Origin: a virus
Virus record (IMG/VR): IMGVR_UViG_3300043429_000130
Span: 1 to 64,000 of that record
DNA length: 64,000 nt
Reading direction: 5' to 3' (one strand)
Below the pieces are notes generated by a model, which was given only the letters and a program-made list of their open reading frames with translations, was not told the origin of the DNA and searched no databases. A program made the translations under genes and the position numbers. Positions 1 to 64,000 of the stretch are shown piece after piece (positions within the stretch are counted from its first letter, which is position 1; each line of letters begins with the position of its first letter).

Positions 1-183
1 CTAAAAGACACACTAAAGTTAGTTTGTTTTGGCCATATCCATAATATGGATGGGGTAGACACTAACCAAGGCGTCTCCACTTACTCACGTACAAAAACTG
101 TATTTTCTAATGCAGCTTGTGTATATGACGGAAAGTTTAGCCTTGGTCTAACTTCTTTTGGAAACGTGCTAGAAGTTCAATAA
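1..183 (+). CDS. C-terminal end of a calcineurin-like metallophosphoesterase (5' truncated by window)
   Basis: Frame 1 open from base 1: LKDTLKLVCFGHIHNMDG...TVFSNAACV...EVQ-TAA; GHIH plus downstream F-x-NAA is the last motif of MPPED-like phosphoesterases. Not in ORF track. Confidence 0.7.
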   Translation, partial: LKDTLKLVCFGHIHNMDGVDTNQGVSTYSRTKTVFSNAACVYDGKFSLGLTSFGNVLEVQ

Positions 184-189
184 TTTTAA

Positions 190-200
190 GTATATTATAT
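190..200 (+). promoter_or_regulatory. Putative phage promoter core GTATATTATAT
   Basis: Intergenic, 14 nt before ATG 215; the identical 11-mer lies on the - strand at 49953-49963 upstream of the endonuclease gene. Confidence 0.4.
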
Positions 201-214
201 AACCAACACTTACT

Positions 215-445
215 ATGAAAGATAAATGCGTAAGCTGCGGTGCAGAAACCGCCTATGAAATATCTACTCATATAGATATGAGAAATGGATATGTTGAAGG
301 TTTAGGACAGTTGTGTAACAAATGCCACACTTCTAGTACTAATTTTAACCACATACTTATACCAGAGTCTATTATTATTAACAACCCTAATAATAATGAT
401 TTAGGAGCTAAAGTTAGAGAGTTTTATTATGAAACAAAAAACTGA
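215..445 (+). CDS. Small zinc-finger protein
   Basis: CVSC...CNKC pair; 76 aa. Confidence 0.65.
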   Translation: MKDKCVSCGAETAYEISTHIDMRNGYVEGLGQLCNKCHTSSTNFNHILIPESIIINNPNNNDLGAKVREFYYETKN

Positions 446-692
446 CGCAATTAAGGATATTATTGATCAGATGTTTATCATAGCCGGCCATCCTGAAGTC
501 GGCTATGATGACGTCATTGGTAGAAAAGACCAATGGTATCTTCAGTGGAGTATGACTGAAGACCAACGTAAAGAATGGATAGACTGGGGTGTTGCATACT
601 TCCGTAAAAAGAAACGTTGGAATAAGAAGTTTGCAGAAAGAGAAATGGCATTCATAGATCTATATTGTGGACTAACAAATAAAATAAAATGA
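429..692 (+). CDS. Hypothetical phage protein
   Basis: 87-aa ORF overlapping neighbours in operon-like packing. Confidence 0.65.
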   Translation: MKQKTDAIKDIIDQMFIIAGHPEVGYDDVIGRKDQWYLQWSMTEDQRKEWIDWGVAYFRKKKRWNKKFAEREMAFIDLYCGLTNKIK

Positions 693-958
693 AAAAGTAC
701 ATAAGTGCTGCACTTAGTATTACTACTATTGGATTGTTGTTCTATACACTTATTGACCTTAAAGAACAGGTTAAACAAATAACAGTATTACAACATCAGG
801 TAGATAGTCTTACAACTATTAAAGATAGTTTAGTAAATGAAGTTTTTATACATGAAGTTACTAACGGTAGATATGAGATAACAATAGATCACCTACAAAA
901 AACTAATCCTAAAGCTGCACTGGAATTTATAAACTTTATGAACCATGAAACAGAATAA
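689..958 (+). CDS. Hypothetical membrane-anchored coiled-coil protein
   Basis: MKK plus hydrophobic N-terminus, then heptad-like segment; ATGA overlap with the previous gene. Confidence 0.65.
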   Translation: MKKYISAALSITTIGLLFYTLIDLKEQVKQITVLQHQVDSLTTIKDSLVNEVFIHEVTNGRYEITIDHLQKTNPKAALEFINFMNHETE

Positions 959-1049
959 ATGGAACTGGGATGTAATACTAGTATGGCTAGTTATTGCTGC
1001 TACTAGTTTTACACTATGGTACAACATTATAAACTGGATAACAAAATAA
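945..1049 (+). CDS. Small single-TM protein (34 aa)
   Basis: MKQNKWNWDVILVWLVIAATSFTLWYNIINWITK*; fills the gap and stops 2 nt before ATG 1052. Not in ORF track. Confidence 0.55.
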   Translation: MKQNKWNWDVILVWLVIAATSFTLWYNIINWITK

Positions 1050-1051
1050 AT

Positions 1052-1522
1052 ATGAAAGTAAGCTTTGATTTTGACGGCACACTAGAAAGACCAGATGTCC
1101 AAGAGTATGCTAAAGAACTTATAAAATTAGGTGTAGAGGTATGGGTTGTAACTACACGTTATGACTCTAACCATCAACATAAATATTATAGAGCATTTCC
1201 TGAAGAGGTTTGGGCTAAGATTTGTAGCACTACAAATGGTGATCCTAATTTTGGATTATGGGGTGTGATTGAAAAACTAGGTATACCTAGACATCATGTA
1301 CGTTTTACATGTATGGAATACAAACATAAATACTTAGATGGTACTAAGTTTTTATGGCATCTAGATGATAATCCAGAAGAGTTTTCTCACGCTAAAGCTA
1401 ACAATCTTAAAGTACCTATGATCAATGTAGAACTTAATACTTGGAAAGAAAAGTGTGATAATATTATCAGGATTAAAATGAATGAGCTCATAGCTAACCA
1501 GCAAGAAGAAACAGAAGACTAA
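1052..1522 (+). CDS. HAD-superfamily phosphatase
   Basis: Motif I VSFDFDGTL, motif II VVTTR, motif IV HLDDNP; start moved to ATG 1052 (MKVSFD). Confidence 0.75.
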   Translation: MKVSFDFDGTLERPDVQEYAKELIKLGVEVWVVTTRYDSNHQHKYYRAFPEEVWAKICSTTNGDPNFGLWGVIEKLGIPRHHVRFTCMEYKHKYLDGTKFLWHLDDNPEEFSHAKANNLKVPMINVELNTWKEKCDNIIRIKMNELIANQQEETED

Positions 1523-1539
1523 CCATAATACACTATAAA

Positions 1540-2535
1540 ATGAACGCAGAAGACAAAAAGAAAAACATCTTTGAGGCTAGAGTAAACATCCTACCTTATG
1601 AGTACCCACAGTTATTAGCATATAAAGATGCTATCCGTCACTCCTATTGGATTGATACTGAGTATAACTTTACTACAGATATTGATGACTTTAGAGTTAA
1701 GGTGACAGATGAAGAAAGAGAAGTTATTAAAAAGACTATGCTGGCTATTGCTCAGATAGAAGTTAACGTTAAAACCTTTTGGGCTGACTTATATAAAAGA
1801 ATGCCCATCACTGAGATTGGTGATGTAGGTATGACGTTTGCAGAGTCTGAAGTGAGACACAAAGATGCTTATGCAAGACTACTTAGAATCCTAGGATTAG
1901 AAGAAGAGTTTAGAACAGTTATTGAAATCCCAGCTATTGAAGGTAGAATTAAGTATCTAAAAAAGTATCTTGATGGATCTCGTAGTAAAGACAATAAGAT
2001 GTACACTAAGAGCGTTCTTTTATTCTCTCTGTTTATTGAGCACGTAAGCTTGTTCAGCCAGTTCTTGATCATGATGTCTTTCAACAAAGAGAAAAACTTA
2101 TTTAAGGGTATCTCTAACGTGGTAGAAGCTACCTCTAAAGAAGAGGATATCCATGGTAATTTTGGAGCTGAGCTGATTAACATTATCAGATCAGAAAATC
2201 CAGAGTGGTTTGATCAAGAGTTTGAAGACCTAATCTATTCTGCTTGTAACAAAGCATACATTGCTGAGTGTGACATCTTAGACTGGATCTTTGAAAAAGG
2301 TGAGCTTGACTTTCTTCCTAAAGAAAACATCAGACAGTTCATTATGAACAGGTTTAATAACTCTCTTGCAAAGATTGGTATGAAGCCATTGTTCTATGTA
2401 GATAGTAGCTTACTAGAGCAGACTCATTGGTTTGATGTAGAGATTACAGCTACTAAGGAAGGGGACTTCTTTTACAAGAAACAAATTGACTATAACAAAA
2501 AATCTAAAGCTATCACAGAAGATGACCTATTCTAA
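1540..2535 (+). CDS. nrdB: Ribonucleotide reductase class I beta subunit (class Id-like)
   Basis: Ferritin-like ligands QIEVNVK, ESEVRHKDAY, IEHVSLF, KEEDIH; C-terminal DFF..KQIDY. Confidence 0.93.
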   Translation: MNAEDKKKNIFEARVNILPYEYPQLLAYKDAIRHSYWIDTEYNFTTDIDDFRVKVTDEEREVIKKTMLAIAQIEVNVKTFWADLYKRMPITEIGDVGMTFAESEVRHKDAYARLLRILGLEEEFRTVIEIPAIEGRIKYLKKYLDGSRSKDNKMYTKSVLLFSLFIEHVSLFSQFLIMMSFNKEKNLFKGISNVVEATSKEEDIHGNFGAELINIIRSENPEWFDQEFEDLIYSACNKAYIAECDILDWIFEKGELDFLPKENIRQFIMNRFNNSLAKIGMKPLFYVDSSLLEQTHWFDVEITATKEGDFFYKKQIDYNKKSKAITEDDLF

Positions 2536-4147
2536 CTATTATTGGCTTAATGATGAAAGCCGCAAGTTCCTCTCAAGAGGTTACATTACAGAATCACCAG
2601 AACAGAGAATTAAAGACATTGCTAGGACAGCTGAGAAGTATCTTGGCGTCCATGGCTTTGCACAGAAGTTTGAAGACTATATGGCTAAAGGCTACTATAG
2701 TCTTTCTACACCAGTATGGATTAACTTTGGTAAGCAAAAAGGTTTACCTATTAGTTGTTACGGATCTAACGTAGACGACAATCTTGACAGCATTCTTAAT
2801 GCAGGTAGAGAGATTGGTATGATGTCTAAGTATGGTGGAGGTACTAGTGTATACCTGGGAAACATCCGGGCCCGGGGAACAGTGATTTCTACAGGAGGTA
2901 CTGCAGATGGACCTGTACACTATGCACGTATATACGATACAGTGGTTGATGTTTGTAAACAATCAGAAGCTAGACGTGGTGCATGTGCTGCATACTTACC
3001 AGTAGAACATCCAGACATCCTAGAATTCCTAGATATTGGTACAGAAGGTAATCTTATTCAGAATCTTCAGTATGGTGTGACAGTTGGTGACGCATGGCTT
3101 GAAGAGATGAAAGCTGGTGATCCAGACAAACGTAAGATCTGGGCTAAGATTATCCAGAGACGTAATGAGTTTGGTTTTCCTTACATCATGTTTAAGGACA
3201 ACACTAACAACAACTCTCCTTATAAAGAAATAGGATTAGAGATTACAGCTAGTAACTTATGCTCAGAGATCCAGCTTCCTACAGATAGTTATAACTCTTT
3301 TGTGTGTTGTCTAGGGTCCCTAAATCTATTACACTGGGACAAGATTAAGCAGACAGATGCTATTGAGATCTATACACTGTTTCTTAATGCAGTGATTGAT
3401 GAGTTCATTACTAAAGCTGCTACTCTCCCGGGGATGGCAAGGGCCCACAGGTTTGCAGAACAACACAGAGCTATTGGATTAGGTGTACTAGGATACCATT
3501 CTTATCTGCAGTCTAAGCTTGTAGAGTTTGAATCTATGCAGGCTAAGATGATTAACGTAGATATCTTTAAAACTATTAAAGAAAGATCTGACGCTACATC
3601 TAAAGTGTTGCATACAGAACATGGGTATACATCTCTTAGAGAAGGATATGCTAACACTACGCTTGTAGCTATAGCTCCTACTAAGTCTAGTTCATTTATC
3701 CACGGTCAAGTATCTATGGGTATTGAACCTATTAAGTCTAACTACTTTATCAAAGACTTGGCTAAGAGTAAAACTGTGTACAAGAATCCTTTCTTAGAAG
3801 AAGAGCTTGAGAAGTATGGTCTTAATACACCAGAAACTTGGGAAAGCATCTTAAAGAAAGATGGTTCTGTACAACACTTAGACTTCCCTACTAAAGAGGT
3901 GTTTAAATCCTTTATAGAGATTAGTCCTAAAGAGATTATCATTCAAGCTGCTGCAAGACAGAAGTTTATTGATCAGTCTCAATCTTTAAATCTAATGATC
4001 CACCCTTCAGTTCCAGCTAAGGACATTAACCAGTTATATTTATTTGCTCATGAACAAGGAGTCAAGACTCTATACTACCAGTTTAGTATAAGTAGTGCCC
4101 AGTCATTTGCAAGAAACATACTAGAATGTGCAAGCTGTGAAGGATAA
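2522..4147 (+). CDS. nrdA: Ribonucleotide reductase class I alpha subunit, no ATP cone
   Basis: PISC, SNLCSEI, VCCLGS, IAPTKSSS, TLYY, C-terminal CASCEG; likely start ATG 2522 overlapping nrdB. Confidence 0.93.
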   Translation: MTYSNYYWLNDESRKFLSRGYITESPEQRIKDIARTAEKYLGVHGFAQKFEDYMAKGYYSLSTPVWINFGKQKGLPISCYGSNVDDNLDSILNAGREIGMMSKYGGGTSVYLGNIRARGTVISTGGTADGPVHYARIYDTVVDVCKQSEARRGACAAYLPVEHPDILEFLDIGTEGNLIQNLQYGVTVGDAWLEEMKAGDPDKRKIWAKIIQRRNEFGFPYIMFKDNTNNNSPYKEIGLEITASNLCSEIQLPTDSYNSFVCCLGSLNLLHWDKIKQTDAIEIYTLFLNAVIDEFITKAATLPGMARAHRFAEQHRAIGLGVLGYHSYLQSKLVEFESMQAKMINVDIFKTIKERSDATSKVLHTEHGYTSLREGYANTTLVAIAPTKSSSFIHGQVSMGIEPIKSNYFIKDLAKSKTVYKNPFLEEELEKYGLNTPETWESILKKDGSVQHLDFPTKEVFKSFIEISPKEIIIQAAARQKFIDQSQSLNLMIHPSVPAKDINQLYLFAHEQGVKTLYYQFSISSAQSFARNILECASCEG

Positions 4148-4148
4148 C

Positions 4149-4181
4149 AAAAAAAAGGAGAGCTAACCACTCTCCTTTTTT
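4149..4181. terminator. Bidirectional intrinsic terminator
   Basis: A-tract GGAGAG ctaacca CTCTCC T-tract immediately after the nrdA stop. Confidence 0.8.
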
Positions 4182-4196
4182 ATTTAAAAAAATAAT

Positions 4197-4598
4197 ATGA
4201 TAACAGATATTTTAGAAGACAGACAAAAAGATCAAGCTCCTAGGTTCTTTTTGCATGATGAAATGACTATTTGGTTACGAGAACATCTACGTTTATCTAT
4301 CTCAGATCAAGTATATGATGAGCAATGGGTAGATTCTGTAGCTGAAGCTGGTACAGCATACGCTTATAGAGAGCAGGTAAAATTATCAGGTAGGAGGAAT
4401 ATATATATTACACCTATGATAGCTGGTGCAATGATGCCAACTAACGGTTTTGAAATAGACTTATCTCCGTATAGGTCAGCTATAGTTTCTCTTACAAAAA
4501 GAGTAAGTTATTTAGAGCAAAGTAACCAAGATTTACGTAACTTTATAAACCAATTAGAATCAAGAATTATAAAACTAGAACAACATGCAAACATTTGA
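4197..4598 (+). CDS. Hypothetical protein with C-terminal coiled coil
   Basis: 133-aa ORF. Confidence 0.65.
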   Translation: MITDILEDRQKDQAPRFFLHDEMTIWLREHLRLSISDQVYDEQWVDSVAEAGTAYAYREQVKLSGRRNIYITPMIAGAMMPTNGFEIDLSPYRSAIVSLTKRVSYLEQSNQDLRNFINQLESRIIKLEQHANI

Positions 4599-4887
4599 CG
4601 CACTTATTGACAACGTAGTAGGCTGGGCTGCAGACAAAAACATCCTTAAACCTGAGAATGCACCTAAGCAGATGCTTAAAGTGATGGAAGAAGTAGGAGA
4701 AACTGCTGGAGCCTTAGCTAAAAACAAAGAAGCTGAACTTAAAGATGGTATTGGTGATGCTTTTGTAACACTAATCATTCTAGCCAAGCAAGTAGGTATG
4801 GAACCTGCAGACTGTTTAGAAGCAGCTTGGAATGAGATTAAAAACCGTACAGGTAAAACTGTTAACGGTGTCTTTGTAAAAGATTAG
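4585..4887 (+). CDS. MazG-like nucleoside triphosphate pyrophosphohydrolase
   Basis: KVMEEVGETA...DGIGDAFVTL...AWNEIKNRTG..NGVFVK. Confidence 0.85.
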   Translation: MQTFDALIDNVVGWAADKNILKPENAPKQMLKVMEEVGETAGALAKNKEAELKDGIGDAFVTLIILAKQVGMEPADCLEAAWNEIKNRTGKTVNGVFVKD

Positions 4888-4888
4888 T

Positions 4889-5047
4889 ATGAATAAAAAT
4901 CAAATGATTAATAAACTACAACATCTATCTGTAGAAGATGCTTATGTAAGAAGAATTCTTAAAAGAGCTGTCAGAAGACTTAGATGTGGTAGTATTAGAT
5001 TAGTGTTTAGAAACGCTAAAGAATCATTACTTAATATAGAATTATGA
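4889..5047 (+). CDS. Small basic hypothetical protein (52 aa)
   Basis: MNKNQMINKLQHLSVEDAYVRRILKRAVRRLRCGSIRLVFRNAKESLLNIEL*; starts 1 nt after the MazG stop and overlaps the next gene as ATGA. Not in ORF track. Confidence 0.6.
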   Translation: MNKNQMINKLQHLSVEDAYVRRILKRAVRRLRCGSIRLVFRNAKESLLNIEL

Positions 5048-5484
5048 AAAGAGCACTCTATTTAGATGATCAAAGAACTCCAACTAACACACTACCAGGG
5101 TACGAGCCCTGGTTTGTTGTTAGGAACTATGATCAATTTGTAGAATGGATTAGTACCAATGGTATATCAGACTTTGTATCATTTGATCATGATCTAGCTG
5201 AAGAACATATAGACGATTATTTCAAACAGAAACTAGCATTAGGATATCAGCATCCCAGTTATAATGAATACACTGAGAAGACTGGTCTAGACTGTGCTAA
5301 ATGGTTAGTGGATTACTGTCAAGAAAGAAACATTCCTTTATGTGGATGTTCTGTACACAGCCACAATCCTGTAGGAGCTAGTAACATACATAGCTTACTT
5401 AACGGATTTAAAAAACACTTAGGGTTACCAGAAGATTGCTACATTGGCAAGCACCCGTTTACAGTAGAAACTAAAACAAAATAA
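5044..5484 (+). CDS. Cyclic-phosphate-processing receiver-like domain protein
   Basis: LYLDDQRTP, VVRNY, SFDHDL, TGLDCAKWL, VHSHNPVG signature. Confidence 0.8.
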   Translation: MKRALYLDDQRTPTNTLPGYEPWFVVRNYDQFVEWISTNGISDFVSFDHDLAEEHIDDYFKQKLALGYQHPSYNEYTEKTGLDCAKWLVDYCQERNIPLCGCSVHSHNPVGASNIHSLLNGFKKHLGLPEDCYIGKHPFTVETKTK

Positions 5485-5485
5485 T

Positions 5486-5689
5486 ATGAAGATTGAAAAA
5501 TTGCCAACAGTATTACTATCTTTCTTTAGCCCAGACAAAAGTCTTCTAGGAATAGATTGTGAAGTATTAAACATGTGTGACGGTGTTAGACCAGATAAAA
5601 GCTTCATCATATCAAGATATGCAAGCATTAGTATTGGTTTAATTATAGTAACACTAAATGTAAATATAAAACTAAGGGGTGAAGATTAA
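5486..5689 (+). CDS. Hypothetical protein
   Basis: 67-aa ORF 1 nt after the previous stop, ending in the terminator. Confidence 0.5.
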   Translation: MKIEKLPTVLLSFFSPDKSLLGIDCEVLNMCDGVRPDKSFIISRYASISIGLIIVTLNVNIKLRGED

Positions 5690-5705
5690 TTCACCCCTTT
5701 TTTTT
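5674..5705. terminator. Intrinsic terminator at convergence of + and - gene blocks
   Basis: AAGGGGTGAA gattaa TTCACCCCTT followed by a T-tract. Confidence 0.85.
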
Positions 5706-8700
5706 AATATCCTGGCTGGATTCTAATATCCCAGTCTTTTCTAAAGTCTTCATCAAATGTAGCAGTTAGTAGCATAATTTCTTTAGCTACAGGTACCATC
5801 TTAGTAAAATACTTCAATGGCTTTGCATCTTCAGTCCACTCTTTGTCACCAATGAGCTGACCTCCTGCTTCCTCACTTAGATTTCCTAGAAACTTAAACA
5901 TGTCTTCAGCTAAGCTAATAACTGGTAGAGGACGTTGTACTAGTCTAGTAAACTCAAGTGGGTTATAGTAGAATGCAAACTCATTGTAGTATTTTTTAAG
6001 AGCTCTAGCTAAGTACTGCTTCATACCTTTATTTCTTCTATTCTCATCATCTCCTGATACTACTGAGAATACAGCTGCTGCAAAAGAGCTAAGAGTCATA
6101 AGTTCAGCTACCATGGAACGTAAGTTACCAATATGAATATCTATAAACTCTCCTTCTGTAATAGTAAACTCTTCTCCTTTTTCATAAGCTTCACGCTTAA
6201 GGTTTTCATATTTCTCTTTAGCTAATTCAACAGCATTGTCTCCAAAGCCAGTCATTATAGCTTTAAGTAGCTTACCTATTCTTTTACTGAATAGATCTCC
6301 AAAGAATGAATGGAACTTACCATACGTCCAGTTTTGTAACTCATCGTCATATCTTAATCCTTCTAATCTTTCTTCAATCATTTCAGGCATCCAAGATCTA
6401 AACTGCATAAGTCCTTGACCAAGTAGAGTAGTTCTAATGTTGTTAATATCATCTCTAGATTGGTTACCTACAATACGTTTGTTAACACCCTTAATTTTAT
6501 TTCTAAAGTCAGAGAAAGTTTCACTGTCTTTTTCAATTCCAGGTATAGTAAATTCACCTTCTGGTGAAAGTACACCCTTTACATATACACTTTCCTTTTC
6601 TTGAAGTTCTCCTACTTCTTTATCTATCTTAGCCATTAAAGCTTTACGGTCAGCACTAGAAAGATTGTAGAACTCATTGTTATAGTTATACTTAGCTTTT
6701 ACAAACTGTTGTATGTTTACAATCTTACCATCCTGTACCATGTGCTCCATCATCATAGCAATAGCTACTGGGTATTGTACAGCTTTATCACCCATACGCA
6801 TGAATAAGTAGAAGTTCTCATCTTTTAATACTCTGTTTGTACCAGATAGACTAAGCTCTTCTACCATAACATTAGTATTACCTTCCCCAAGAACATTCAT
6901 ATACTTTAGTGCAGCCCAAGCTTTTTTACTACCAGCAGCAGTGTACATAGCTTTAGCCCATGTTCTATTAGTAAAATAAATACCTTTTTGAGCCATGAAT
7001 AAAGCATTACCTGTACCACCAACAAATTGTGCAGTACCAGATAGAGGGTTCAAGGCGAGTGTTTTTAAACTAAAGAATCTCATAGCTGCTTGAGCAGTCT
7101 TTAAAAGAGAGTACTCTTTACCTAAAATTTTTACTTTAGCATCACTACTCTTACCTCCAATCCTATCATAGATGTAGAAGTTTACAAACTCTTCAAAAAT
7201 CTTAGCATTTCTATCATTATTATTTGCAGCTTTAGCTTTACCATTTTCAATAGTAACATTACCAAAGTTATCTGTAACTAAGCTTTTCTTATTACGCTCT
7301 ACTTCAAGAAGCATTTGTGATGAATCTTCAATACTATGCATAGCTTCATAGTTATACATGTGAGCAGACCATACCGCAAATACTTTAAATAGATCTCTAG
7401 ACTTTTTACTATAGTCTGTTTCTCCTGTCTCTTCATTCTTTACTCCAATATCAGTAGTAAAGTATACAGGTATACGATTGATTACACTACCATCTGTAGG
7501 ATCTACCTCTGGTGTATAAGTATTACCGGCATCAACCTGTAAGTTTTCAAATATACCTTTAGTGCTAAATACGTTCTTAATGTCTCCAAATACAAGCTGA
7601 TCAACTTTTGACTTATAAAGAGAAGGAATAAATCTTTTAGACTTCTTGTCTAACATACCAAGTTCTTCTGCTTCATCAACCAATCCTTTAAAAAAGTCAT
7701 AGACATCTTTAACAGGTTTGTTTTCAGGCTTTTGTAAGTTAGACCACTTTTCACTAAGCCATTGATCAGCAGGAACTAAGAAGTTATTACTTGGGTTAAG
7801 AAGAGCTTTAACGTTAATGGTTCCATTATCATTAAGAACCTTATGATTAAGAGACCACTCTTTAATTTTCTTTTCAATTATCTTTTCATTAACAGCTTCA
7901 TCTAAAGCATAGTTAACACTTTTAAAGTTTTCAATGGTTCTTTTTTCTTCAGCCTCATATCTTTCTTTATCATAATCCATGTTGTCTGCAATCCACTTAC
8001 TATTACCTACAAGTATGGCTTTCTTCTTAAGGTCATAAAACTCAGATGTATATTTTTTTAAGAAGTTACCATCCCAGTTTCCTTTCTGATCAATCTGAAG
8101 AATCATTTCCATAGCTTTATCTGCAGATATTCCTCTACCATTAGCCCATGTAAGAAATTTCTTCTTTAACAAGACCATCTTAGCTGCTGTGGAATCAAAC
8201 TTAGCATCTCTGTTATTCTGAGCAACACGCAGTAACTTAGAAAACAATCTAAAGCTTTTCTGTGAGATGTTACTTAGTGCACTAAACAATCCTCTATATA
8301 CATTTAGTGGAGCTTCTGCATCTAATATATTAAATATACCATTCTTCTTACCTAAGTTTTCAACTTGCTCTCTTCTATAATACTCAATGTCTTTAATTAA
8401 CTTATCTACTCTTGACGTCATGGTCAAGAATTTTTTATTCATTTCCTCATACTCAGCTTTAGCTCCTTTCTTTTTACTGTTTTGAGCTACATCAAAGTAC
8501 TGTTGTCTTAGATCATAAAGAAGTACTCCTGAGTCACTAAAAACTTCTAGGATTTTAATAGCATCTTGTATCTCTTTACCGTTTAATGTTTTATCATTAA
8601 GCATCTCTGAGTACTTTTTATACTCAAGAAGACCAAGCTCAATCAAACGATCCATCTTATTTTTAAGCTGTAGATCTCTAATAGCAACTCTAAGCTGAGC

Positions 8701-10647
8701 TAGCTCTTCACGCTTCTTATATAGTTCTTCTTTGGTATATCTTGTCTTATCAATCTTATCATAGATACCATTAAGCTTCTCTAATAGATCATCTAGCTGC
8801 GTATCTCCTGTACTTTCTGTACGAAGAGTAACAGGTAGTAAATAACTTTTATCATCTGGGATTAAGCTTGGATCAATATTACCTACTTCTAATTCCTTAA
8901 TAGTATCAATTTGACCATTCTTAATAGTGAACCTAGTTCTCATAGGAATACTACGTATCTTTCCAAACTTTTGGAAACCATACTGCAGCTGTAATATCTT
9001 ACGATAGTTCTCTAGCTGTATACGATACATAGTTTCTTTATAAGTCTTTAGGTCAGTTTGTGTCTTACCAACTTCCTGAGACTTCCAGTCATATATATCT
9101 ACAACACCATTTGGTTGTATTACTAACAAGTCAATACTACCACCAATCTTAGCTTTCTGGTCAAATACTTTAACCTCAGCCATAAACGTTGTACCTGGTT
9201 CATACTGAGCCATTACAGACTGAATGTATGTATTAAGCTTATTATAAATACCAGTAGGTAAAATAACTTCTATAGGACCTTGAGTATCACGCTTACTACC
9301 ATCATCATAAGTCCAACTGTTTACAATATTCTGAATCTGCTGATGAATTATATCACCAAATTCAGCTTTGTTTAAATCTATAAGTTTCTGTTTATCAGAT
9401 CTTTGGTCTGATCTAAATATCTTCTTAAGCCATCTATCTACATAAACAGATGTAACAGAACCTTTAGCATTCTCTCCTTTGTACTGATATATATGTCTTT
9501 TCTGTCCTGTTCTAGGATCAATGCTGTTATCAAGAGTAATATTAGTTTGATCAAGTTTTAATCCTTGAGTAGGATCAACTAACTGGTAGTATTCTTCATC
9601 TAGTTCTAGATCAGTATCTAGCATTTCTGTATTACCGTCTAGAATATTTTCAGCTGCAGTCTCAAAAGGATTATCTTCTGACTTATTAAATGCTTCTTTA
9701 ATAAAGTTCCATAGCTTATTCCACCAGTTCATCAAGAAACTAATACGTTCTTGAGTCTCGTTTCCAGCTTGCATTTGCAAAACATGCTGAGCAATCACTC
9801 TACCAATAGCTTCTTTCTTAATCTTATCAAAGTTAATACTTCCATCAGCGTTACGGTAGTCTCTTTTATTCTTATACTGCTCTACAGTGTCTGCATATAA
9901 CTTATACCCTGTAATTTTTGCAACCATCTCTTTGTACAAAGGATGACCGGGGCCTAACATTTCTACAAAAAAGTGAGCTGCTTCTTCTGGTAGTGTATCT
10001 AGTGATTCTAAACCATCTACTACCTGAACAATCTTATTAAGCATGTCTGCTTTAGCTGCAGCATCTCTAACTATATTACCCTGAGAGTCTCTGATTTCAT
10101 TTACTGACTGTACTGCTACGCCAATGTTTTCTAAGAACTTGGTTATTTTAGTTTTTAGATCTTCTGGTTGGGTAAACTCTTCTACAGTTTCAGTAGTAAC
10201 TGCTGGTTCTACTTCTTCCTTTGGCTCACGTATATCTGTAGTAAAAGGTGTATTAATAAGAAAGTCCTCATTAAGCTGCTCTATATTTGTTTCTAAAGCA
10301 TCATAAAACATTCTTACGTTACCTTCCTTATCTGTAAAAAGACCGTTACTAATTCTAGGCTCACCATTCTCATCTATTTCAGTAGATACAAATGATGCAA
10401 TACTCTCTAGAGTACCAGCATCCATACCTGGGTCTTCACGTCTAATACGCTCTAGTCTTTCCCAGTCACCAAACCAGTCTTTAAACTTAGTGGTATACAC
10501 TTGAGCCCAAAGCTTAAGAGCATCCTCTTTAGCTTCAGGTCCCATGATAGAAAGAATATCATCATAGAGTCTAGACTCTTTCCCGTTAGGAGCCAATACT
10601 CTTTCTACTTGTTTAGTCTCAGGATTACGAATTATACTACAAGCCAT
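5704..10647 (-). CDS. Large virion ejection/cargo protein with degenerate zincin and PD-(D/E)xK nuclease-like domains
   Basis: 1647 aa; FKDWFGDW..DENGEP; TLPEEAAHFF; GSIDLL..DIYDWKS..QLENY; directly downstream of the RNAP gene as in crAss-like phages. Confidence 0.75.
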   Translation of the reverse strand: MACSIIRNPETKQVERVLAPNGKESRLYDDILSIMGPEAKEDALKLWAQVYTTKFKDWFGDWERLERIRREDPGMDAGTLESIASFVSTEIDENGEPRISNGLFTDKEGNVRMFYDALETNIEQLNEDFLINTPFTTDIREPKEEVEPAVTTETVEEFTQPEDLKTKITKFLENIGVAVQSVNEIRDSQGNIVRDAAAKADMLNKIVQVVDGLESLDTLPEEAAHFFVEMLGPGHPLYKEMVAKITGYKLYADTVEQYKNKRDYRNADGSINFDKIKKEAIGRVIAQHVLQMQAGNETQERISFLMNWWNKLWNFIKEAFNKSEDNPFETAAENILDGNTEMLDTDLELDEEYYQLVDPTQGLKLDQTNITLDNSIDPRTGQKRHIYQYKGENAKGSVTSVYVDRWLKKIFRSDQRSDKQKLIDLNKAEFGDIIHQQIQNIVNSWTYDDGSKRDTQGPIEVILPTGIYNKLNTYIQSVMAQYEPGTTFMAEVKVFDQKAKIGGSIDLLVIQPNGVVDIYDWKSQEVGKTQTDLKTYKETMYRIQLENYRKILQLQYGFQKFGKIRSIPMRTRFTIKNGQIDTIKELEVGNIDPSLIPDDKSYLLPVTLRTESTGDTQLDDLLEKLNGIYDKIDKTRYTKEELYKKREELAQLRVAIRDLQLKNKMDRLIELGLLEYKKYSEMLNDKTLNGKEIQDAIKILEVFSDSGVLLYDLRQQYFDVAQNSKKKGAKAEYEEMNKKFLTMTSRVDKLIKDIEYYRREQVENLGKKNGIFNILDAEAPLNVYRGLFSALSNISQKSFRLFSKLLRVAQNNRDAKFDSTAAKMVLLKKKFLTWANGRGISADKAMEMILQIDQKGNWDGNFLKKYTSEFYDLKKKAILVGNSKWIADNMDYDKERYEAEEKRTIENFKSVNYALDEAVNEKIIEKKIKEWSLNHKVLNDNGTINVKALLNPSNNFLVPADQWLSEKWSNLQKPENKPVKDVYDFFKGLVDEAEELGMLDKKSKRFIPSLYKSKVDQLVFGDIKNVFSTKGIFENLQVDAGNTYTPEVDPTDGSVINRIPVYFTTDIGVKNEETGETDYSKKSRDLFKVFAVWSAHMYNYEAMHSIEDSSQMLLEVERNKKSLVTDNFGNVTIENGKAKAANNNDRNAKIFEEFVNFYIYDRIGGKSSDAKVKILGKEYSLLKTAQAAMRFFSLKTLALNPLSGTAQFVGGTGNALFMAQKGIYFTNRTWAKAMYTAAGSKKAWAALKYMNVLGEGNTNVMVEELSLSGTNRVLKDENFYLFMRMGDKAVQYPVAIAMMMEHMVQDGKIVNIQQFVKAKYNYNNEFYNLSSADRKALMAKIDKEVGELQEKESVYVKGVLSPEGEFTIPGIEKDSETFSDFRNKIKGVNKRIVGNQSRDDINNIRTTLLGQGLMQFRSWMPEMIEERLEGLRYDDELQNWTYGKFHSFFGDLFSKRIGKLLKAIMTGFGDNAVELAKEKYENLKREAYEKGEEFTITEGEFIDIHIGNLRSMVAELMTLSSFAAAVFSVVSGDDENRRNKGMKQYLARALKKYYNEFAFYYNPLEFTRLVQRPLPVISLAEDMFKFLGNLSEEAGGQLIGDKEWTEDAKPLKYFTKMVPVAKEIMLLTATFDEDFRKDWDIRIQPGY

Positions 10648-10652
10648 AGTTA

Positions 10653-13600
10653 TTATGCTTTACCTTTATTACATTTTACAGACTCCTCTTCTTTTTTAGA
10701 GATAGTTTCGTCCACTTCATTATTATCTTTTACTTTTCTTAAAGCTTTCTCAGCTAGAGCTTTTAACCCATTGTTCTGAGTTTTTTCTCCTTTAAGCTGT
10801 TCCATAGCTTTTATGAATTCTGGCTCTCTCATCAAGTCCTTAGCAGATTTATAACCTTCGGCTGCAGTTAAAGCTGCTTTAGTATCCATCTGCATTACGT
10901 TACTTGGTAAGATTGACTCTTGATCATCTTTATAGATCTCAAGCATACGATTACCGTTACCAACTTTAGAAATAGGAATGTATAGAATCTTTCCTTTTTT
11001 ATCTTTCTGATCAGTCTTTTCAAATAGTATTGGCTGATAAGCTTGAAGAATAGTTTTATTCTTCTTCATCTTCTTAAGCTCTTCTCTACTAATCTTAGGG
11101 TCACGCACATACTTGATCAAAAAGTCATTTAGACTAACAGAGCTATTAGGACTAATAGATAACTCACCATTTTTAACTTTTATCCATGATGGTGCTTTAG
11201 CAACTATGGATCTGTTGAACCAGTTATTTTGATGGAAGCTTCTCCAAACTTGATCAGTTGATATAACAGGGTTTAGTTTAAATCTATCTAAGATTGTTTT
11301 TACAAGTTCAGAGTATATCTCAGTACTTAATACTTTCTTATAGTCAATAAAACTAGACTGCATACCTGACTGCAATATACTAAATTTAGCTAGGTCATCA
11401 GCAAACTTTACAAGATCTTCATCAGCTGTTTTCTCACCATAGCTTCTTAGGTTATTGTAAGCTTCTATAACATTGTTTATCTCAAAAGTATCCATCTTGT
11501 TTCTAAACAACATGATGTTATCTGTTTTAGTAGCATCATCTGTCATCATAGGTATTAACTCCTTGATAATCAAGTTATCAGATATGTTTGGATCTTCAGA
11601 ATTTTTAAGCTTATATAGTTTAGCAGGGAATGAATTATTACCTGTAAACAAGTCCTTATACATATTATTAAGAGTTTCCTCTTTACCTTCTGCATTTATG
11701 TATGAAGTAGTATGTAAAAGATATGCAACTACAAAGTTTTGGTACTTGTTAATAAGATTAATAGCGTCATCCTTCATCATAAAGAACTCTGGGTTATCAA
11801 TCTTTTCATATAATGGTTGGAAAACCTCTTGGATTTCAGGAGACAATGTTATAAAGAAGTCTCTAAACAAGTTAAAGATATCTTCCTTTTGCTTTTTTAG
11901 TTCTCCTAAAAACGTATTATCAAGGATATCTTCTGGATTGTTTATGAAGTTTTCTTGTTTAGATCTTTCCCAACGACCAATCTGTAGCATGTTTTCTTGT
12001 ACAGTTTTGGTCTTATTAGTATCATAACCAATAGCTTGCATAAAGTTAGACATCAATCTAGCCTGTGCTTCATACTCAACATAGTCCATAAGAATAGCAA
12101 TCTGTAATCTAGCATCAGCATTGCTGCCATCTTTGATAGCTTTCTTAAGATCTTCAGGTTTAAATGACTCTACGCTATCTTTAATTTCATTAAGCTCAGT
12201 TAATACAATGCTATAGATTGCATCTTCAGATGCTTTTCCATTTTTCTCTGCACCAGCTAACATAGCCATTAAATCTCCACCAACTACTTTATTATAGTAT
12301 GGAGCAATAACTTTATAGAATAACTCTTTTCTAGTTAGATTCTCACCGTTGATCACTTTAAAGGAAGAACGGTTCTTAGAGATCTCTTTAAATAAGCTAT
12401 CTAATACTGGCTGGTTAAAGAAGTAAGCCACCTCTTCTACTGGTACACCATGGTGCTGTAAATAGAACCATGTATTAGCTGTATTAAGTGAGAAGTTAAG
12501 GTCAAATACAAATGGATCTTTAGCTCCATCCACAAAGCCTGATAGAGCTTGAGAGATTAAGTCACTGATATAATCACCTGCTTTATCTAGAATGTGACCT
12601 ATAGAGTATAGTCCATTCTCATCTCTGCCGTGATGATTGAGCTTAATATTTACAGTTTTAGCATCCTCACCTTTAGCGTTAAGATAGTATAAGCTCTTTG
12701 AACTATATTTATTATTTAGCTTAAGACCACTAACCTGAGACATTACATGGAATGTAGAATGTAATGCGGCAATACCAACCATTCTCTTAGCTGTTAAGTA
12801 ACGCTCACGGATACTGTTAGATCCAATAAATGTTCTTAAGTAAGTAGGAGACTTCTCATCTTCTAGTTGTTTAGTACCAGCATCTACCTTCCATCCCTTA
12901 ATATCTTCTGCAAGATCTTTAAGAGTGTCTGTAGTGTTAGGTGCAACAAGCTGTGCATAGTTTTCAGGTCTAAGAACTAACTCAGACATGATATTTATGA
13001 GCTTGTTCTGTAAACTTTCTTTAGTTCCTAAGTTATCTTTAATATAACGAATAGTCTTTTTACCCTTTACAGAAGCGTTATATCTAGTTATACTAGCTTT
13101 AATAAACGCTAAGTCTTCTTGTGTTTCTTTAGAAGCACTAATATCACTTAAGCTGCTTTTAGCTCCTTTAATAAGTTTGCCATTATCTTTATAAGTAGAT
13201 TGGTTAATCTGCTTAAATTGATCAGGCGTAATAATACTTAATACATTATCAATATATTCTTGACTAGCTCCTGCTGATAGCATATCTGCTGTCATAAAGT
13301 CTTTGAACTCTTGACTAGAGTAGTCTCTACCTAATAAATCTACATAGTAGTTACCTAAATAGATATTAAGTTTATCTATATCAAAGTCAGATCCAGCTTT
13401 ACCAACAATTTCAGAAGGTACTACAACCATATCACCATTAGCAGCTGGTGTAAATCCTTTAATGATAATACTTTCTATAGAGTTCATACCTTGAGTAGGA
13501 ATACGGAAGGCAATAGCTTTAAGCAGCTCATTGTCTAAACCGTTAATACCACCTTCAGGCATTCTATAAATACCATTTTCAAGTTTTAATCCTAACTCTT

Positions 13601-16600
13601 CTGGAGTAACTTCAGTAAATGGCCATGTTATATACATTTCAGCAGCTTGAACTTTACCATCTTTAGAATGGTAAAACTTAAGATCTGATGACTGCATACG
13701 AATAGATGCCTTTTCTTCAGGAGTTAATGCTTTTATTTCTGACTTAGTAAGTGTCTTGTAAACACCATCTTTAAGATATACATAGTTTCTTGGTGCTGAC
13801 TCATATAATGTACTAGCCGCTTGTGGAGAAGATTTACCGCTCATCTTCTGAGAGATAACTCTACTATCTACAATAGAGTTAAGAATGTTATCTATCTTAT
13901 CACGGTTAATCAACGTATCAAACTCATACTCCAAAGACTGTGTATCATTTTCATTTGTGATATAGTTGATAGCATTAATCATGTTATCAGGTAAGTCTCT
14001 GTTCTCAGCTTCTTTTCTTAAAAGACTAACCAATCTAGATATATCCTTTGTGGTATACTCAGTATCATTTTTTCTTTCAAGACCAATTTCTTTTAGTAGT
14101 TCTTCTTTACCAAGTTTCATCATCTCACGAAGAGTATCATTATACTCCTTGATAAGAAGACCTATAGCTTCATTTACAGGCTTTCCGTTTTCATAGAAGT
14201 TACTCATTACTTGTTTAGTAACCTGAGTACCTTTTACTACAAACTTCTTAGGCTTGCTAGATTGTTCTACTTGAATACCGTAGAATCTACTGTATAAACT
14301 TTGACGTGGTAAATCAGCAGCAAGTTGATAACCTTTATTTGTAGTTTGAATGTTTACATCCCCAGCTTCAGTATATACTGGAACAAAGTTTCCTTCAGCA
14401 GTAGTTACGTTACCTACTTTTTCTCCAGACTCAAATCCAATAACATCTACCTTTTCTTTCTGTGCGGCTATATAAAGCTTTTCAAACTGGCTACCTTCAA
14501 CGTGACGGTAAAACTTAGGTTGTAAAGCATGCTTTAAGAATACAGGGTGTGTAACATTATCTGTTACGGCATATCCAAAGTACTGAGGTTTTAACATCTC
14601 AAATATATATCCTGGGTTTCCTTTATCAAATGTTTCTTGAGCAGCTTGAATTTCTGCTTGTGTAGCTTTTTTATAACGAGGGTCTGTCTTTTTAATAGTC
14701 TCACCTTTAGCATTACGCATGCTACCAGAACGTACAAGAGTTTCATAAGCAATCTCATAATTCCACTGTGCTTTACGCTGAGCTGTAAACTTACCACTCA
14801 TAAATAGAATATCTCTAATTACGTCTGGTAAACCCATAGCCATAGCATCAGCTTCATTCAGATTCATGTAAGCTTTAATGACTCCAGTAAACTCTTTCTT
14901 TCTGTTTAAAATAAAACCAGTTATTTGACCCTGCTCATTAAATCTAGCACCAACTTTCTTTTCTGCTTTATCTTTAGGTATACCAGATTCAATCATCTGA
15001 TTATAAGTACTCTGTGCAATATCTTGGTAGAAAGCACTAACTACATCCATATCTTTAAATGATATGTTTTTAATAGTCTGATGTACCTCAGAAGAACGTA
15101 ACTTACCATCGTTACGTACCATGTTCATATCCATCCAGTCTATAACATCACTGTCCTCTACAAAAGCTTCTTTAGTAGAAGTAGCTCCGTTAGCACGTTT
15201 AGGTAAGTCTTTATATAAAGCTGGGTGACCATAGATCAACTTATGTTGCTCTGTCAATAAGATTTCCTCATTAAGAGCAAGAATAGCTGCTATAGTTTTT
15301 ATGTTTTCTTCAGTGTAACCACTGCGTGTTTTAGACTCAGAGTCATATCCTGCAGTGTTATAATGCAATGTTTGTTTCTCTGCAGTACCTAACATTTCAT
15401 CTAAGCTTTCATTATCAATAGCATCAGTAACATATAAGTCACTATTAAAGCTATTAGGCTTAATGAAAATATCTAAATCTTTTAAGAATGCAGCTGTATC
15501 CTCAATCTTAAAATTAATGTAAGTAGCTATCTTATCTTCAAGAGCTTCTCTATTTTGTTCTACAAAGTCTTCACGCTCTAACTCACCATTGATAACATCT
15601 TTATTAAACTTAGCAATTAAATCTGGACCAATAATATCTCTAAAGTGTCCTAAGTTAAATACGTTATCACGGTAGTATTGAATATCTACAGGAGCTATTG
15701 ATTGTATTTCAGCAGCATCTAGTTCATCTATTAGCTGATTCATGTACATGTCTATGATAGTTCTATTATCATCCTGCATCATTCTTTCAACATCTCTTCT
15801 AGAAACCATTAGCTTTCCAGGGATACCGATACCATATTCAGTACTCTTATCTGAGTTAATGTTAGAGAATACAGTGTTGTTTAATAAGAAATGAATCTTA
15901 TTAGCTACACGCTCAGGGAACTGAAGCTTAGCTGTATTATTACCATCCACTTCTGTAATACCTAAACCAGATATTACGTGGAATGTAAGCTGTGTATTAT
16001 TCTTACGTTTACCGTTAATATCAAATAAGCGTCCACCTTTCTTAAGTAGTTCAGAATTAGTTTGATAAGCATTAAACACAACCTCTCCAGTCTCTTTATC
16101 TATAGTTCCTAACCAAGGAGCAGTTTGAATAAGTTCTTCTTGAGAGTTTACAGTGTTTAAGATATTAATCATATTACTTAACAAAGATGGTTGACCAACG
16201 CTAAACTGTTGTTGACCCTCTGCATTATTATAACTTAAGATGTTATCTTCACTGTTAAACTTAGACTCAATAGCAATAAGGGTATTAATTCTACCACCTA
16301 CTACGTTTCTACCAAATAGATCAGCTATGTCTTCAATCTCTCCAGACTTCATTACATCTAAAATCTGTAATGTTTGTTCACGGATACTTTGTTCAAACTG
16401 AGCTAAATCATTAAGTGTAGCATTAAACTCAATACCTAAAGAGCTTAGTGCATTTAAAGCTGTAGCTAAATCATAACTACTTCTATTTCTAGCTGTATCC
16501 ATTAGATCAAGATAGTCATCTGACTTTCTATTGATCATCATACGTCCAGAAGAATCAATCTTAACTATCTGAGTCTGTTTGTTTTGAACAGCTATCTTAA

Positions 16601-19600
16601 GATTGTTAGCCCACTCATTACGAATTCTATCATCATTTACGTTAATAAGTGGATTAGTATTATAGATGTAACCCTCATCAGAAATAATAAGCTTTTCTGG
16701 GGTAAATCTAGCATTACTAAAGCTCTTAGTAAATGAAACTCTAAGCATCAAATCTTCTTCACTTAAAGAAGAAGCTGGTATCACCTTACCAAGATTGTTT
16801 TCATATTTAAGACGAAGCTTAAGGTTACGTAACCAACCGTAGTTTTCACGGTAGTTATTATCTTGTAGTCTATACTTTTTATCTAACTTTTGAAACATTA
16901 GATTTAAAGTGTTCTTACGAATGCCGTTCTTATCAACAATACTTACAACGTTGCTAAGCTCATTTAATAATGTAGTATGTACTCTATCTGTATTAACTAA
17001 GCGTGGTTGATTAAGATCATTCTTAACAAGTACTGTTTTACCCTTCACTACAGTAGTTTGAGGTAAAGAAGCAAGAAGTAACATAACGTTTGTAGACGTC
17101 ATTTTTCTTGGATCAATAGTAATAGCATCTCTAATACCTAAAGTATCAGTTACATCATTCTCATCTTGCTCAATTTCTGAGAAGATAACACCGTATCTGT
17201 CAAGGTTCTTTTTGAACTCTCTGTAAAAATCATCTTTATAAGCCTCAACAATAGACTTAATTTTAGGACTTACTAATGTAAGATTATTAATAACCTGTTC
17301 AGTAGCTGTATTCCATAAAGATGATAGTAAAACATTAGACTCTTTCTTATCTAGACTGCCAAGAATACTATCAATGTTATTACCTTTCTTAAATAGCTCA
17401 GTAAAGAAATAATAGTTCAGACCTTCTAAAATATCTGAAGTATCTTTTTGTGTTAAATCTGCTACTGCTTTATAAGATGGACCTGTAAGTCTATTGTCTT
17501 TTATAAACTTAGCATTCTTAAATTTACCGCTACCAATCTTCTTGAATAGTTTATTAATAGAACTATTCATCTCTGTCTTATCTTTAGTAGAAAGATTGAA
17601 CAAAGCCTGAATACCTTTCCATAAATTTTTAAAGAACCTTGCTATCTTATTACCAATAGATTGATCTAAAAGAATATAACTACGGAATTCTTCTGCAAGC
17701 ATTTCACGTACATCATACATACTAGCTTCAGAATAAGGTTTAGTTTCTCTGCTAAACTTATTATAGAATGTACCTTCACGAGATTTAAACTCAGATGCTA
17801 ATTCAAACTTCTCATCTTGAGTTAAGAAAGATGCCCATACAGCTTCAAACGCTTCATGGAAACCAGTACCTAACCCAGCATTTTCATAGATATAAAGTGC
17901 TCCTCTCATAAAGGCACCTAAACCTTTACCATGAATAAGATGACCCATCTTTTTAATAGGGAACATAGGAAGCTTTTCTTTCATGAACTTAGCTAACTTA
18001 GCAAAGTCTTCTGTAGCTTCCATCTCTCCTACATCTAAACGGAAAGGAGGTTCTTCAGAGTCAATATCAAGTTGTGCAATTAAAGCCTTGGTTAACAATG
18101 CTTTAGCTGCATTTATATTACCAGAAGGAATACCTATAACAGCTTCAGCTAGTTTAACTACTTCTTGCGTCTTAACATTCATCTGGTATACAGCAGCTGT
18201 TAGCTTACCATTCTCTGGTACAGCGTTTGCTACTGCTTCTTCTACACTAAAGAAAGGACCTTCTTGAAGAGACTCTGTTGATGTAGTTACACCAGTTAAT
18301 GGTTCTCTACCTGATAGTCTATCAGCTTGTGATTGTTCTGATACAATTACACCAGCTGTTGTTGATGTAGATTCTGCATTCTTTTGAGCAAGTCTTAAAC
18401 CTTCTAAGAAAGCTTCATCAATTACTTCTTTAGTAGTATGTGTAAAGTCACTATACTTTAATAATAACTGAGCTTTATCTGGATTTTGTTTGAATGACTC
18501 TACAACTAAATCTCTCATTAGCTGTAAGTTATCAAAGCCTTTCTTTACTGCTTTACCTCTAATCTTAGTACCATAACCACCTACTGCAACATACTTATCA
18601 TATGTGGCTTGATCAAAAGTACCTGACTTGTTAGTTTGATAAGCATGCTCTACACTACCATATTCATTTCCACTCCAAGTAAATGTACGAGGAGCTAGAT
18701 TAGAAAGTTCTCTAGTATTAGTTTCACTTTCTGGACCACTCCAATATACGTTAATTACTGGTTTAGTAGGTTGCACAACAGGAGCTGTAGGCTGTTGCCC
18801 AGTAGCTTTAGTTTCTGCAGCTTTTTGTATAGCTTGGGCAGCAAGTTGTTTTAAACCACGATTGACTCCGTATATATACCCAGTAACTTGTGTGATGCTT
18901 TTAAGAATCTCACTTCTATTTTCTTGTATTTCTTTTTGATTAACAAAAAGCTTAGATAACTTAGGCTTAAGTTTTGGACCTTCAATTTTAATTACAAATC
19001 CACCTTGTTGTACTACATAGCTAATCTTAAAACCACTAAGTTCAATCTCGTTACGAGACATATCTAAGAACTCATCAATCTTATCATCCATTAGTTCAGA
19101 AGAACCCTTTACTTTAGGTATAGGTTTCTTCTTAGCAGCTTTTTGTTCTTGAGAAACTTCTGGCTCAACTATAGATGGATCTTTCCATATAAGCTGAACT
19201 TGAGTACGTTGAGGAGTACTAGAATCATATAAAGGTAAAGAGGTATACACTGGAGGTGTAGTACCATCTTCTCTAGCAGCAAGTAAGTATTCTTCGTAAG
19301 AGTCAAAAGACTTATCACGAACTGCTTTATCTTTTACAAACTTAATAGTGTCAAAGCTATCATTGTTCTGTAACGCAACGTTATTTACGTGATGAGTAAG
19401 TCCTTTAACTAACTTGTCTCTATTCTTAAGAATACTTTCTTTATCAAAATCAATCTTAAAGCTACCTCTATGAAGTCCACTTTGAACCCAAAAGTATTTA
19501 TCAGAAGACTTTCCTTTTACAGGACGGCTCCAGTTAACAATATGCTTTAAGTAATCTTCAATTAGTTTTAATTCAGCTGCATCTTCTTTAGATAAAGCCT

Positions 19601-22600
19601 TAGTTCTCTTCTTACCTAAAGCAGCATTATATCCATACTTTTGAATATAAAGATCTGATAGTCTTACTAATGCCTTAATAAAGGTATCTTTTTCTACATC
19701 AGTTAAGTCACGGTTAAATACACGAACAACCTTATCACCATAGATCTTCTTACCGTTCTCCATGGTATACTCCTGCATAACCAAACGGCCAGGTTGAACA
19801 CCTGCCATTACTACACCACGTCCAGTAGATACCCTTAGACCAATGTTTACATCAGGATTGCTTGCACTTCTTAAATCTGTAAAGTCTGGGTTCTCTGTAA
19901 TTACACGACCCTCTACTTCAGATTTAGAAAGTTGACGTTTACCATCTTCACCTATAGCAGTAGTAAATTCAATTCTTTGGATACCTGGTAATGCACTAAC
20001 TACATCTAGATATACATTACCTTCTTTAGTACGATCTACTAAAGATTGCTGAAAAGCTTTATGATCATCAATAGCCTTCTGAATATCTTCATCAGAAGTC
20101 ATTTCTTCATTTACAGTATAGTCTCTCTTAACTCTTTCTACATCCCAGCTCTTAACATCTGCTAAAGAACGATATATAATATTATCTTTAGACTCTTGTC
20201 CTTCTGGAATTAGTTCATTGTTTACATCTACGTAAGCATATTTAACTGTACCGTCAGCTTGTGGTAGTTTCTTTACAAGGACAACCTTAATATCATCTGC
20301 ATTAAATTCAGTATCACGTATAGAGAACTGATCATTATCTGCAGTGACTACTAAAAAACCATAGTTACGACCAACTAAGTTATATTTACCAGTAAACTGA
20401 AAAAATCTATCAGTACCATTTTCTTGATTAGGAACAGTATCCTCTGTATCAAGATACTGACGTCCAAAGGTTTTATTAAAACCAACCACCTCAAACTTAG
20501 GTCTTCTTCCTTCCTCACTAAATACTGTACTAGTTTCCTCAAGTTCTTCAGAGTCTTCTTGACTCTCTTCTTCAGGAGTTTTCTTTATAGCTTTTTTACG
20601 AGACTTTTTTACTTCTTCTTTTACCCAACCTTCTCTATCTAATATAGCAGCTAGTTCTTCTGCATCAACAATTTTTGGATCTCCTTCATTAAGTTTAATA
20701 GTAGCAGACTTATCTTCTTCGTTAACATCTACTATCTCAAGCTTAGAGACTTCACCACTTTCTTCATCTGTTCTATTATATACATCACCTACAGTAAACT
20801 CAGTAGTATTTTCTACATTATCATCTGTATCATAAGTGACAGAAATCTTTTTACCAGATGGTATTGGTGAAACTACAGGCTTAGGTCTAGATGCTTGTTC
20901 TTTAAGTTGTGAATCTACAACAGATAGCATGTCATCAGATAAAGCTTCTAAGAAGTTTTTCTTACCGTTAATAGTATCTGCATACTTAGCCCACTCTAAA
21001 CCAATACTCTTAATATGATTCTGTAACTCACCTTTAAGCTTAATCTTTTTATTTAAGTTATCAGTAACACCTGGCTGGTTACGATCTTCTTTCTCATATT
21101 TAAAGAAACCGTTCTCATCTTTCTCAAGAGTCTTAACAGTTGTCTCATTATCTTTTTGTAGCTTATCAAAGCTTTTCTTTAAACCATCAAGTACATCACG
21201 AGCTACAGTTTCTAGGTTTGTAACAAACCCTTTCTTCTGCATAGCTTCAATAACTTCTTCTTGAGATTTAATTCTGTACTGATATTCGTTAAGCTGATCT
21301 ACAATACCATCTGATAGAGAACTATTCTCTGTAGATAGTAAATCATTCTTAACTTCAGTTACTTCTGTTAACAGGTCATTAAGAATAGTCTTATAAGCTG
21401 CTTGTTCAGCTGCTATATTAACCATCTTATTTTTACGAGCTACATCATCCTGAGTACCATCAAACATGATGTCAGAATTCATAAGCTTGTTCTGTCTAAT
21501 AATAGAAGCGGCTAGTCCTTTATATCTATTGATCTGAGTATCAATATCTTCACCTAAAACAAAACCTAGTTTAGCTATTTGTTCTGGATCAGACTTTCTA
21601 ACTGCATCTAGCTTTTGATCAATAGTTCCTTCAACACCAGCATTTATATGTGCTACCACAAACTGTGCAAATGCTGTATCTCTTAATGCATCTTTCTTAA
21701 ACTTATCATTTACTTTAGTAGACTCATCTAATGCAGAGTTTACTGCTCTAAAAGAAGCTGCAATACCAGCAATCTTTTCATTATTTAGAATAGGTTGGTT
21801 GTTCTCATCATACACAAGTTGTTCCTTTTGTATAAGATTACCAGCCTCATCTGTAGACTCTACTATTTTAGTTTTGTATACATTACCAAACTTAAGCCAG
21901 TTTTCTTGAGCAGCATTATACATCTCAACAGATGATTGAGTAGCTGCTTGATCACGGTTAAATTGTCTTAAGCTACCAACAGCTGAACCAAAACCTCCAA
22001 GTATACCACCAATACCAATACTAACTGATGCTTCTGGATCGTTACCTTTTAAAGCTTCTGCTGTTTGTTTAAAGTATTGATCAAACACTTCACTAGTCAT
22101 AGATAGATCAGTCATACGTCCTTTAGTACCGTATGCTTCATTAATTCTCTGAATAGCAAGCTGTGCATTTTCTTCTACAAAACCTTCAATTGCTACACCT
22201 TGTCCAACACCACTTATAAACGCTCCTTTCTTAGAGTTAAGAAAACGCTCTATACCTGATGTAGCAGCTCTTACTCCCATGCTTTCACCAAACTCTGTAG
22301 CCCCAGTTACTGCACCTGCAATACCTGGAGTCTTACCAAAAGCTTGACCTAACCATTTAAGTTCAAATGCATTTGTTGCGGCTAATAAGCCAGCATTCAT
22401 TAAAAAAGTATTCTGTGCAGCAGCTCCTGAAATACGTGCTTTCTCTTGTTCAGTGTATGGTGTTCCATCTTCTTTAAGACGCATTCTACCAAACTCATCA
22501 TAAGTTAAAGAATCCATTACCCTATCTTTAACTTCTTTAGCTTCAAACATAGACTCTGAAGCTGTAGCCAAAGCCCAAGCATTAAACTTATCTAACCTAC

Positions 22601-23432
22601 TAAAAGCAGTAGCAGCATTCCTTGTATAGTTAGCAGCGGCACCAGCTCCTTCTATAGCAGCTTCTGCAGCACCTACACCAATACGTAATCCTGAAATACC
22701 TCTTGCTAATCTTGCTCCTAATGATAACTTACTTAAAGCTAAACCAGGAACCCATGCTGACACTAAAAACGCAACACCGTCTACAGCATCCGTCATCCAG
22801 AAATCTCCATCTGTAAAAGCTCTAGACCAAAAACCTTTATCTCTATCTTCTGCTTCTTGATAAGTAGGTAACCATTCATTCTTAGATTTTTCATCTAAGC
22901 TTTTAAATAAATCTGAAAAAGCATTATCTGATGCATTACTAATAAGGTCAGCATCCCAGTTTTCTGGGTTAAGTAAACTACCAATAAAACCTACACCTTC
23001 ACCAACTTTACTAACAATACCTACACCTAATCTTGCTGCACCTTTACCAAAAGTTTTAAAAGCTCCTTCTTGTTGACCATAGAAGTCATCATTGTCTATA
23101 CCATAGACATAACCATAGTCAGTACCTTCATACTTTTTAGTAATGTCTTGTGGTGTAACTTTAGGAGCAAGCCATGCTTCTCCAGAAAGTGGAAAAGCTC
23201 TCTTACCTATCATAGAGGCTGCATTAACAGCCTGCTCATAAGTTAATTTTTTACCTGGAGGATCTTGTTGTACAGGAGCTACTACTTGTTGTGGCTCAAG
23301 TGTTTCTACAGGAGCAGGGGGTTCTACTACAGGAGTATCTTCAACAGGAAGCTCTTCTGTATTAGGTAAACCTTCAACCATAGTATCTGGTATATTAGAT
23401 AAGTATTCTTGCTCAAAAAGATTTTCAGCCAT
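10653..23432 (-). CDS. Giant virion-associated DNA-dependent RNA polymerase polyprotein (crAss-type)
   Basis: 4259 aa; FRIPTQG and catalytic GSDFDIDKL (DFDID at 13374-13388) as in phi14:2 gp66-type RNAPs; also NADAR and zincin-like domains and N-terminal hydrophobic G/A-rich helices. Confidence 0.88.
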   Translation of the reverse strand: MAENLFEQEYLSNIPDTMVEGLPNTEELPVEDTPVVEPPAPVETLEPQQVVAPVQQDPPGKKLTYEQAVNAASMIGKRAFPLSGEAWLAPKVTPQDITKKYEGTDYGYVYGIDNDDFYGQQEGAFKTFGKGAARLGVGIVSKVGEGVGFIGSLLNPENWDADLISNASDNAFSDLFKSLDEKSKNEWLPTYQEAEDRDKGFWSRAFTDGDFWMTDAVDGVAFLVSAWVPGLALSKLSLGARLARGISGLRIGVGAAEAAIEGAGAAANYTRNAATAFSRLDKFNAWALATASESMFEAKEVKDRVMDSLTYDEFGRMRLKEDGTPYTEQEKARISGAAAQNTFLMNAGLLAATNAFELKWLGQAFGKTPGIAGAVTGATEFGESMGVRAATSGIERFLNSKKGAFISGVGQGVAIEGFVEENAQLAIQRINEAYGTKGRMTDLSMTSEVFDQYFKQTAEALKGNDPEASVSIGIGGILGGFGSAVGSLRQFNRDQAATQSSVEMYNAAQENWLKFGNVYKTKIVESTDEAGNLIQKEQLVYDENNQPILNNEKIAGIAASFRAVNSALDESTKVNDKFKKDALRDTAFAQFVVAHINAGVEGTIDQKLDAVRKSDPEQIAKLGFVLGEDIDTQINRYKGLAASIIRQNKLMNSDIMFDGTQDDVARKNKMVNIAAEQAAYKTILNDLLTEVTEVKNDLLSTENSSLSDGIVDQLNEYQYRIKSQEEVIEAMQKKGFVTNLETVARDVLDGLKKSFDKLQKDNETTVKTLEKDENGFFKYEKEDRNQPGVTDNLNKKIKLKGELQNHIKSIGLEWAKYADTINGKKNFLEALSDDMLSVVDSQLKEQASRPKPVVSPIPSGKKISVTYDTDDNVENTTEFTVGDVYNRTDEESGEVSKLEIVDVNEEDKSATIKLNEGDPKIVDAEELAAILDREGWVKEEVKKSRKKAIKKTPEEESQEDSEELEETSTVFSEEGRRPKFEVVGFNKTFGRQYLDTEDTVPNQENGTDRFFQFTGKYNLVGRNYGFLVVTADNDQFSIRDTEFNADDIKVVLVKKLPQADGTVKYAYVDVNNELIPEGQESKDNIIYRSLADVKSWDVERVKRDYTVNEEMTSDEDIQKAIDDHKAFQQSLVDRTKEGNVYLDVVSALPGIQRIEFTTAIGEDGKRQLSKSEVEGRVITENPDFTDLRSASNPDVNIGLRVSTGRGVVMAGVQPGRLVMQEYTMENGKKIYGDKVVRVFNRDLTDVEKDTFIKALVRLSDLYIQKYGYNAALGKKRTKALSKEDAAELKLIEDYLKHIVNWSRPVKGKSSDKYFWVQSGLHRGSFKIDFDKESILKNRDKLVKGLTHHVNNVALQNNDSFDTIKFVKDKAVRDKSFDSYEEYLLAAREDGTTPPVYTSLPLYDSSTPQRTQVQLIWKDPSIVEPEVSQEQKAAKKKPIPKVKGSSELMDDKIDEFLDMSRNEIELSGFKISYVVQQGGFVIKIEGPKLKPKLSKLFVNQKEIQENRSEILKSITQVTGYIYGVNRGLKQLAAQAIQKAAETKATGQQPTAPVVQPTKPVINVYWSGPESETNTRELSNLAPRTFTWSGNEYGSVEHAYQTNKSGTFDQATYDKYVAVGGYGTKIRGKAVKKGFDNLQLMRDLVVESFKQNPDKAQLLLKYSDFTHTTKEVIDEAFLEGLRLAQKNAESTSTTAGVIVSEQSQADRLSGREPLTGVTTSTESLQEGPFFSVEEAVANAVPENGKLTAAVYQMNVKTQEVVKLAEAVIGIPSGNINAAKALLTKALIAQLDIDSEEPPFRLDVGEMEATEDFAKLAKFMKEKLPMFPIKKMGHLIHGKGLGAFMRGALYIYENAGLGTGFHEAFEAVWASFLTQDEKFELASEFKSREGTFYNKFSRETKPYSEASMYDVREMLAEEFRSYILLDQSIGNKIARFFKNLWKGIQALFNLSTKDKTEMNSSINKLFKKIGSGKFKNAKFIKDNRLTGPSYKAVADLTQKDTSDILEGLNYYFFTELFKKGNNIDSILGSLDKKESNVLLSSLWNTATEQVINNLTLVSPKIKSIVEAYKDDFYREFKKNLDRYGVIFSEIEQDENDVTDTLGIRDAITIDPRKMTSTNVMLLLASLPQTTVVKGKTVLVKNDLNQPRLVNTDRVHTTLLNELSNVVSIVDKNGIRKNTLNLMFQKLDKKYRLQDNNYRENYGWLRNLKLRLKYENNLGKVIPASSLSEEDLMLRVSFTKSFSNARFTPEKLIISDEGYIYNTNPLINVNDDRIRNEWANNLKIAVQNKQTQIVKIDSSGRMMINRKSDDYLDLMDTARNRSSYDLATALNALSSLGIEFNATLNDLAQFEQSIREQTLQILDVMKSGEIEDIADLFGRNVVGGRINTLIAIESKFNSEDNILSYNNAEGQQQFSVGQPSLLSNMINILNTVNSQEELIQTAPWLGTIDKETGEVVFNAYQTNSELLKKGGRLFDINGKRKNNTQLTFHVISGLGITEVDGNNTAKLQFPERVANKIHFLLNNTVFSNINSDKSTEYGIGIPGKLMVSRRDVERMMQDDNRTIIDMYMNQLIDELDAAEIQSIAPVDIQYYRDNVFNLGHFRDIIGPDLIAKFNKDVINGELEREDFVEQNREALEDKIATYINFKIEDTAAFLKDLDIFIKPNSFNSDLYVTDAIDNESLDEMLGTAEKQTLHYNTAGYDSESKTRSGYTEENIKTIAAILALNEEILLTEQHKLIYGHPALYKDLPKRANGATSTKEAFVEDSDVIDWMDMNMVRNDGKLRSSEVHQTIKNISFKDMDVVSAFYQDIAQSTYNQMIESGIPKDKAEKKVGARFNEQGQITGFILNRKKEFTGVIKAYMNLNEADAMAMGLPDVIRDILFMSGKFTAQRKAQWNYEIAYETLVRSGSMRNAKGETIKKTDPRYKKATQAEIQAAQETFDKGNPGYIFEMLKPQYFGYAVTDNVTHPVFLKHALQPKFYRHVEGSQFEKLYIAAQKEKVDVIGFESGEKVGNVTTAEGNFVPVYTEAGDVNIQTTNKGYQLAADLPRQSLYSRFYGIQVEQSSKPKKFVVKGTQVTKQVMSNFYENGKPVNEAIGLLIKEYNDTLREMMKLGKEELLKEIGLERKNDTEYTTKDISRLVSLLRKEAENRDLPDNMINAINYITNENDTQSLEYEFDTLINRDKIDNILNSIVDSRVISQKMSGKSSPQAASTLYESAPRNYVYLKDGVYKTLTKSEIKALTPEEKASIRMQSSDLKFYHSKDGKVQAAEMYITWPFTEVTPEELGLKLENGIYRMPEGGINGLDNELLKAIAFRIPTQGMNSIESIIIKGFTPAANGDMVVVPSEIVGKAGSDFDIDKLNIYLGNYYVDLLGRDYSSQEFKDFMTADMLSAGASQEYIDNVLSIITPDQFKQINQSTYKDNGKLIKGAKSSLSDISASKETQEDLAFIKASITRYNASVKGKKTIRYIKDNLGTKESLQNKLINIMSELVLRPENYAQLVAPNTTDTLKDLAEDIKGWKVDAGTKQLEDEKSPTYLRTFIGSNSIRERYLTAKRMVGIAALHSTFHVMSQVSGLKLNNKYSSKSLYYLNAKGEDAKTVNIKLNHHGRDENGLYSIGHILDKAGDYISDLISQALSGFVDGAKDPFVFDLNFSLNTANTWFYLQHHGVPVEEVAYFFNQPVLDSLFKEISKNRSSFKVINGENLTRKELFYKVIAPYYNKVVGGDLMAMLAGAEKNGKASEDAIYSIVLTELNEIKDSVESFKPEDLKKAIKDGSNADARLQIAILMDYVEYEAQARLMSNFMQAIGYDTNKTKTVQENMLQIGRWERSKQENFINNPEDILDNTFLGELKKQKEDIFNLFRDFFITLSPEIQEVFQPLYEKIDNPEFFMMKDDAINLINKYQNFVVAYLLHTTSYINAEGKEETLNNMYKDLFTGNNSFPAKLYKLKNSEDPNISDNLIIKELIPMMTDDATKTDNIMLFRNKMDTFEINNVIEAYNNLRSYGEKTADEDLVKFADDLAKFSILQSGMQSSFIDYKKVLSTEIYSELVKTILDRFKLNPVISTDQVWRSFHQNNWFNRSIVAKAPSWIKVKNGELSISPNSSVSLNDFLIKYVRDPKISREELKKMKKNKTILQAYQPILFEKTDQKDKKGKILYIPISKVGNGNRMLEIYKDDQESILPSNVMQMDTKAALTAAEGYKSAKDLMREPEFIKAMEQLKGEKTQNNGLKALAEKALRKVKDNNEVDETISKKEEESVKCNKGKA

Positions 23433-23447
23433 AAAAGTACAGAGTTA

Positions 23448-25814
23448 TTATTTTGTGTTTAGTATGGTTCCAAGAAGTCGTGGATCATTAGCAAATCCAA
23501 AAGCTGCAGCATATGCATCTAATGGAGATACGTATGTATTATTTACAGCATGACCGTTTACATGTAATAAGTATTTATAAACGCTTGGTGTATTAGTACC
23601 TATTTTCTCAATTTGATATGTTGGCATACCTGACTTACCCATAATATTAAAAAAAGTAGTAAATCTAGATTGACCCGGAGGAGTCATTAAATCATCAAGA
23701 CTAGTTACAATTTCTCTATGTAAAGGATCCATTCTTCTAAAAGGATCTAAATTAGCTGCAATAGTTGGACCGATTTTACCTACAGTAAATGTATTAGTCT
23801 TTTCATTATAAGTTACATCTTGTGTACCAAGAGTTGCTATTAGTTTATTTTTAACAACTTCTCTATCTACAGGTTTAGTAGAATTAAAATCATCAAGACT
23901 AAACTGTAGCTGCAAATCTTTAGCAGTAGGAAAAAACATAATACCAGCTACCTTACCTTCTAAACCTGTAATAGCTTCTAAGTATCCTTTAGTTCTTTTA
24001 TAATCAGGATCATTAACACTTAAAGCCATTCCACTTTTAGTTTGAGTTACTATAGTATTACGTTGATTATTAAACTCTCTTTTAAAACTATTAAATTGAT
24101 TATCTAAAGCCATTCCTTCTTTTAAACTTATACCAACTTTAACAGCAGCTGCTTGTTGTGGTAGTACTAATCTAAAATTGTTTGAAGTTCTAGTTGCATC
24201 TTGACGTGCTGGCTCTTGATAAAATCTACCTAAGTCACGAGTAACTTTTTGACCATCTGCATCAACTTTTGTTTCAAAATAGGTACCAGTTGTAGGATTA
24301 AAGTTTACAACTGGTTTAGCCATACTAGCCTGAACTTTATTTTTTTCTTGTAAGTATGTTTGATATACTTCCCATTGTGGGCCCATTTTTTCTATGGCAT
24401 ATCTTTCTGCATCAGCATTCCAGTGTTCTAACTTACCTTTAGCGTTTTCTACAGCTTGACTTGCTCTTGTAAACTCTATAAGTTCCTTGTTAGTCTGATT
24501 TCTGCTAATCCAGTTATCAAGTTCTTTTTGAGTTAATGAACCAGAAGATCTACCTTTAAAAGTAGGATCTGTTCTAACAATAATATCTTTAAGTTCAGAA
24601 AGTTTAGATCTTTGTAATCTTTCTGCATTAGATACTTCAGCATTTAAAGTAGTTAAGTTAGTTGTAACTTCTTCTCCAGGAGTTTGTACAGGCACAAATG
24701 GTAAGTCTTCCTTATCTTTTTTCCTGTTTTTTTCATTCTCTGCAGCATCAAAAGCCATACGAGCATACATCATAGCCACTTGGTTAAAACCAATAGTTTG
24801 TTCTATATCTCTATGTGAATAACCATTAGCTATACGACCAACTGTTTGACCAATGTATATATTCTCAGCAAGCTTCTGAGCATTCTTCTTTAAAAAATCT
24901 ACATCTCCTTGTTGAATACTCTGAATATTACCACGTATTTCTTTAGATCGTTCTGTATAAAAATCCCTCTCTTCTTTTAAAGCTTTAACTTTTTCTGGAT
25001 CTTTTTCTGCTTTTAAAGCTATATTAACATCTTCAAGTCTATTATCTATTAATGGTAAATCTTCAGCAGCTTGAGTCATGTATAAACCAGCAACAGAATT
25101 AAGATCTGGAAATCTAACAGCTGCTTCAATACGCATCTGCTGTTTAGCCTTATCAGAAAGTACAGAACTTAAGTATTTATTAATTTCTTCTTTTGTATAA
25201 GAAGCATCCTTAGTAGTAACCATGTACATACCATTGATCTTTTCAATCTTAGTAGAACTAGGTTTAAAGTCTTTCATGGCATCTTTGATCTCTTTATTCC
25301 AATCATGAAAAGGAGTAAAAGATCTTCTGTTACTATAGTAATCACCTACAGTAGATATATCATCTTTAGCAAAAGCTTCCCTTTGCATACGGACATACTT
25401 AATATTATCATCACTATATTCTTTACCACCGTCTTTTAATCTATAAGATTCAGCAATACTTTCTTGCTGATCCCAGTGAGATGTTAAAGCCATATCAGCA
25501 AGAACCCCACGGTTCTTTACAAAAGGTTCAAATACACCAGCAGCCATTTTAACATTCTGCTGTTGTGATAAGTCTAATGAAGATAAGTTTTTAAGATTAT
25601 CTTGTGCTTGTTTAAGAAACGTATCTCTCACTTGAGTACTGTAAGGGTTAGTTACATTTCTATTTACAAAGTTATAGGCACTATTAACTTGAGCAAAACC
25701 TTGCTCATATAGTCCCTGTCTCCTTCTTAGCATTGTATCTAGAAAGGAGAAGTCAGGTGTAAACAGAGCTGGCTCTGGAATTACATCAGTTATGTTAGGT
25801 AAGTAGGTTGCCAT
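23448..25814 (-). CDS. Putative virion ejection/cargo protein
   Basis: 788 aa, helical; position between muzzle and RNAP genes. Confidence 0.6.
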   Translation of the reverse strand: MATYLPNITDVIPEPALFTPDFSFLDTMLRRRQGLYEQGFAQVNSAYNFVNRNVTNPYSTQVRDTFLKQAQDNLKNLSSLDLSQQQNVKMAAGVFEPFVKNRGVLADMALTSHWDQQESIAESYRLKDGGKEYSDDNIKYVRMQREAFAKDDISTVGDYYSNRRSFTPFHDWNKEIKDAMKDFKPSSTKIEKINGMYMVTTKDASYTKEEINKYLSSVLSDKAKQQMRIEAAVRFPDLNSVAGLYMTQAAEDLPLIDNRLEDVNIALKAEKDPEKVKALKEERDFYTERSKEIRGNIQSIQQGDVDFLKKNAQKLAENIYIGQTVGRIANGYSHRDIEQTIGFNQVAMMYARMAFDAAENEKNRKKDKEDLPFVPVQTPGEEVTTNLTTLNAEVSNAERLQRSKLSELKDIIVRTDPTFKGRSSGSLTQKELDNWISRNQTNKELIEFTRASQAVENAKGKLEHWNADAERYAIEKMGPQWEVYQTYLQEKNKVQASMAKPVVNFNPTTGTYFETKVDADGQKVTRDLGRFYQEPARQDATRTSNNFRLVLPQQAAAVKVGISLKEGMALDNQFNSFKREFNNQRNTIVTQTKSGMALSVNDPDYKRTKGYLEAITGLEGKVAGIMFFPTAKDLQLQFSLDDFNSTKPVDREVVKNKLIATLGTQDVTYNEKTNTFTVGKIGPTIAANLDPFRRMDPLHREIVTSLDDLMTPPGQSRFTTFFNIMGKSGMPTYQIEKIGTNTPSVYKYLLHVNGHAVNNTYVSPLDAYAAAFGFANDPRLLGTILNTK

Positions 25815-25817
25815 ATA

Positions 25818-25875
25818 CTACATTATAAATATACAAAAAAATCTTTAAAGTTTAGAACTAAACTTCATAGGTTTA
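25818..25875 (-). promoter_or_regulatory. 58-bp promoter/operator element, copy 1
   Basis: TAAAC-N5-AAGTTT-N6-AAACTT...GTATATTTATAATGTAG, 3 nt before ATG; near-equivalent copy at 42469-42526. Confidence 0.65.
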
Positions 25876-25886
25876 CAATTAATTAT

Positions 25887-28800
25887 TTAAGTGGTTTGTC
25901 CAAATGGATTAATCATTGCACCAAACAATGGATTATACATTGCTGGCATACTTTGAGCAGTAGTTCTAATACTGTTTGGAATACCATCTGCATTACTATC
26001 TGAATATGTACTTCTTGGAACTGTTCTGTTCATATACTGTTCAACTGTTAAATCTGGAAAAGATTTCTTAGCTGCATTATATCCTTTAGAAATACTAGCC
26101 CAATCTAAACCTCCAGCACCTGACCCACTAGACATCATTCCTAATCTACTAGGATCATATCCTTGTTTAAAGAAGGATAAACCAGATCTTGGATCTACAT
26201 TGTAGATAGGGTTAACTTTATTAAGCATATCTAAATACATTCTATTAGCAAATGCATTGTTAGCTGCTTTAGTAATACCAGTTAAATACTTTCTACGAGC
26301 ATTATCAAGATTTTGTTTAGTAGTAACAAAGCCTTCCCAACGTCTTTCTCTTGCGTTAGTATTGTAAGCATCATTAGCTGTCTTACGTTGTAACTCTTGA
26401 GCCATAAACTGATTAGCTCTATCTACATTACGAGAGTCTACTTGAGCAATATCTTGTGCTACACCCTCACCAGTTTGACCTGCTAAGAATGAAAGGTTAG
26501 AAGCCATAGCTGTTCCTGGTTGATATTGACCAAGAGTAGTAGCAGCAGTATTAAATGTCTGCTGTCTTTGCTGAGCTTTAGATAACCAATCTTCTAATAC
26601 TAAATCACCTTGTCTATAAGGAAGATCTGGAACAAAAGGAAGATAAGCTTGTGGAGGAACCAATCCTGCTGTTAACAATGCTAGTTTATCTGGTGTTAAG
26701 AAACCAGGTTTTTGTTCAGGAGGTATTTCACCAGTACGAATTTTACCTGGTATAATTTCACCAGGACATTGTAAAGAAGCAGCTTGTCTTGATCCTACAG
26801 CTCCATCAGCAGCCATAGCTTGAGCATCCATATAAGATGACTCAACAATAATAGGATTACCGTTTTCATCTCTACCAGTACACTTATAACCAACTGGAGA
26901 CTTTCCAGGAACCATTTTAGGTTTAGAACGATAACTATCATAGTGTTCAGCTGCAAGCATCATATCATCTCCTAACTGAGTTCTATAATCTGCACCTACA
27001 AATCTTTCAGCAAACTTTGGATAAAACTGTTTCTCAAAGAAGTTCTTATTAGTATATAAACTCTTAGTATTCTTTAATTGGTCATCACTTAAGTTAGATA
27101 CATCTACACCAAGTTCTTTAAAGTAAGCTTTACGAATATCAAGCTCACTCATATTCTTCATGGCATCTTCACCCAGAACATCTTCTACTACTCTACGTTC
27201 ATACATTTCAGGTTTATATCCACCAAAGAATCCAGCTTTTTTCTTTGAGTCACCAGTCCTTTTAAAAGTTAGTCCAGGAGTAGATGATTGAATAACTCTA
27301 AACCCAGTATTATTTCCTTCTGCACCTCTTTTAAATCCAAACTTACCAGCTAAACGAGCAAACTCTTTTGCATCTGCATCAGACATGTCTGCAACATTAT
27401 ATGCACCAGGTACTAACTTATTATTATATTTCTCAAGTAGTCCTTTATATTTTGCAAACTCAGGATCACTAAGAGCTGCTAGTTGTTTAGGTGATAACGT
27501 TTGATCTATAACTTCAGTATCCGGCATAACTGTAGGCTTAGAAGCAGCTTGACGTCTGTCTAACTCATCAAGAATAGCTTGTTGTTTTTGCTGTTCAATA
27601 AAAGCAACAACACTAGGATCTAAAACTTGACCTGCTACTTGATACTCAGGTAAATAACCACCATAAGCAGCTATAGCCATTTGATCTTCTGAACCTTCTG
27701 CAACAGCAGGAATACCTTGAGGGAATCCTTTCATCTCCTCTTGTATAGTAGCAAGAGCAGAAAGTTTTTTACGGTAGTTGGTTAACATTAACTGAGCAGT
27801 AGATTTAGAAATCTTATCAGCTTCTGGATCTTCTACAATAGCTTTATACTTATTAATATCATACTTCCTAGCAATCTCAGCAGGAGTATAACCGCCTTTC
27901 TTAAGAGGCATACTAAATAAAGTAAGAACAGAAGGATCTTTAATTTTCATCTTAGCCGTATCAGAAAAGATAAAACTTCCTTCTGGTACATTAAGAGGAG
28001 TACCACCTTGAGAGTGACGCTTACCGCCAATCTTCATATGCTCAAGTCCTCCATCACCATCTAAATCACCATATACAGTTTCACCTCTTTCTGCCTCTAT
28101 ATTAGCTGCGTAACGAGGTACTTCTCTAATAGTATTACTTACTGAGTCAGCTTTAGACTGAGGCATTTCAGTTTGTACTCTACGTTGACCAAGATCTAAA
28201 CCATATCCATTTTGACCACCGTATTCAAACTCTAAGTTTTCTGGTTTACCAGTTATTCTAATCTTTATCATGTTACTTGTATTAGCAAAGTTTTGTTCAC
28301 CACCCATTTCAAACATTCCCTCATTAGGCTTACGTGTTACATCCTCACGGAACCTACCTGTATTAATGTTATAGTTTCCTCTAAACTGAGGACTAACAGC
28401 TTGATTATCAAACTGGTTTTGTCTAAATGCTCTCTCGTAATCTTTAAGCTTTTTATTTTGACCAAAGTAATCTACTACAGCTCCAGCTGTTAATACAGCA
28501 TCAGATATATCAGAAACTTTATTAGCAAGTGATGAGTTAACCGCACCACATCTAATAGCTGCTTCTGCTTTTGTAGAGAAGGCACCTGCTGCTTTTCTAG
28601 CATCATCATTTGCGTAAGAAGACGCTTGAATATCAGCAGTTCCATCTGGTTTCAATCCTTTACATATATATCCTATTGGTGACTTCATACCGAATGTTTT
28701 ATTAGCAGCTTGTTGTTGAGGAGTAGCACCTAATGTAGGATACTGTTGTTGTAACTTAGCATCTGCAACAGCTTGAGTATCAGCTACATAATCTGTCCTA

Positions 28801-29798
28801 CCCATGTTTCCAAAATATGTTTTAACAGCTTGTGGGTTAAGTGAACTAGGCATATTAAAACTAGAAGCTAATGCACCACTTACTGAACCAGGTGAACTAG
28901 TTGTTGCTGTAGCAGAATTACTAGCAGGAACTGTAGATGCAGCTGATACTAATGCTGCACTTGGTGAAAAAGCAGAAGGCATACTACTACCATTTAACTG
29001 TAGTGGAGTAGGTGAGTTAGCTAAACTAACTGTAGCCGCAGGTTGTTGAGTAGGTGCTGCTGGTGTTTGAGCTGAAGGCTTAAAAGTTGTAGAAGCAAAC
29101 TGCTTAACATCAGATATAGCATTTCCAATAGCTGGTCCAACTTTAGGTATAAAGTTTTTAATATCAGTTATAGCATTGGTAACAACTGGTCTAACCTTTG
29201 GAACAAGATCTTTAACTTCATTTACAGCAGTATTTACTGCAGCATTTAAAGGTGAAGAACCAGGAGCTTTATAAGTTCCCCACATTGTTGTTCTTGGTTG
29301 CCAAGTATTAGCATAGGCAACATTAGGTTTCCCGTCTGTTTGTTTAGTTGTTCTATAAACATTTAATTTAGAGTTATCTAAATTATTAATAAAGTCAGGA
29401 TCAGAATACATTTTCTCAATATCTTTTCCATATTGATTCCACTCATTAGGAAATGAGTTAGGACTGTTTAACTGATCTAAACTAATTTTACCAGCGTTAT
29501 AAAGAAGTAAGTCATTAGGATTACGATCCGTATTAAACATATAATCAGCCATCCTTTCTCTCATACCCATTGGATACATAGATACTTTAGGAAGATACTG
29601 TTGTTTAAATAATGTAACAGCCTCATCTAAGTTTGCCGGACTTGCATTATTAAATCCAAATGCTGGATGACCAGTACCATCAGCTAATCCTTTCTTAGAT
29701 TCATACTTTAGTATTTTACGAATCCAAGAGTCATTTTCATCTACCTGACCTTTAGATTGATACTTAGTTAACGGTGCTTTAGTTATACGTATTTTCAT
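25887..29798 (-). CDS. Virion cargo protein with N-terminal lysozyme (GH108-like) module
   Basis: 1303 aa; KILKYES...AVTLFKQQY...MADYMFNT; EAERGE...GKRHSQGG..IFSD module; P/A/S-rich linker. Confidence 0.6.
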   Translation of the reverse strand: MKIRITKAPLTKYQSKGQVDENDSWIRKILKYESKKGLADGTGHPAFGFNNASPANLDEAVTLFKQQYLPKVSMYPMGMRERMADYMFNTDRNPNDLLLYNAGKISLDQLNSPNSFPNEWNQYGKDIEKMYSDPDFINNLDNSKLNVYRTTKQTDGKPNVAYANTWQPRTTMWGTYKAPGSSPLNAAVNTAVNEVKDLVPKVRPVVTNAITDIKNFIPKVGPAIGNAISDVKQFASTTFKPSAQTPAAPTQQPAATVSLANSPTPLQLNGSSMPSAFSPSAALVSAASTVPASNSATATTSSPGSVSGALASSFNMPSSLNPQAVKTYFGNMGRTDYVADTQAVADAKLQQQYPTLGATPQQQAANKTFGMKSPIGYICKGLKPDGTADIQASSYANDDARKAAGAFSTKAEAAIRCGAVNSSLANKVSDISDAVLTAGAVVDYFGQNKKLKDYERAFRQNQFDNQAVSPQFRGNYNINTGRFREDVTRKPNEGMFEMGGEQNFANTSNMIKIRITGKPENLEFEYGGQNGYGLDLGQRRVQTEMPQSKADSVSNTIREVPRYAANIEAERGETVYGDLDGDGGLEHMKIGGKRHSQGGTPLNVPEGSFIFSDTAKMKIKDPSVLTLFSMPLKKGGYTPAEIARKYDINKYKAIVEDPEADKISKSTAQLMLTNYRKKLSALATIQEEMKGFPQGIPAVAEGSEDQMAIAAYGGYLPEYQVAGQVLDPSVVAFIEQQKQQAILDELDRRQAASKPTVMPDTEVIDQTLSPKQLAALSDPEFAKYKGLLEKYNNKLVPGAYNVADMSDADAKEFARLAGKFGFKRGAEGNNTGFRVIQSSTPGLTFKRTGDSKKKAGFFGGYKPEMYERRVVEDVLGEDAMKNMSELDIRKAYFKELGVDVSNLSDDQLKNTKSLYTNKNFFEKQFYPKFAERFVGADYRTQLGDDMMLAAEHYDSYRSKPKMVPGKSPVGYKCTGRDENGNPIIVESSYMDAQAMAADGAVGSRQAASLQCPGEIIPGKIRTGEIPPEQKPGFLTPDKLALLTAGLVPPQAYLPFVPDLPYRQGDLVLEDWLSKAQQRQQTFNTAATTLGQYQPGTAMASNLSFLAGQTGEGVAQDIAQVDSRNVDRANQFMAQELQRKTANDAYNTNARERRWEGFVTTKQNLDNARRKYLTGITKAANNAFANRMYLDMLNKVNPIYNVDPRSGLSFFKQGYDPSRLGMMSSGSGAGGLDWASISKGYNAAKKSFPDLTVEQYMNRTVPRSTYSDSNADGIPNSIRTTAQSMPAMYNPLFGAMINPFGQTT

Positions 29799-29800
29799 GA

Positions 29801-31237
29801 TTACATTATTTCAAACTGATAACCTTGTTGACGAAGAGTTTCTAATTGTTCTGGAGATACATCTAAAACTTCACCTTCTACTGGGCCACCCATTTGCTTA
29901 GCAAAGTTCTTAGCAAAGTTAGCTTTTTTTCTCATAGCTGGACTATATCTTCCTTCTGGTGCACCAAGTATTGCAGAAGCTGCTTCTTGTACTCCCATGC
30001 CCATACGAGTAGCTTGAGCTTTAAACGTTCCTCTTTTAGAAGGATCTAAATGTATTCCACCTTGTCTCATCATTTCTACAGCATAGTCTGCTGGAAATGC
30101 CATATCATATTCAGGAATAAAAGCACCACCACCTTGATAGAATGCATTACCACTAAATGTAGAACCACCATCTTTCCATGTTGCTCTAGCAAATGCTCTA
30201 AAGTATGGATTACCATCTAAGTTCTTTTTATGACGAGCATAGAAAGCTGCTTTACGTTCTGGATCTTTAGGATGCTGACCTAGTTTAGAATCACCAAAGT
30301 ATTTAACAGTTCCATCAGGTCCTGTCACTTTATGTGTTTTACCTTTACGATCATTACTTCTAGTTACAGTGTAACCACCTCTACTCATTTCTGGCATTTC
30401 TTCTTGCTCATACTCTTCTTCCATTTCTTCTTCACCACCCTGAGCTTCAGGATTGTACATCATATAGTCAGCAATAGCATCTGCAGAGTGATCCATTACA
30501 GCAAGCTTAGAAGCAATCCAAGGATCTAAGTTTTGTTCTGGTGACACAAATTGACGTAGCTTAGACATTTTATCCGCAACTGCAGACATTTGTCCTAAAG
30601 CCATACCACCATTTGGTTCACCACCTTCAGCAAAAATACCTGTTGTATACCCACCATAAGCCATAGCTGCTTGTGTCATATCAGGTTGCTGAGAAGCTTG
30701 TTGTACAGACTGAGCCATTTGTTCAATAGCTTGTTGCTGCTGTTCTGCAGGCAACTCTTGTAACTGCTGCATTAACTGGTTAGGATCCATCTGATTCATT
30801 TCAGCAAACGCTTGTATAAGCTGCATAATCTGCTCTTGTTCTCCACCTTGTTGCATATATTGATTACCTCCATACATCATTTCTGGAATATATCCACCAT
30901 AAGCATAACCATAATCAGCCATTTGATCTAAGTTACCGGCAGCTGCAAAACGTGCACGTGCAATTTCAGATGGCATCTTTTCTCCACCTTGTGCCATGTT
31001 ATCCATAATCTTTTGTTGTACAGCAGGAGGTAAAGCATTAAAGCCTGGGTTGTCTGGTGTACCACCGTCACCCATTACTTCCATACCATACTCAGCTTTA
31101 CGCCACGTACCGCCTTTACCTTTATACCATTTAGCAGCCCAGCCATTAGCATATGCACTTGGGTATACATCAAATTTCTGTTTAGCCATAGACTTGGCTC
31201 TAGACCAAAGGGCTGGGTTGTTAGGTTTGTTTGCCAT
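29801..31237 (-). CDS. Modular virion protein of short domains separated by Phi-x-x-GG motifs
   Basis: 478 aa, M/Q/G-rich, about 12 Phi-x-x-GG motifs; IHLDPSKRGTF...KKANFAKN module. Confidence 0.65.
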   Translation of the reverse strand: MANKPNNPALWSRAKSMAKQKFDVYPSAYANGWAAKWYKGKGGTWRKAEYGMEVMGDGGTPDNPGFNALPPAVQQKIMDNMAQGGEKMPSEIARARFAAAGNLDQMADYGYAYGGYIPEMMYGGNQYMQQGGEQEQIMQLIQAFAEMNQMDPNQLMQQLQELPAEQQQQAIEQMAQSVQQASQQPDMTQAAMAYGGYTTGIFAEGGEPNGGMALGQMSAVADKMSKLRQFVSPEQNLDPWIASKLAVMDHSADAIADYMMYNPEAQGGEEEMEEEYEQEEMPEMSRGGYTVTRSNDRKGKTHKVTGPDGTVKYFGDSKLGQHPKDPERKAAFYARHKKNLDGNPYFRAFARATWKDGGSTFSGNAFYQGGGAFIPEYDMAFPADYAVEMMRQGGIHLDPSKRGTFKAQATRMGMGVQEAASAILGAPEGRYSPAMRKKANFAKNFAKQMGGPVEGEVLDVSPEQLETLRQQGYQFEIM

Positions 31238-31245
31238 AACTTAAG

Positions 31246-34200
31246 TTATTTATTTCTTTTATGATTATAATTTATACGTTGACTACTAGTCTTACTAGCT
31301 TTAAACTTAGCTTTTTCTGCAGAGCTCATTTCTGAAGCAGTCTTAGGTGTCTCACTAGATACTCTTTTAGAAGGACGGCATGCGGGATAACCTTTACGAG
31401 ACTCTCCTTCTTGTCTACCACAATCTTTACCTGTCTTTACATCTACCCACTTCTCAGCAAACCATCTATCTAGTCCACCATGTTGTCCACCATTTTTCAT
31501 CTTAACCATACCTCCACACTTGTGACAAGTTAATGGATCAGATCCACCTTCTACTGCTTTCCATGACCATCCACAATTAGAACAGCTAACAGACTTACTA
31601 AGAAGACCACCACCGTTTCTCATCATTGGATTATCATCTGCACTTGTGATATTCCAGTTTTTATCAAAAAACAGAATACTTCCACTTCTTGTCTTTACTT
31701 TTCTAGCACCAAGTTTTTTAGCTTGTTTAGCCATAGCAGCATGATCTGGAATCCATATACCTTCTTCATTAAAGTTTCCAGCATCTTCAATTACAGGAAC
31801 AGACCCACCACTTTGCATCATAGGATACTCGTCTACATAAGATGCACCGCCAAAGTTATACTCTTGTTCTGGATACATCATCTGTTCCTGACCATTAGAT
31901 CCTATACCTAACACAGGATAAGGAACACCTTGCATAGTTATATTAGCACTAGGTATACGAGTTACTTTACCAGGGTGAGCCCACTGACCACGAGGATCTA
32001 ATATAGGACCACCTTGTTTTTTAATATACATATTGCCTGCTCCATAACCATCTGGTAATTTATTATTAAGAGAAAGGTTTAAAAGATACTTAGTCTTTTG
32101 TTCAGGACTTATAAAAGGTGTAGATCCTACAGCTGCACCTACCATGTTATTAAAAGCATCTTCTGCAGATTCTCTTAGTTTAACTCCCCAAGGTCTAGTA
32201 TCACTACCTTTCATTAATGTAGAAAGTTCATGGCCTGCTCCTAATGCATTTGCACCTAAGAATCCTGCAACTTGTGATAATATAGGTATATTTCCAAGTT
32301 TATCTTGTATTGCTTCTGACGTATATCTACCAGCCATTGGATGTCTAAAGTTATCTAAAGGATCATCCTTTGGACCAAAGTATTCTTTAGATGCACTTAT
32401 ACCATCTTTAACTGCTTTAGCCATAGGTCTACCAAGCCAACGATCTAAAGACTTTTCATAATCACGTAATGTATTACTAATACTATTTACTGATGTGTTA
32501 GGTTTCTTACCTGCTACTTTACCAGCCAGTTGCATTTTTGGTAGATTAAACACCCCACCATTAGCAAACTCTTCTTTAGGCATAGGAGCTCTATATGTAC
32601 TATCCATATACCTCATGAACTCTGGGTTACGCTTAAGCACATTATCTCTAATGTCAATAACCTGTTTACCATAAAGAGGATTCTTTCTTAGATCAATACC
32701 TCCTTTAGGAACCTCTACTCCATATATCTTCTTCATCTTGAAGCCATGATAATCTGCCTCTGTAGAAGGAAATACTTTACCTAAACCATTATATACCTGT
32801 AGACGTGTAGCTTCATCTTTAATCTTTAGTCTATCCGCATCTTTCATTTTAGAGTTGTAAGCACTAATGAAACTTTGGTAAGCATCTTCTTCTGGATTAT
32901 CACTATGTACACCTTTTGTATGCCCTATATTATAATCTGTTTTTCCCCACTTAGTTTCTTGAAAACCCATAGCTGCAAGATTCATCATATCATTATAAGA
33001 CATGTTTTTTCTTTTAGCTTCTGTCAATAACTTACCTAAATCTTCAGAATCATAATCACCACTAACTAAATCTGAGTTAGGTCTAAGCGGTTTACCAGTA
33101 GTCATCATGACTTTTCTAGGGTCACGTATGCTTAATCTTTTAGGAGCTGAGGCAGGTGTTCTAACAATCTTAGGTTCATTAAAACCAAAAAACTCTTTAG
33201 CTTTTGCAGCCATAGTTGCCATAGCAGCTATAGTAGTAGGGTTTACAAAAGTTCCCCACTGAGCTTGAGGTAGATCATACTCACCACCTTCTTCTTTATA
33301 TACATTAAACAAGAAGTTTCTCATGCCATTCCATCCACCCATCTTAGGAGCTAGCTCAGACTGCATTCGTTGTAAATCATAATATCTAGGATCTACACCA
33401 AGTTTTTCTTGAGCAAGTTTAGAACCCATAGGGGTACTTAATCTCTGCTTTAATTTACTAGCAATAATATACTTTTGTTCAGGACTATATCCAGACGTAT
33501 CATCTGCTACAAATACATTAGGGTTCTGTTGAAAAAACTGTTTAGACGCTGCCATAGCTGCTTTCTTATCAGCTTTATCTAAAGGACTCTGCATCCAGTC
33601 ATAGTCAAAAGTTAACTGACCTGCAGCTTGTGCGGCATATTGTTTAGCATTTTCTTTATCCATAGCAGCCACCTGCTTAGCCCATGCATTCATATCTGCA
33701 TTAGCAGCTTTATTAGCAGCCGCAGCTTCTCTACCTCTAACTACCTCAGCTTTACATTTACCTGTTACAGGATCTTTTTCTTGATCAGGACAATCATAGA
33801 ATCCACCTACGTCATACTTGTTAACACTACCTCCACACTCATAGCATGGTTCACCACCATATCTTTTTTCTTTTTGACCGGCTATATTCATACCAGCATT
33901 GTATGCAGCATTACTTAGAATAAAAGGTATACGTGGATTTTCACTATATCTATTACGTCCAAAAAAAGCTTTAGCTCTTTGCCCAGCATAGTCACCAATA
34001 ATTTGAGGAACTCTAGATAAAGGATTACCTTTTACCATATAAATACTAGGTTGTTCATAAAGCCCACTAATAAATCTTCCAACATTTTCATCTGCTATTC
34101 TAGTCATTGGAAAATTTAAACCTGTTTTTTTATTAACTTCCAGTATAGGATTATCTAATGTAGGTTTATAATTATCTAAAAACTGTCTTAAAGAACCTTT

Positions 34201-35328
34201 GATAGTATTATCATTTTGAGCAGCATATGGTAAATCAAGTATAAGTTGTTGAGTTATACCATCTTTTTCTAATTGAGCAGCTCTTTGTAAAGATTCAGGA
34301 TTTCCTGTTTGTTTTAAAAGGCTAATACGATTTTGTAATTCTTGAGTATACTTAGGTGCATTAGGTAAAATACTTTCTATGTTTTCTGGCAAAGCATTAC
34401 TAATTCTTTTTCCTTTATTACCTGCCCAGTTTAACGGTTGAGTTTTTCCTGGATTAACTGCAGTAAATCCTTTACTTCTAGCAGCTTGTGTCCAAAATAA
34501 TGGAGCTGAATTTTTACTCATACTTCCATCAAAAGTAAATGCTCCTTTAGGTAGTGCAGCCATTTCTTGAGACATCATTTTAGCCACATCATCAGCAGGT
34601 ATATTAAAATATGAGTGACCAGTTACATCACCTTTTAAATAACCTAAATCAATAGCTCCAGCATTAAGTGCATTTTTTACTCTACCTACCTTACTAGTCA
34701 TTCCTGCTGTACCCTTATAAGCTGTAGTAGCTCCTCTTAATCCTCTAGAAAGTAGGTTAGTTCCTTGAACAGCTTCTGCTGCAAAAGGCATTGCTCCTAA
34801 AGCATGCATTCCTGTATTTAAAAAATCCATTCCACTTAAACTAAGTGGATCAGTAACTCCTCTATATATTATATCACCAGCACCTTTACCAAACTCTTTT
34901 GCTTCATTCACATAGAAAAAAGGATTAACCATATTAGCAGCTATATCTAAAGAGTTCTTTTTTCCTAACTCAAAATTATCTGGTATATCTCTACCTTGAG
35001 CTTTATAAGCTAAAGCTGTCATTGGGTTAGTAGCAATAGCCCAAGCTTTAGAAGCCATAGATTTTGGAGCAGGAGCTTGTCTAATATATCCCTGTCTATC
35101 TCTAGCAGCTTGATCAGCAGCACGTTTAGCTAAAACTTGTTTAGCTGCAGCGTCCTTTACCATTTGTGATCTAACAACAGCAGGATTAGGTATGTTATCA
35201 TACACAGGTTTTTCACTAACTGGAGGTTTAAACATCACTACACCAGCTTTTTGCATCTTCTGCAGGCCAGGAAGAATTTTATGTTCTACATTAGGCTGGC
35301 TCATTAAATATTGAAGTAACTTATTCAT
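31246..35328 (-). CDS. Modular virion protein (transglycosylase-like, SAA-like, Zn-ribbon and basic modules)
   Basis: 1360 aa; FQETKWG..YNGLG; DNFRH..HE..DAFNN; CSNC..CHKC; GLDRWFAEKWVD. Confidence 0.6.
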   Translation of the reverse strand: MNKLLQYLMSQPNVEHKILPGLQKMQKAGVVMFKPPVSEKPVYDNIPNPAVVRSQMVKDAAAKQVLAKRAADQAARDRQGYIRQAPAPKSMASKAWAIATNPMTALAYKAQGRDIPDNFELGKKNSLDIAANMVNPFFYVNEAKEFGKGAGDIIYRGVTDPLSLSGMDFLNTGMHALGAMPFAAEAVQGTNLLSRGLRGATTAYKGTAGMTSKVGRVKNALNAGAIDLGYLKGDVTGHSYFNIPADDVAKMMSQEMAALPKGAFTFDGSMSKNSAPLFWTQAARSKGFTAVNPGKTQPLNWAGNKGKRISNALPENIESILPNAPKYTQELQNRISLLKQTGNPESLQRAAQLEKDGITQQLILDLPYAAQNDNTIKGSLRQFLDNYKPTLDNPILEVNKKTGLNFPMTRIADENVGRFISGLYEQPSIYMVKGNPLSRVPQIIGDYAGQRAKAFFGRNRYSENPRIPFILSNAAYNAGMNIAGQKEKRYGGEPCYECGGSVNKYDVGGFYDCPDQEKDPVTGKCKAEVVRGREAAAANKAANADMNAWAKQVAAMDKENAKQYAAQAAGQLTFDYDWMQSPLDKADKKAAMAASKQFFQQNPNVFVADDTSGYSPEQKYIIASKLKQRLSTPMGSKLAQEKLGVDPRYYDLQRMQSELAPKMGGWNGMRNFLFNVYKEEGGEYDLPQAQWGTFVNPTTIAAMATMAAKAKEFFGFNEPKIVRTPASAPKRLSIRDPRKVMMTTGKPLRPNSDLVSGDYDSEDLGKLLTEAKRKNMSYNDMMNLAAMGFQETKWGKTDYNIGHTKGVHSDNPEEDAYQSFISAYNSKMKDADRLKIKDEATRLQVYNGLGKVFPSTEADYHGFKMKKIYGVEVPKGGIDLRKNPLYGKQVIDIRDNVLKRNPEFMRYMDSTYRAPMPKEEFANGGVFNLPKMQLAGKVAGKKPNTSVNSISNTLRDYEKSLDRWLGRPMAKAVKDGISASKEYFGPKDDPLDNFRHPMAGRYTSEAIQDKLGNIPILSQVAGFLGANALGAGHELSTLMKGSDTRPWGVKLRESAEDAFNNMVGAAVGSTPFISPEQKTKYLLNLSLNNKLPDGYGAGNMYIKKQGGPILDPRGQWAHPGKVTRIPSANITMQGVPYPVLGIGSNGQEQMMYPEQEYNFGGASYVDEYPMMQSGGSVPVIEDAGNFNEEGIWIPDHAAMAKQAKKLGARKVKTRSGSILFFDKNWNITSADDNPMMRNGGGLLSKSVSCSNCGWSWKAVEGGSDPLTCHKCGGMVKMKNGGQHGGLDRWFAEKWVDVKTGKDCGRQEGESRKGYPACRPSKRVSSETPKTASEMSSAEKAKFKASKTSSQRINYNHKRNK

Positions 35329-38300
35329 TATCTATGGGACTGTGTTAACTTTTGGTTAGATATTTTAAATAGCATCTTTAGATCTCCACTCTTTGTTTTT
35401 CTTAACCATACTTTGTTTACATTGTGTCTAAACCTCTTACGTTCTAAAGCTGCCTTGGTATAATCAATATACTGAGAATTAATATCATACTGATATCCGT
35501 TAGCCTTAGTATTAAACATAGGTACATTAACAGTACTAAATTCTCCACGATTTTTAGTAATATCCCAGAACTGATTAAATCTATACTTGTTCTCTTCTTT
35601 AGAGAATAAAATTTTTATAGAATTAGTTTGTATCTGAGGATAAGATAAAGCTGCTACAGGATTGTTCTTAGGCTTTAAGTTTAACTCTAGTAATCCAGAT
35701 ATCTGCTCTGAGTTAGAAATAACAGCTTGATCAAAGTTTTCATCTAATACATGAAACTTATCAGCACAATTATTGTGTGTCTTGTATACCTCTAGCAAGT
35801 ATTCAATATTTCTTACAGAGTTAACCTGTTGGCCAGTAGCAGAAATAAACTCCACCTCAAAAGGATAATCTTTACCATAGAAGTTTGCATAAGAGTCACA
35901 ACGTACATTATGCTTCCATATAGAATTTGTATCCACACTCATGAAGTGAGCTTTACCTGGAATGGTAAACGTAGGCTTCCAATCATGGAATGATAACCAT
36001 GTTTGACTCTTAGGATCATAGCTAATAGTCCATGATGCATCTTCAAATGCTAAGGTATTAGTAAGATCATAATATGTCTTAATACCTGAAACTGTTCTAT
36101 AAAATCTACCATCAGCGTCATAAGCCATATCATTAAACAAAGGCTTATAGTCTTTCTTAGTGATATAGATTATCTCATTAGTATTATCATAGGTCATTTG
36201 TACACCTACACCTTTTACAGGGTTATCGTACAAAGGATAGTTAGGATACTTAGCTAGTAGTTCAGAAGGTAGGTATTTAGCAAACCACCATTTCATACCT
36301 TCTCTAGAAATCTCTTTAAGCTGCCCAGCATACTGAAACACCTTACCTTGGTTCTGAGAAACCCAGAATACACCATGAGTACATCCTAGGTTAGCAAACT
36401 TATTCTGACAAGAACCATACTCAAATGATTCATCAGCATTTACTAAAGCTTGAAGTTGTTGAGGACCGCTAAATAATGCTCCATCACCAATAGTAATCTT
36501 AGCACCAGTACCATCTAACTTAAGTTCCTCAACACCCATGAACTGCATAGGACTTTGATAAGCCATCATAAATAACGCACCAGTCTTATTAATAGACTTG
36601 ATTGCTGTTACACGACTACCAAATGTCTTATAGTTGTTAGCTAAGTAAACTCTCCAGTTATCTTTCTTACTCTCATCTTGTTGTGGAAGAGAATAAACAA
36701 CTCTATTAGGATAGTAACTATAACAAGATTCTACTTTCTTAGGATCAAAATCTCTGTCAAGCATGTTGCCCCAAGTGATCTGAGAGTTAAATAACTTAGA
36801 TACACTTAGTGAGTAATCATATTTATAGTAGTTAGGTTCTTTAATAATGTCTGATCTAAACATATTACTTAGATCAGTTAGTCCGTTATAATCATAATGA
36901 CGTTTATCAATACGATCTTCCCAATCTCTGTATGCTACGTTAACCTCAGATTCTACAAAGAAGTCACGTACACCAGAGTTAAATAAATAAAAGTACCCTC
37001 TACTAATATGAAATGCACTAGATACTCTATGATCTAATGATCTAAATTGACTAGCTAGCTTAAATAAACCACCAGATAAATTAGTATTGTTTACCCAAAA
37101 TCTTGGATAAGGCATACTAAAATACATAGTGTAATCTAATTCAGCACCGTTAGGTTCACCATATAACCATGTGTTAAAGAACAACATGCTATTCTTTTCA
37201 GTGAATCTATTTATGTAAACATCACCATTAAAGTAAACATTAGATGTAAACTTACTAGCAGTAGATGTAGATATATCTTCTATACATAAAGAAATAGGTA
37301 GCTGCTTTAAACTATCCAATTGACCATATTGAGATGGTAAAGGAATTTTTAAAGCACCATAGTGTCCAGATATTGGAGTTTGATAAGTAGAGTATAGGTT
37401 AGCATTCTTTTCACTAATTAAATATCTACTTGTATCTTGGACAGTTGGATCACTTATATCAGCATGAGTTTTGATTACTACAAACTTACCACGATTAAAG
37501 TTATTAATCATGTAGTTCTGAGTATCTGCAAAGAATGACTGAACATCAGATCCAACATAACTAGATTCTATTAACTTTCTTCTTCTGTTTCCTTCTGGTG
37601 TAACTTTAGATTTATTATAATAACCATGAGAAACATACTGAGCAGCATATTGTCTATATGGAATAACAGCTAATACTAACTTCATTAGTTGTTCAGAAGT
37701 AACATCTGTCATGATAACAGACATAGCTCCTAATACAAGAATATTAGCTGCTGTAATAGCTGAGTTACCTACAGTTCTTTTTCCTGCTGCTCCAATAGGT
37801 CCTACTTCAGGAACACCTGTTGTGCTAAAATAACCATTGGTTACACCAACAAATGTACCCATAAGTGCTTCAGCTCTATGCGGAGCTAATAAACTTTGAG
37901 TAACGTTTACATCACCATCTGCTTGAAGATTTAATGTAGCATCAGCACCTGCAACTGCTCCAATTACTTTTGAAATCTGAGATACAGCTGCTAATACGTT
38001 TGTTATTAGATCTGTAAAGTTTGTAGGAAGTTTAAACTTAGGATGCTTATATGGAGTTTCAAACCTACCATTAGCTTCACCATAAAGCTCTTGGTATATT
38101 TTTAATTCATTACTATTTAAAAAAGGAGTACTAAATGTTACATCTGGTCCATGAAAAGATAATACATCTTTCTTATATTTTGATAGTTTAGATGATGTAG
38201 GATTAGGTCCACCATTATCACCACGTTGTTCATCAGGAGTTAAATAACTATCTTGTCTTAAGTCATTAAATGGATAGTTCTGGTATAGACCAGTTACGTT

Positions 38301-39947
38301 AGTCTGATTAGGAACAGAGTATTCTCTCATGTTATTAATCAAACCTTTACTTATAATAGTTTTATGTCCTTCTCTTGATGCACGTAATACTTCATATCCT
38401 ACAATAGATGTAATAACGTTTCCGTTAATATCTACAGGTTTTGTAATGTTCTGAAACTCAACACCTAGTATAATAATTTTATTACCATCATTTGTAAAGT
38501 GGTTAACAACATCACCACCAGGAATTGTAACATCAGGAAACTTATGGTGTCTAATAGGTTGACCACAAAGGCTTCCCCATATGTCTACTCTATTAGAAGG
38601 ATATAATTCTGTAGATTCCCAGTAACCCATTTTACCTTTACCTACAACACGTCCACCATCTGCTAAAACAGAAGGAACAACTGACTCTACAGTAGCCGTA
38701 TTACTTGTTTGCCATTTCTCTACTTGAATACCTTCTATAGTTTCAAATGCATCTGTACCATTAGCTAAAGCTGTGTCTGTAGATAAAGGTGCTCTACCTG
38801 GAATATGATATGATTCAGAACGTTCTCCTGTATTATATACCCATCTAATAAAAAATGCATATTGCTCATCTCTCATGTATCCAGTGTTATTACCACCTTT
38901 TACATAATAGTTACTAGGATATTCTACAGCAACCCATCTAGCTTCAATATTATTAGCTTGTAGTTGGTAGTTAAACTTAGTCTTACTGTATGTACCTACA
39001 CGTAACATGTAATTGTTTACTGTATAGATAGCATCAGATTTTTCAATAGGTTCAGTTCTTACAACAATCTGAGAAATAGGTACAGTCTCAAAATCATTAC
39101 TAAGAGCATCTAAGTAAATAGTTCCTTGGTTAGTAGAATAGTAGCCCACTCTACGTGCAATTGTTTGACCATTAATCTGAGCTAGTATAACTAATTCAAA
39201 TTCTTCAAAGTCCTCGTCAACTGCTGTAATTTTTACTTCTAAAGAAGAACTAACGTTTTGATGAGTAAATAATGACTGTACCTCAGATAGTCCAAGATAG
39301 TCTGTCACTTTAACTTTATTGATTGTATATGCAATAGCTACTTGATACGATCCATTAGGAAGAGTACCACTAGCTTTACCTTTTTCTAGAACAATGCAAG
39401 GATGCTTAATAAGAGATGTTAAACGGATCTCTTCACAGTCAAGGTCTGTTGTATAAACTCTAGTTACACAACCATTAGATATATTCTCAGTGTATTTAAA
39501 TGGAGGATTATCTAAATCCATAAATCTGTCTGGGTTCAATCCATCAGACCAATAAACTGGACGTTCACAGTCATAGCGTCTACGGCTAGTTCCTGTAATT
39601 ATATTAGAACGCTTAAAGTTTAAACACTTAGCGTTTACTTTCTTTGTATAAGAACATGCTGACTCATCAAAGACACCAATCTCAGAATCTACATCATTTG
39701 TTGTAAAGATAGCCCAAGTATCATCAGTAAGATGAATACAGCCAATCATGGTATAAGGAAGAGTTACACAATGTAAGTTAGATGGTTCATTACCTATAAC
39801 ACCAATCTGACCATCATGTGAGTTGTTTACAGCATTACGGGCATGTGTCCACAATCCCTCTCCAACGAAGGTCTCATTGTAATCCTTAACCATCCCCTTA
39901 TTAAAAAGGTTAGTGGTAGATGTAGGGTTCTGTGTATTTTCAGCCAT
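35328..39947 (-). CDS. Tail stabilisation / muzzle protein
   Basis: 1539 aa beta-rich; FNKGMVKD..NAVN..GNEPSN N-terminus and WTISYDP..WLSFHDWKP C-terminal motif; position between ring and cargo genes. Confidence 0.75.
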   Translation of the reverse strand: MAENTQNPTSTTNLFNKGMVKDYNETFVGEGLWTHARNAVNNSHDGQIGVIGNEPSNLHCVTLPYTMIGCIHLTDDTWAIFTTNDVDSEIGVFDESACSYTKKVNAKCLNFKRSNIITGTSRRRYDCERPVYWSDGLNPDRFMDLDNPPFKYTENISNGCVTRVYTTDLDCEEIRLTSLIKHPCIVLEKGKASGTLPNGSYQVAIAYTINKVKVTDYLGLSEVQSLFTHQNVSSSLEVKITAVDEDFEEFELVILAQINGQTIARRVGYYSTNQGTIYLDALSNDFETVPISQIVVRTEPIEKSDAIYTVNNYMLRVGTYSKTKFNYQLQANNIEARWVAVEYPSNYYVKGGNNTGYMRDEQYAFFIRWVYNTGERSESYHIPGRAPLSTDTALANGTDAFETIEGIQVEKWQTSNTATVESVVPSVLADGGRVVGKGKMGYWESTELYPSNRVDIWGSLCGQPIRHHKFPDVTIPGGDVVNHFTNDGNKIIILGVEFQNITKPVDINGNVITSIVGYEVLRASREGHKTIISKGLINNMREYSVPNQTNVTGLYQNYPFNDLRQDSYLTPDEQRGDNGGPNPTSSKLSKYKKDVLSFHGPDVTFSTPFLNSNELKIYQELYGEANGRFETPYKHPKFKLPTNFTDLITNVLAAVSQISKVIGAVAGADATLNLQADGDVNVTQSLLAPHRAEALMGTFVGVTNGYFSTTGVPEVGPIGAAGKRTVGNSAITAANILVLGAMSVIMTDVTSEQLMKLVLAVIPYRQYAAQYVSHGYYNKSKVTPEGNRRRKLIESSYVGSDVQSFFADTQNYMINNFNRGKFVVIKTHADISDPTVQDTSRYLISEKNANLYSTYQTPISGHYGALKIPLPSQYGQLDSLKQLPISLCIEDISTSTASKFTSNVYFNGDVYINRFTEKNSMLFFNTWLYGEPNGAELDYTMYFSMPYPRFWVNNTNLSGGLFKLASQFRSLDHRVSSAFHISRGYFYLFNSGVRDFFVESEVNVAYRDWEDRIDKRHYDYNGLTDLSNMFRSDIIKEPNYYKYDYSLSVSKLFNSQITWGNMLDRDFDPKKVESCYSYYPNRVVYSLPQQDESKKDNWRVYLANNYKTFGSRVTAIKSINKTGALFMMAYQSPMQFMGVEELKLDGTGAKITIGDGALFSGPQQLQALVNADESFEYGSCQNKFANLGCTHGVFWVSQNQGKVFQYAGQLKEISREGMKWWFAKYLPSELLAKYPNYPLYDNPVKGVGVQMTYDNTNEIIYITKKDYKPLFNDMAYDADGRFYRTVSGIKTYYDLTNTLAFEDASWTISYDPKSQTWLSFHDWKPTFTIPGKAHFMSVDTNSIWKHNVRCDSYANFYGKDYPFEVEFISATGQQVNSVRNIEYLLEVYKTHNNCADKFHVLDENFDQAVISNSEQISGLLELNLKPKNNPVAALSYPQIQTNSIKILFSKEENKYRFNQFWDITKNRGEFSTVNVPMFNTKANGYQYDINSQYIDYTKAALERKRFRHNVNKVWLRKTKSGDLKMLFKISNQKLTQSHR

Positions 39948-40299
39948 GTTTTATTACTAACTTCTTCTTGTCCAAAAATTTATATATCTCTCCAGAAAGA
40001 TGACCAACTAACCAAGCTTGTGCCTCTTCATCTGTTATATCTCTATCTTCTGTTATTCTTACTACAGCATGATAAAGTTCATGGGCAATTGTATTATGAG
40101 TTAAGAACTGATCTCCTAGCAAAAGATAATAGCTATCTATATCTGGCATTACTAGTGCACCTTCAGCCTCTCCTCCAAACTCTTCTTTTATCTTATATCT
40201 TTTATAAAGTTTCTCTGCAGCTACAGATACACTTTCTACCACTACTACTATGAGTTTACAACTATACGTTGGTAATTTTATAGTAGTACTTATCTTCAT
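39940..40299 (-). CDS. Small zincin-like metallopeptidase
   Basis: TIAHELYHAV...DEEAQAW (HExxH plus downstream E). Confidence 0.7.
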   Translation of the reverse strand: MKISTTIKLPTYSCKLIVVVVESVSVAAEKLYKRYKIKEEFGGEAEGALVMPDIDSYYLLLGDQFLTHNTIAHELYHAVVRITEDRDITDEEAQAWLVGHLSGEIYKFLDKKKLVIKHG

Positions 40300-40302
40300 A
40301 CA

Positions 40303-41196
40303 CTATACACCATCTGTGCTTTTAAACATGTCATAATAACGGTTATATTGAGCTTTACGGTTCATCTGCCATACTTTATACATTTCTGCAAAGTCTGGAG
40401 TGTTAACAATACTAAGTGCGTTATTACGAGCACCTCTTAAACGCTGCTCAATAAGCTGCATTTTTTGGCTAACATCTTCTCCGTTAATATATAAGTTTTC
40501 TAGAATACGCTGCTTCATAGCATACTCATAGTACTCATTAATCACAGGATGGTCAAGTACCAATAAGTTACCATCATGATCTTCAAGAGCACCTTGGTAA
40601 GAAATAAATACAGATCCTTCTTCTAGATTAGTATAGATAAATCCGTTTTTAATATAACCAGTTCTCTGAGTATCATTAAGAGCATCTATTCTTCCTGTAG
40701 AAGTAGCAATATCTAACTTGTGTAATGTTTCATAAGTTTTAACCTCATGCTTACGTTTCTCAACTACTTGTACATATACTTTCTCACCGGTCTTACATTC
40801 TACAGCATACGTTCTTTCACATAAACATGTAGTATCTGTACCTCCACATTTGTTACATGTATTTACACCGTTTACAACAGTGCATTTAGAAGGATCTAAT
40901 ATCACATTCTCAGTGTGACGACCAGACATAGAAGGATATGATACCGTATACTTACCACATAAGTAAGCATAGTTAAGTACATAGAAGTCACCAGGTAGTT
41001 TAGCTTTCTTCTTTTCAATATCTACTACCTTTTCTTTAGTACCATGGATTCTAAGACCTAGGTCATAGTTAACTCTTTGAGCCACTTTAATTAGCTGAGC
41101 AGGCTCAATCATACCCTCATTACTGTAGGTGACAAAGTCTGTCTGAACTTCATTAAGAAGCTCATCAAAGGTTCTATATTGTAATTCAGTTTTCAT
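40303..41196 (-). CDS. Putative tail ring/adaptor protein with Cys-rich insert
   Basis: 297 aa; GFIYTNLEEGSVFISY..DHDGNLLVLDHP resembles crAss ring proteins; synteny. Confidence 0.55.
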   Translation of the reverse strand: MKTELQYRTFDELLNEVQTDFVTYSNEGMIEPAQLIKVAQRVNYDLGLRIHGTKEKVVDIEKKKAKLPGDFYVLNYAYLCGKYTVSYPSMSGRHTENVILDPSKCTVVNGVNTCNKCGGTDTTCLCERTYAVECKTGEKVYVQVVEKRKHEVKTYETLHKLDIATSTGRIDALNDTQRTGYIKNGFIYTNLEEGSVFISYQGALEDHDGNLLVLDHPVINEYYEYAMKQRILENLYINGEDVSQKMQLIEQRLRGARNNALSIVNTPDFAEMYKVWQMNRKAQYNRYYDMFKSTDGV

Positions 41197-41867
41197 CGTA
41201 ATACATTCTGTTTATCTTGAGAACTATCTGATGGAATCTGCATCATTCCCATAAGATCTTTAAATACGTTACTTTCTATCTCACCAAACAGATAATCTGG
41301 TACATTGAAAGGCTGATCTGTTTTTTGGATACAGCTATCAGCAGCACAAGTAAAAGCTGAAATATCTTCTTCAAAGATTCCTTCTATACGTACAGCATCC
41401 CAATCTAAATCAGGAAAGTATAGATAGTCATTTAGATACCAGAAGTATTTAGATTTGTTATACTTAAAGTTTTTAGATTTAGATAAAGCTAAATATGTAC
41501 CAGGATTAGTTGGTTGAAGTTCTTCTGAACCATCAATAGATGTTGTAGAACGAATAAGTGGGCCATAATAGCCTTGCATAAAAACAGGCATTTTATCTTT
41601 AGTACGTTTAATAGTACAATCAGATTTTAATCCTGTGCAACATGCTTCCACTTTATCTACCTCAACAAGCTCAACAAAGTCTAGGGTTTGTACTACACCA
41701 GAGAAAGAAAGAAGCTGATTTTTACCGTCTTCACGTTTCATCAACCACTTAGCATGCTTTAGGATGAATGCATAAATAGCTCTATCAGTCAAGAAAGCAT
41801 CTTGTCTGACAGCCTTTATCTGTGTACGCATTCTAGAGATTACATCTCCTATAGTAGTTTTAGCCAT
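41193..41867 (-). CDS. Putative tail ring/tubular protein
   Basis: 224 aa; KYFWYLNDYLY..VRIEGIFEE; synteny. Confidence 0.55.
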   Translation of the reverse strand: MAKTTIGDVISRMRTQIKAVRQDAFLTDRAIYAFILKHAKWLMKREDGKNQLLSFSGVVQTLDFVELVEVDKVEACCTGLKSDCTIKRTKDKMPVFMQGYYGPLIRSTTSIDGSEELQPTNPGTYLALSKSKNFKYNKSKYFWYLNDYLYFPDLDWDAVRIEGIFEEDISAFTCAADSCIQKTDQPFNVPDYLFGEIESNVFKDLMGMMQIPSDSSQDKQNVLR

Positions 41868-41871
41868 AGCT

Positions 41872-42462
41872 TTAATCTAAATTAAACTCATCATATCCAC
41901 CGTCTTTAATGATCTGTTGAGTTTCTTGTTTCTTAAAATCTTTAAACTTTTCTTTTCTAAAAAGTCTACTAACCCTTACAAGATTATCAACCATCACATA
42001 CTTCTTCCATTCTTGTGGGTAAGTTTGCCCAACCATCCTTTTAAAATCTCTGATCCCAGTAAAGCTCCACATCTCATGATGTTTAAATCTATACTTGGTT
42101 TCAAAGTTTGTATAGAAAATCTTAGCAGCATACTGATCAGATTCCCAGTTTTGATGTTGTATTACTGTACCATACTTTTTACTTTTACTAAAGTCTACGT
42201 TACTCTTTTTACGAGGACATGTCCCTATAAATATGTAACCTAGTTGTTCTGGTAGTTCTACACCATCACGTTCATCTACAACCTTTTCCCATATCTGCCC
42301 ATTAAAAGCATTAATTATACTTTTAAAAGTAGCCATATCCATAGAAGCATACCTTGGATTACTTGCAATAAACTTCTTGTAGAAATCTATATTAGTAAGG
42401 TTTAACTTCTTAGGTCTATATCTTGGAGCATTTAAGTCCGGTTTTTTACATGCTTTTGCCAC
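41872..42462 (-). CDS. IHF/HU-like protein
   Basis: GTG start; SIINAFNGQIWEKVV..GVELPEQLGYIFI resembles the HU/IHF core; crAss tail modules carry such a gene. Confidence 0.6.
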   Translation of the reverse strand: MAKACKKPDLNAPRYRPKKLNLTNIDFYKKFIASNPRYASMDMATFKSIINAFNGQIWEKVVDERDGVELPEQLGYIFIGTCPRKKSNVDFSKSKKYGTVIQHQNWESDQYAAKIFYTNFETKYRFKHHEMWSFTGIRDFKRMVGQTYPQEWKKYVMVDNLVRVSRLFRKEKFKDFKKQETQQIIKDGGYDEFNLD

Positions 42463-42468
42463 AATGAT

Positions 42469-42526
42469 CTACATTAATAATTTACGAAAAATCCATGAAG
42501 TTTCCTACTTAAACTTTTATAGTTTA
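42469..42526 (-). promoter_or_regulatory. 58-bp promoter/operator element, copy 2
   Basis: TAAAC-N5-AAGTTT-N7-AAACTT...GTAAATTATTAATGTAG, 6 nt before GTG. Confidence 0.65.
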
Positions 42527-43840
42527 AACGTTATGGGTAAACTCAGATACTTTACCCTTATTTAAGTCATGGATTTCCATAACTGCCTGACGCTTAGATC
42601 CTGTAAACTTGTTGTGATAATGCCAGTAGTCTGACTTAGATAGAGAAGGAAGATGCTTGATGCTAAAACCATGCACCTCATTGTCTGTTACAAACTCAGT
42701 AACTTTCTTAGTATGGAAGTGTCCAGTAAAGCATGTACGGAATGTAGTGTTACCCCACTGAAAAGGAAACTCTGTAGCATATACAAGAGCTGTCATTTTC
42801 TTAGTAACGTCCCCATGTTCAAATGCAAAGAAGTTCTGACCCCAGGTCACAACTTTTCTTTCCTCATAGGTAGCATTAAATACAATAGATGGTTCTTGTG
42901 TAAAGCACTTAGATAGTGCGTGTACCAGATGGTAGGAAGATAAACGGTCATGATTACCAGGTAGGTATACAACCTCTAGTTCTTTACAGAACTGCTTGAT
43001 AAAGTTAACTGACCAGAACATAGCATCAAATGCTTCATTATAAGCATCCTGAGCTCTAAGGTCAGAGTCTACTGGCGTACCCTTAGTAGTTAGTCCACTA
43101 AAAGTATCCATGTTTAAAAGATCACCTCCTACTACGTATATGATCTTTTCTAGATTATGAGAGTAATAAGATCTTAATACTAGACTCTTAATACTTTCTT
43201 TAAAGTCATCTACTACAGATAGGTTACCCTCTTTACCAAAGTGGAGATCCTGTATAGACAAGATCCCCACAGTTGGGTTTTCAAATTTGTCATTAACAAA
43301 TACCTCTGCAACGGGTTTATATGACGGGTTAAAATTCTGTAAAGTTTCTTGTAATAAGTCCTTGGGTTCCAAGACTTTCTGTGTAACCATGGCTGAAATA
43401 AGCCAGTAGTCTTTATGTTGTTTGTTCCAGTAGGAACTAAGTTTCCACTTTTCAGTGTCTATTTTTAATATCCTAATTATCTCTTCTGGACTCTTAGGTT
43501 CTGAGAAGGCTATACCTTTAATCTCTGCTACCCCTTCTTCAAGGTTTTCCTTCCATTCTACGACCTTTTCTTTAGTTTGGTTGATTGTATCCACCAACTG
43601 ATTTTCAAGGTCTGTAATGTACTGATTTTTGATTGTATCATCATCTATCAGTTCTAGCATCCTTTTACCTACAATACTAACAAGACTACTATCTAGTTCA
43701 TCTTGTAAAAGATCTTTTGTTTGTAAAATCTGTTTCTTAATTTCTTGGTACTTTTGTAGTGAAATACCTAACTTTGAAGCACAGACCTCGTCAGTTTTCT
43801 TCCACCTTAGAGAGCCATACACCTGGTTGATTAGTGTCAT
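42524..43840 (-). CDS. Calcineurin-like metallophosphoesterase with N-terminal HTH-like region
   Basis: DLHFG, GGDLLNMD, PGNHD, EHGD, TGHFH. Confidence 0.85.
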   Translation of the reverse strand: MTLINQVYGSLRWKKTDEVCASKLGISLQKYQEIKKQILQTKDLLQDELDSSLVSIVGKRMLELIDDDTIKNQYITDLENQLVDTINQTKEKVVEWKENLEEGVAEIKGIAFSEPKSPEEIIRILKIDTEKWKLSSYWNKQHKDYWLISAMVTQKVLEPKDLLQETLQNFNPSYKPVAEVFVNDKFENPTVGILSIQDLHFGKEGNLSVVDDFKESIKSLVLRSYYSHNLEKIIYVVGGDLLNMDTFSGLTTKGTPVDSDLRAQDAYNEAFDAMFWSVNFIKQFCKELEVVYLPGNHDRLSSYHLVHALSKCFTQEPSIVFNATYEERKVVTWGQNFFAFEHGDVTKKMTALVYATEFPFQWGNTTFRTCFTGHFHTKKVTEFVTDNEVHGFSIKHLPSLSKSDYWHYHNKFTGSKRQAVMEIHDLNKGKVSEFTHNV

Positions 43841-43936
43841 AGTTGTTTGGATTTGGTATATGGTGTATAAAGTTAGCTCATGTTAATGAATAATAGTACT
43901 TTTTATACACAAAATATCAACATTCTAAAATTTTTA

Positions 43937-44004
43937 GCCCCCGATGTAGAAACACCAGGGGCCTTGTTTGTCAGGTGGAAACCAACAAAACCACTGACTT
44001 TTTT
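43937..44004. other. Tandem hairpins (terminator or structured RNA)
   Basis: 43937-43962: 11-bp stem with two G-U pairs on the - strand; 43970-43998: GTCA-G-GTGG..CCAC-TGAC with T6 on the + strand. Confidence 0.55.
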
Positions 44005-44009
44005 ATATT

Positions 44010-44528
44010 TTAAATAGAACCAACTGCAGAACATACTGTTCCACCACTAGGTATATACTGACCACCAGCAACACAAGGGTCAATAGTAGCTGTAGCAAAA
44101 CCAGCAAGAACTGTTCCGTAAATAGTTGTTCTAAGATTAGTACTAGGATTACATGATACACCTGTAGTTGTATACTCCACTTCAATTGTAAAGTCAGTAT
44201 TTACAGTTACAGGTCCTGATAAGTTAATTTGACCTCCTAAGAAGTCATCTATAGTTCCACCAATACATGGTTGGAAAGATGCACTAGCACTCACTACACT
44301 AACTGTAGCTGCTGTAAAAGTTCTTGGTGACCCAAAAGTTCCTCCACCACAGCTTGCTTCTACAGTACCTGAATAAGATGTAGCTGTTAGACCAACTGCA
44401 GTAAACGAGTTTGTAGCAGTAATCATTGTAGTTACATTTGAAGGATCAGCTGTAGGCCAATACTTTACCCTATACCCTGACGATGGGGCAGGTGATGCTG
44501 CAGGGAAAGTTAAACTTAAGGTTGCCAT
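44010..44528 (-). CDS. FN3/Ig-like virion decoration protein
   Basis: LTFPAASPAPSSGYRVKYW...GLTATSYSGTVEASC. Confidence 0.6.
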   Translation of the reverse strand: MATLSLTFPAASPAPSSGYRVKYWPTADPSNVTTMITATNSFTAVGLTATSYSGTVEASCGGGTFGSPRTFTAATVSVVSASASFQPCIGGTIDDFLGGQINLSGPVTVNTDFTIEVEYTTTGVSCNPSTNLRTTIYGTVLAGFATATIDPCVAGGQYIPSGGTVCSAVGSI

Positions 44529-44731
44529 TATGAATTAGTGTTTATCCAGTTATCAGCCTCAATAAGATTGTTAAAGAATGGGCTAAGTGCATTATGATCT
44601 TTCATAACTACATTTCTCATTCCATCATACTGCTTAAAAATAGTATAGTGTGAACCATTAAGTTCATAAGAGGCATGGATTATATAGTCTACACCTAGAT
44701 CGTTTTTTACTATAGCTGTTAGTTCTTTCAT
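44528..44731 (-). CDS. Hypothetical protein
   Basis: 67 aa, 1-nt stop/start overlaps on both sides. Confidence 0.6.
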   Translation of the reverse strand: MKELTAIVKNDLGVDYIIHASYELNGSHYTIFKQYDGMRNVVMKDHNALSPFFNNLIEADNWINTNS

Positions 44732-45849
44732 TATACTACAGGTGTTGTTGTATCATTAATATCTATGTTACCTACATTAGTAGATCTATTATATGTAATA
44801 ACAGCTAAACGTTGACCTCTTGATAATCCAGCATTAATGTTTGGACTTTCAAGATCTGAAGAACCTGTAGCAATTGAGCTACCATTTTTATATGCTGTAA
44901 TTACTTTACTAGCAGATGCTCCTGTTAATGTAGCAGTAGCTGTAGGGTTTGTATAACTATATGCTGGTGATCCAGTACTACCCTGTTTAACCATACAACC
45001 TCCTTTATAGAAAGTAAAGCTTAAGTTAATAGGATTGGTACCAACAGTGGCATACCAGAAAGCACGACAGTCTATTACCACTTCATTTTGTCCAGCTCCA
45101 AGTTGTGTAAAATCAACAAGTACTGTTTCAAAACCAGTACCTACGTTATCACTACCCCACATAGCTAATGGTTTAATAACCATATCACAAACGTTACCAC
45201 TTTCTATGTAAGTAGCAGACTGTGGAGTTCTTTGATACTGATTCCAACCAATATATTTACCTTGACCATTTTGATCTGCATAAGTTGTACCATCAATAGA
45301 TACAATTCTTGTACGTGTATCCAAGTCTTGACCATCACTAAACTGATAAGTAATAACCATGTAATCTGCATCAAACGTAAAGTTTGTCTCACCAATTACT
45401 ATATTTTCTGTAGTTACACAACCTGTTACAGTGTCTGTTACTGTAGCCACATATGTTTGTCCACCAGTTAATCCTGTAGCGGTTATTGTTGTTTGTACAG
45501 GAGATGTATTCCAACTGTAAGTGTATGAACCAGAACCACCTACAATATTACTAATAGTAGCTGTTCCGTTTGTACCAGTTTGGTTAGTAGGAGATGTAGA
45601 AGAAATATTAAATGTTACATTACAAACAGAGTCTGTAAAGTTTACTCTAGTAGAGTTACCAAAACTACAAACTGATTCAATAGTACCTGTATAATTATAT
45701 CCAGGTAAGTTATTAATAACAGCAGGACTACTTGTAACAGTTGTTGTTAATACTGTTCCAGGAGTAGCTGTATCCCAATACCTAACAAGGTAACCACCAG
45801 ATGGAGCTGGGCTAGCTGCTGTAAAATTTATAGTTAATTGATTAGCCAT
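44731..45849 (-). CDS. FN3 plus SprB-repeat-like virion protein
   Basis: FN3-like N-terminus; GTATI..GGSGSYTYSWN..ATGL.GG.TY..TVTD..GC segment resembles a Bacteroidota SprB repeat. Confidence 0.6.
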   Translation of the reverse strand: MANQLTINFTAASPAPSGGYLVRYWDTATPGTVLTTTVTSSPAVINNLPGYNYTGTIESVCSFGNSTRVNFTDSVCNVTFNISSTSPTNQTGTNGTATISNIVGGSGSYTYSWNTSPVQTTITATGLTGGQTYVATVTDTVTGCVTTENIVIGETNFTFDADYMVITYQFSDGQDLDTRTRIVSIDGTTYADQNGQGKYIGWNQYQRTPQSATYIESGNVCDMVIKPLAMWGSDNVGTGFETVLVDFTQLGAGQNEVVIDCRAFWYATVGTNPINLSFTFYKGGCMVKQGSTGSPAYSYTNPTATATLTGASASKVITAYKNGSSIATGSSDLESPNINAGLSRGQRLAVITYNRSTNVGNIDINDTTTPVV

Positions 45850-45855
45850 TTATAC

Positions 45856-46302
45856 TTATCCTTGGGTTCCTAAACATTGATCTCTACGAATAAAAGTACC
45901 ACCGTTAACAGTACCATCTACTGCACAAATTGTTTGAGTAAGTTCTGAAGTTGAAGAGTTAAATACTGAAATACTACTAAATGATCCACATGGTGTATAT
46001 GTATACTGTGCAGTATCTAATAGTTCATATGTATAACAAGAAGATGATGATCCAGACCCTTCTACACCAAACGTTTCTACAATTTGTAATCCTGATCCAC
46101 AGTCTACCATTAGTCTAACCTCTAAAGGATAACATGATGGTACACCAGATATAGTAATAGGATTAGCTTTTTTATTAGGTTCAGTGTACCAAACCTCATC
46201 ACCTACTACTCTCCATTGGACAGTATAACCACTATCTGGCATTATGCTAGATGTAGTGTACTGAATAGTTAAAGTTTTTAACGAACTACAAGGTGTTGGC
46301 AT
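45856..46302 (-). CDS. FN3-like Cys-rich virion protein
   Basis: PDSGYTVQWR...ITISGVP..C; paralogous to neighbours. Confidence 0.55.
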   Translation of the reverse strand: MPTPCSSLKTLTIQYTTSSIMPDSGYTVQWRVVGDEVWYTEPNKKANPITISGVPSCYPLEVRLMVDCGSGLQIVETFGVEGSGSSSSCYTYELLDTAQYTYTPCGSFSSISVFNSSTSELTQTICAVDGTVNGGTFIRRDQCLGTQG

Positions 46303-46313
46303 ATGGTTATTTA

Positions 46314-46970
46314 TTATACAATTGTACCTGTACCACTCACTTTAATTTGTGAGCCAACAAATGCTCTAAATGTTTGAGGAGCATTTTGTACTACAGTAAT
46401 ATTAAAGATTTGATGATTGGTTCCTGTAGCTTTAATAACAGTTGCACCGCCTGACAATGCTGTACTAGGTGCTGCTGAAGCTACAAATAAAGTTGTATTA
46501 GTAACACTTGCTACAGTAGTTCCTGCAGGAAATGCCCCAACACCAGCCGTTACTTCTAAAGTCATACCTGCTACTAAACCAGTTGTACTACCTACAGTGA
46601 TAGCTGTACCATTACTTGTTGCACCTGCTGTAGAAGTATAAATAGGACCAAGTCCTAAATAACTTACTACCATTGGTGTAGTTGTAGTAGATGTAGCTGT
46701 ATAGTTAGCTAATGTAATAGCCGGGCTAATTACACCATTAAGTACTTTATGTAGTTTAGTCAATACAGTAAGTAAACGATCACCGTTAAGAATACCAAGA
46801 GCTGGAAGATTAGGTCCAGCAAACTTTACACAATCAGTAAACAAAATCTCATCACATGGTTCACCACTTACACAAGGAGGTAAACTCACTGAGTTTGTAG
46901 GAGAGCAATCTGCACAACCATCGTTGCAGTTACCTAAAGGTAGGGGAGTATCGTTACAACCGCATGACAT
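46314..46970 (-). CDS. Cys-rich structural protein
   Basis: N-terminal Cys cluster; CVKFAGPNL..LNGD motif shared with the 410-aa gene; STTGLVAGM beta module. Confidence 0.55.
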   Translation of the reverse strand: MSCGCNDTPLPLGNCNDGCADCSPTNSVSLPPCVSGEPCDEILFTDCVKFAGPNLPALGILNGDRLLTVLTKLHKVLNGVISPAITLANYTATSTTTTPMVVSYLGLGPIYTSTAGATSNGTAITVGSTTGLVAGMTLEVTAGVGAFPAGTTVASVTNTTLFVASAAPSTALSGGATVIKATGTNHQIFNITVVQNAPQTFRAFVGSQIKVSGTGTIV

Positions 46971-46995
46971 AATCTTATATTATTAAATGTTTATA

Positions 46996-47550
46996 TTAAG
47001 TTTCAGGTGTTAATTCAGCAGTTACCCCAGTAGGTGCATTACACACAGGAGGAGCAGATGTTACACCAGTAGCAAATGCACAATCAGTTTTAGTAATAGT
47101 TCCCGCTGTAGGAACAACTCTAATCTTATAAGTAGTACTTGCTGTAAGAGAACTGAAAGTACCAGTAAGAGTTGTTGTACCAGTAGGTGTTTGAGAAGCT
47201 AGCTCTGATGTACCACCAGAGTTAAATAACTTAACAACATAACTTGTAACAGATCCACCAATCTCTGGAAAACTATAAGATAGACTATCAGAAGCAGGTG
47301 TTACTGTAACAGTAGGACAGATCATATTGATCTTCTGTACTGTAGGACTTGATGTACTTGTTCCACCATTACAAGCCGTTAGTATTTTAAAATCATAAAT
47401 AAGATTATCACTTAATCCTGTAACAGTTTCTGTTGTAGCAGTACCTGACACAGTACTAAATGTAGTCCATGTAGAAGCTGATGCAAGTTTATATTGCACA
47501 GTTTGTGATGTAGATCCAGCACCAGGTGTCCAGTTAAGTGTTACGTTCAT
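46996..47550 (-). CDS. Tandem FN3-domain protein
   Basis: LNWTP..VQYK..TGLSDNLIYDFKI; second repeat SLTASTTYKIRV. Confidence 0.7.
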   Translation of the reverse strand: MNVTLNWTPGAGSTSQTVQYKLASASTWTTFSTVSGTATTETVTGLSDNLIYDFKILTACNGGTSTSSPTVQKINMICPTVTVTPASDSLSYSFPEIGGSVTSYVVKLFNSGGTSELASQTPTGTTTLTGTFSSLTASTTYKIRVVPTAGTITKTDCAFATGVTSAPPVCNAPTGVTAELTPET

Positions 47551-47551
47551 C

Positions 47552-48784
47552 TTATGTTAATGTTGCTGTTACTGATGAGATGATAGGACAAGGAACAGAT
47601 ACAGTAAAGTTAGCTGTCTTAGAACAAGTACTACCGTTCTTAGTAAGACATCCTTCTACAGTGATTGTATAAGCTTGAGAAGCATTAAGAGAAGCTCCAG
47701 AAACAGTAAATGTAATACCATCTGTATCTGTAACAGCTGCTACTAAGTCTACATTACTTGTATAAATATGTCCTGATGTATCTTTAATAGTAATTTTAGA
47801 TCCTTGAGCTGTACAGTTTGTAAAGCCTGCAGGAATCACAGTACCACCACCATTAAAGAATACAGTAACTTGAGTACGAGCTTCGTTTGTAGCAGCAGTA
47901 AATCCAAGTAAGAAAGCAGAACAATCTACTTGACCAGCTGCATTTTTTAGATCATAAATAGTTTGACGCATATCACAAAGTACAACCCAAAGGTTTTGTA
48001 CTGCAGATCCAACTGTAGTTGAGTTAGCATTCCAACCTGGAAGTGAACTAATTGTTCCAGTAGTACTTAAAGCAAGAGATGCTCCAAGACCTTGACACTG
48101 TTGTGCAATAGCTGACGTTAGAGCAGCATTGGTACCTAAAACAGTTCTTAAACCACAATACTCTTCTTCTAACTTATCTAATACAACATTCATAGCTGTA
48201 GGTACAGCTGGTAGAATACAGTTAGGAGTAACTTGAGGAAGTGTTACTGCAGGAGCATTTTCTAATGCAGTAATTCTAGTATTGTAAGTAGCTAATGTAG
48301 CTGTATGTCCATCTACTGTAGCCTTTAAACTACAATGCTGATTAGCAAGTCTTAATGTGTATACACTGTGTTGTAACTGTGTAACAGTTTGACCTGTACC
48401 TGGATCAGTGTATTGTAAACAAGTAGGTAGAGCTACGTTAGGTTCTGTATAAGAAGAACCTCCACCAGATGGTAAGTTTTGAATAGTTGTATTCAAACAA
48501 CATACCTTATCTATAATAAAATCCAATACTGCCAATAGGGTCTTATTAGTAGGGGCAGGATTTGCTGCCGAACAAAAAGAAACTAGACAAGATAAGTCTA
48601 AAGTAGATAAGTCCAAAGAAGTCTGAATAGTACAAAGCTTTGTAGCTACTTTGTACACTACATCAGAGATAGCATCACCGTTGCAGAGGTCAATGCATCC
48701 TAGATCCGGTCCTTGCCAGATTACACAATTGGAGGACACCGGAGAACAACCCTTATCGGCAGTATTGGATTTCGTAGGTAACAT
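47552..48784 (-). CDS. Cys-rich structural (fibre/hub-like) protein
   Basis: 410 aa; CVIWQGPDL..CNGD motif, coiled-coil segments, C-terminal beta domain. Confidence 0.55.
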   Translation of the reverse strand: MLPTKSNTADKGCSPVSSNCVIWQGPDLGCIDLCNGDAISDVVYKVATKLCTIQTSLDLSTLDLSCLVSFCSAANPAPTNKTLLAVLDFIIDKVCCLNTTIQNLPSGGGSSYTEPNVALPTCLQYTDPGTGQTVTQLQHSVYTLRLANQHCSLKATVDGHTATLATYNTRITALENAPAVTLPQVTPNCILPAVPTAMNVVLDKLEEEYCGLRTVLGTNAALTSAIAQQCQGLGASLALSTTGTISSLPGWNANSTTVGSAVQNLWVVLCDMRQTIYDLKNAAGQVDCSAFLLGFTAATNEARTQVTVFFNGGGTVIPAGFTNCTAQGSKITIKDTSGHIYTSNVDLVAAVTDTDGITFTVSGASLNASQAYTITVEGCLTKNGSTCSKTANFTVSVPCPIISSVTATLT

Positions 48785-48808
48785 AGTATATTGGGTATCA
48801 ATAAGTTA

Positions 48809-49321
48809 TTAACAATCAACCACATTGTCTGCACCAAACAGACCTTCAAGTTTTGTCTTTAAATGACTGTAACCAAACGCAAATACATCAACACCTTCTG
48901 CAGAAGATAAGTCAGGAACAGTCTTAGTGATTGTTTCCTCTACATCTTGCTCTTGCATTTCTGTACGAGTTCTAGTAACAGTAGTAGTTGTAGGATTACC
49001 GTCAGCATCTGGAGCACCAGCTACTTCTTCTTCAAACTCTACTTGTACAGGAACCATACGTTTTACTGTAATAGTTTCTTCTACTTGTTTAGTCAAAGCT
49101 ACATACAAGCTTTCCCCAATTTGTTGGTTACGAGCTACACCTCCACCCATGTTAGGAGTAGGGTAAGATCCAGCAGGAGTAGCATCTTCTTGTGATTGAA
49201 AAAGTTCAATTCTGAAGTTAGCAGACCCATATTTAGAGATCTGATAGTCAGCAATGCGTACATATGCTTCACTTGTAATCCCTTTGTCCGTCCCGATAGG
49301 AACTGTAATTTTAATAGCCAT
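48809..49321 (-). CDS. Hypothetical tail-associated protein
   Basis: 170 aa in the structural operon. Confidence 0.6.
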   Translation of the reverse strand: MAIKITVPIGTDKGITSEAYVRIADYQISKYGSANFRIELFQSQEDATPAGSYPTPNMGGGVARNQQIGESLYVALTKQVEETITVKRMVPVQVEFEEEVAGAPDADGNPTTTTVTRTRTEMQEQDVEETITKTVPDLSSAEGVDVFAFGYSHLKTKLEGLFGADNVVDC

Positions 49322-49333
49322 ATTATTTATAAT

Positions 49334-49930
49334 TTATATATATTTTAAATTAAACTTATTTTTTCTTTTTCCAGTAATTTGTCTACATATGTAGGTACGA
49401 GTTACTCCAAAAAATAAAGCTGCTTCATTAGCTGATTCAAATATGTTACCAGTACTTATGCATAAAACCTTTTTTCGTATGCTTTTAGAATACTTTAAAG
49501 ATTCATTTACAAACCTTTTTATTTCTTCAGCTGGCTTATGTTTTAGCTTTAAAGCTTGACTAATCTTAGCTTTAGTTTCTTCAGATGTTATCTTATTAAA
49601 ATGAACTCTACTTGATCTTTTTCTTCCTTCTTCATTAACTATTAAACCTACAGTACCATCACCTCCATCTGTTAAGTTTGCCAATGTACCAGTACCGTTG
49701 TCCAATCTACCATAAAGCTTAATAAATTCTATTTCTTTTATTTTAACCTGATCCCAAGTTAAATCATCAAAGAGTATTTCAACCTCATAGTCTGTTTTTG
49801 CTACTACTTTCTTCCAAATGTTATTTCTTCTTGACTTTTCTTTAGCTCTTCTATGAGATAAGTCAGAACCGATGCCTATGTAAAAAGGCTCATTTTTGTC
49901 TAATCTGATGTGTCGGTATAAATAAGCCAC
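49334..49930 (-). mobile_element. Free-standing GIY-YIG homing endonuclease with NUMOD-like C-terminal repeats
   Basis: YLYRH..FYIGIG..R..E..IKLYGR..LANLTDGGDG; SEETKAKIS (NUMOD3-like); KKVLC..FESANEAA (NUMOD1-like). Likely start GTG 49930; the track start at 50002 lies inside a terminator. Confidence 0.8.
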
Positions 49931-49947
49931 TGTGGTTAATAAGTAGT

Positions 49948-49966
49948 CTACAATATAATATACATT
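49948..49966 (-). promoter_or_regulatory. Promoter-core copy GTATATTATATTGTAG upstream of the endonuclease
   Basis: Matches the 3' part of the 58-bp element; lies just downstream of a terminator. Confidence 0.55.
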
Positions 49967-49983
49967 ATTTTTGTTGAAATAGC

Positions 49984-50017
49984 AAAAAAAAGACCACCCC
50001 ATAAGAGGTAGTCTTTT
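49984..50017 (-). terminator. Intrinsic terminator
   Basis: - strand AAAAGACTACCTC ttat GGGGTGGTCTTTTTTT. Confidence 0.8.
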
Positions 50018-50040
50018 ATATATAGAAGAAAGCAGGGGGC

Positions 50041-50553
50041 TTAGTTCAATGGAACAACTTTAGTTTCTTCAACCTTAATAAGCTTAAAGAAGGTTCCGTA
50101 GTTCTCAGAAGTCTCAACCTTTTCAAAGTCTTCAAGTGTAAAAGCTTTATACTCAAGATCTTTCTCAGTCTGAAGTAAGTTGTTAAACTCAAGCTCAAAA
50201 GACTGGAACTCAGGGTTGATAACCTTTTTGGTAAACCAGTTACCATCTTTGTCTAGATCTTTTACTGGCTGACCGTCTGAATCTAGTTCATCAATGACCA
50301 TAGGGATAGAAATACCACCCTTGTCATCTTCCTTACCATACTTCTTGATAAGGTCATTCTTTAGTTCTTCTACAGCAGCTTTTTCAGCAGCCACTTTCTT
50401 ACCTAGTTCTGTTAGCCAGTACTTAGTAACTAAAGATAGTTTTTCCTGGATGAGACCAGAAGCAATTTTTTCACCAGTTTGCTGGTTGGTTAAACCGTTA
50501 AGTTCTGCATCTAGATTGTAGAACTCAAACAACTTAAGAGAAATTTTTTCCAT
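50041..50553 (-). CDS. Helical hypothetical protein (possible fibre assembly chaperone)
   Basis: 170 aa; LIKKYG..EFNNLL pattern common beside fibre genes. Confidence 0.55.
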   Translation of the reverse strand: MEKISLKLFEFYNLDAELNGLTNQQTGEKIASGLIQEKLSLVTKYWLTELGKKVAAEKAAVEELKNDLIKKYGKEDDKGGISIPMVIDELDSDGQPVKDLDKDGNWFTKKVINPEFQSFELEFNNLLQTEKDLEYKAFTLEDFEKVETSENYGTFFKLIKVEETKVVPLN

Positions 50554-50641
50554 GTGTTTTTAAAATTTTAGATTAATCTGTTACGAATATACAAAGATAT
50601 ACAACTGGTGTGCCAAAAAAGTTATCCCCAAATGTGGATGA

Positions 50642-50872
50642 CTAGTTGGCAGATAAGAAAGCTAAAACCTCAGCTTTGACAGTATTGTACTCTTCTTGTG
50701 TAACTTCGGCCCAGTTATCTCTAAGTTTAGCCTCATTTAATATTTCTACAGACTCCGCAATCTGTCCATAAATAATAACTTTCTCATTAGGAAAATTATT
50801 TATTTGCTCAAAAAAACTGTTGTCAGAACTTAGTCTAAAATAAGACTGATTAAATTTGTAATAAGTTAACAT
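50642..50872 (-). CDS. Hypothetical protein
   Basis: 76 aa; C-terminal EVTQEEY motif typical of fibre-adjacent small proteins. Confidence 0.55.
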   Translation of the reverse strand: MLTYYKFNQSYFRLSSDNSFFEQINNFPNEKVIIYGQIAESVEILNEAKLRDNWAEVTQEEYNTVKAEVLAFLSAN

Positions 50873-50892
50873 ATATATTTTTATTTAAAAGT

Positions 50893-51327
50893 TTATTCAA
50901 AACCAAAACATGCATTACCTGAGTTAATCATTCCACCATATGCTGATTGAGCACATACGGATTGGTTAGCTTCAAGATACGGATACTGAGTTGTACCATT
51001 ACAGTCTACATAAGTAAAATATCCTGAGTATCCAGCATACCATGTTGTACAAGCTGAATATCCACAAGCCGTAGAGTTGGATTGATATAGTGAACTATAG
51101 TATCCACATGATCCGTTGTGGTATGTGTAATATAGATCATACCCACTACAATACTGTGAGTAGTATGTACCGGAAGCTGGACAAGCTGAGTAACCATAGA
51201 ATTCACTAATAGCATCCGGTGTAGATTTACCAGCTGCTGCACTAAGTGTTCTAAGACTACCTGAGCTTGATCCTAACTCAGTTCTTATCTGACCTATACT
51301 TAAAGGACCTGATGATGGTAAAGCCAT
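50893..51327 (-). CDS. Putative fibre-tip adhesin
   Basis: MALPSSGPLSIGQIRTELG..ISEFYG attachment-like N-terminus right after an S74 fibre; Cys/Tyr-rich C-terminus. Confidence 0.55.
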   Translation of the reverse strand: MALPSSGPLSIGQIRTELGSSSGSLRTLSAAAGKSTPDAISEFYGYSACPASGTYYSQYCSGYDLYYTYHNGSCGYYSSLYQSNSTACGYSACTTWYAGYSGYFTYVDCNGTTQYPYLEANQSVCAQSAYGGMINSGNACFGFE

Positions 51328-51329
51328 TG

Positions 51330-54300
51330 TTATTTATTTTTTAGTTCTTTAATCTCGTTCTTTAACTCTTCTATCTGAGCTTGTTGTTCCTTTATACCTT
51401 CTATTAATAAAGGTACAATCCTATCATACTTTACAGTAAGATAATTTTCACCAGTCTTAGATATAATTTCTCCTGTTTCAGGTACACCTTGCATATCAAA
51501 TGGAGCCAATGAAACAGCTTGTGGTAAAACTGCTTGAATTTGCTGAGCAGATACACCAGCTTGTTCTTTTTCATTAGTATAACCAAGACTACGTGCTAGT
51601 TCATTTTCTACATATACAAATCCTTCTAATGATTTAATCTTTTGTATAGCATCTGTAATAATGGTTATCTTAGTTTTTAATCTTTCATCAGAGTAATACG
51701 CTGTAACATCTCCAGTACCATAATAGTTACCACTACCATAGTTTCCACCACCTGCACTAATTCCTGATAAATAAGAACCATTTATTACTTGGTGATGCCA
51801 CGTAGCTCCATTAGATAAATTCCAAATTGGACCATATGATTCAGATAGTCTAGCTCCAGTACTATTTCCAGTACTTGCACCAGAACCCGTTAAAGCTAAT
51901 ACACCGCCAAAGTTAAGTCCACTAATAGTTGCATTATTTGATAATGTAGATGCTGAACCTGTTATGTTTATTCCCCAAGTACCAGAAGCATTACCACCAG
52001 TAAGTGTAGGAGAATAAGAGTTATAGTTACTTGAGTGTAATGATTGTACTGGAGTAATTGATACTTTTTTAGAAGAAGAAGGTTCAGTACTATCACTTAT
52101 AGATGTTACTCTATTTGAAGCAGAGCCTCCAGCTTCTCTTACTTTTACGCTAAAAGAGTTCCAGTAACTAGCTCTTGGCCACCAAAAAGCTAAATTACCG
52201 CCATAGTTAAATATTCTTATTGGTCCAGGAAAATAGCCACCATAGGATAATGCACCAACATTTATAAAAGTATCTGCATATATATACCCCTCTAATAATA
52301 AAGCAAAAGGTCCTGCACCACTACCATAGCTTTTACCTGTAACTTCCATTACAAAAGAATCACCGTATGTTACAGAGGCATTGATGTTTGTAACTACTAA
52401 TGTACCATTAGGAAAATCACTGCCTGAATGATATGGAACTACATTCTGTAAAGACCATCCACCTAATTGTGCAGCAGATCCAGAAATACTAATACCCCAA
52501 GTGCCATCAGCTACACCACGTATAGAGTTTTTAACATGAGCAAGATTAGATTTTCTAGACCATCCATCACCATTAGAAGTTATAAAACTACTAATAGTAG
52601 GATTTTCATTTTCAGAAGTATTAAAGTTAACATGGTTTGCATAGATGTACCCATTAGCATCTCTTTGTACAATATAACTAGCAATAATACTACTACTTAT
52701 ATTAGAAGCTGATATTGGACCATTAGCTGTTATAGCTCCTGTATTAGCAAGTGTAATTACAGGGGTTCCACCTCTATTAGCTGAAAATATTCTAACCCCG
52801 TATGAAAATCTCATTGAGCAATATGCGTCATTAAGATCTACAATATCACCATCGTCAGCTAGAATAATACCTCCTCCTGTTGTGTTACTTGATGAAACTG
52901 TTATATTACCTGCAATAGATAAAGCACCAGATATTGAACCACCAGCTGTTGGTAAATAAGGACCTCCTGTTACATAACCAGGCCCATTAGTAAGTTGATT
53001 GAGATTGGTTAAATTACCACTATGCCAAACATCTGCATAAGAAGAATAAGCAGTTCCTGAGCCAAATGACTGTTGCCATATTCTCATTCCAATACCACTT
53101 TTAAGAAACATCACCAAGTTATCAGAACCTCCAGAACTATCAGAATAAGAACGTAAGTGTAGATAATCAGCATAAGGAGCACCATCATTATTAGCCCAAG
53201 ATGTAAATCCAAATCTTAGTTCAGCTGCATTATCTTCAGAAGGAGATATTGTTCTATTATCTCTAGAAGATAGTCTAGCTGAAGCACCAGATATTGTTGC
53301 AGAAGAAGTAATGTACCCAGATGGATTAGTACTATTATATGGAGTATAACCAAGAGCATTTGTTACATTAGCTGATGTAATTCCAGTAATATATCCTGGT
53401 CCATTACTTAATTGATTAAGATTTGTAAGAGTTCCTGTTCCCCAAACTGTTCCTGTATTGTGATTTAAAGTTACAGTACCAGAATTCATTTCAAACTTAA
53501 GAACATTAATAGTATCGTGATAAATACCTATATGTGAGTAACCGCTTCTATGAAGTGCAATACCTGCAGTTCCAGAAGTTGCTCTTACTTCAAACTGTAG
53601 TCCACTATAATAATTAGAAGGAGTTGCAATGTTTCTATCAAGCATTAATGTAGAAGTAGTTCCTGAACCACCACTCATTACAATGGCTGTTCCAGTGCTT
53701 GCTCCTCTACTTGTTACAGAAGCCAAAGTATCAGTTTCTGTGTATCCAGTTATATAACCATTAGGATTGGTAGCATTGTAAGGAGTATATCCTAAAGCTG
53801 TTGTTACATTACTAGAAGTAATCCCTGTTATATACCCTGGTCCGTTTGTAAGCTGGTTTAAGTTTGTTAAACTAGCAGCCGTCCATACATTACTACCTTT
53901 ATACTGAAACTGATTTATATTTACATAAAGAAGTTCAGCTCCTGTAGTAGTGACTTTAAGACCTTCGTCTCCATTATCTGTTAGAGCAATAAGTAGATTA
54001 GACAATGCTCTACCGCCACTTGCTCCATCACCAGTAGATTCAAATGTTATAGAAGCTCCATCTGTGTTAGCTGCCCAAGTAAGACCTGCACCACTAGAAC
54101 CAAAAGACAGATTTCCTGTCATTGAATCACCTGCTGTATTAACCCATACATCAGCTACAGATGTTAAGTAACCTTGAGAAGTTACCCAAGACTGAGTTGC
54201 ATATCCAGATAAAGCTGAAGAAGTTATATAACCTGCACCATTGGTAAGTTGGCTATTGTTAGTAATACTATTTGTAATAGTAGTTGTTCCACTACTTGTA

Positions 54301-55892
54301 GAAACACTTATTCCAGAACCAGCTACTATTGATAATATACCTGTATTAGATATGGATAGTGAGCCTCCAGATGTACTTACACTTATTCCGCTACCTGCCG
54401 TGGCAGATAACAATCCTGTATTACTAATGCTTAATGTTCCACTTGATGTGCTTACGCTAATACCACTTCCGGCAACTCCTGATAATAAACCAGTGTTAGA
54501 AATACTTAAAGTACCACCAGAAGTGCTGACACTAATTCCTGAACCAGCAAGTGCAGATAGTATACCTGTATTACTAACAGTTACAGTTCCTCCACTTGTA
54601 GAAGTACTAATCCCAGATCCTCCTACTACAGATGATACACCTGCAGTAATACTCCAAGATCTATCTGCTGATAAATCATAACTAGTACCGTTGATAGTTA
54701 ATGTACGAGTAGTAGGTACACCACCTAATCCACTTAGTGTATACACAGGTAATGTTTGCCAGGTCTTATCACCACGCCAATACTGAGCAGTAGTTCCTGC
54801 TGTAATAGCTGGTTCTTTAGTACCAATTAACGTAGTAATTGTTGCACTAAAGTTAGCATCATCTCCTAACGCAGCTGCTAGCTCATTAAGAGTGTCAAGT
54901 GTACCTGGTGCACTATCTATTAAGTTAGAAATACTTGTATCTACATACGTTTTTAAAGCATAGTTAGCTCTTTCAGATGTCCATACTGGATCAGTCTCTG
55001 TATATGATTGCAAGTATCTAGCATCAGCTGCAGTTTTAGTATAATAGTTAACCTTCTCTGAAGTCCATACAGGATCTGTTTCTGTGTACGACTGCAGATA
55101 TCTAGCATCCGCTTGTAACTTTGTGTAGTAGTTTATTTTCTCTGAAGTCCAGATAGGATCAGTTTCTGTAAAAGAAGTGAGGTAGCCAGCTAATGCATGA
55201 TTACCCCAAGAGTAAGCACTGTTCCAGTTAGTAATGTTTGTAGTGGTAATAGCTTTAATATGGCTAGCCACTGTAGGATCTGTTTCAGTGAAAGATGTTA
55301 AGTATCCTTCTACAGAATGATCTCCCCAACCAAAAGCTGTATTCCAATTGGCTGAGTTATTAACTATACTAGTTCCCCATGATGTTCCATTAGATAATGG
55401 TATACCAACAGATGGGTAAACCATTGAGTCTATACTAAATATTCTATTAGCAGATAGATCAGCTGTCTGCCCGTTAATAGTAATAGTCCTTGTTACAGGT
55501 ACATAGTTTCCTACAATACCAGATCCATACTGTGGTATATTGATTATACCAGTAGTGCTATCATAAGTAGCCGGACCAGATGTATTAAATGTAGTAACAC
55601 TTAAAGCTTTTCTAGCTCTACTATCTGTAAAGTATAAAGCCTGGCCTTCTGTAACTAAGTCTGTGTTATAATCTCCCTGGCGGGCTACTACAGCACCGGT
55701 TCTACCAAATACAGAACTAACAAGATTACCACCACTCTGTGTGATAAGCTGTGCTATAGAAGCAGATGATATCCTACCTCCAGGTCCGGGTACAAGAACT
55801 TTATTCTGTGTACCGGTAGTAGCAGGTATAGAAGCTACAGATACACCTGCAGGAAAATAAGCATTACCATAACTATCTACTTGATAAGACAT
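51330..55892 (-). CDS. Tail fibre protein with C-terminal peptidase S74 chaperone
   Basis: SDERLK..GVSAQQIQAVLPQAV..VKYDRIVPLLIEGIKE; APGTLDTLNELAAALGDD fibre motif. Confidence 0.88.
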   Translation of the reverse strand: MSYQVDSYGNAYFPAGVSVASIPATTGTQNKVLVPGPGGRISSASIAQLITQSGGNLVSSVFGRTGAVVARQGDYNTDLVTEGQALYFTDSRARKALSVTTFNTSGPATYDSTTGIINIPQYGSGIVGNYVPVTRTITINGQTADLSANRIFSIDSMVYPSVGIPLSNGTSWGTSIVNNSANWNTAFGWGDHSVEGYLTSFTETDPTVASHIKAITTTNITNWNSAYSWGNHALAGYLTSFTETDPIWTSEKINYYTKLQADARYLQSYTETDPVWTSEKVNYYTKTAADARYLQSYTETDPVWTSERANYALKTYVDTSISNLIDSAPGTLDTLNELAAALGDDANFSATITTLIGTKEPAITAGTTAQYWRGDKTWQTLPVYTLSGLGGVPTTRTLTINGTSYDLSADRSWSITAGVSSVVGGSGISTSTSGGTVTVSNTGILSALAGSGISVSTSGGTLSISNTGLLSGVAGSGISVSTSSGTLSISNTGLLSATAGSGISVSTSGGSLSISNTGILSIVAGSGISVSTSSGTTTITNSITNNSQLTNGAGYITSSALSGYATQSWVTSQGYLTSVADVWVNTAGDSMTGNLSFGSSGAGLTWAANTDGASITFESTGDGASGGRALSNLLIALTDNGDEGLKVTTTGAELLYVNINQFQYKGSNVWTAASLTNLNQLTNGPGYITGITSSNVTTALGYTPYNATNPNGYITGYTETDTLASVTSRGASTGTAIVMSGGSGTTSTLMLDRNIATPSNYYSGLQFEVRATSGTAGIALHRSGYSHIGIYHDTINVLKFEMNSGTVTLNHNTGTVWGTGTLTNLNQLSNGPGYITGITSANVTNALGYTPYNSTNPSGYITSSATISGASARLSSRDNRTISPSEDNAAELRFGFTSWANNDGAPYADYLHLRSYSDSSGGSDNLVMFLKSGIGMRIWQQSFGSGTAYSSYADVWHSGNLTNLNQLTNGPGYVTGGPYLPTAGGSISGALSIAGNITVSSSNTTGGGIILADDGDIVDLNDAYCSMRFSYGVRIFSANRGGTPVITLANTGAITANGPISASNISSSIIASYIVQRDANGYIYANHVNFNTSENENPTISSFITSNGDGWSRKSNLAHVKNSIRGVADGTWGISISGSAAQLGGWSLQNVVPYHSGSDFPNGTLVVTNINASVTYGDSFVMEVTGKSYGSGAGPFALLLEGYIYADTFINVGALSYGGYFPGPIRIFNYGGNLAFWWPRASYWNSFSVKVREAGGSASNRVTSISDSTEPSSSKKVSITPVQSLHSSNYNSYSPTLTGGNASGTWGINITGSASTLSNNATISGLNFGGVLALTGSGASTGNSTGARLSESYGPIWNLSNGATWHHQVINGSYLSGISAGGGNYGSGNYYGTGDVTAYYSDERLKTKITIITDAIQKIKSLEGFVYVENELARSLGYTNEKEQAGVSAQQIQAVLPQAVSLAPFDMQGVPETGEIISKTGENYLTVKYDRIVPLLIEGIKEQQAQIEELKNEIKELKNK
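54270..54640 (-). repeat. About five 75-bp (25-aa) tandem repeats GxLSxxAGSGISVSTSxGTLSISNT
   Basis: Visible in protein and DNA. Confidence 0.85.
54960..55176 (-). repeat. About three 84-bp (28-aa) repeats SYTETDPVWTSEKVNYYTKxxADARYLQ
   Basis: TETD-coding units spaced 84 bp (54990, 55074, 55158). Confidence 0.85.
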
Positions 55893-58800
55893 TATCTAAT
55901 TTGTTTTGTAGTTCTTCAATCTGTTTTTGTTGCTCTTTAATAGCTTCAATAAGCAAAGGTACTATCTTCTCGTACTTAACTGTTAAGAAGTTCTCTCCTG
56001 ATTTAGATACACCCATGTTATTATCAAATGGAGCTAATTTAACAGCTTCAGGTAATACCTCTTGTACTTCTTGTGCAAACACACCTGCTTCTCTTGTTTC
56101 TGTATCAGGTTCCCAACCATGTTTACTACCTACATTATTCCATTGATAAGTCATACCTGTTAGCTTCATCACCTTATCAATAGCATTATCTATAACTTGA
56201 ATATTATGCTTTAATCTTTTATCAGAAGCATAAGCTATAATATCATAATACCCACGGAAGTGATTATCACCGTCATTTACAGAAGCTGTAATTGTAGCCC
56301 AGTCTGAGTTATTATAAAATCTAGTTCCATTATAACCATAGTAAGCACCAATCTTAATACCTGTATGGAATGCAATATGTAAATCTGGGTAAGGATGAGA
56401 CCATGATCCAGTTTGTCTATATATAGCATAACTATAATCTGAGAAACTATTACTAAAATACAAACCAAATGGATGATCAGTAGCAACATCATGAATATTT
56501 CTAGTATAATGTGTAATTAAACTATGTAATCTTGAAGTACTATTTGGATCTAAATAATATGATGTATCATTTCTATCATAAAATATATTAGCATGTATCT
56601 CATTTACATCATAAACTGTATTACCATTTAAATACATAGTGCCATATAACCAGTTAGTACCTGTACTATATATACCTGATGGGTGATAAGATGCTGAACC
56701 AGTTCCTGCTACATTTGATGTTCCTTGAATAGAATAAGCAGATAAGCCTGAAAATTTAACATCTGGATTTATAGTAGTACCAATTGTACCAAAAGAAGTA
56801 ACTATTGATATATTCCAACCTGTACCTTGACTTCCTGCATCTGATGCTCTAAATCCAGAAGTAAAATCTAAAACACTAACTACTGGATATGACCATCCAG
56901 TGTTTGTTTCTCCAATCCATACACAGTCTACACCATCTTGATTACCAAATCTTACAGTATGAACAGGTGCATTACTTCCACCTATAAAGGTAGCAGAAGA
57001 ATTATATCCTCCTTGATCGTATGCATAGTTACCTAATAAATACTCAGATGTTTGATTAGTAGAATAATTATAAATTCTAACTTTCATAGTCCACATAGGA
57101 TTATTACCTCTAAAAGGTAATTTAATCCTTATAGCTCCAGTAGAACCGTCAGAAGAAAATGCTGCTCCTTTAGGTGCAAATACTCTACTAACAACGTTTG
57201 GAGATGAAGAAGAGTACCCATTACTACCAAAAGAACCATCAGAATGAATATTACCTGCAATACGTAAAGATGTACCTGATGTATTAGGATCTAAATAATA
57301 TCCTCTATCGTTGTTATCATAGAATATAGTACCATAAACTGCTCCACCAGATTCTAAATATGAAGAAGCATATAAATAATCAAAACTTCTTTGTGAAGTT
57401 GTTCCAGAACTAGATGCGTAGTTAACGGATTGAGATCCAATGTTACCAGCATGTATAACAGGACTTCCTGCAGATATACCGCCACTAGTACCATTTATAT
57501 ATAACATACCTCTGATTTTAGTATTACCAGAAGTATCAACTATTAATCTACCATGATGAGCATCGTTGCCTGACCAAGCATCACCAATACCATAATGACC
57601 ATTACCATCTTGAAGATCGCTGTATCCAATGCTAAATATACCAGGATTATAGTTAGCAATACCCATAGTCCATAATCTATATCCTCCAGCACTTAAAGTT
57701 CCACTCATTACTATATAAGCACCATGAGTAGTATTAGTACCGTTATAAGCATTCAAGTGTAATGCTGGATAGTAATCAGCATTTATTGCAATAGCTTTTC
57801 TATTATCATCAGCATATATACGTGATGAAGTATCTATACCTACACGTAGTGATGTATATGAGCTTGCATTAGGAATCTTTAATGCACTTAAGTTTGAAAC
57901 ACCATTAGGGTCTACATAATATCCTGTATCATTAGAGTCGTAGAATATTGGTGCTCTCATAGAACCTGCTGCTTCCATATAAACATGAGAGTACACTCTA
58001 GCATCTTCTATAAGAAGTCTACTATTACCACCAACCATCATATTTACACTATGGCCTGTATAACTTCCTATAAATACAGAACCTGGAGTATGCACATACA
58101 TACCTGCTTCAATACCAGGTGTTCTAGCATGTAATACAAATTTAACATGAGGACCATTACTAAATCTTACTTGAGTACCCCATCCACCTGGATCTGACCA
58201 ATCATCTCCACTATCTCCTACATAAAGGTTTCTTAAACGTGAACCTCCTGCTGGATTAAGATAATATGCTGTATCATTTGAATCGTAGAAAATAGGAGCA
58301 CGCATGTCATCTCTAGCCCTAATAGAACCAGAAACAGCAGCTAAAAATGTACCATTTTCCATTACAAGAAGACCATGTGTATTAAGGTTTCCTGCTACAC
58401 CACCTGCATTAGGATGAGACCAAGCTAAACCATAAAGTGAACCTGTAGTTGTACCATCAGCAGGTAACTTATATGCGTCTCCCATTGCAAATACACCTTG
58501 ATATCTAGTAGATGTATACACACCTACTACAGTGTTGCCATAGTTATCATCTATATAAAAATTACCATTAGCTCCATTTGCAGTAGTAGCATTACCACTA
58601 ATATTCATACTAACACCACTCATAGCAGAAGCTAAACCTTGTAATGTATAACTTCTAATATAATAATCACCACTATTAAAACCAGCTATATAACTAATAC
58701 CAGTACCTCTTTCAGAACCACCACCAGATGTATAGAAATAAGAGTTTTGAATGTAACCATTAGAATCACGTTGTACTATTGTATTAGCACCACCTGTTTG

Positions 58801-60684
58801 ATTAGGACCATAACCTCCCAACTGTGAAGAGTTTGTTGCTGTAGAAGCATTACCAGATAAACTTCCACTAAATGTAGGAGCACTAACCGTACCTGTCATA
58901 GTAAGATTACCTGATTGGTCCATTACAAATACTTGAGTGCCACTAGAATTTCTTATTTGGAAGTTAGTTTGAGAAACTATATTATAACTACCTGCACCTG
59001 TAGCTCCACTTGTATTAAATGATATTACAGCAGTTGAACCCGGAAGTCTGACGTTTTCATTATAGTTTCCTCCAGGACCTTGAGCTATTAATAATCCTAC
59101 TGTAACAGCGTTTGATGTAGTGCTTCCTCTACTTGTTACCGAGTTTAATGTATCTGTCTCGGTATATGATGTAATATAACCGGGCCCATTAGTAAGTTGA
59201 TTTAAATTAGTAAGATTACCACTATGATATATAGTGTTACCATCCCAATATAAAACTTGATTTGTTCTCATTTCTAAGAACGTACCTTTTACACCACTAA
59301 TATGAAATGCAATACCTGTTGCAGTATTATCATAAGATTCTGTCCATAAAGCTGCTGTAGTATAGTTACCAGCTGTTTGAGATTTTCTAGTTCTTAATCC
59401 ACCATAATAAGTTGTTTCGGTAGAAGTAGTAGCTCCACGAGCTGTAACATTAGCAAGAGTAGAAGTCTCAGTATAAGAACTTATGTACCCACTTGGATTA
59501 CTATTATTATAGGGTGTATACCCTAAAGCTGTTGTAACATTAGAAGAAGTTATTCCTGTAATATATCCAGATGGATTGGTAGAATTATAAGGTGTATACC
59601 CTAATGCATTGGTTACTTGAGTAGATGTAATACCTGTTAAATAGCCACCACTTGCGTGGTTACCCCACCCATATGCAGTATTCCAGTTTGCACTATTGTC
59701 AGTTATGGATGTGCCCCAGGCAGTACCTGTAGATAAAGCTATTCCTGCACTAGGATAAACCATTGAGTTAATAGTCCAACTACGGTTGGCTGTTAAATCA
59801 TAGCTAGTTCCATTGATAGTTATAGTTCTAGCTTGTGGAACTTTTGTTCCTATAGAAGTAGAAACAGTTGTGGCAAAATTAGGATCATCACCAAGAGCTG
59901 CCGCAAGTTCGTTGAGTGTATCAAGAGTTCCTGGAGCTGCGTCTACTAAATTAGAAATAGCTGTACCTACATACGTTTCTGTAGCATACCCAGTTAAAGC
60001 AGATGATGTGATATATCCAGCTCCGTTAGTAAGCTGGTTGTTGTTAGTAATAGTATTAACTACGTTTAGGTTACCTCCTACAATAGATAAACTGATCCCA
60101 GCACCTGCTGAAGCAGTTAGTACACCTGTATTAATAACGTTTAAGTTCTGATCAACTACTGAAAGACTAATACCAGATCCGGCAGACGCTGTTAGTATAC
60201 CAGTATTTATTACATTAAGATTCTGATTAACAACACTAAGGCTAATACCTAATCCAGCTGAGGCTGTTAATATACCTGTGTTTACAACATTTAAGTTTTG
60301 GTTTACAACACTTAAACTAATACCGGCTCCTGAACTAGCAGTAAGTATACCAGTATTAACAATGTTAAGGTTTTGATTAACTACACTTAATGATATACCT
60401 AAACCAGCACTAGCTGTCATCACACCTGTATCAATAGACCAAGCACGGTTAGAAGAAAGATCGTAAGAAGTTCCGTTGATAGTAATAGTTCTACTAGTAG
60501 GTGCATAAGCAGTTACAGCACCACCTACAATAGATCTTACCCATGCAGTGGTTGGAACCTTTCCGCTATTATCTTCACCAGTAGGAGCTATGCCTAAAGC
60601 AAGACTAGCCGGTAATACCACATGACCGTCTGCATCATACTGAAATACATTAAGTATATGGGAGGTCTTCCTTTGTTTGTTCAT
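55873..60684 (-). CDS. Tail fibre protein with C-terminal peptidase S74 chaperone
   Basis: SDKRLK..GVFAQEVQEVLPEAV..VKYEKIVPLLIEAIKE; four IFYDxNDxxYYxxP repeats. Confidence 0.88.
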   Translation of the reverse strand: MNKQRKTSHILNVFQYDADGHVVLPASLALGIAPTGEDNSGKVPTTAWVRSIVGGAVTAYAPTSRTITINGTSYDLSSNRAWSIDTGVMTASAGLGISLSVVNQNLNIVNTGILTASSGAGISLSVVNQNLNVVNTGILTASAGLGISLSVVNQNLNVINTGILTASAGSGISLSVVDQNLNVINTGVLTASAGAGISLSIVGGNLNVVNTITNNNQLTNGAGYITSSALTGYATETYVGTAISNLVDAAPGTLDTLNELAAALGDDPNFATTVSTSIGTKVPQARTITINGTSYDLTANRSWTINSMVYPSAGIALSTGTAWGTSITDNSANWNTAYGWGNHASGGYLTGITSTQVTNALGYTPYNSTNPSGYITGITSSNVTTALGYTPYNNSNPSGYISSYTETSTLANVTARGATTSTETTYYGGLRTRKSQTAGNYTTAALWTESYDNTATGIAFHISGVKGTFLEMRTNQVLYWDGNTIYHSGNLTNLNQLTNGPGYITSYTETDTLNSVTSRGSTTSNAVTVGLLIAQGPGGNYNENVRLPGSTAVISFNTSGATGAGSYNIVSQTNFQIRNSSGTQVFVMDQSGNLTMTGTVSAPTFSGSLSGNASTATNSSQLGGYGPNQTGGANTIVQRDSNGYIQNSYFYTSGGGSERGTGISYIAGFNSGDYYIRSYTLQGLASAMSGVSMNISGNATTANGANGNFYIDDNYGNTVVGVYTSTRYQGVFAMGDAYKLPADGTTTGSLYGLAWSHPNAGGVAGNLNTHGLLVMENGTFLAAVSGSIRARDDMRAPIFYDSNDTAYYLNPAGGSRLRNLYVGDSGDDWSDPGGWGTQVRFSNGPHVKFVLHARTPGIEAGMYVHTPGSVFIGSYTGHSVNMMVGGNSRLLIEDARVYSHVYMEAAGSMRAPIFYDSNDTGYYVDPNGVSNLSALKIPNASSYTSLRVGIDTSSRIYADDNRKAIAINADYYPALHLNAYNGTNTTHGAYIVMSGTLSAGGYRLWTMGIANYNPGIFSIGYSDLQDGNGHYGIGDAWSGNDAHHGRLIVDTSGNTKIRGMLYINGTSGGISAGSPVIHAGNIGSQSVNYASSSGTTSQRSFDYLYASSYLESGGAVYGTIFYDNNDRGYYLDPNTSGTSLRIAGNIHSDGSFGSNGYSSSSPNVVSRVFAPKGAAFSSDGSTGAIRIKLPFRGNNPMWTMKVRIYNYSTNQTSEYLLGNYAYDQGGYNSSATFIGGSNAPVHTVRFGNQDGVDCVWIGETNTGWSYPVVSVLDFTSGFRASDAGSQGTGWNISIVTSFGTIGTTINPDVKFSGLSAYSIQGTSNVAGTGSASYHPSGIYSTGTNWLYGTMYLNGNTVYDVNEIHANIFYDRNDTSYYLDPNSTSRLHSLITHYTRNIHDVATDHPFGLYFSNSFSDYSYAIYRQTGSWSHPYPDLHIAFHTGIKIGAYYGYNGTRFYNNSDWATITASVNDGDNHFRGYYDIIAYASDKRLKHNIQVIDNAIDKVMKLTGMTYQWNNVGSKHGWEPDTETREAGVFAQEVQEVLPEAVKLAPFDNNMGVSKSGENFLTVKYEKIVPLLIEAIKEQQKQIEELQNKLDNVLSSR
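60055..60430 (-). repeat. Five 75-bp (25-aa) tandem repeats GILTASAGxGISLSVVNQNLNVxNT
   Basis: Visible in protein and DNA. Confidence 0.85.
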
Positions 60685-60693
60685 AACCTACTA

Positions 60694-63600
60694 TTATCTA
60701 TTTATAAGTTGTTTTACTAAATCTTTAAGTTCTTCTATCTCACTCTTCTGAGATTCTATTTGTGTCTGCTGCTCTTTTATAGCTTCTGTAAGTAATGCTA
60801 CCATTTTGCTATAATCTATCGAATGCCTATCACTAATTCCAGCAAGTAGGTCAGGCTGTACGCTAACTACTTCAGGAACAATTTCCTTAACATCTTGCGC
60901 AATGAAACCAAGCTTAGTAGACTTATCTTCAATGTCTATTCTGTTATAATAAACACCTGTTAGCTGCAATACTTTTTCTAACGCATTCTTAACAGGGGTA
61001 ATATTACTTTTAATCCTTTTGTCAGAATAAGCAGTTACGTCACCAGACGCTGTAGCGTTACCTGAGTTGTCCACTCTAAATATCCAGTTTCTTCCAGTGT
61101 TTAAAAAACCGATTTCATTTGCGGCTGAGTTGTGAATATAATTCCTAGTTGTGCCGCCACCTATAAAGTGTATAGACGCATCAGAGTTACCACTATGTAC
61201 ATAAAAATCAGAACCATTTTCTGGATATAAATGCCATCCTGTATTAGACCAATAGATACCGTTGTTGTTGGTGTGATTTCTGAACCAACCACCGGATGTA
61301 TAAACATCATTACCAGTTACACTACTTGCTGCAGTAAGACTACCAGCCACAGTTACATACCCATTCCATATTCTAAATTGCTCTCCATTACCATACCTGA
61401 ACTCCATTCTATCTGAGTATCCAAGTATAGATGTAGTAGGCATACCTGATTCACCAGATGCACTAAAAGCAATTACAGATACTCCGTTTGGTGCATTGAA
61501 CAGTCTTATATTTTCATTGTATGCATTAAAATTACCTCCATTGTTTATCCATACAGAACCATTACTTATCGTACTTCCAAAACTAGCAGCACCTGTACTA
61601 GAAAGAGTCATAGATGATGTTCTTGTTCCTCCTGTAGTAGTATTGTAAAAAAACCAATCACCGCTAGGAGAAAATCTCATGTATGCCTGACCAAAGTTTC
61701 CATTAAATCTTCCGAAGCCACTTGGAGAACCTCCGTTATTAATCACGTTATATCCAAAACCAGCCCAGTCCCATGTCACTCCGGGTTCAGAGCACCATTG
61801 ATATAATACAACTCTTCCTGTTGCTGCTCCATTATTTGCAGCAGGTAATTCATTTTGAATATATGAAGTTCCGTGTCCTCCTGTATTTGTAAATCCATCT
61901 ATTGAATAATATGCTCTACTTGCTACACTTGCACTGCCTGCACTAGTAGCATAGTTAACAGATTGAGAACCGATGTTACCAGAATGTATTAATGTTCTTA
62001 TTGTACCATTATCAAAAAAAGTACCATTAGCATAAATATAATATGTACCACCAACCGGTGAGCCAATATACGTTCCATAGCTTCCGTTATACCCAAAAGC
62101 ATCGGTCATTGCACCATGTGAAAACATTGTACCACTACTTAAGCTAGAGTAAAATCTTGGGGCACGCATATCTCCCGCTGCAAATATTGTACTAGCCGAC
62201 CAGATATATCCAGTGAAATTTGACATCATCCACTGAGCATAAGCTGATGTTGCTCCAACAAAATTAGATGTCAACACTCCATTGCCATTTACATTAGCTG
62301 CTGACATACCAAATAATTCAGCGCCAACTGTTGTATATCCACCAAATGTGTGATTCCCAGAAGGATTATTTTTCCAATACAATCCCCAGTTAGCTGCGTT
62401 TTCTTGGAATATCCATGCATCAACTTCAGATACAGCATGCTTTAAAAGTATAGAACCACCAGGAGCAGTAAAAGTTATTCCACTAGCAGTACTAGAACCA
62501 CGTGACATTACTGTTGCTAGTGTATCTGTTTCTGTATATCCTGTTATATACCCGGGGCCGTTAGTTAACTGGTTAAGATTAGTTAAGTTACTAGAATTCC
62601 AAACAGTATATTCTGTTCCGTTACTAGCGGCCCATTTTATTGATCTACCTCTAAATACGTAATCTCCTGTATCAGTTGGTTCACCCCAATATACATTTTT
62701 ACCAGATTCAAAATTATATACACCACTTACTGAACTATGTGCACCTTTATACACAACTCTCCAGTATCCTGATGCTACATCTACTTTATATGCTGGATTA
62801 GTTATACCTGTATAATCACCACCAGCATTTGACCAAGCAGCAGCAAACACAGGAGTTCCACTCATTGTACCACCTGATAAAGGAAGAGCGTATGAATTAT
62901 AATTACCGGCATGAATTATAGTATTGCCAAGTATACTAGCACCAGTAGAAACAATTCTAAGTACTGAACTATTATTAGAACCTAAATGTAAAGGAGCATC
63001 TTGTACATTTATTATAGCAGCGTGGTTAGGTCCATGATATCCAGTAGGAGAACTTTCATTACAGTATCCAAGTAAGAGACCCCATGAACTATTATGACTA
63101 ATATTCATTTGGTTATCTGTTCCACCTGTAACATTAAATATGCCACCATTTGTAGAACCACCTGTACCTATATTAGTCTTACCAGTTACAGTACCACCAG
63201 AAAGAGGTAAATAGTTACTAGGAATAAAATTTCCAGCATGCCAAACTTGGTTACCTCCTTGTTGAAGAGATCCAGTTACTACATTAACTGTTGAACCAGT
63301 AATGCGTAAAGTAGATGCTGATCCTTCAATATTTACAGTACCATAAGTACTTGTTTGTCTGTTATAAGCTATTATATAAACTTGTCCTCCTGATGTACCT
63401 ATTTCAGCTGCTAAACCTGTTGCAGCATTACCTGTATACCAACCAGTAAAACGACCCATTCCACCTGTAGATATATCTCCACTAAAATCTCTCTGTGATA
63501 CTGTTACAGCATTTCCTGAAATATTAGTTTGATCTCCTGTATTAGTACCACTAAGATTTGCAGCTGTTAGTGAACCTGTAAAGTTAGCTGTACCATCTAC

Positions 63601-64000
63601 AGCCATACTAAATCTTGTATCTGAATCTAAAGCTGCCCAACTTCTAGCTATTTTAAACTTATCACTATCTGAGTTATCAATACCCATTGACCAACCTTGC
63701 ACACCTCCAATATCAAAAGAAAGTATTGGATCACCTCCAGTTGCAGAACTAGTTCTGATTGCTATAATAGCATTTGACGTAGCAGTTGTTCCTGTATTAT
63801 ATAAATATATAACAGGAACATTGGTACTTGCAGCAGTACTATACGTATCATTTGTATTAGTAATAGTAAAACCTGTATTAGTTGTACTATTTCTTAAAAT
63901 AACACTTTGTAAAGTATCTGTTTCTGTATACCCAGTAATAAATGCAGGAGCTCCAGTAATCTTAGACCAAGCCAAAGCTGTAATCCAAGAAGGATCTGAG
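60694..64000 (-). CDS. Tail fibre protein with C-terminal peptidase S74 chaperone (5' end beyond window)
   Basis: Frame open to the window edge (SDPSWITALAWSK...); SDKRIK..LGFIAQDV..IDYSKMVALLTEAIKE. Confidence 0.85.
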   Translation of the reverse strand, partial: SDPSWITALAWSKITGAPAFITGYTETDTLQSVILRNSTTNTGFTITNTNDTYSTAASTNVPVIYLYNTGTTATSNAIIAIRTSSATGGDPILSFDIGGVQGWSMGIDNSDSDKFKIARSWAALDSDTRFSMAVDGTANFTGSLTAANLSGTNTGDQTNISGNAVTVSQRDFSGDISTGGMGRFTGWYTGNAATGLAAEIGTSGGQVYIIAYNRQTSTYGTVNIEGSASTLRITGSTVNVVTGSLQQGGNQVWHAGNFIPSNYLPLSGGTVTGKTNIGTGGSTNGGIFNVTGGTDNQMNISHNSSWGLLLGYCNESSPTGYHGPNHAAIINVQDAPLHLGSNNSSVLRIVSTGASILGNTIIHAGNYNSYALPLSGGTMSGTPVFAAAWSNAGGDYTGITNPAYKVDVASGYWRVVYKGAHSSVSGVYNFESGKNVYWGEPTDTGDYVFRGRSIKWAASNGTEYTVWNSSNLTNLNQLTNGPGYITGYTETDTLATVMSRGSSTASGITFTAPGGSILLKHAVSEVDAWIFQENAANWGLYWKNNPSGNHTFGGYTTVGAELFGMSAANVNGNGVLTSNFVGATSAYAQWMMSNFTGYIWSASTIFAAGDMRAPRFYSSLSSGTMFSHGAMTDAFGYNGSYGTYIGSPVGGTYYIYANGTFFDNGTIRTLIHSGNIGSQSVNYATSAGSASVASRAYYSIDGFTNTGGHGTSYIQNELPAANNGAATGRVVLYQWCSEPGVTWDWAGFGYNVINNGGSPSGFGRFNGNFGQAYMRFSPSGDWFFYNTTTGGTRTSSMTLSSTGAASFGSTISNGSVWINNGGNFNAYNENIRLFNAPNGVSVIAFSASGESGMPTTSILGYSDRMEFRYGNGEQFRIWNGYVTVAGSLTAASSVTGNDVYTSGGWFRNHTNNNGIYWSNTGWHLYPENGSDFYVHSGNSDASIHFIGGGTTRNYIHNSAANEIGFLNTGRNWIFRVDNSGNATASGDVTAYSDKRIKSNITPVKNALEKVLQLTGVYYNRIDIEDKSTKLGFIAQDVKEIVPEVVSVQPDLLAGISDRHSIDYSKMVALLTEAIKEQQTQIESQKSEIEELKDLVKQLINR

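Follow-up and report, generated by a model that had tools for sequence, protein, structure and literature searches.

The stretch of DNA analysed here (the window) comprises 64,000 nucleotides, positions 1 to 64,000 of IMG/VR record IMGVR_UViG_3300043429_000130, and its source is an uncultured crassvirus, a phage of the crAss-like kind whose genome measures 119.6 kb. The crassvirus markers of this genome (by Pfam, PHROGs and a motif) are ring proteins 1 and 2, a muzzle-like ORF, Crass_capsid, the portal and a giant ORF with the sequence DFDID. The genes considered below all lie on the minus strand. The two tail ring proteins (40303..41867) match Pfam CrAss_Ring_1 at E 6e-13 and CrAss_Ring_2 at E 7e-21, and between ring protein 1 and the muzzle gene is a 119-aa ORF carrying an HExxH motif (39940..40299). 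The 1539-aa virion protein that comes next (35328..39947; PHROG "virion structural protein", E 1e-62 and 2e-45) is called muzzle because of its position after the ring genes. After the muzzle gene come three ORFs of 1360 aa (31246..35328), 478 aa (29801..31237) and 1303 aa (25887..29798), and beyond them a 4259-aa ORF (10653..23432) that has, at residue 3349, the DFDID form of the crass virion RNA polymerase motif, DFDxD being described as the hallmark of that enzyme in the Drobysheva preprint. A 788-aa ORF in the cargo protein 2 position (23448..25814) shows no significant similarity to gp46 of crAss001. The cargo genes of crAss001 occupy the same place as the three ORFs, which upholds their preliminary description as cargo-type genes, and the particle probably carries and injects their products.

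The three ORFs are rich in a short peptide, [MFYW]xxGG in its strict form (Phi-x-x-GG), and all the copies listed in the preliminary description were found. The 478-aa ORF is the densest, with 12 strict sites at 11 places (MGDGG 55, MAQGG 81, YAYGG 111, MMYGG 120, MQQGG 128, MAYGG 192, FAEGG 202, MSRGG 284, WKDGG 354, YQGGG 367 and MRQGG 390) plus KQMGG 447. The 1360-aa ORF, first after the muzzle gene, has seven strict sites together with variants beginning in K or ending in AG; its motifs include KRYGG 488, YDVGG 505, KEEGG 678, FANGG 921, KKQGG 1103, MQSGG 1171, MRNGG 1236, MKNGG 1277 and the variants MQKAG 25 and MQLAG 932. The 1303-aa ORF contains FEMGG 496, FEYGG 524, AAYGG 709 and the variants YQSKG 13 and YQVAG 719. 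The muzzle-like protein has one motif and the 788-aa ORF none.

Each of the 33 window ORFs was compared with 1000 composition-keeping shuffles of its own sequence. The 12 matches of the 478-aa ORF (1.03 expected) and the seven of the 1360-aa ORF (1.51 expected) were reached in none of the 1000 shuffles, while for the 1303-aa ORF, with three matches against 0.97 expected, p is 0.065 and the enrichment is therefore weak. The recurrent motif noted earlier in all three ORFs is enriched in two of them and, for the three together, against the rest of the genome; in the third the enrichment is marginal. The sole outlier among the remaining 30 ORFs was one of 410 aa, with 2 overlapping matches (0.12 expected). 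Across the 118 ORFs of at least 60 aa in the whole genome, 22 sites fall within 3,141 cargo residues, against 20 within 34,326 residues elsewhere (odds ratio 12.1, Fisher p 1.9e-13). M, F, Y or W stands at position -3 of GG in 22/41 cases in the three cargo ORFs (background 0.13) versus 20/185 elsewhere, and in 142 of the 198 non-redundant GG contexts of 120 homologues (background 0.16). In the same homologues L, I and V are depleted at this position (9/198 versus a background of 0.11, p 0.0015).

The motifs sit at borders of modules, as had been noticed for three examples (residues 289-358 and 395-451 of the 478-aa ORF and 1241-1281 of the 1360-aa ORF), all of which hold. The 478-aa ORF, which has more than 3,179 relatives, begins with a module (1-59; 31061..31237) that is closed by MGDGG and resembles the first half of Pfam DUF5872 at E 0.004, short of the cut-off; in two Synechococcus phages the same module, found by tblastn, forms the C-terminal part of a 202-aa protein with no joint. 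Three tandem joints, YAYGG, MMYGG and MQQGG (30842..30907), follow one another at 8-9 residues in a stretch modelled at pLDDT <50. The Gln-rich helical module closed by MAYGG (133-196; 30650..30841; pLDDT 76-81) is wholly missing from a subset of relatives, and in 20 homologues a 74-residue deletion at this module has each of its ends 3 residues from a joint. The module closed by MSRGG (207-288; 30374..30619) is present in 120/120 homologues, and the basic module closed by WKDGG (289-358; 30164..30373), modelled as three strands plus helices at pLDDT 66-77, is exactly 70 aa long in 110 homologues, with W as its closing residue in every one of them. The IHLDPSKRGTF module (395-451; 29885..30055), closed by KQMGG, is common to gp45-type cargo proteins of gut crassviruses. 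It is 79.5% identical over 44 aa to a protein of Dulem virus 41 that is encoded after the "stabilization" (muzzle) gene and matches crAss001 gp45 at E 3e-63. The last 27 residues form an "end" module (29804..29884; ...VLDVSPEQLETLRQQGYQFEIM), which is the chain terminus in relatives and is followed by an ORF starting K-[IV]-R-[IV] in 36/36 distinct cases.

In the 1360-aa ORF the first 29 residues (35242..35328), which finish in MQKAG and in relatives read ...LPGLQKMQKGG, are a joint-type peptide at the start of the chain. Between MRNGG and MKNGG lies a 41-aa zinc-ribbon-like CxxC...CxxC module (1241-1281; 31486..31608), one of a cluster of 8 members of 40-45 aa, whose match to Pfam DZR (E 0.018) misses the cut-off. 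The C-terminal module (31249..31485) corresponds to the second half of DUF5872 (E 5e-13, profile positions 49-110), and Prochlorococcus phage P-SCSP2 has a free-standing 87-aa form of it; in neither cyanophage setting of the two DUF5872-like modules does the motif accompany the free-standing copy. Modules of the 1360-aa ORF reappear in different ORFs of relatives. The 1303-aa ORF opens with a start element, MKIRITKAPLTKYQSKG (29748..29798), in which M1, I3, R4, I5, K12 and Q14 are invariant in 21/21 relatives and the downstream part is variable. A second, internal copy (IKIRITGKPENLEFEYGG; 28215..28271) falls at the point at which relatives stop and start anew, and in many of them this ORF is two separate ORFs; its last ~700 residues are a single conserved block with few joints.

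Cutting the 120 homologues at the motif yields modules that each keep a constant length. Whole modules are what sets one architecture apart from another: they are gained or lost, change places and turn up in other ORFs. This bears out the proposal that the motif bounds cassettes of small modules which relatives gain, lose and move at that point. Among distinct boundaries of large indels, 51/105 are no more than 5 residues away from a joint (25.6% expected, p 4e-7); by a cruder test on BLAST segment ends, 25/76 distinct breakpoints lie as close (25.6% expected), which is not significant (p 0.09). Since the compared sequences are related, none of the counts over homologues represents independent events. 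The closing residue is constant for a given module (M 120/120, M 115/115, W 110/110, Y 80/80, M 79/79), whereas that of the preceding joint changes with the neighbouring module, and a module at the end of a chain lacks the closing motif. Joint and ORF boundary are interchangeable: one relative (L030) has a single ORF where the window is split, and the window is joined where relatives are split. The pattern of swappable modules closed by Gly-Gly is thus real. Exchange at the motif is also what one would see if Phi-x-x-GG marked points of DNA-level recombination or were a by-product of composition, but this we consider most improbable: the observed counts were never reached by the shuffles, the Gly codons of the motif (GGT 30/43) differ little from other Gly codons of the same ORFs (GGT 140/238), and little DNA sequence can be fixed at the joints since the x positions vary freely.

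We favour, with moderate confidence, the reading that the three ORFs encode ejected crassvirus cargo of the general kind of C1 (gp45) of crAss001 and that Phi-x-x-GG is a joint between their modules. In the mechanism that we infer the peptide stays uncut, a preference that retains the alternative offered in the preliminary description, an uncut tag or handle. Each cargo protein would be a chain of small modules that fold independently, and the evolutionary unit would be a cassette made of a module and its own closing Met/Tyr/Phe/Trp-x-x-Gly-Gly peptide. The bulky residue would belong to the end of the module being closed, and the two glycines would provide a stop for that module and a flexible swivel. 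Such a swivel would leave adjacent modules independent and allow the chain to extend through capsid, portal channel and tail, to be threaded out and then to refold piecewise. A stop codon and a new start could replace the joint, and a cassette, having a joint of its own, could harmlessly enter or leave a chain, change its place there or pass to the adjacent gene. A purely passive hinge is insufficient, since a plain helix stop should accept Leu, Ile and Val, yet these are depleted. The confinement of this position to Met and aromatic residues makes the joint a candidate contact point as well; no partner for it was found. In the model of the 478-aa ORF every strict site falls in a stretch of pLDDT <50 between confident islands, and the bulky residue is in the last predicted helix turn at only 4/11 strict sites (81, 192, 354 and 390), modelled at low confidence.

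The closest described protein is gp45 of Bacteroides phage crAss001 (Pfam PF25725, crAss_CARG1), whose gene likewise directly follows the muzzle gene. The ordered segments given for it, 214-245 and 425-552, belong to a chain that is, like those encoded here, extended and for the most part unmodelled, and that is interpreted as a single intact bridge from tail to capsid (Bayfield et al. 2023, PMC10172136). A[FY]GG or Phi-x-x-GG peptides border both segments: the first begins 4 residues past FSAYGG and stops ahead of NAFAEGG, and the second has AFGG at its start and stops ahead of MFAYGG. The IKIxPSKRGTF...NFA module is common to the 478-aa ORF and the gp45 homologue of Dulem virus 41. The crAss_CARG1 model is reached by gp45, the Dulem protein and gp081 of phage phi14:2 but by none of the window ORFs, and neither BLASTP nor profile comparison related the 1303-aa ORF significantly to gp45 or gp081. 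The motif is much denser here, where three ORFs (3,141 aa) stand in place of one of 842 aa; in gp45, 3 sites are present where 1.4 are expected (p 0.16). The available portion of Bayfield et al. (2023) does not mention a joint rule.

The main rival, which we hold to be possible but less probable, is that the joints are protease sites: the proteins would be packed whole as polyproteins and cut at or beside Phi-x-x-GG, either while still in the particle or once injected, which would free small effector proteins and strip short N-terminal leaders. Cassettes ending in GG are equally expected of a polyprotein cut after GG, and this counts against the uncut joint, as does the resemblance of such leaders to removable propeptides; several ORFs begin with 7-29 residues finishing in the motif (MKxYKVRIKxxPxxMAYGG, MKKWLDxYxxGG). 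Every cassette finishes in GG, final modules go without the closing motif, and the joints lie in predicted disordered linkers across which covalent continuity is dispensable, since relatives have a stop and a start there. On the other hand, a cut end has been observed nowhere, Pro directly after GG is not avoided (12/198 contexts, the background frequency), cutting at the tandem joints would give tiny peptides, and in 15/120 homologues the motif is at residues 3-7 with no module ahead of it to release. The crAss001 model, as far as it is described in the available text, requires intact gp45; the peptides named there (79-101, 181-190, 275-300 and 307-320) do not exclude cutting, since none spans a joint (Bayfield et al. 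2023, PMC10172136).

No protease family (prohead, C39, adenain-like or other) was recognised in the genome with Pfam and PHROGs. The 119-aa ORF next to the muzzle gene carries the only HExxH of the genome; H73, E74, H77, E91 and E92 are invariant in 37/37 sequences, HExxH is kept in 147/150 family representatives, and 5/30 distant members give sub-threshold matches to zincin families. By fold, however, Foldseek returned nothing at E<=0.001 and hence no zincin, and the best VIA Z (5.4) was to ribosome-silencing-factor-like chains, which are unrelated. Homologues also occur at 7 loci of another phage type that has neither a muzzle gene nor GG-rich proteins, and no form fused to cargo was found. 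In favour of proteolysis, phi14:2 gp081, detected in virions by MS (GenBank note), combines two HExxH motifs with its crAss_CARG1 domain, and the Drobysheva et al. preprint, in the portion available, suggests cleavage of fused polymerase polyproteins in crAss-like phages and a zincin-like domain in a neighbouring virion protein.

The release by Gly-Gly cleavage proposed in the preliminary description finds no support here on several counts: the missing protease family, the ordinary frequency of Pro after GG, the published intact gp45 and the form of the motif itself. Gly-Gly-directed maturation is known for the adenovirus protease, ASFV pS273R, the double-glycine leaders cut by C39 peptidases and ubiquitin-like precursors. 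As here, Gly-Gly forms the end of each unit and a hydrophobic residue stands a few places upstream of it; but in those rules, such as the adenovirus-type xGG, that residue is one place closer and typically Leu, Ile or Met, whereas the spacing here is Phi-x-x-GG, Leu, Ile and Val are depleted, and a cysteine protease of those clans was not found in the genome. The internal proteins of T4 and the inner-body proteins of phiKZ are packaged head cargo from which a prohead protease removes targeting peptides. They share with the present case head-carried cargo and short conserved N-terminal leaders ahead of a conserved site; their prohead protease is known and its sites end in Glu, whereas none is recognisable here by Pfam or PHROGs.

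An unlikely third possibility is that the motif is a repeated docking tag, which would bind a repeated site on the portal, ring or capsid lining, or other copies of itself, and so bring the cargo into the procapsid and retain it within the cargo zone. The Met/aromatic restriction and invariant GG resemble a short linear binding motif, copies occur in tandem clusters and at chain starts, and the portal-bound gp45 segment of crAss001 starts with AFGG. No partner was found, though, and the tie between closing residue and module speaks more for a piece of the module itself than for a generic tag. Moreover, the portal's own C-terminal YDVGG is not conserved (7/44 distinct portal tails), and the genome has no ORF of 25-59 aa carrying the motif.

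Like the uncut chains that we favour, polyvalent proteins bring many unrelated domains together in one polypeptide; they are presumed to pass into the host together with the DNA, and embedded zincin-like peptidases have been proposed to release them by autoproteolysis (Iyer, Burroughs, Anand, de Souza and Aravind 2017, PMC5512222). Their hallmark enzymatic domains, as given in the available text, were not detected here by Pfam, and most of the modules are tiny (25-90 aa) and lack a known function. In the main text of PMC5512222 there is no occurrence of "linker", "glycine" or "crAss", which places the joint motif outside that description. Two further features of the locus offer leads in their own right: the fixed signature at the gene junction and the conserved 119-aa HExxH protein adjoining the muzzle gene.

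Three consecutive minus-strand ORFs, of 1360 aa (31246..35328), 478 aa (29801..31237) and 1303 aa (25887..29798), carry a recurring peptide, [MFYW]xxGG (Phi-x-x-Gly-Gly), called here a joint; the piece lying between two joints is a module. All the motifs that the preliminary description had listed are present in the three ORFs, and the enrichment it had proposed to test holds for the 478-aa and 1360-aa ORFs and is weak for the third. Indeed, the 478-aa ORF contains 12 sites where 1.03 are expected and the 1360-aa ORF 7 where 1.51 are expected, and none of 1000 composition-keeping shuffles reaches either count. The 1303-aa ORF, with 3 sites for 0.97 expected (p 0.065), is a marginal member of the group; most of its length is one long conserved block. 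None of the 30 remaining ORFs of the window has a comparable motif count. Over the whole genome, 22 sites fall within the 3,141 residues of the three ORFs as against 20 within the 34,326 residues elsewhere (odds ratio 12, p 2e-13), and Met, Phe, Tyr or Trp stands three places before the glycines in 22 of the 41 GG dipeptides of the three ORFs and in 20 of 185 elsewhere. No ORF of 25-59 aa in the genome carries the motif, and Gly codon usage at the joints shows no notable bias. No description of the motif was found in the full-text literature searched, crassvirus and polyvalent-protein papers included, a body of text whose coverage excludes most subscription journals.

Relatives of the 478-aa ORF number more than 3,179, with lengths of 267-830 residues; the motif was examined in the 120 best of 7,999 scored candidates. 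In 198 non-redundant GG contexts from these 120 proteins, position -3 is occupied by M, Y, F or W in 142 (M 61, Y 48, F 24, W 9), while Leu, Ile and Val together account for only 9, below the expectation from composition (p 0.0015). The two middle positions are variable. A purely passive hinge would leave this avoidance of Leu, Ile and Val unexplained, and the joint therefore likely makes some specific contact; that the motif is as a whole a docking tag seems to us unlikely. Another reading takes the joints as protease sites. The residue that follows GG is diverse and includes Pro at its background frequency (12 of 198); this lack of avoidance argues against cleavage there, as does the occurrence of tandem joints only 8-9 residues apart.

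When the 120 proteins were cut after each motif and the pieces clustered, families of near-fixed length emerged, for example one of 70 aa found in 110 proteins, another of 25-34 aa in 115 and a third, of 69-88 aa, in all 120. The proteins differ from one another by whole pieces that are present or absent, reordered or replaced. The pooled motif-bearing ORFs of 20 related viral contigs show the same module behaviour, and modules from the first ORF of one phage recur in the second ORF of another. The suggestion that relatives gain and lose modules at the motif is thus borne out by whole-module indels: in global alignments, 51 of the 105 distinct boundaries of gaps of at least 20 residues lie no more than 5 residues from a joint, against 25.6% at random (p 4e-7). 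These gap boundaries took the place, as a measure of module borders, of BLAST segment ends, which were not significant on distinct positions (p 0.09). The well-populated indels are of whole modules: 20 proteins lack a stretch of 74 residues, and there are insertions of 32-267 residues placed exactly after YQGGG and of 117 residues at WKDGG. Such indel and module counts do not represent independent events, since the sequences are related. In its composition the 478-aa ORF, with at least eight distinct module families, is like the polyvalent proteins, which have two to fifteen domains per polypeptide (Iyer et al. 2017, PMC5512222). In contrast, the hallmark enzymes of polyvalent proteins (zincin-like MPTase, ART, kinases, helicases, ParB-like nucleases) gave no Pfam match in the three ORFs, and HExxH is absent from all of them; remote versions of the hallmark domains could escape Pfam.

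Each module family has its own fixed bulky closing residue (M 120/120, M 115/115, W 110/110, Y 80/80, M 79/79, M 78/79, M 41/41). In the motif preceding a given module this residue shifts with the neighbour, being for instance M in 45 cases, F in 72 and Y in 2, and chain-final modules have no closing motif. The evolutionary cassette is therefore a module plus its own closing peptide. That cassettes end in GG is what would be expected if the joints were protease sites. In cyanophages, free-standing copies of two modules have no closing peptide: the second half of the Pfam domain DUF5872 is there an 87-aa ORF, and the first half is the end of a 202-aa protein. DUF5872 looks like a pair of modules, because its halves occur separately in these phages. 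An element of the form GG-[YF]-h-P-E-[MY] recurs after several joints, as YGGYIPEMMYGG, GGAFIPEYDMAF, YGGYLPEYQVAG and FGGYKPEMYERR (approximately 30866-30907, 30100-30139, 27630-27662 and 27200-27222, minus strand). The 1360-aa ORF has one internal copy of a variant joint, L-P-K-[MA]-Q-x-x-G, that otherwise occurs where chains start.

In the window, DUF5872 is split and its halves are reversed. The 1360-aa ORF stops after the second half (31249-31485, minus strand) and the 478-aa ORF opens 8 nt further on with the first half (31061-31237, minus strand). At one related locus (L030) both halves lie in a single ORF, linked by KEEGG, 21 residues and MASGG. Conversely, many relatives have two ORFs where the window has the 1303-aa ORF, in which a copy of the start peptide of the second (IKIRITGKPENLEFEYGG) is retained at the fusion point. 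By these comparisons of gene layout, a gene boundary can replace a joint, the two sides being able to work as separate chains. Chain continuity across the joints would then be dispensable, a point in favour of cleavage, and so is the resemblance of the chain starts to leaders. Indeed, the cargo ORFs of this clade open with a few conserved leaders, each ending in the motif or a variant of it: MNKLLQ...LPGLQKMQKGG, MKIRITGKxLPKAQ..., MKxYKVRIKxxPxxMAYGG, MKKWLDxYxxGG and MYYQQGG. In 15 of the 120 homologues the motif lies at residues 3-7, where nothing could be released, and its retention there speaks against protease sites.

Chains are terminated by a C-terminal end module of about 25 residues, here ...VLDVSPEQLETLRQQGYQFEIM (29804-29884, minus strand), of the pattern ...GGxVxE-h-T-x-EE...GG-x-h-E-F-h. 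The next ORF starts with M-K-x-(Y)-K-[IV]-R-[IV]...P...Phi-x-x-GG; the start peptide of the 1303-aa ORF (29748-29798, minus strand) is of this K-[IV]-R-[IV] type. Among 202 ORFs examined, the signature being recorded at loci L009-L050, all 36 distinct end modules (36 of 36) have such a start in the ORF that follows. Conversely, 38 distinct ORFs have this start, and the end module precedes 36 of them by pattern and the other two by eye. Complex prediction with residues 395-478 of the 478-aa ORF and residues 1-45 of the 1303-aa ORF, made to probe coupling of chain end to chain start, gave scores of 0.22 and 0.20, below the mark of 0.32 and neutral as to such coupling. The portal protein (genome 75736-78489, minus strand; 15736-18489 of locus L001) has a C-terminus, ...NKNKYDVGGSAGKKKK, also given as ...NKYDVGGSAGKKKK, that was considered as a joint on a structural protein. 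In its relatives (66 complete ORFs, 44 distinct tails) the NKNKYD part is conserved, and the resemblance is taken as chance because GG is kept in only 7 of the 44.

The window covers the first 64 kb of a single contig of 119,642 bp from an uncultured phage. Pfam recognises crassvirus-type proteins of the tail, ring 1 and ring 2 (40303-41867), and, beyond them, the major capsid protein, and PHROGs the portal and large terminase of the genome; a muzzle-like ORF of 1539 aa (35328-39947, minus strand) matches large 'virion structural protein' families of PHROGs. All these genes lie on the minus strand, where the order is ring 2, ring 1, a 119-aa ORF, the 1539-aa ORF, the 1360-, 478- and 1303-aa ORFs, a 788-aa ORF (23448..25814), a 4259-aa ORF (10653-23432) and, adjoining it, a 1647-aa ORF (5704-10647), and the order from ring 2 to the 4259-aa ORF is repeated in related viral contigs. 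The 4259-aa ORF carries the polymerase motif DFDID at residue 3349, a type of motif that, according to the preprint of Drobysheva et al., is the signature of virion RNA polymerases in crAss-like phages. In crAss001, as Bayfield et al. 2023 (PMC10172136) describe this region, muzzle is followed by the genes for two cargo proteins, gp45 and gp46, and for polymerase-associated proteins. Because the gene order matches that region, the 1360-, 478- and 1303-aa ORFs, lying 3' of the ring and muzzle genes, 5' of the RNA polymerase-type giant ORF and on the same strand, occupy the crassvirus cargo position. Unlike crAss001 gp47 and phi14:2 gp076, the 4259-aa and 1647-aa ORFs are devoid of HExxH. Among GenBank phages the region has no nucleotide match, and protein matches are to single modules only (three records for the 478-aa ORF, two for the 1360-aa ORF and none for the 1303-aa ORF). 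A PDB sequence search with the 1303- and 1360-aa ORFs returned no match at E<=1.

The sequence tie to cargo proteins of the gp45 type is through one module of the 478-aa ORF only: residues 393-436 are 79.5% identical (E 5e-12) to part of the post-muzzle protein of Dulem virus 41, itself a clear homologue of crAss001 gp45 (E 3e-63). Compared with gp45, the Dulem virus 41 protein and phi14:2 gp081, the 1303-aa ORF gave no significant BLASTP match and hhalign probabilities of 0.8% and 1.1%, and for this reason we make no claim of the visual resemblance around GGKRHSQGGTPLNVPEGSFIFSD. Comparison of the 788-aa ORF with crAss001 gp46 likewise gave no significant match. The portal-binding domain crAss_CARG1 (Pfam PF25725, cut-off 27 bits) was found neither in the three whole ORFs at E<=0.01 nor, at E<=1, in nine sub-stretches taken from the 1360- and 1303-aa ORFs, while the positive controls gp45, Dulem virus 41 and phi14:2 gp081 scored 222, 129 and 41 bits, respectively. 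Two assignments made by eye, of the start of the 1303-aa ORF as lysozyme-like and of part of the 1360-aa ORF as transglycosylase-like, were dropped, as Pfam gave no support at E<=1. In Cellulophaga phage phi14:2, the three post-muzzle ORFs are annotated as detected by MS/MS, and homology to the window ORFs was not found. The virion protein gp081, encoded after the muzzle gene of that phage (20360-22141, minus strand, of L056), combines crAss_CARG1 with two HExxH motifs.

AlphaFold models the 478-aa ORF poorly overall (mean pLDDT 51.6), with confident islands at residues 135-180, 290-355 and 400-478. All its strict motif sites fall in the stretches of pLDDT <50 between islands, and such predicted disorder at the joints would suit a protease. 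At 4 of 11 sites, with low confidence, the bulky residue lies within the final turn of a modelled helix and GG just past it. The same arrangement of joints and ordered segments can be recognised in crAss001 gp45, whose resolved segments are bordered by joint-like peptides as are the modules of the window ORFs. Bayfield et al. 2023 (PMC10172136) report segments 214-245, on the tail barrel, and 425-552, on the portal; the former lies between FSAYGG, 4 residues ahead of its start, and NAFAEGG, which comes after its end, and the latter opens with AFGG and stops before MFAYGG. In the same account gp45 is modelled as one intact chain, 179 connecting residues spanning about 420 Å, which argues against protease sites. 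None of the gp45 peptides named there crosses a joint, and the main text of that article makes no mention of cleavage, proteolysis or a protease.

We regard it as about evenly balanced that the joint stays uncut. Cleavage at the joints we consider possible and rather doubtful. In its favour, the preprint of Drobysheva et al. suggests that crass polymerase polyproteins are cleaved and that a neighbouring virion protein has a zincin-like domain. Against it, chain ends at joints are not observed, and no known protease family, such as the adenain, pS273R or C39 types that act on polyproteins at Gly-Gly, was recognised by Pfam (72 ORFs) or PHROGs (57 of these); because many ORFs have no match at all, the genome may encode a new protease.

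A candidate for a joint-cutting enzyme, of a class other than these and as a lead only, is the 119-aa ORF (39940-40299, minus strand), which lies between ring 1 and the muzzle gene and holds the sole HExxH of the genome. It has 244 relatives of equal length, and all 37 sequences aligned share H73, E74, H77, E91 and E92. A profile search with the family reached 668 representative clusters, with HExxH in 147 of the best 150. In the predicted model (pLDDT 93.6; strand-strand-helix-strand-strand-helix-helix) HExxH lies on the second helix (68-84), and, as in zincins, a potential third ligand is found downstream. The order ring 2, ring 1, HExxH ORF, muzzle and motif-bearing ORFs recurs at 16 related loci; HExxH homologues are also present at 7 loci from another type of phage, one that has no GG-rich proteins. 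Pfam gave no match even at E<=10, and among 30 distant members checked there were sub-threshold matches to SprT-like in 3 and DUF5700 in 2. With the model, Foldseek found nothing at E<=0.001 and VIA gave a best Z of 5.4, to unrelated chains; the sole zincin among the Foldseek and VIA matches listed is YbeY (1oz9, Z 4.4). An Atlas lead points to a cluster in which 19% of members carry Peptidase_M78 (score 0.89). The ORF has no match in GenBank phages (tblastn) or to crAss001 gp39, nor does it match the HExxH regions of phi14:2 gp081 (probability 2%). A search for fused forms gave none, the two longer proteins that it returned being probably unrelated fusions. The 119-aa ORF looks like an unnamed small zincin-like protein.

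That Phi-x-x-GG is a crassvirus-specific maturation code cut by the HExxH family, the chains being, independently, coupled end to start, strikes us as unlikely. On this reading the HExxH proteins, a new family of about 120 residues, would cleave the cargo at its joints, either inside the particle or during injection, and the three genes would yield a mixture of about twenty small effectors, a set altered by cassette swapping. Separately, successive chains might be joined where the conserved end module of one meets the K-[IV]-R-[IV] start of the next, and would thus exit in gene order.

Crassviruses count among the most abundant of known phages. How several megadaltons of protein are loaded and injected is, in the terms of Bayfield et al. 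2023 (PMC10172136), still an open question. The rule that each module of C1-type cargo has its own Met/aromatic-x-x-Gly-Gly closing peptide, which a gene boundary may replace, would give a handle on this loading and injection. It locates independent units in thousands of otherwise unannotatable proteins and predicts where ordered segments start and end, as in gp45; in this phage, about 25 exact sites are named for cutting tests. Should cleavage occur at the joints, the cargo genes encode small injected proteins whose set can vary; should the joints stay uncut, these genes illustrate the making of a long phage protein fit for threading through a narrow channel.

A few other features of the genome may be recorded. 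Three consecutive tail-fibre-like ORFs of 1520, 1603 and 1644 aa (51330-55892, 55873-60684 and 60694-64000, the last extending to 65628 in the genome; minus strand) each end with a Peptidase_S74 intramolecular chaperone domain. The tail/structural block also includes, on the minus strand, a homing-endonuclease-like ORF (49334-50002, PHROG 314) and a DNA-repair-exonuclease-like ORF (42524-43840, PHROG 704). At the contig start, on the opposite strand, lie genes for the small and large subunits of ribonucleotide reductase and an ORF with a cREC_REC, or cyclic-phosphate processing receiver, domain (1540-4147 and 5044-5484, plus strand).
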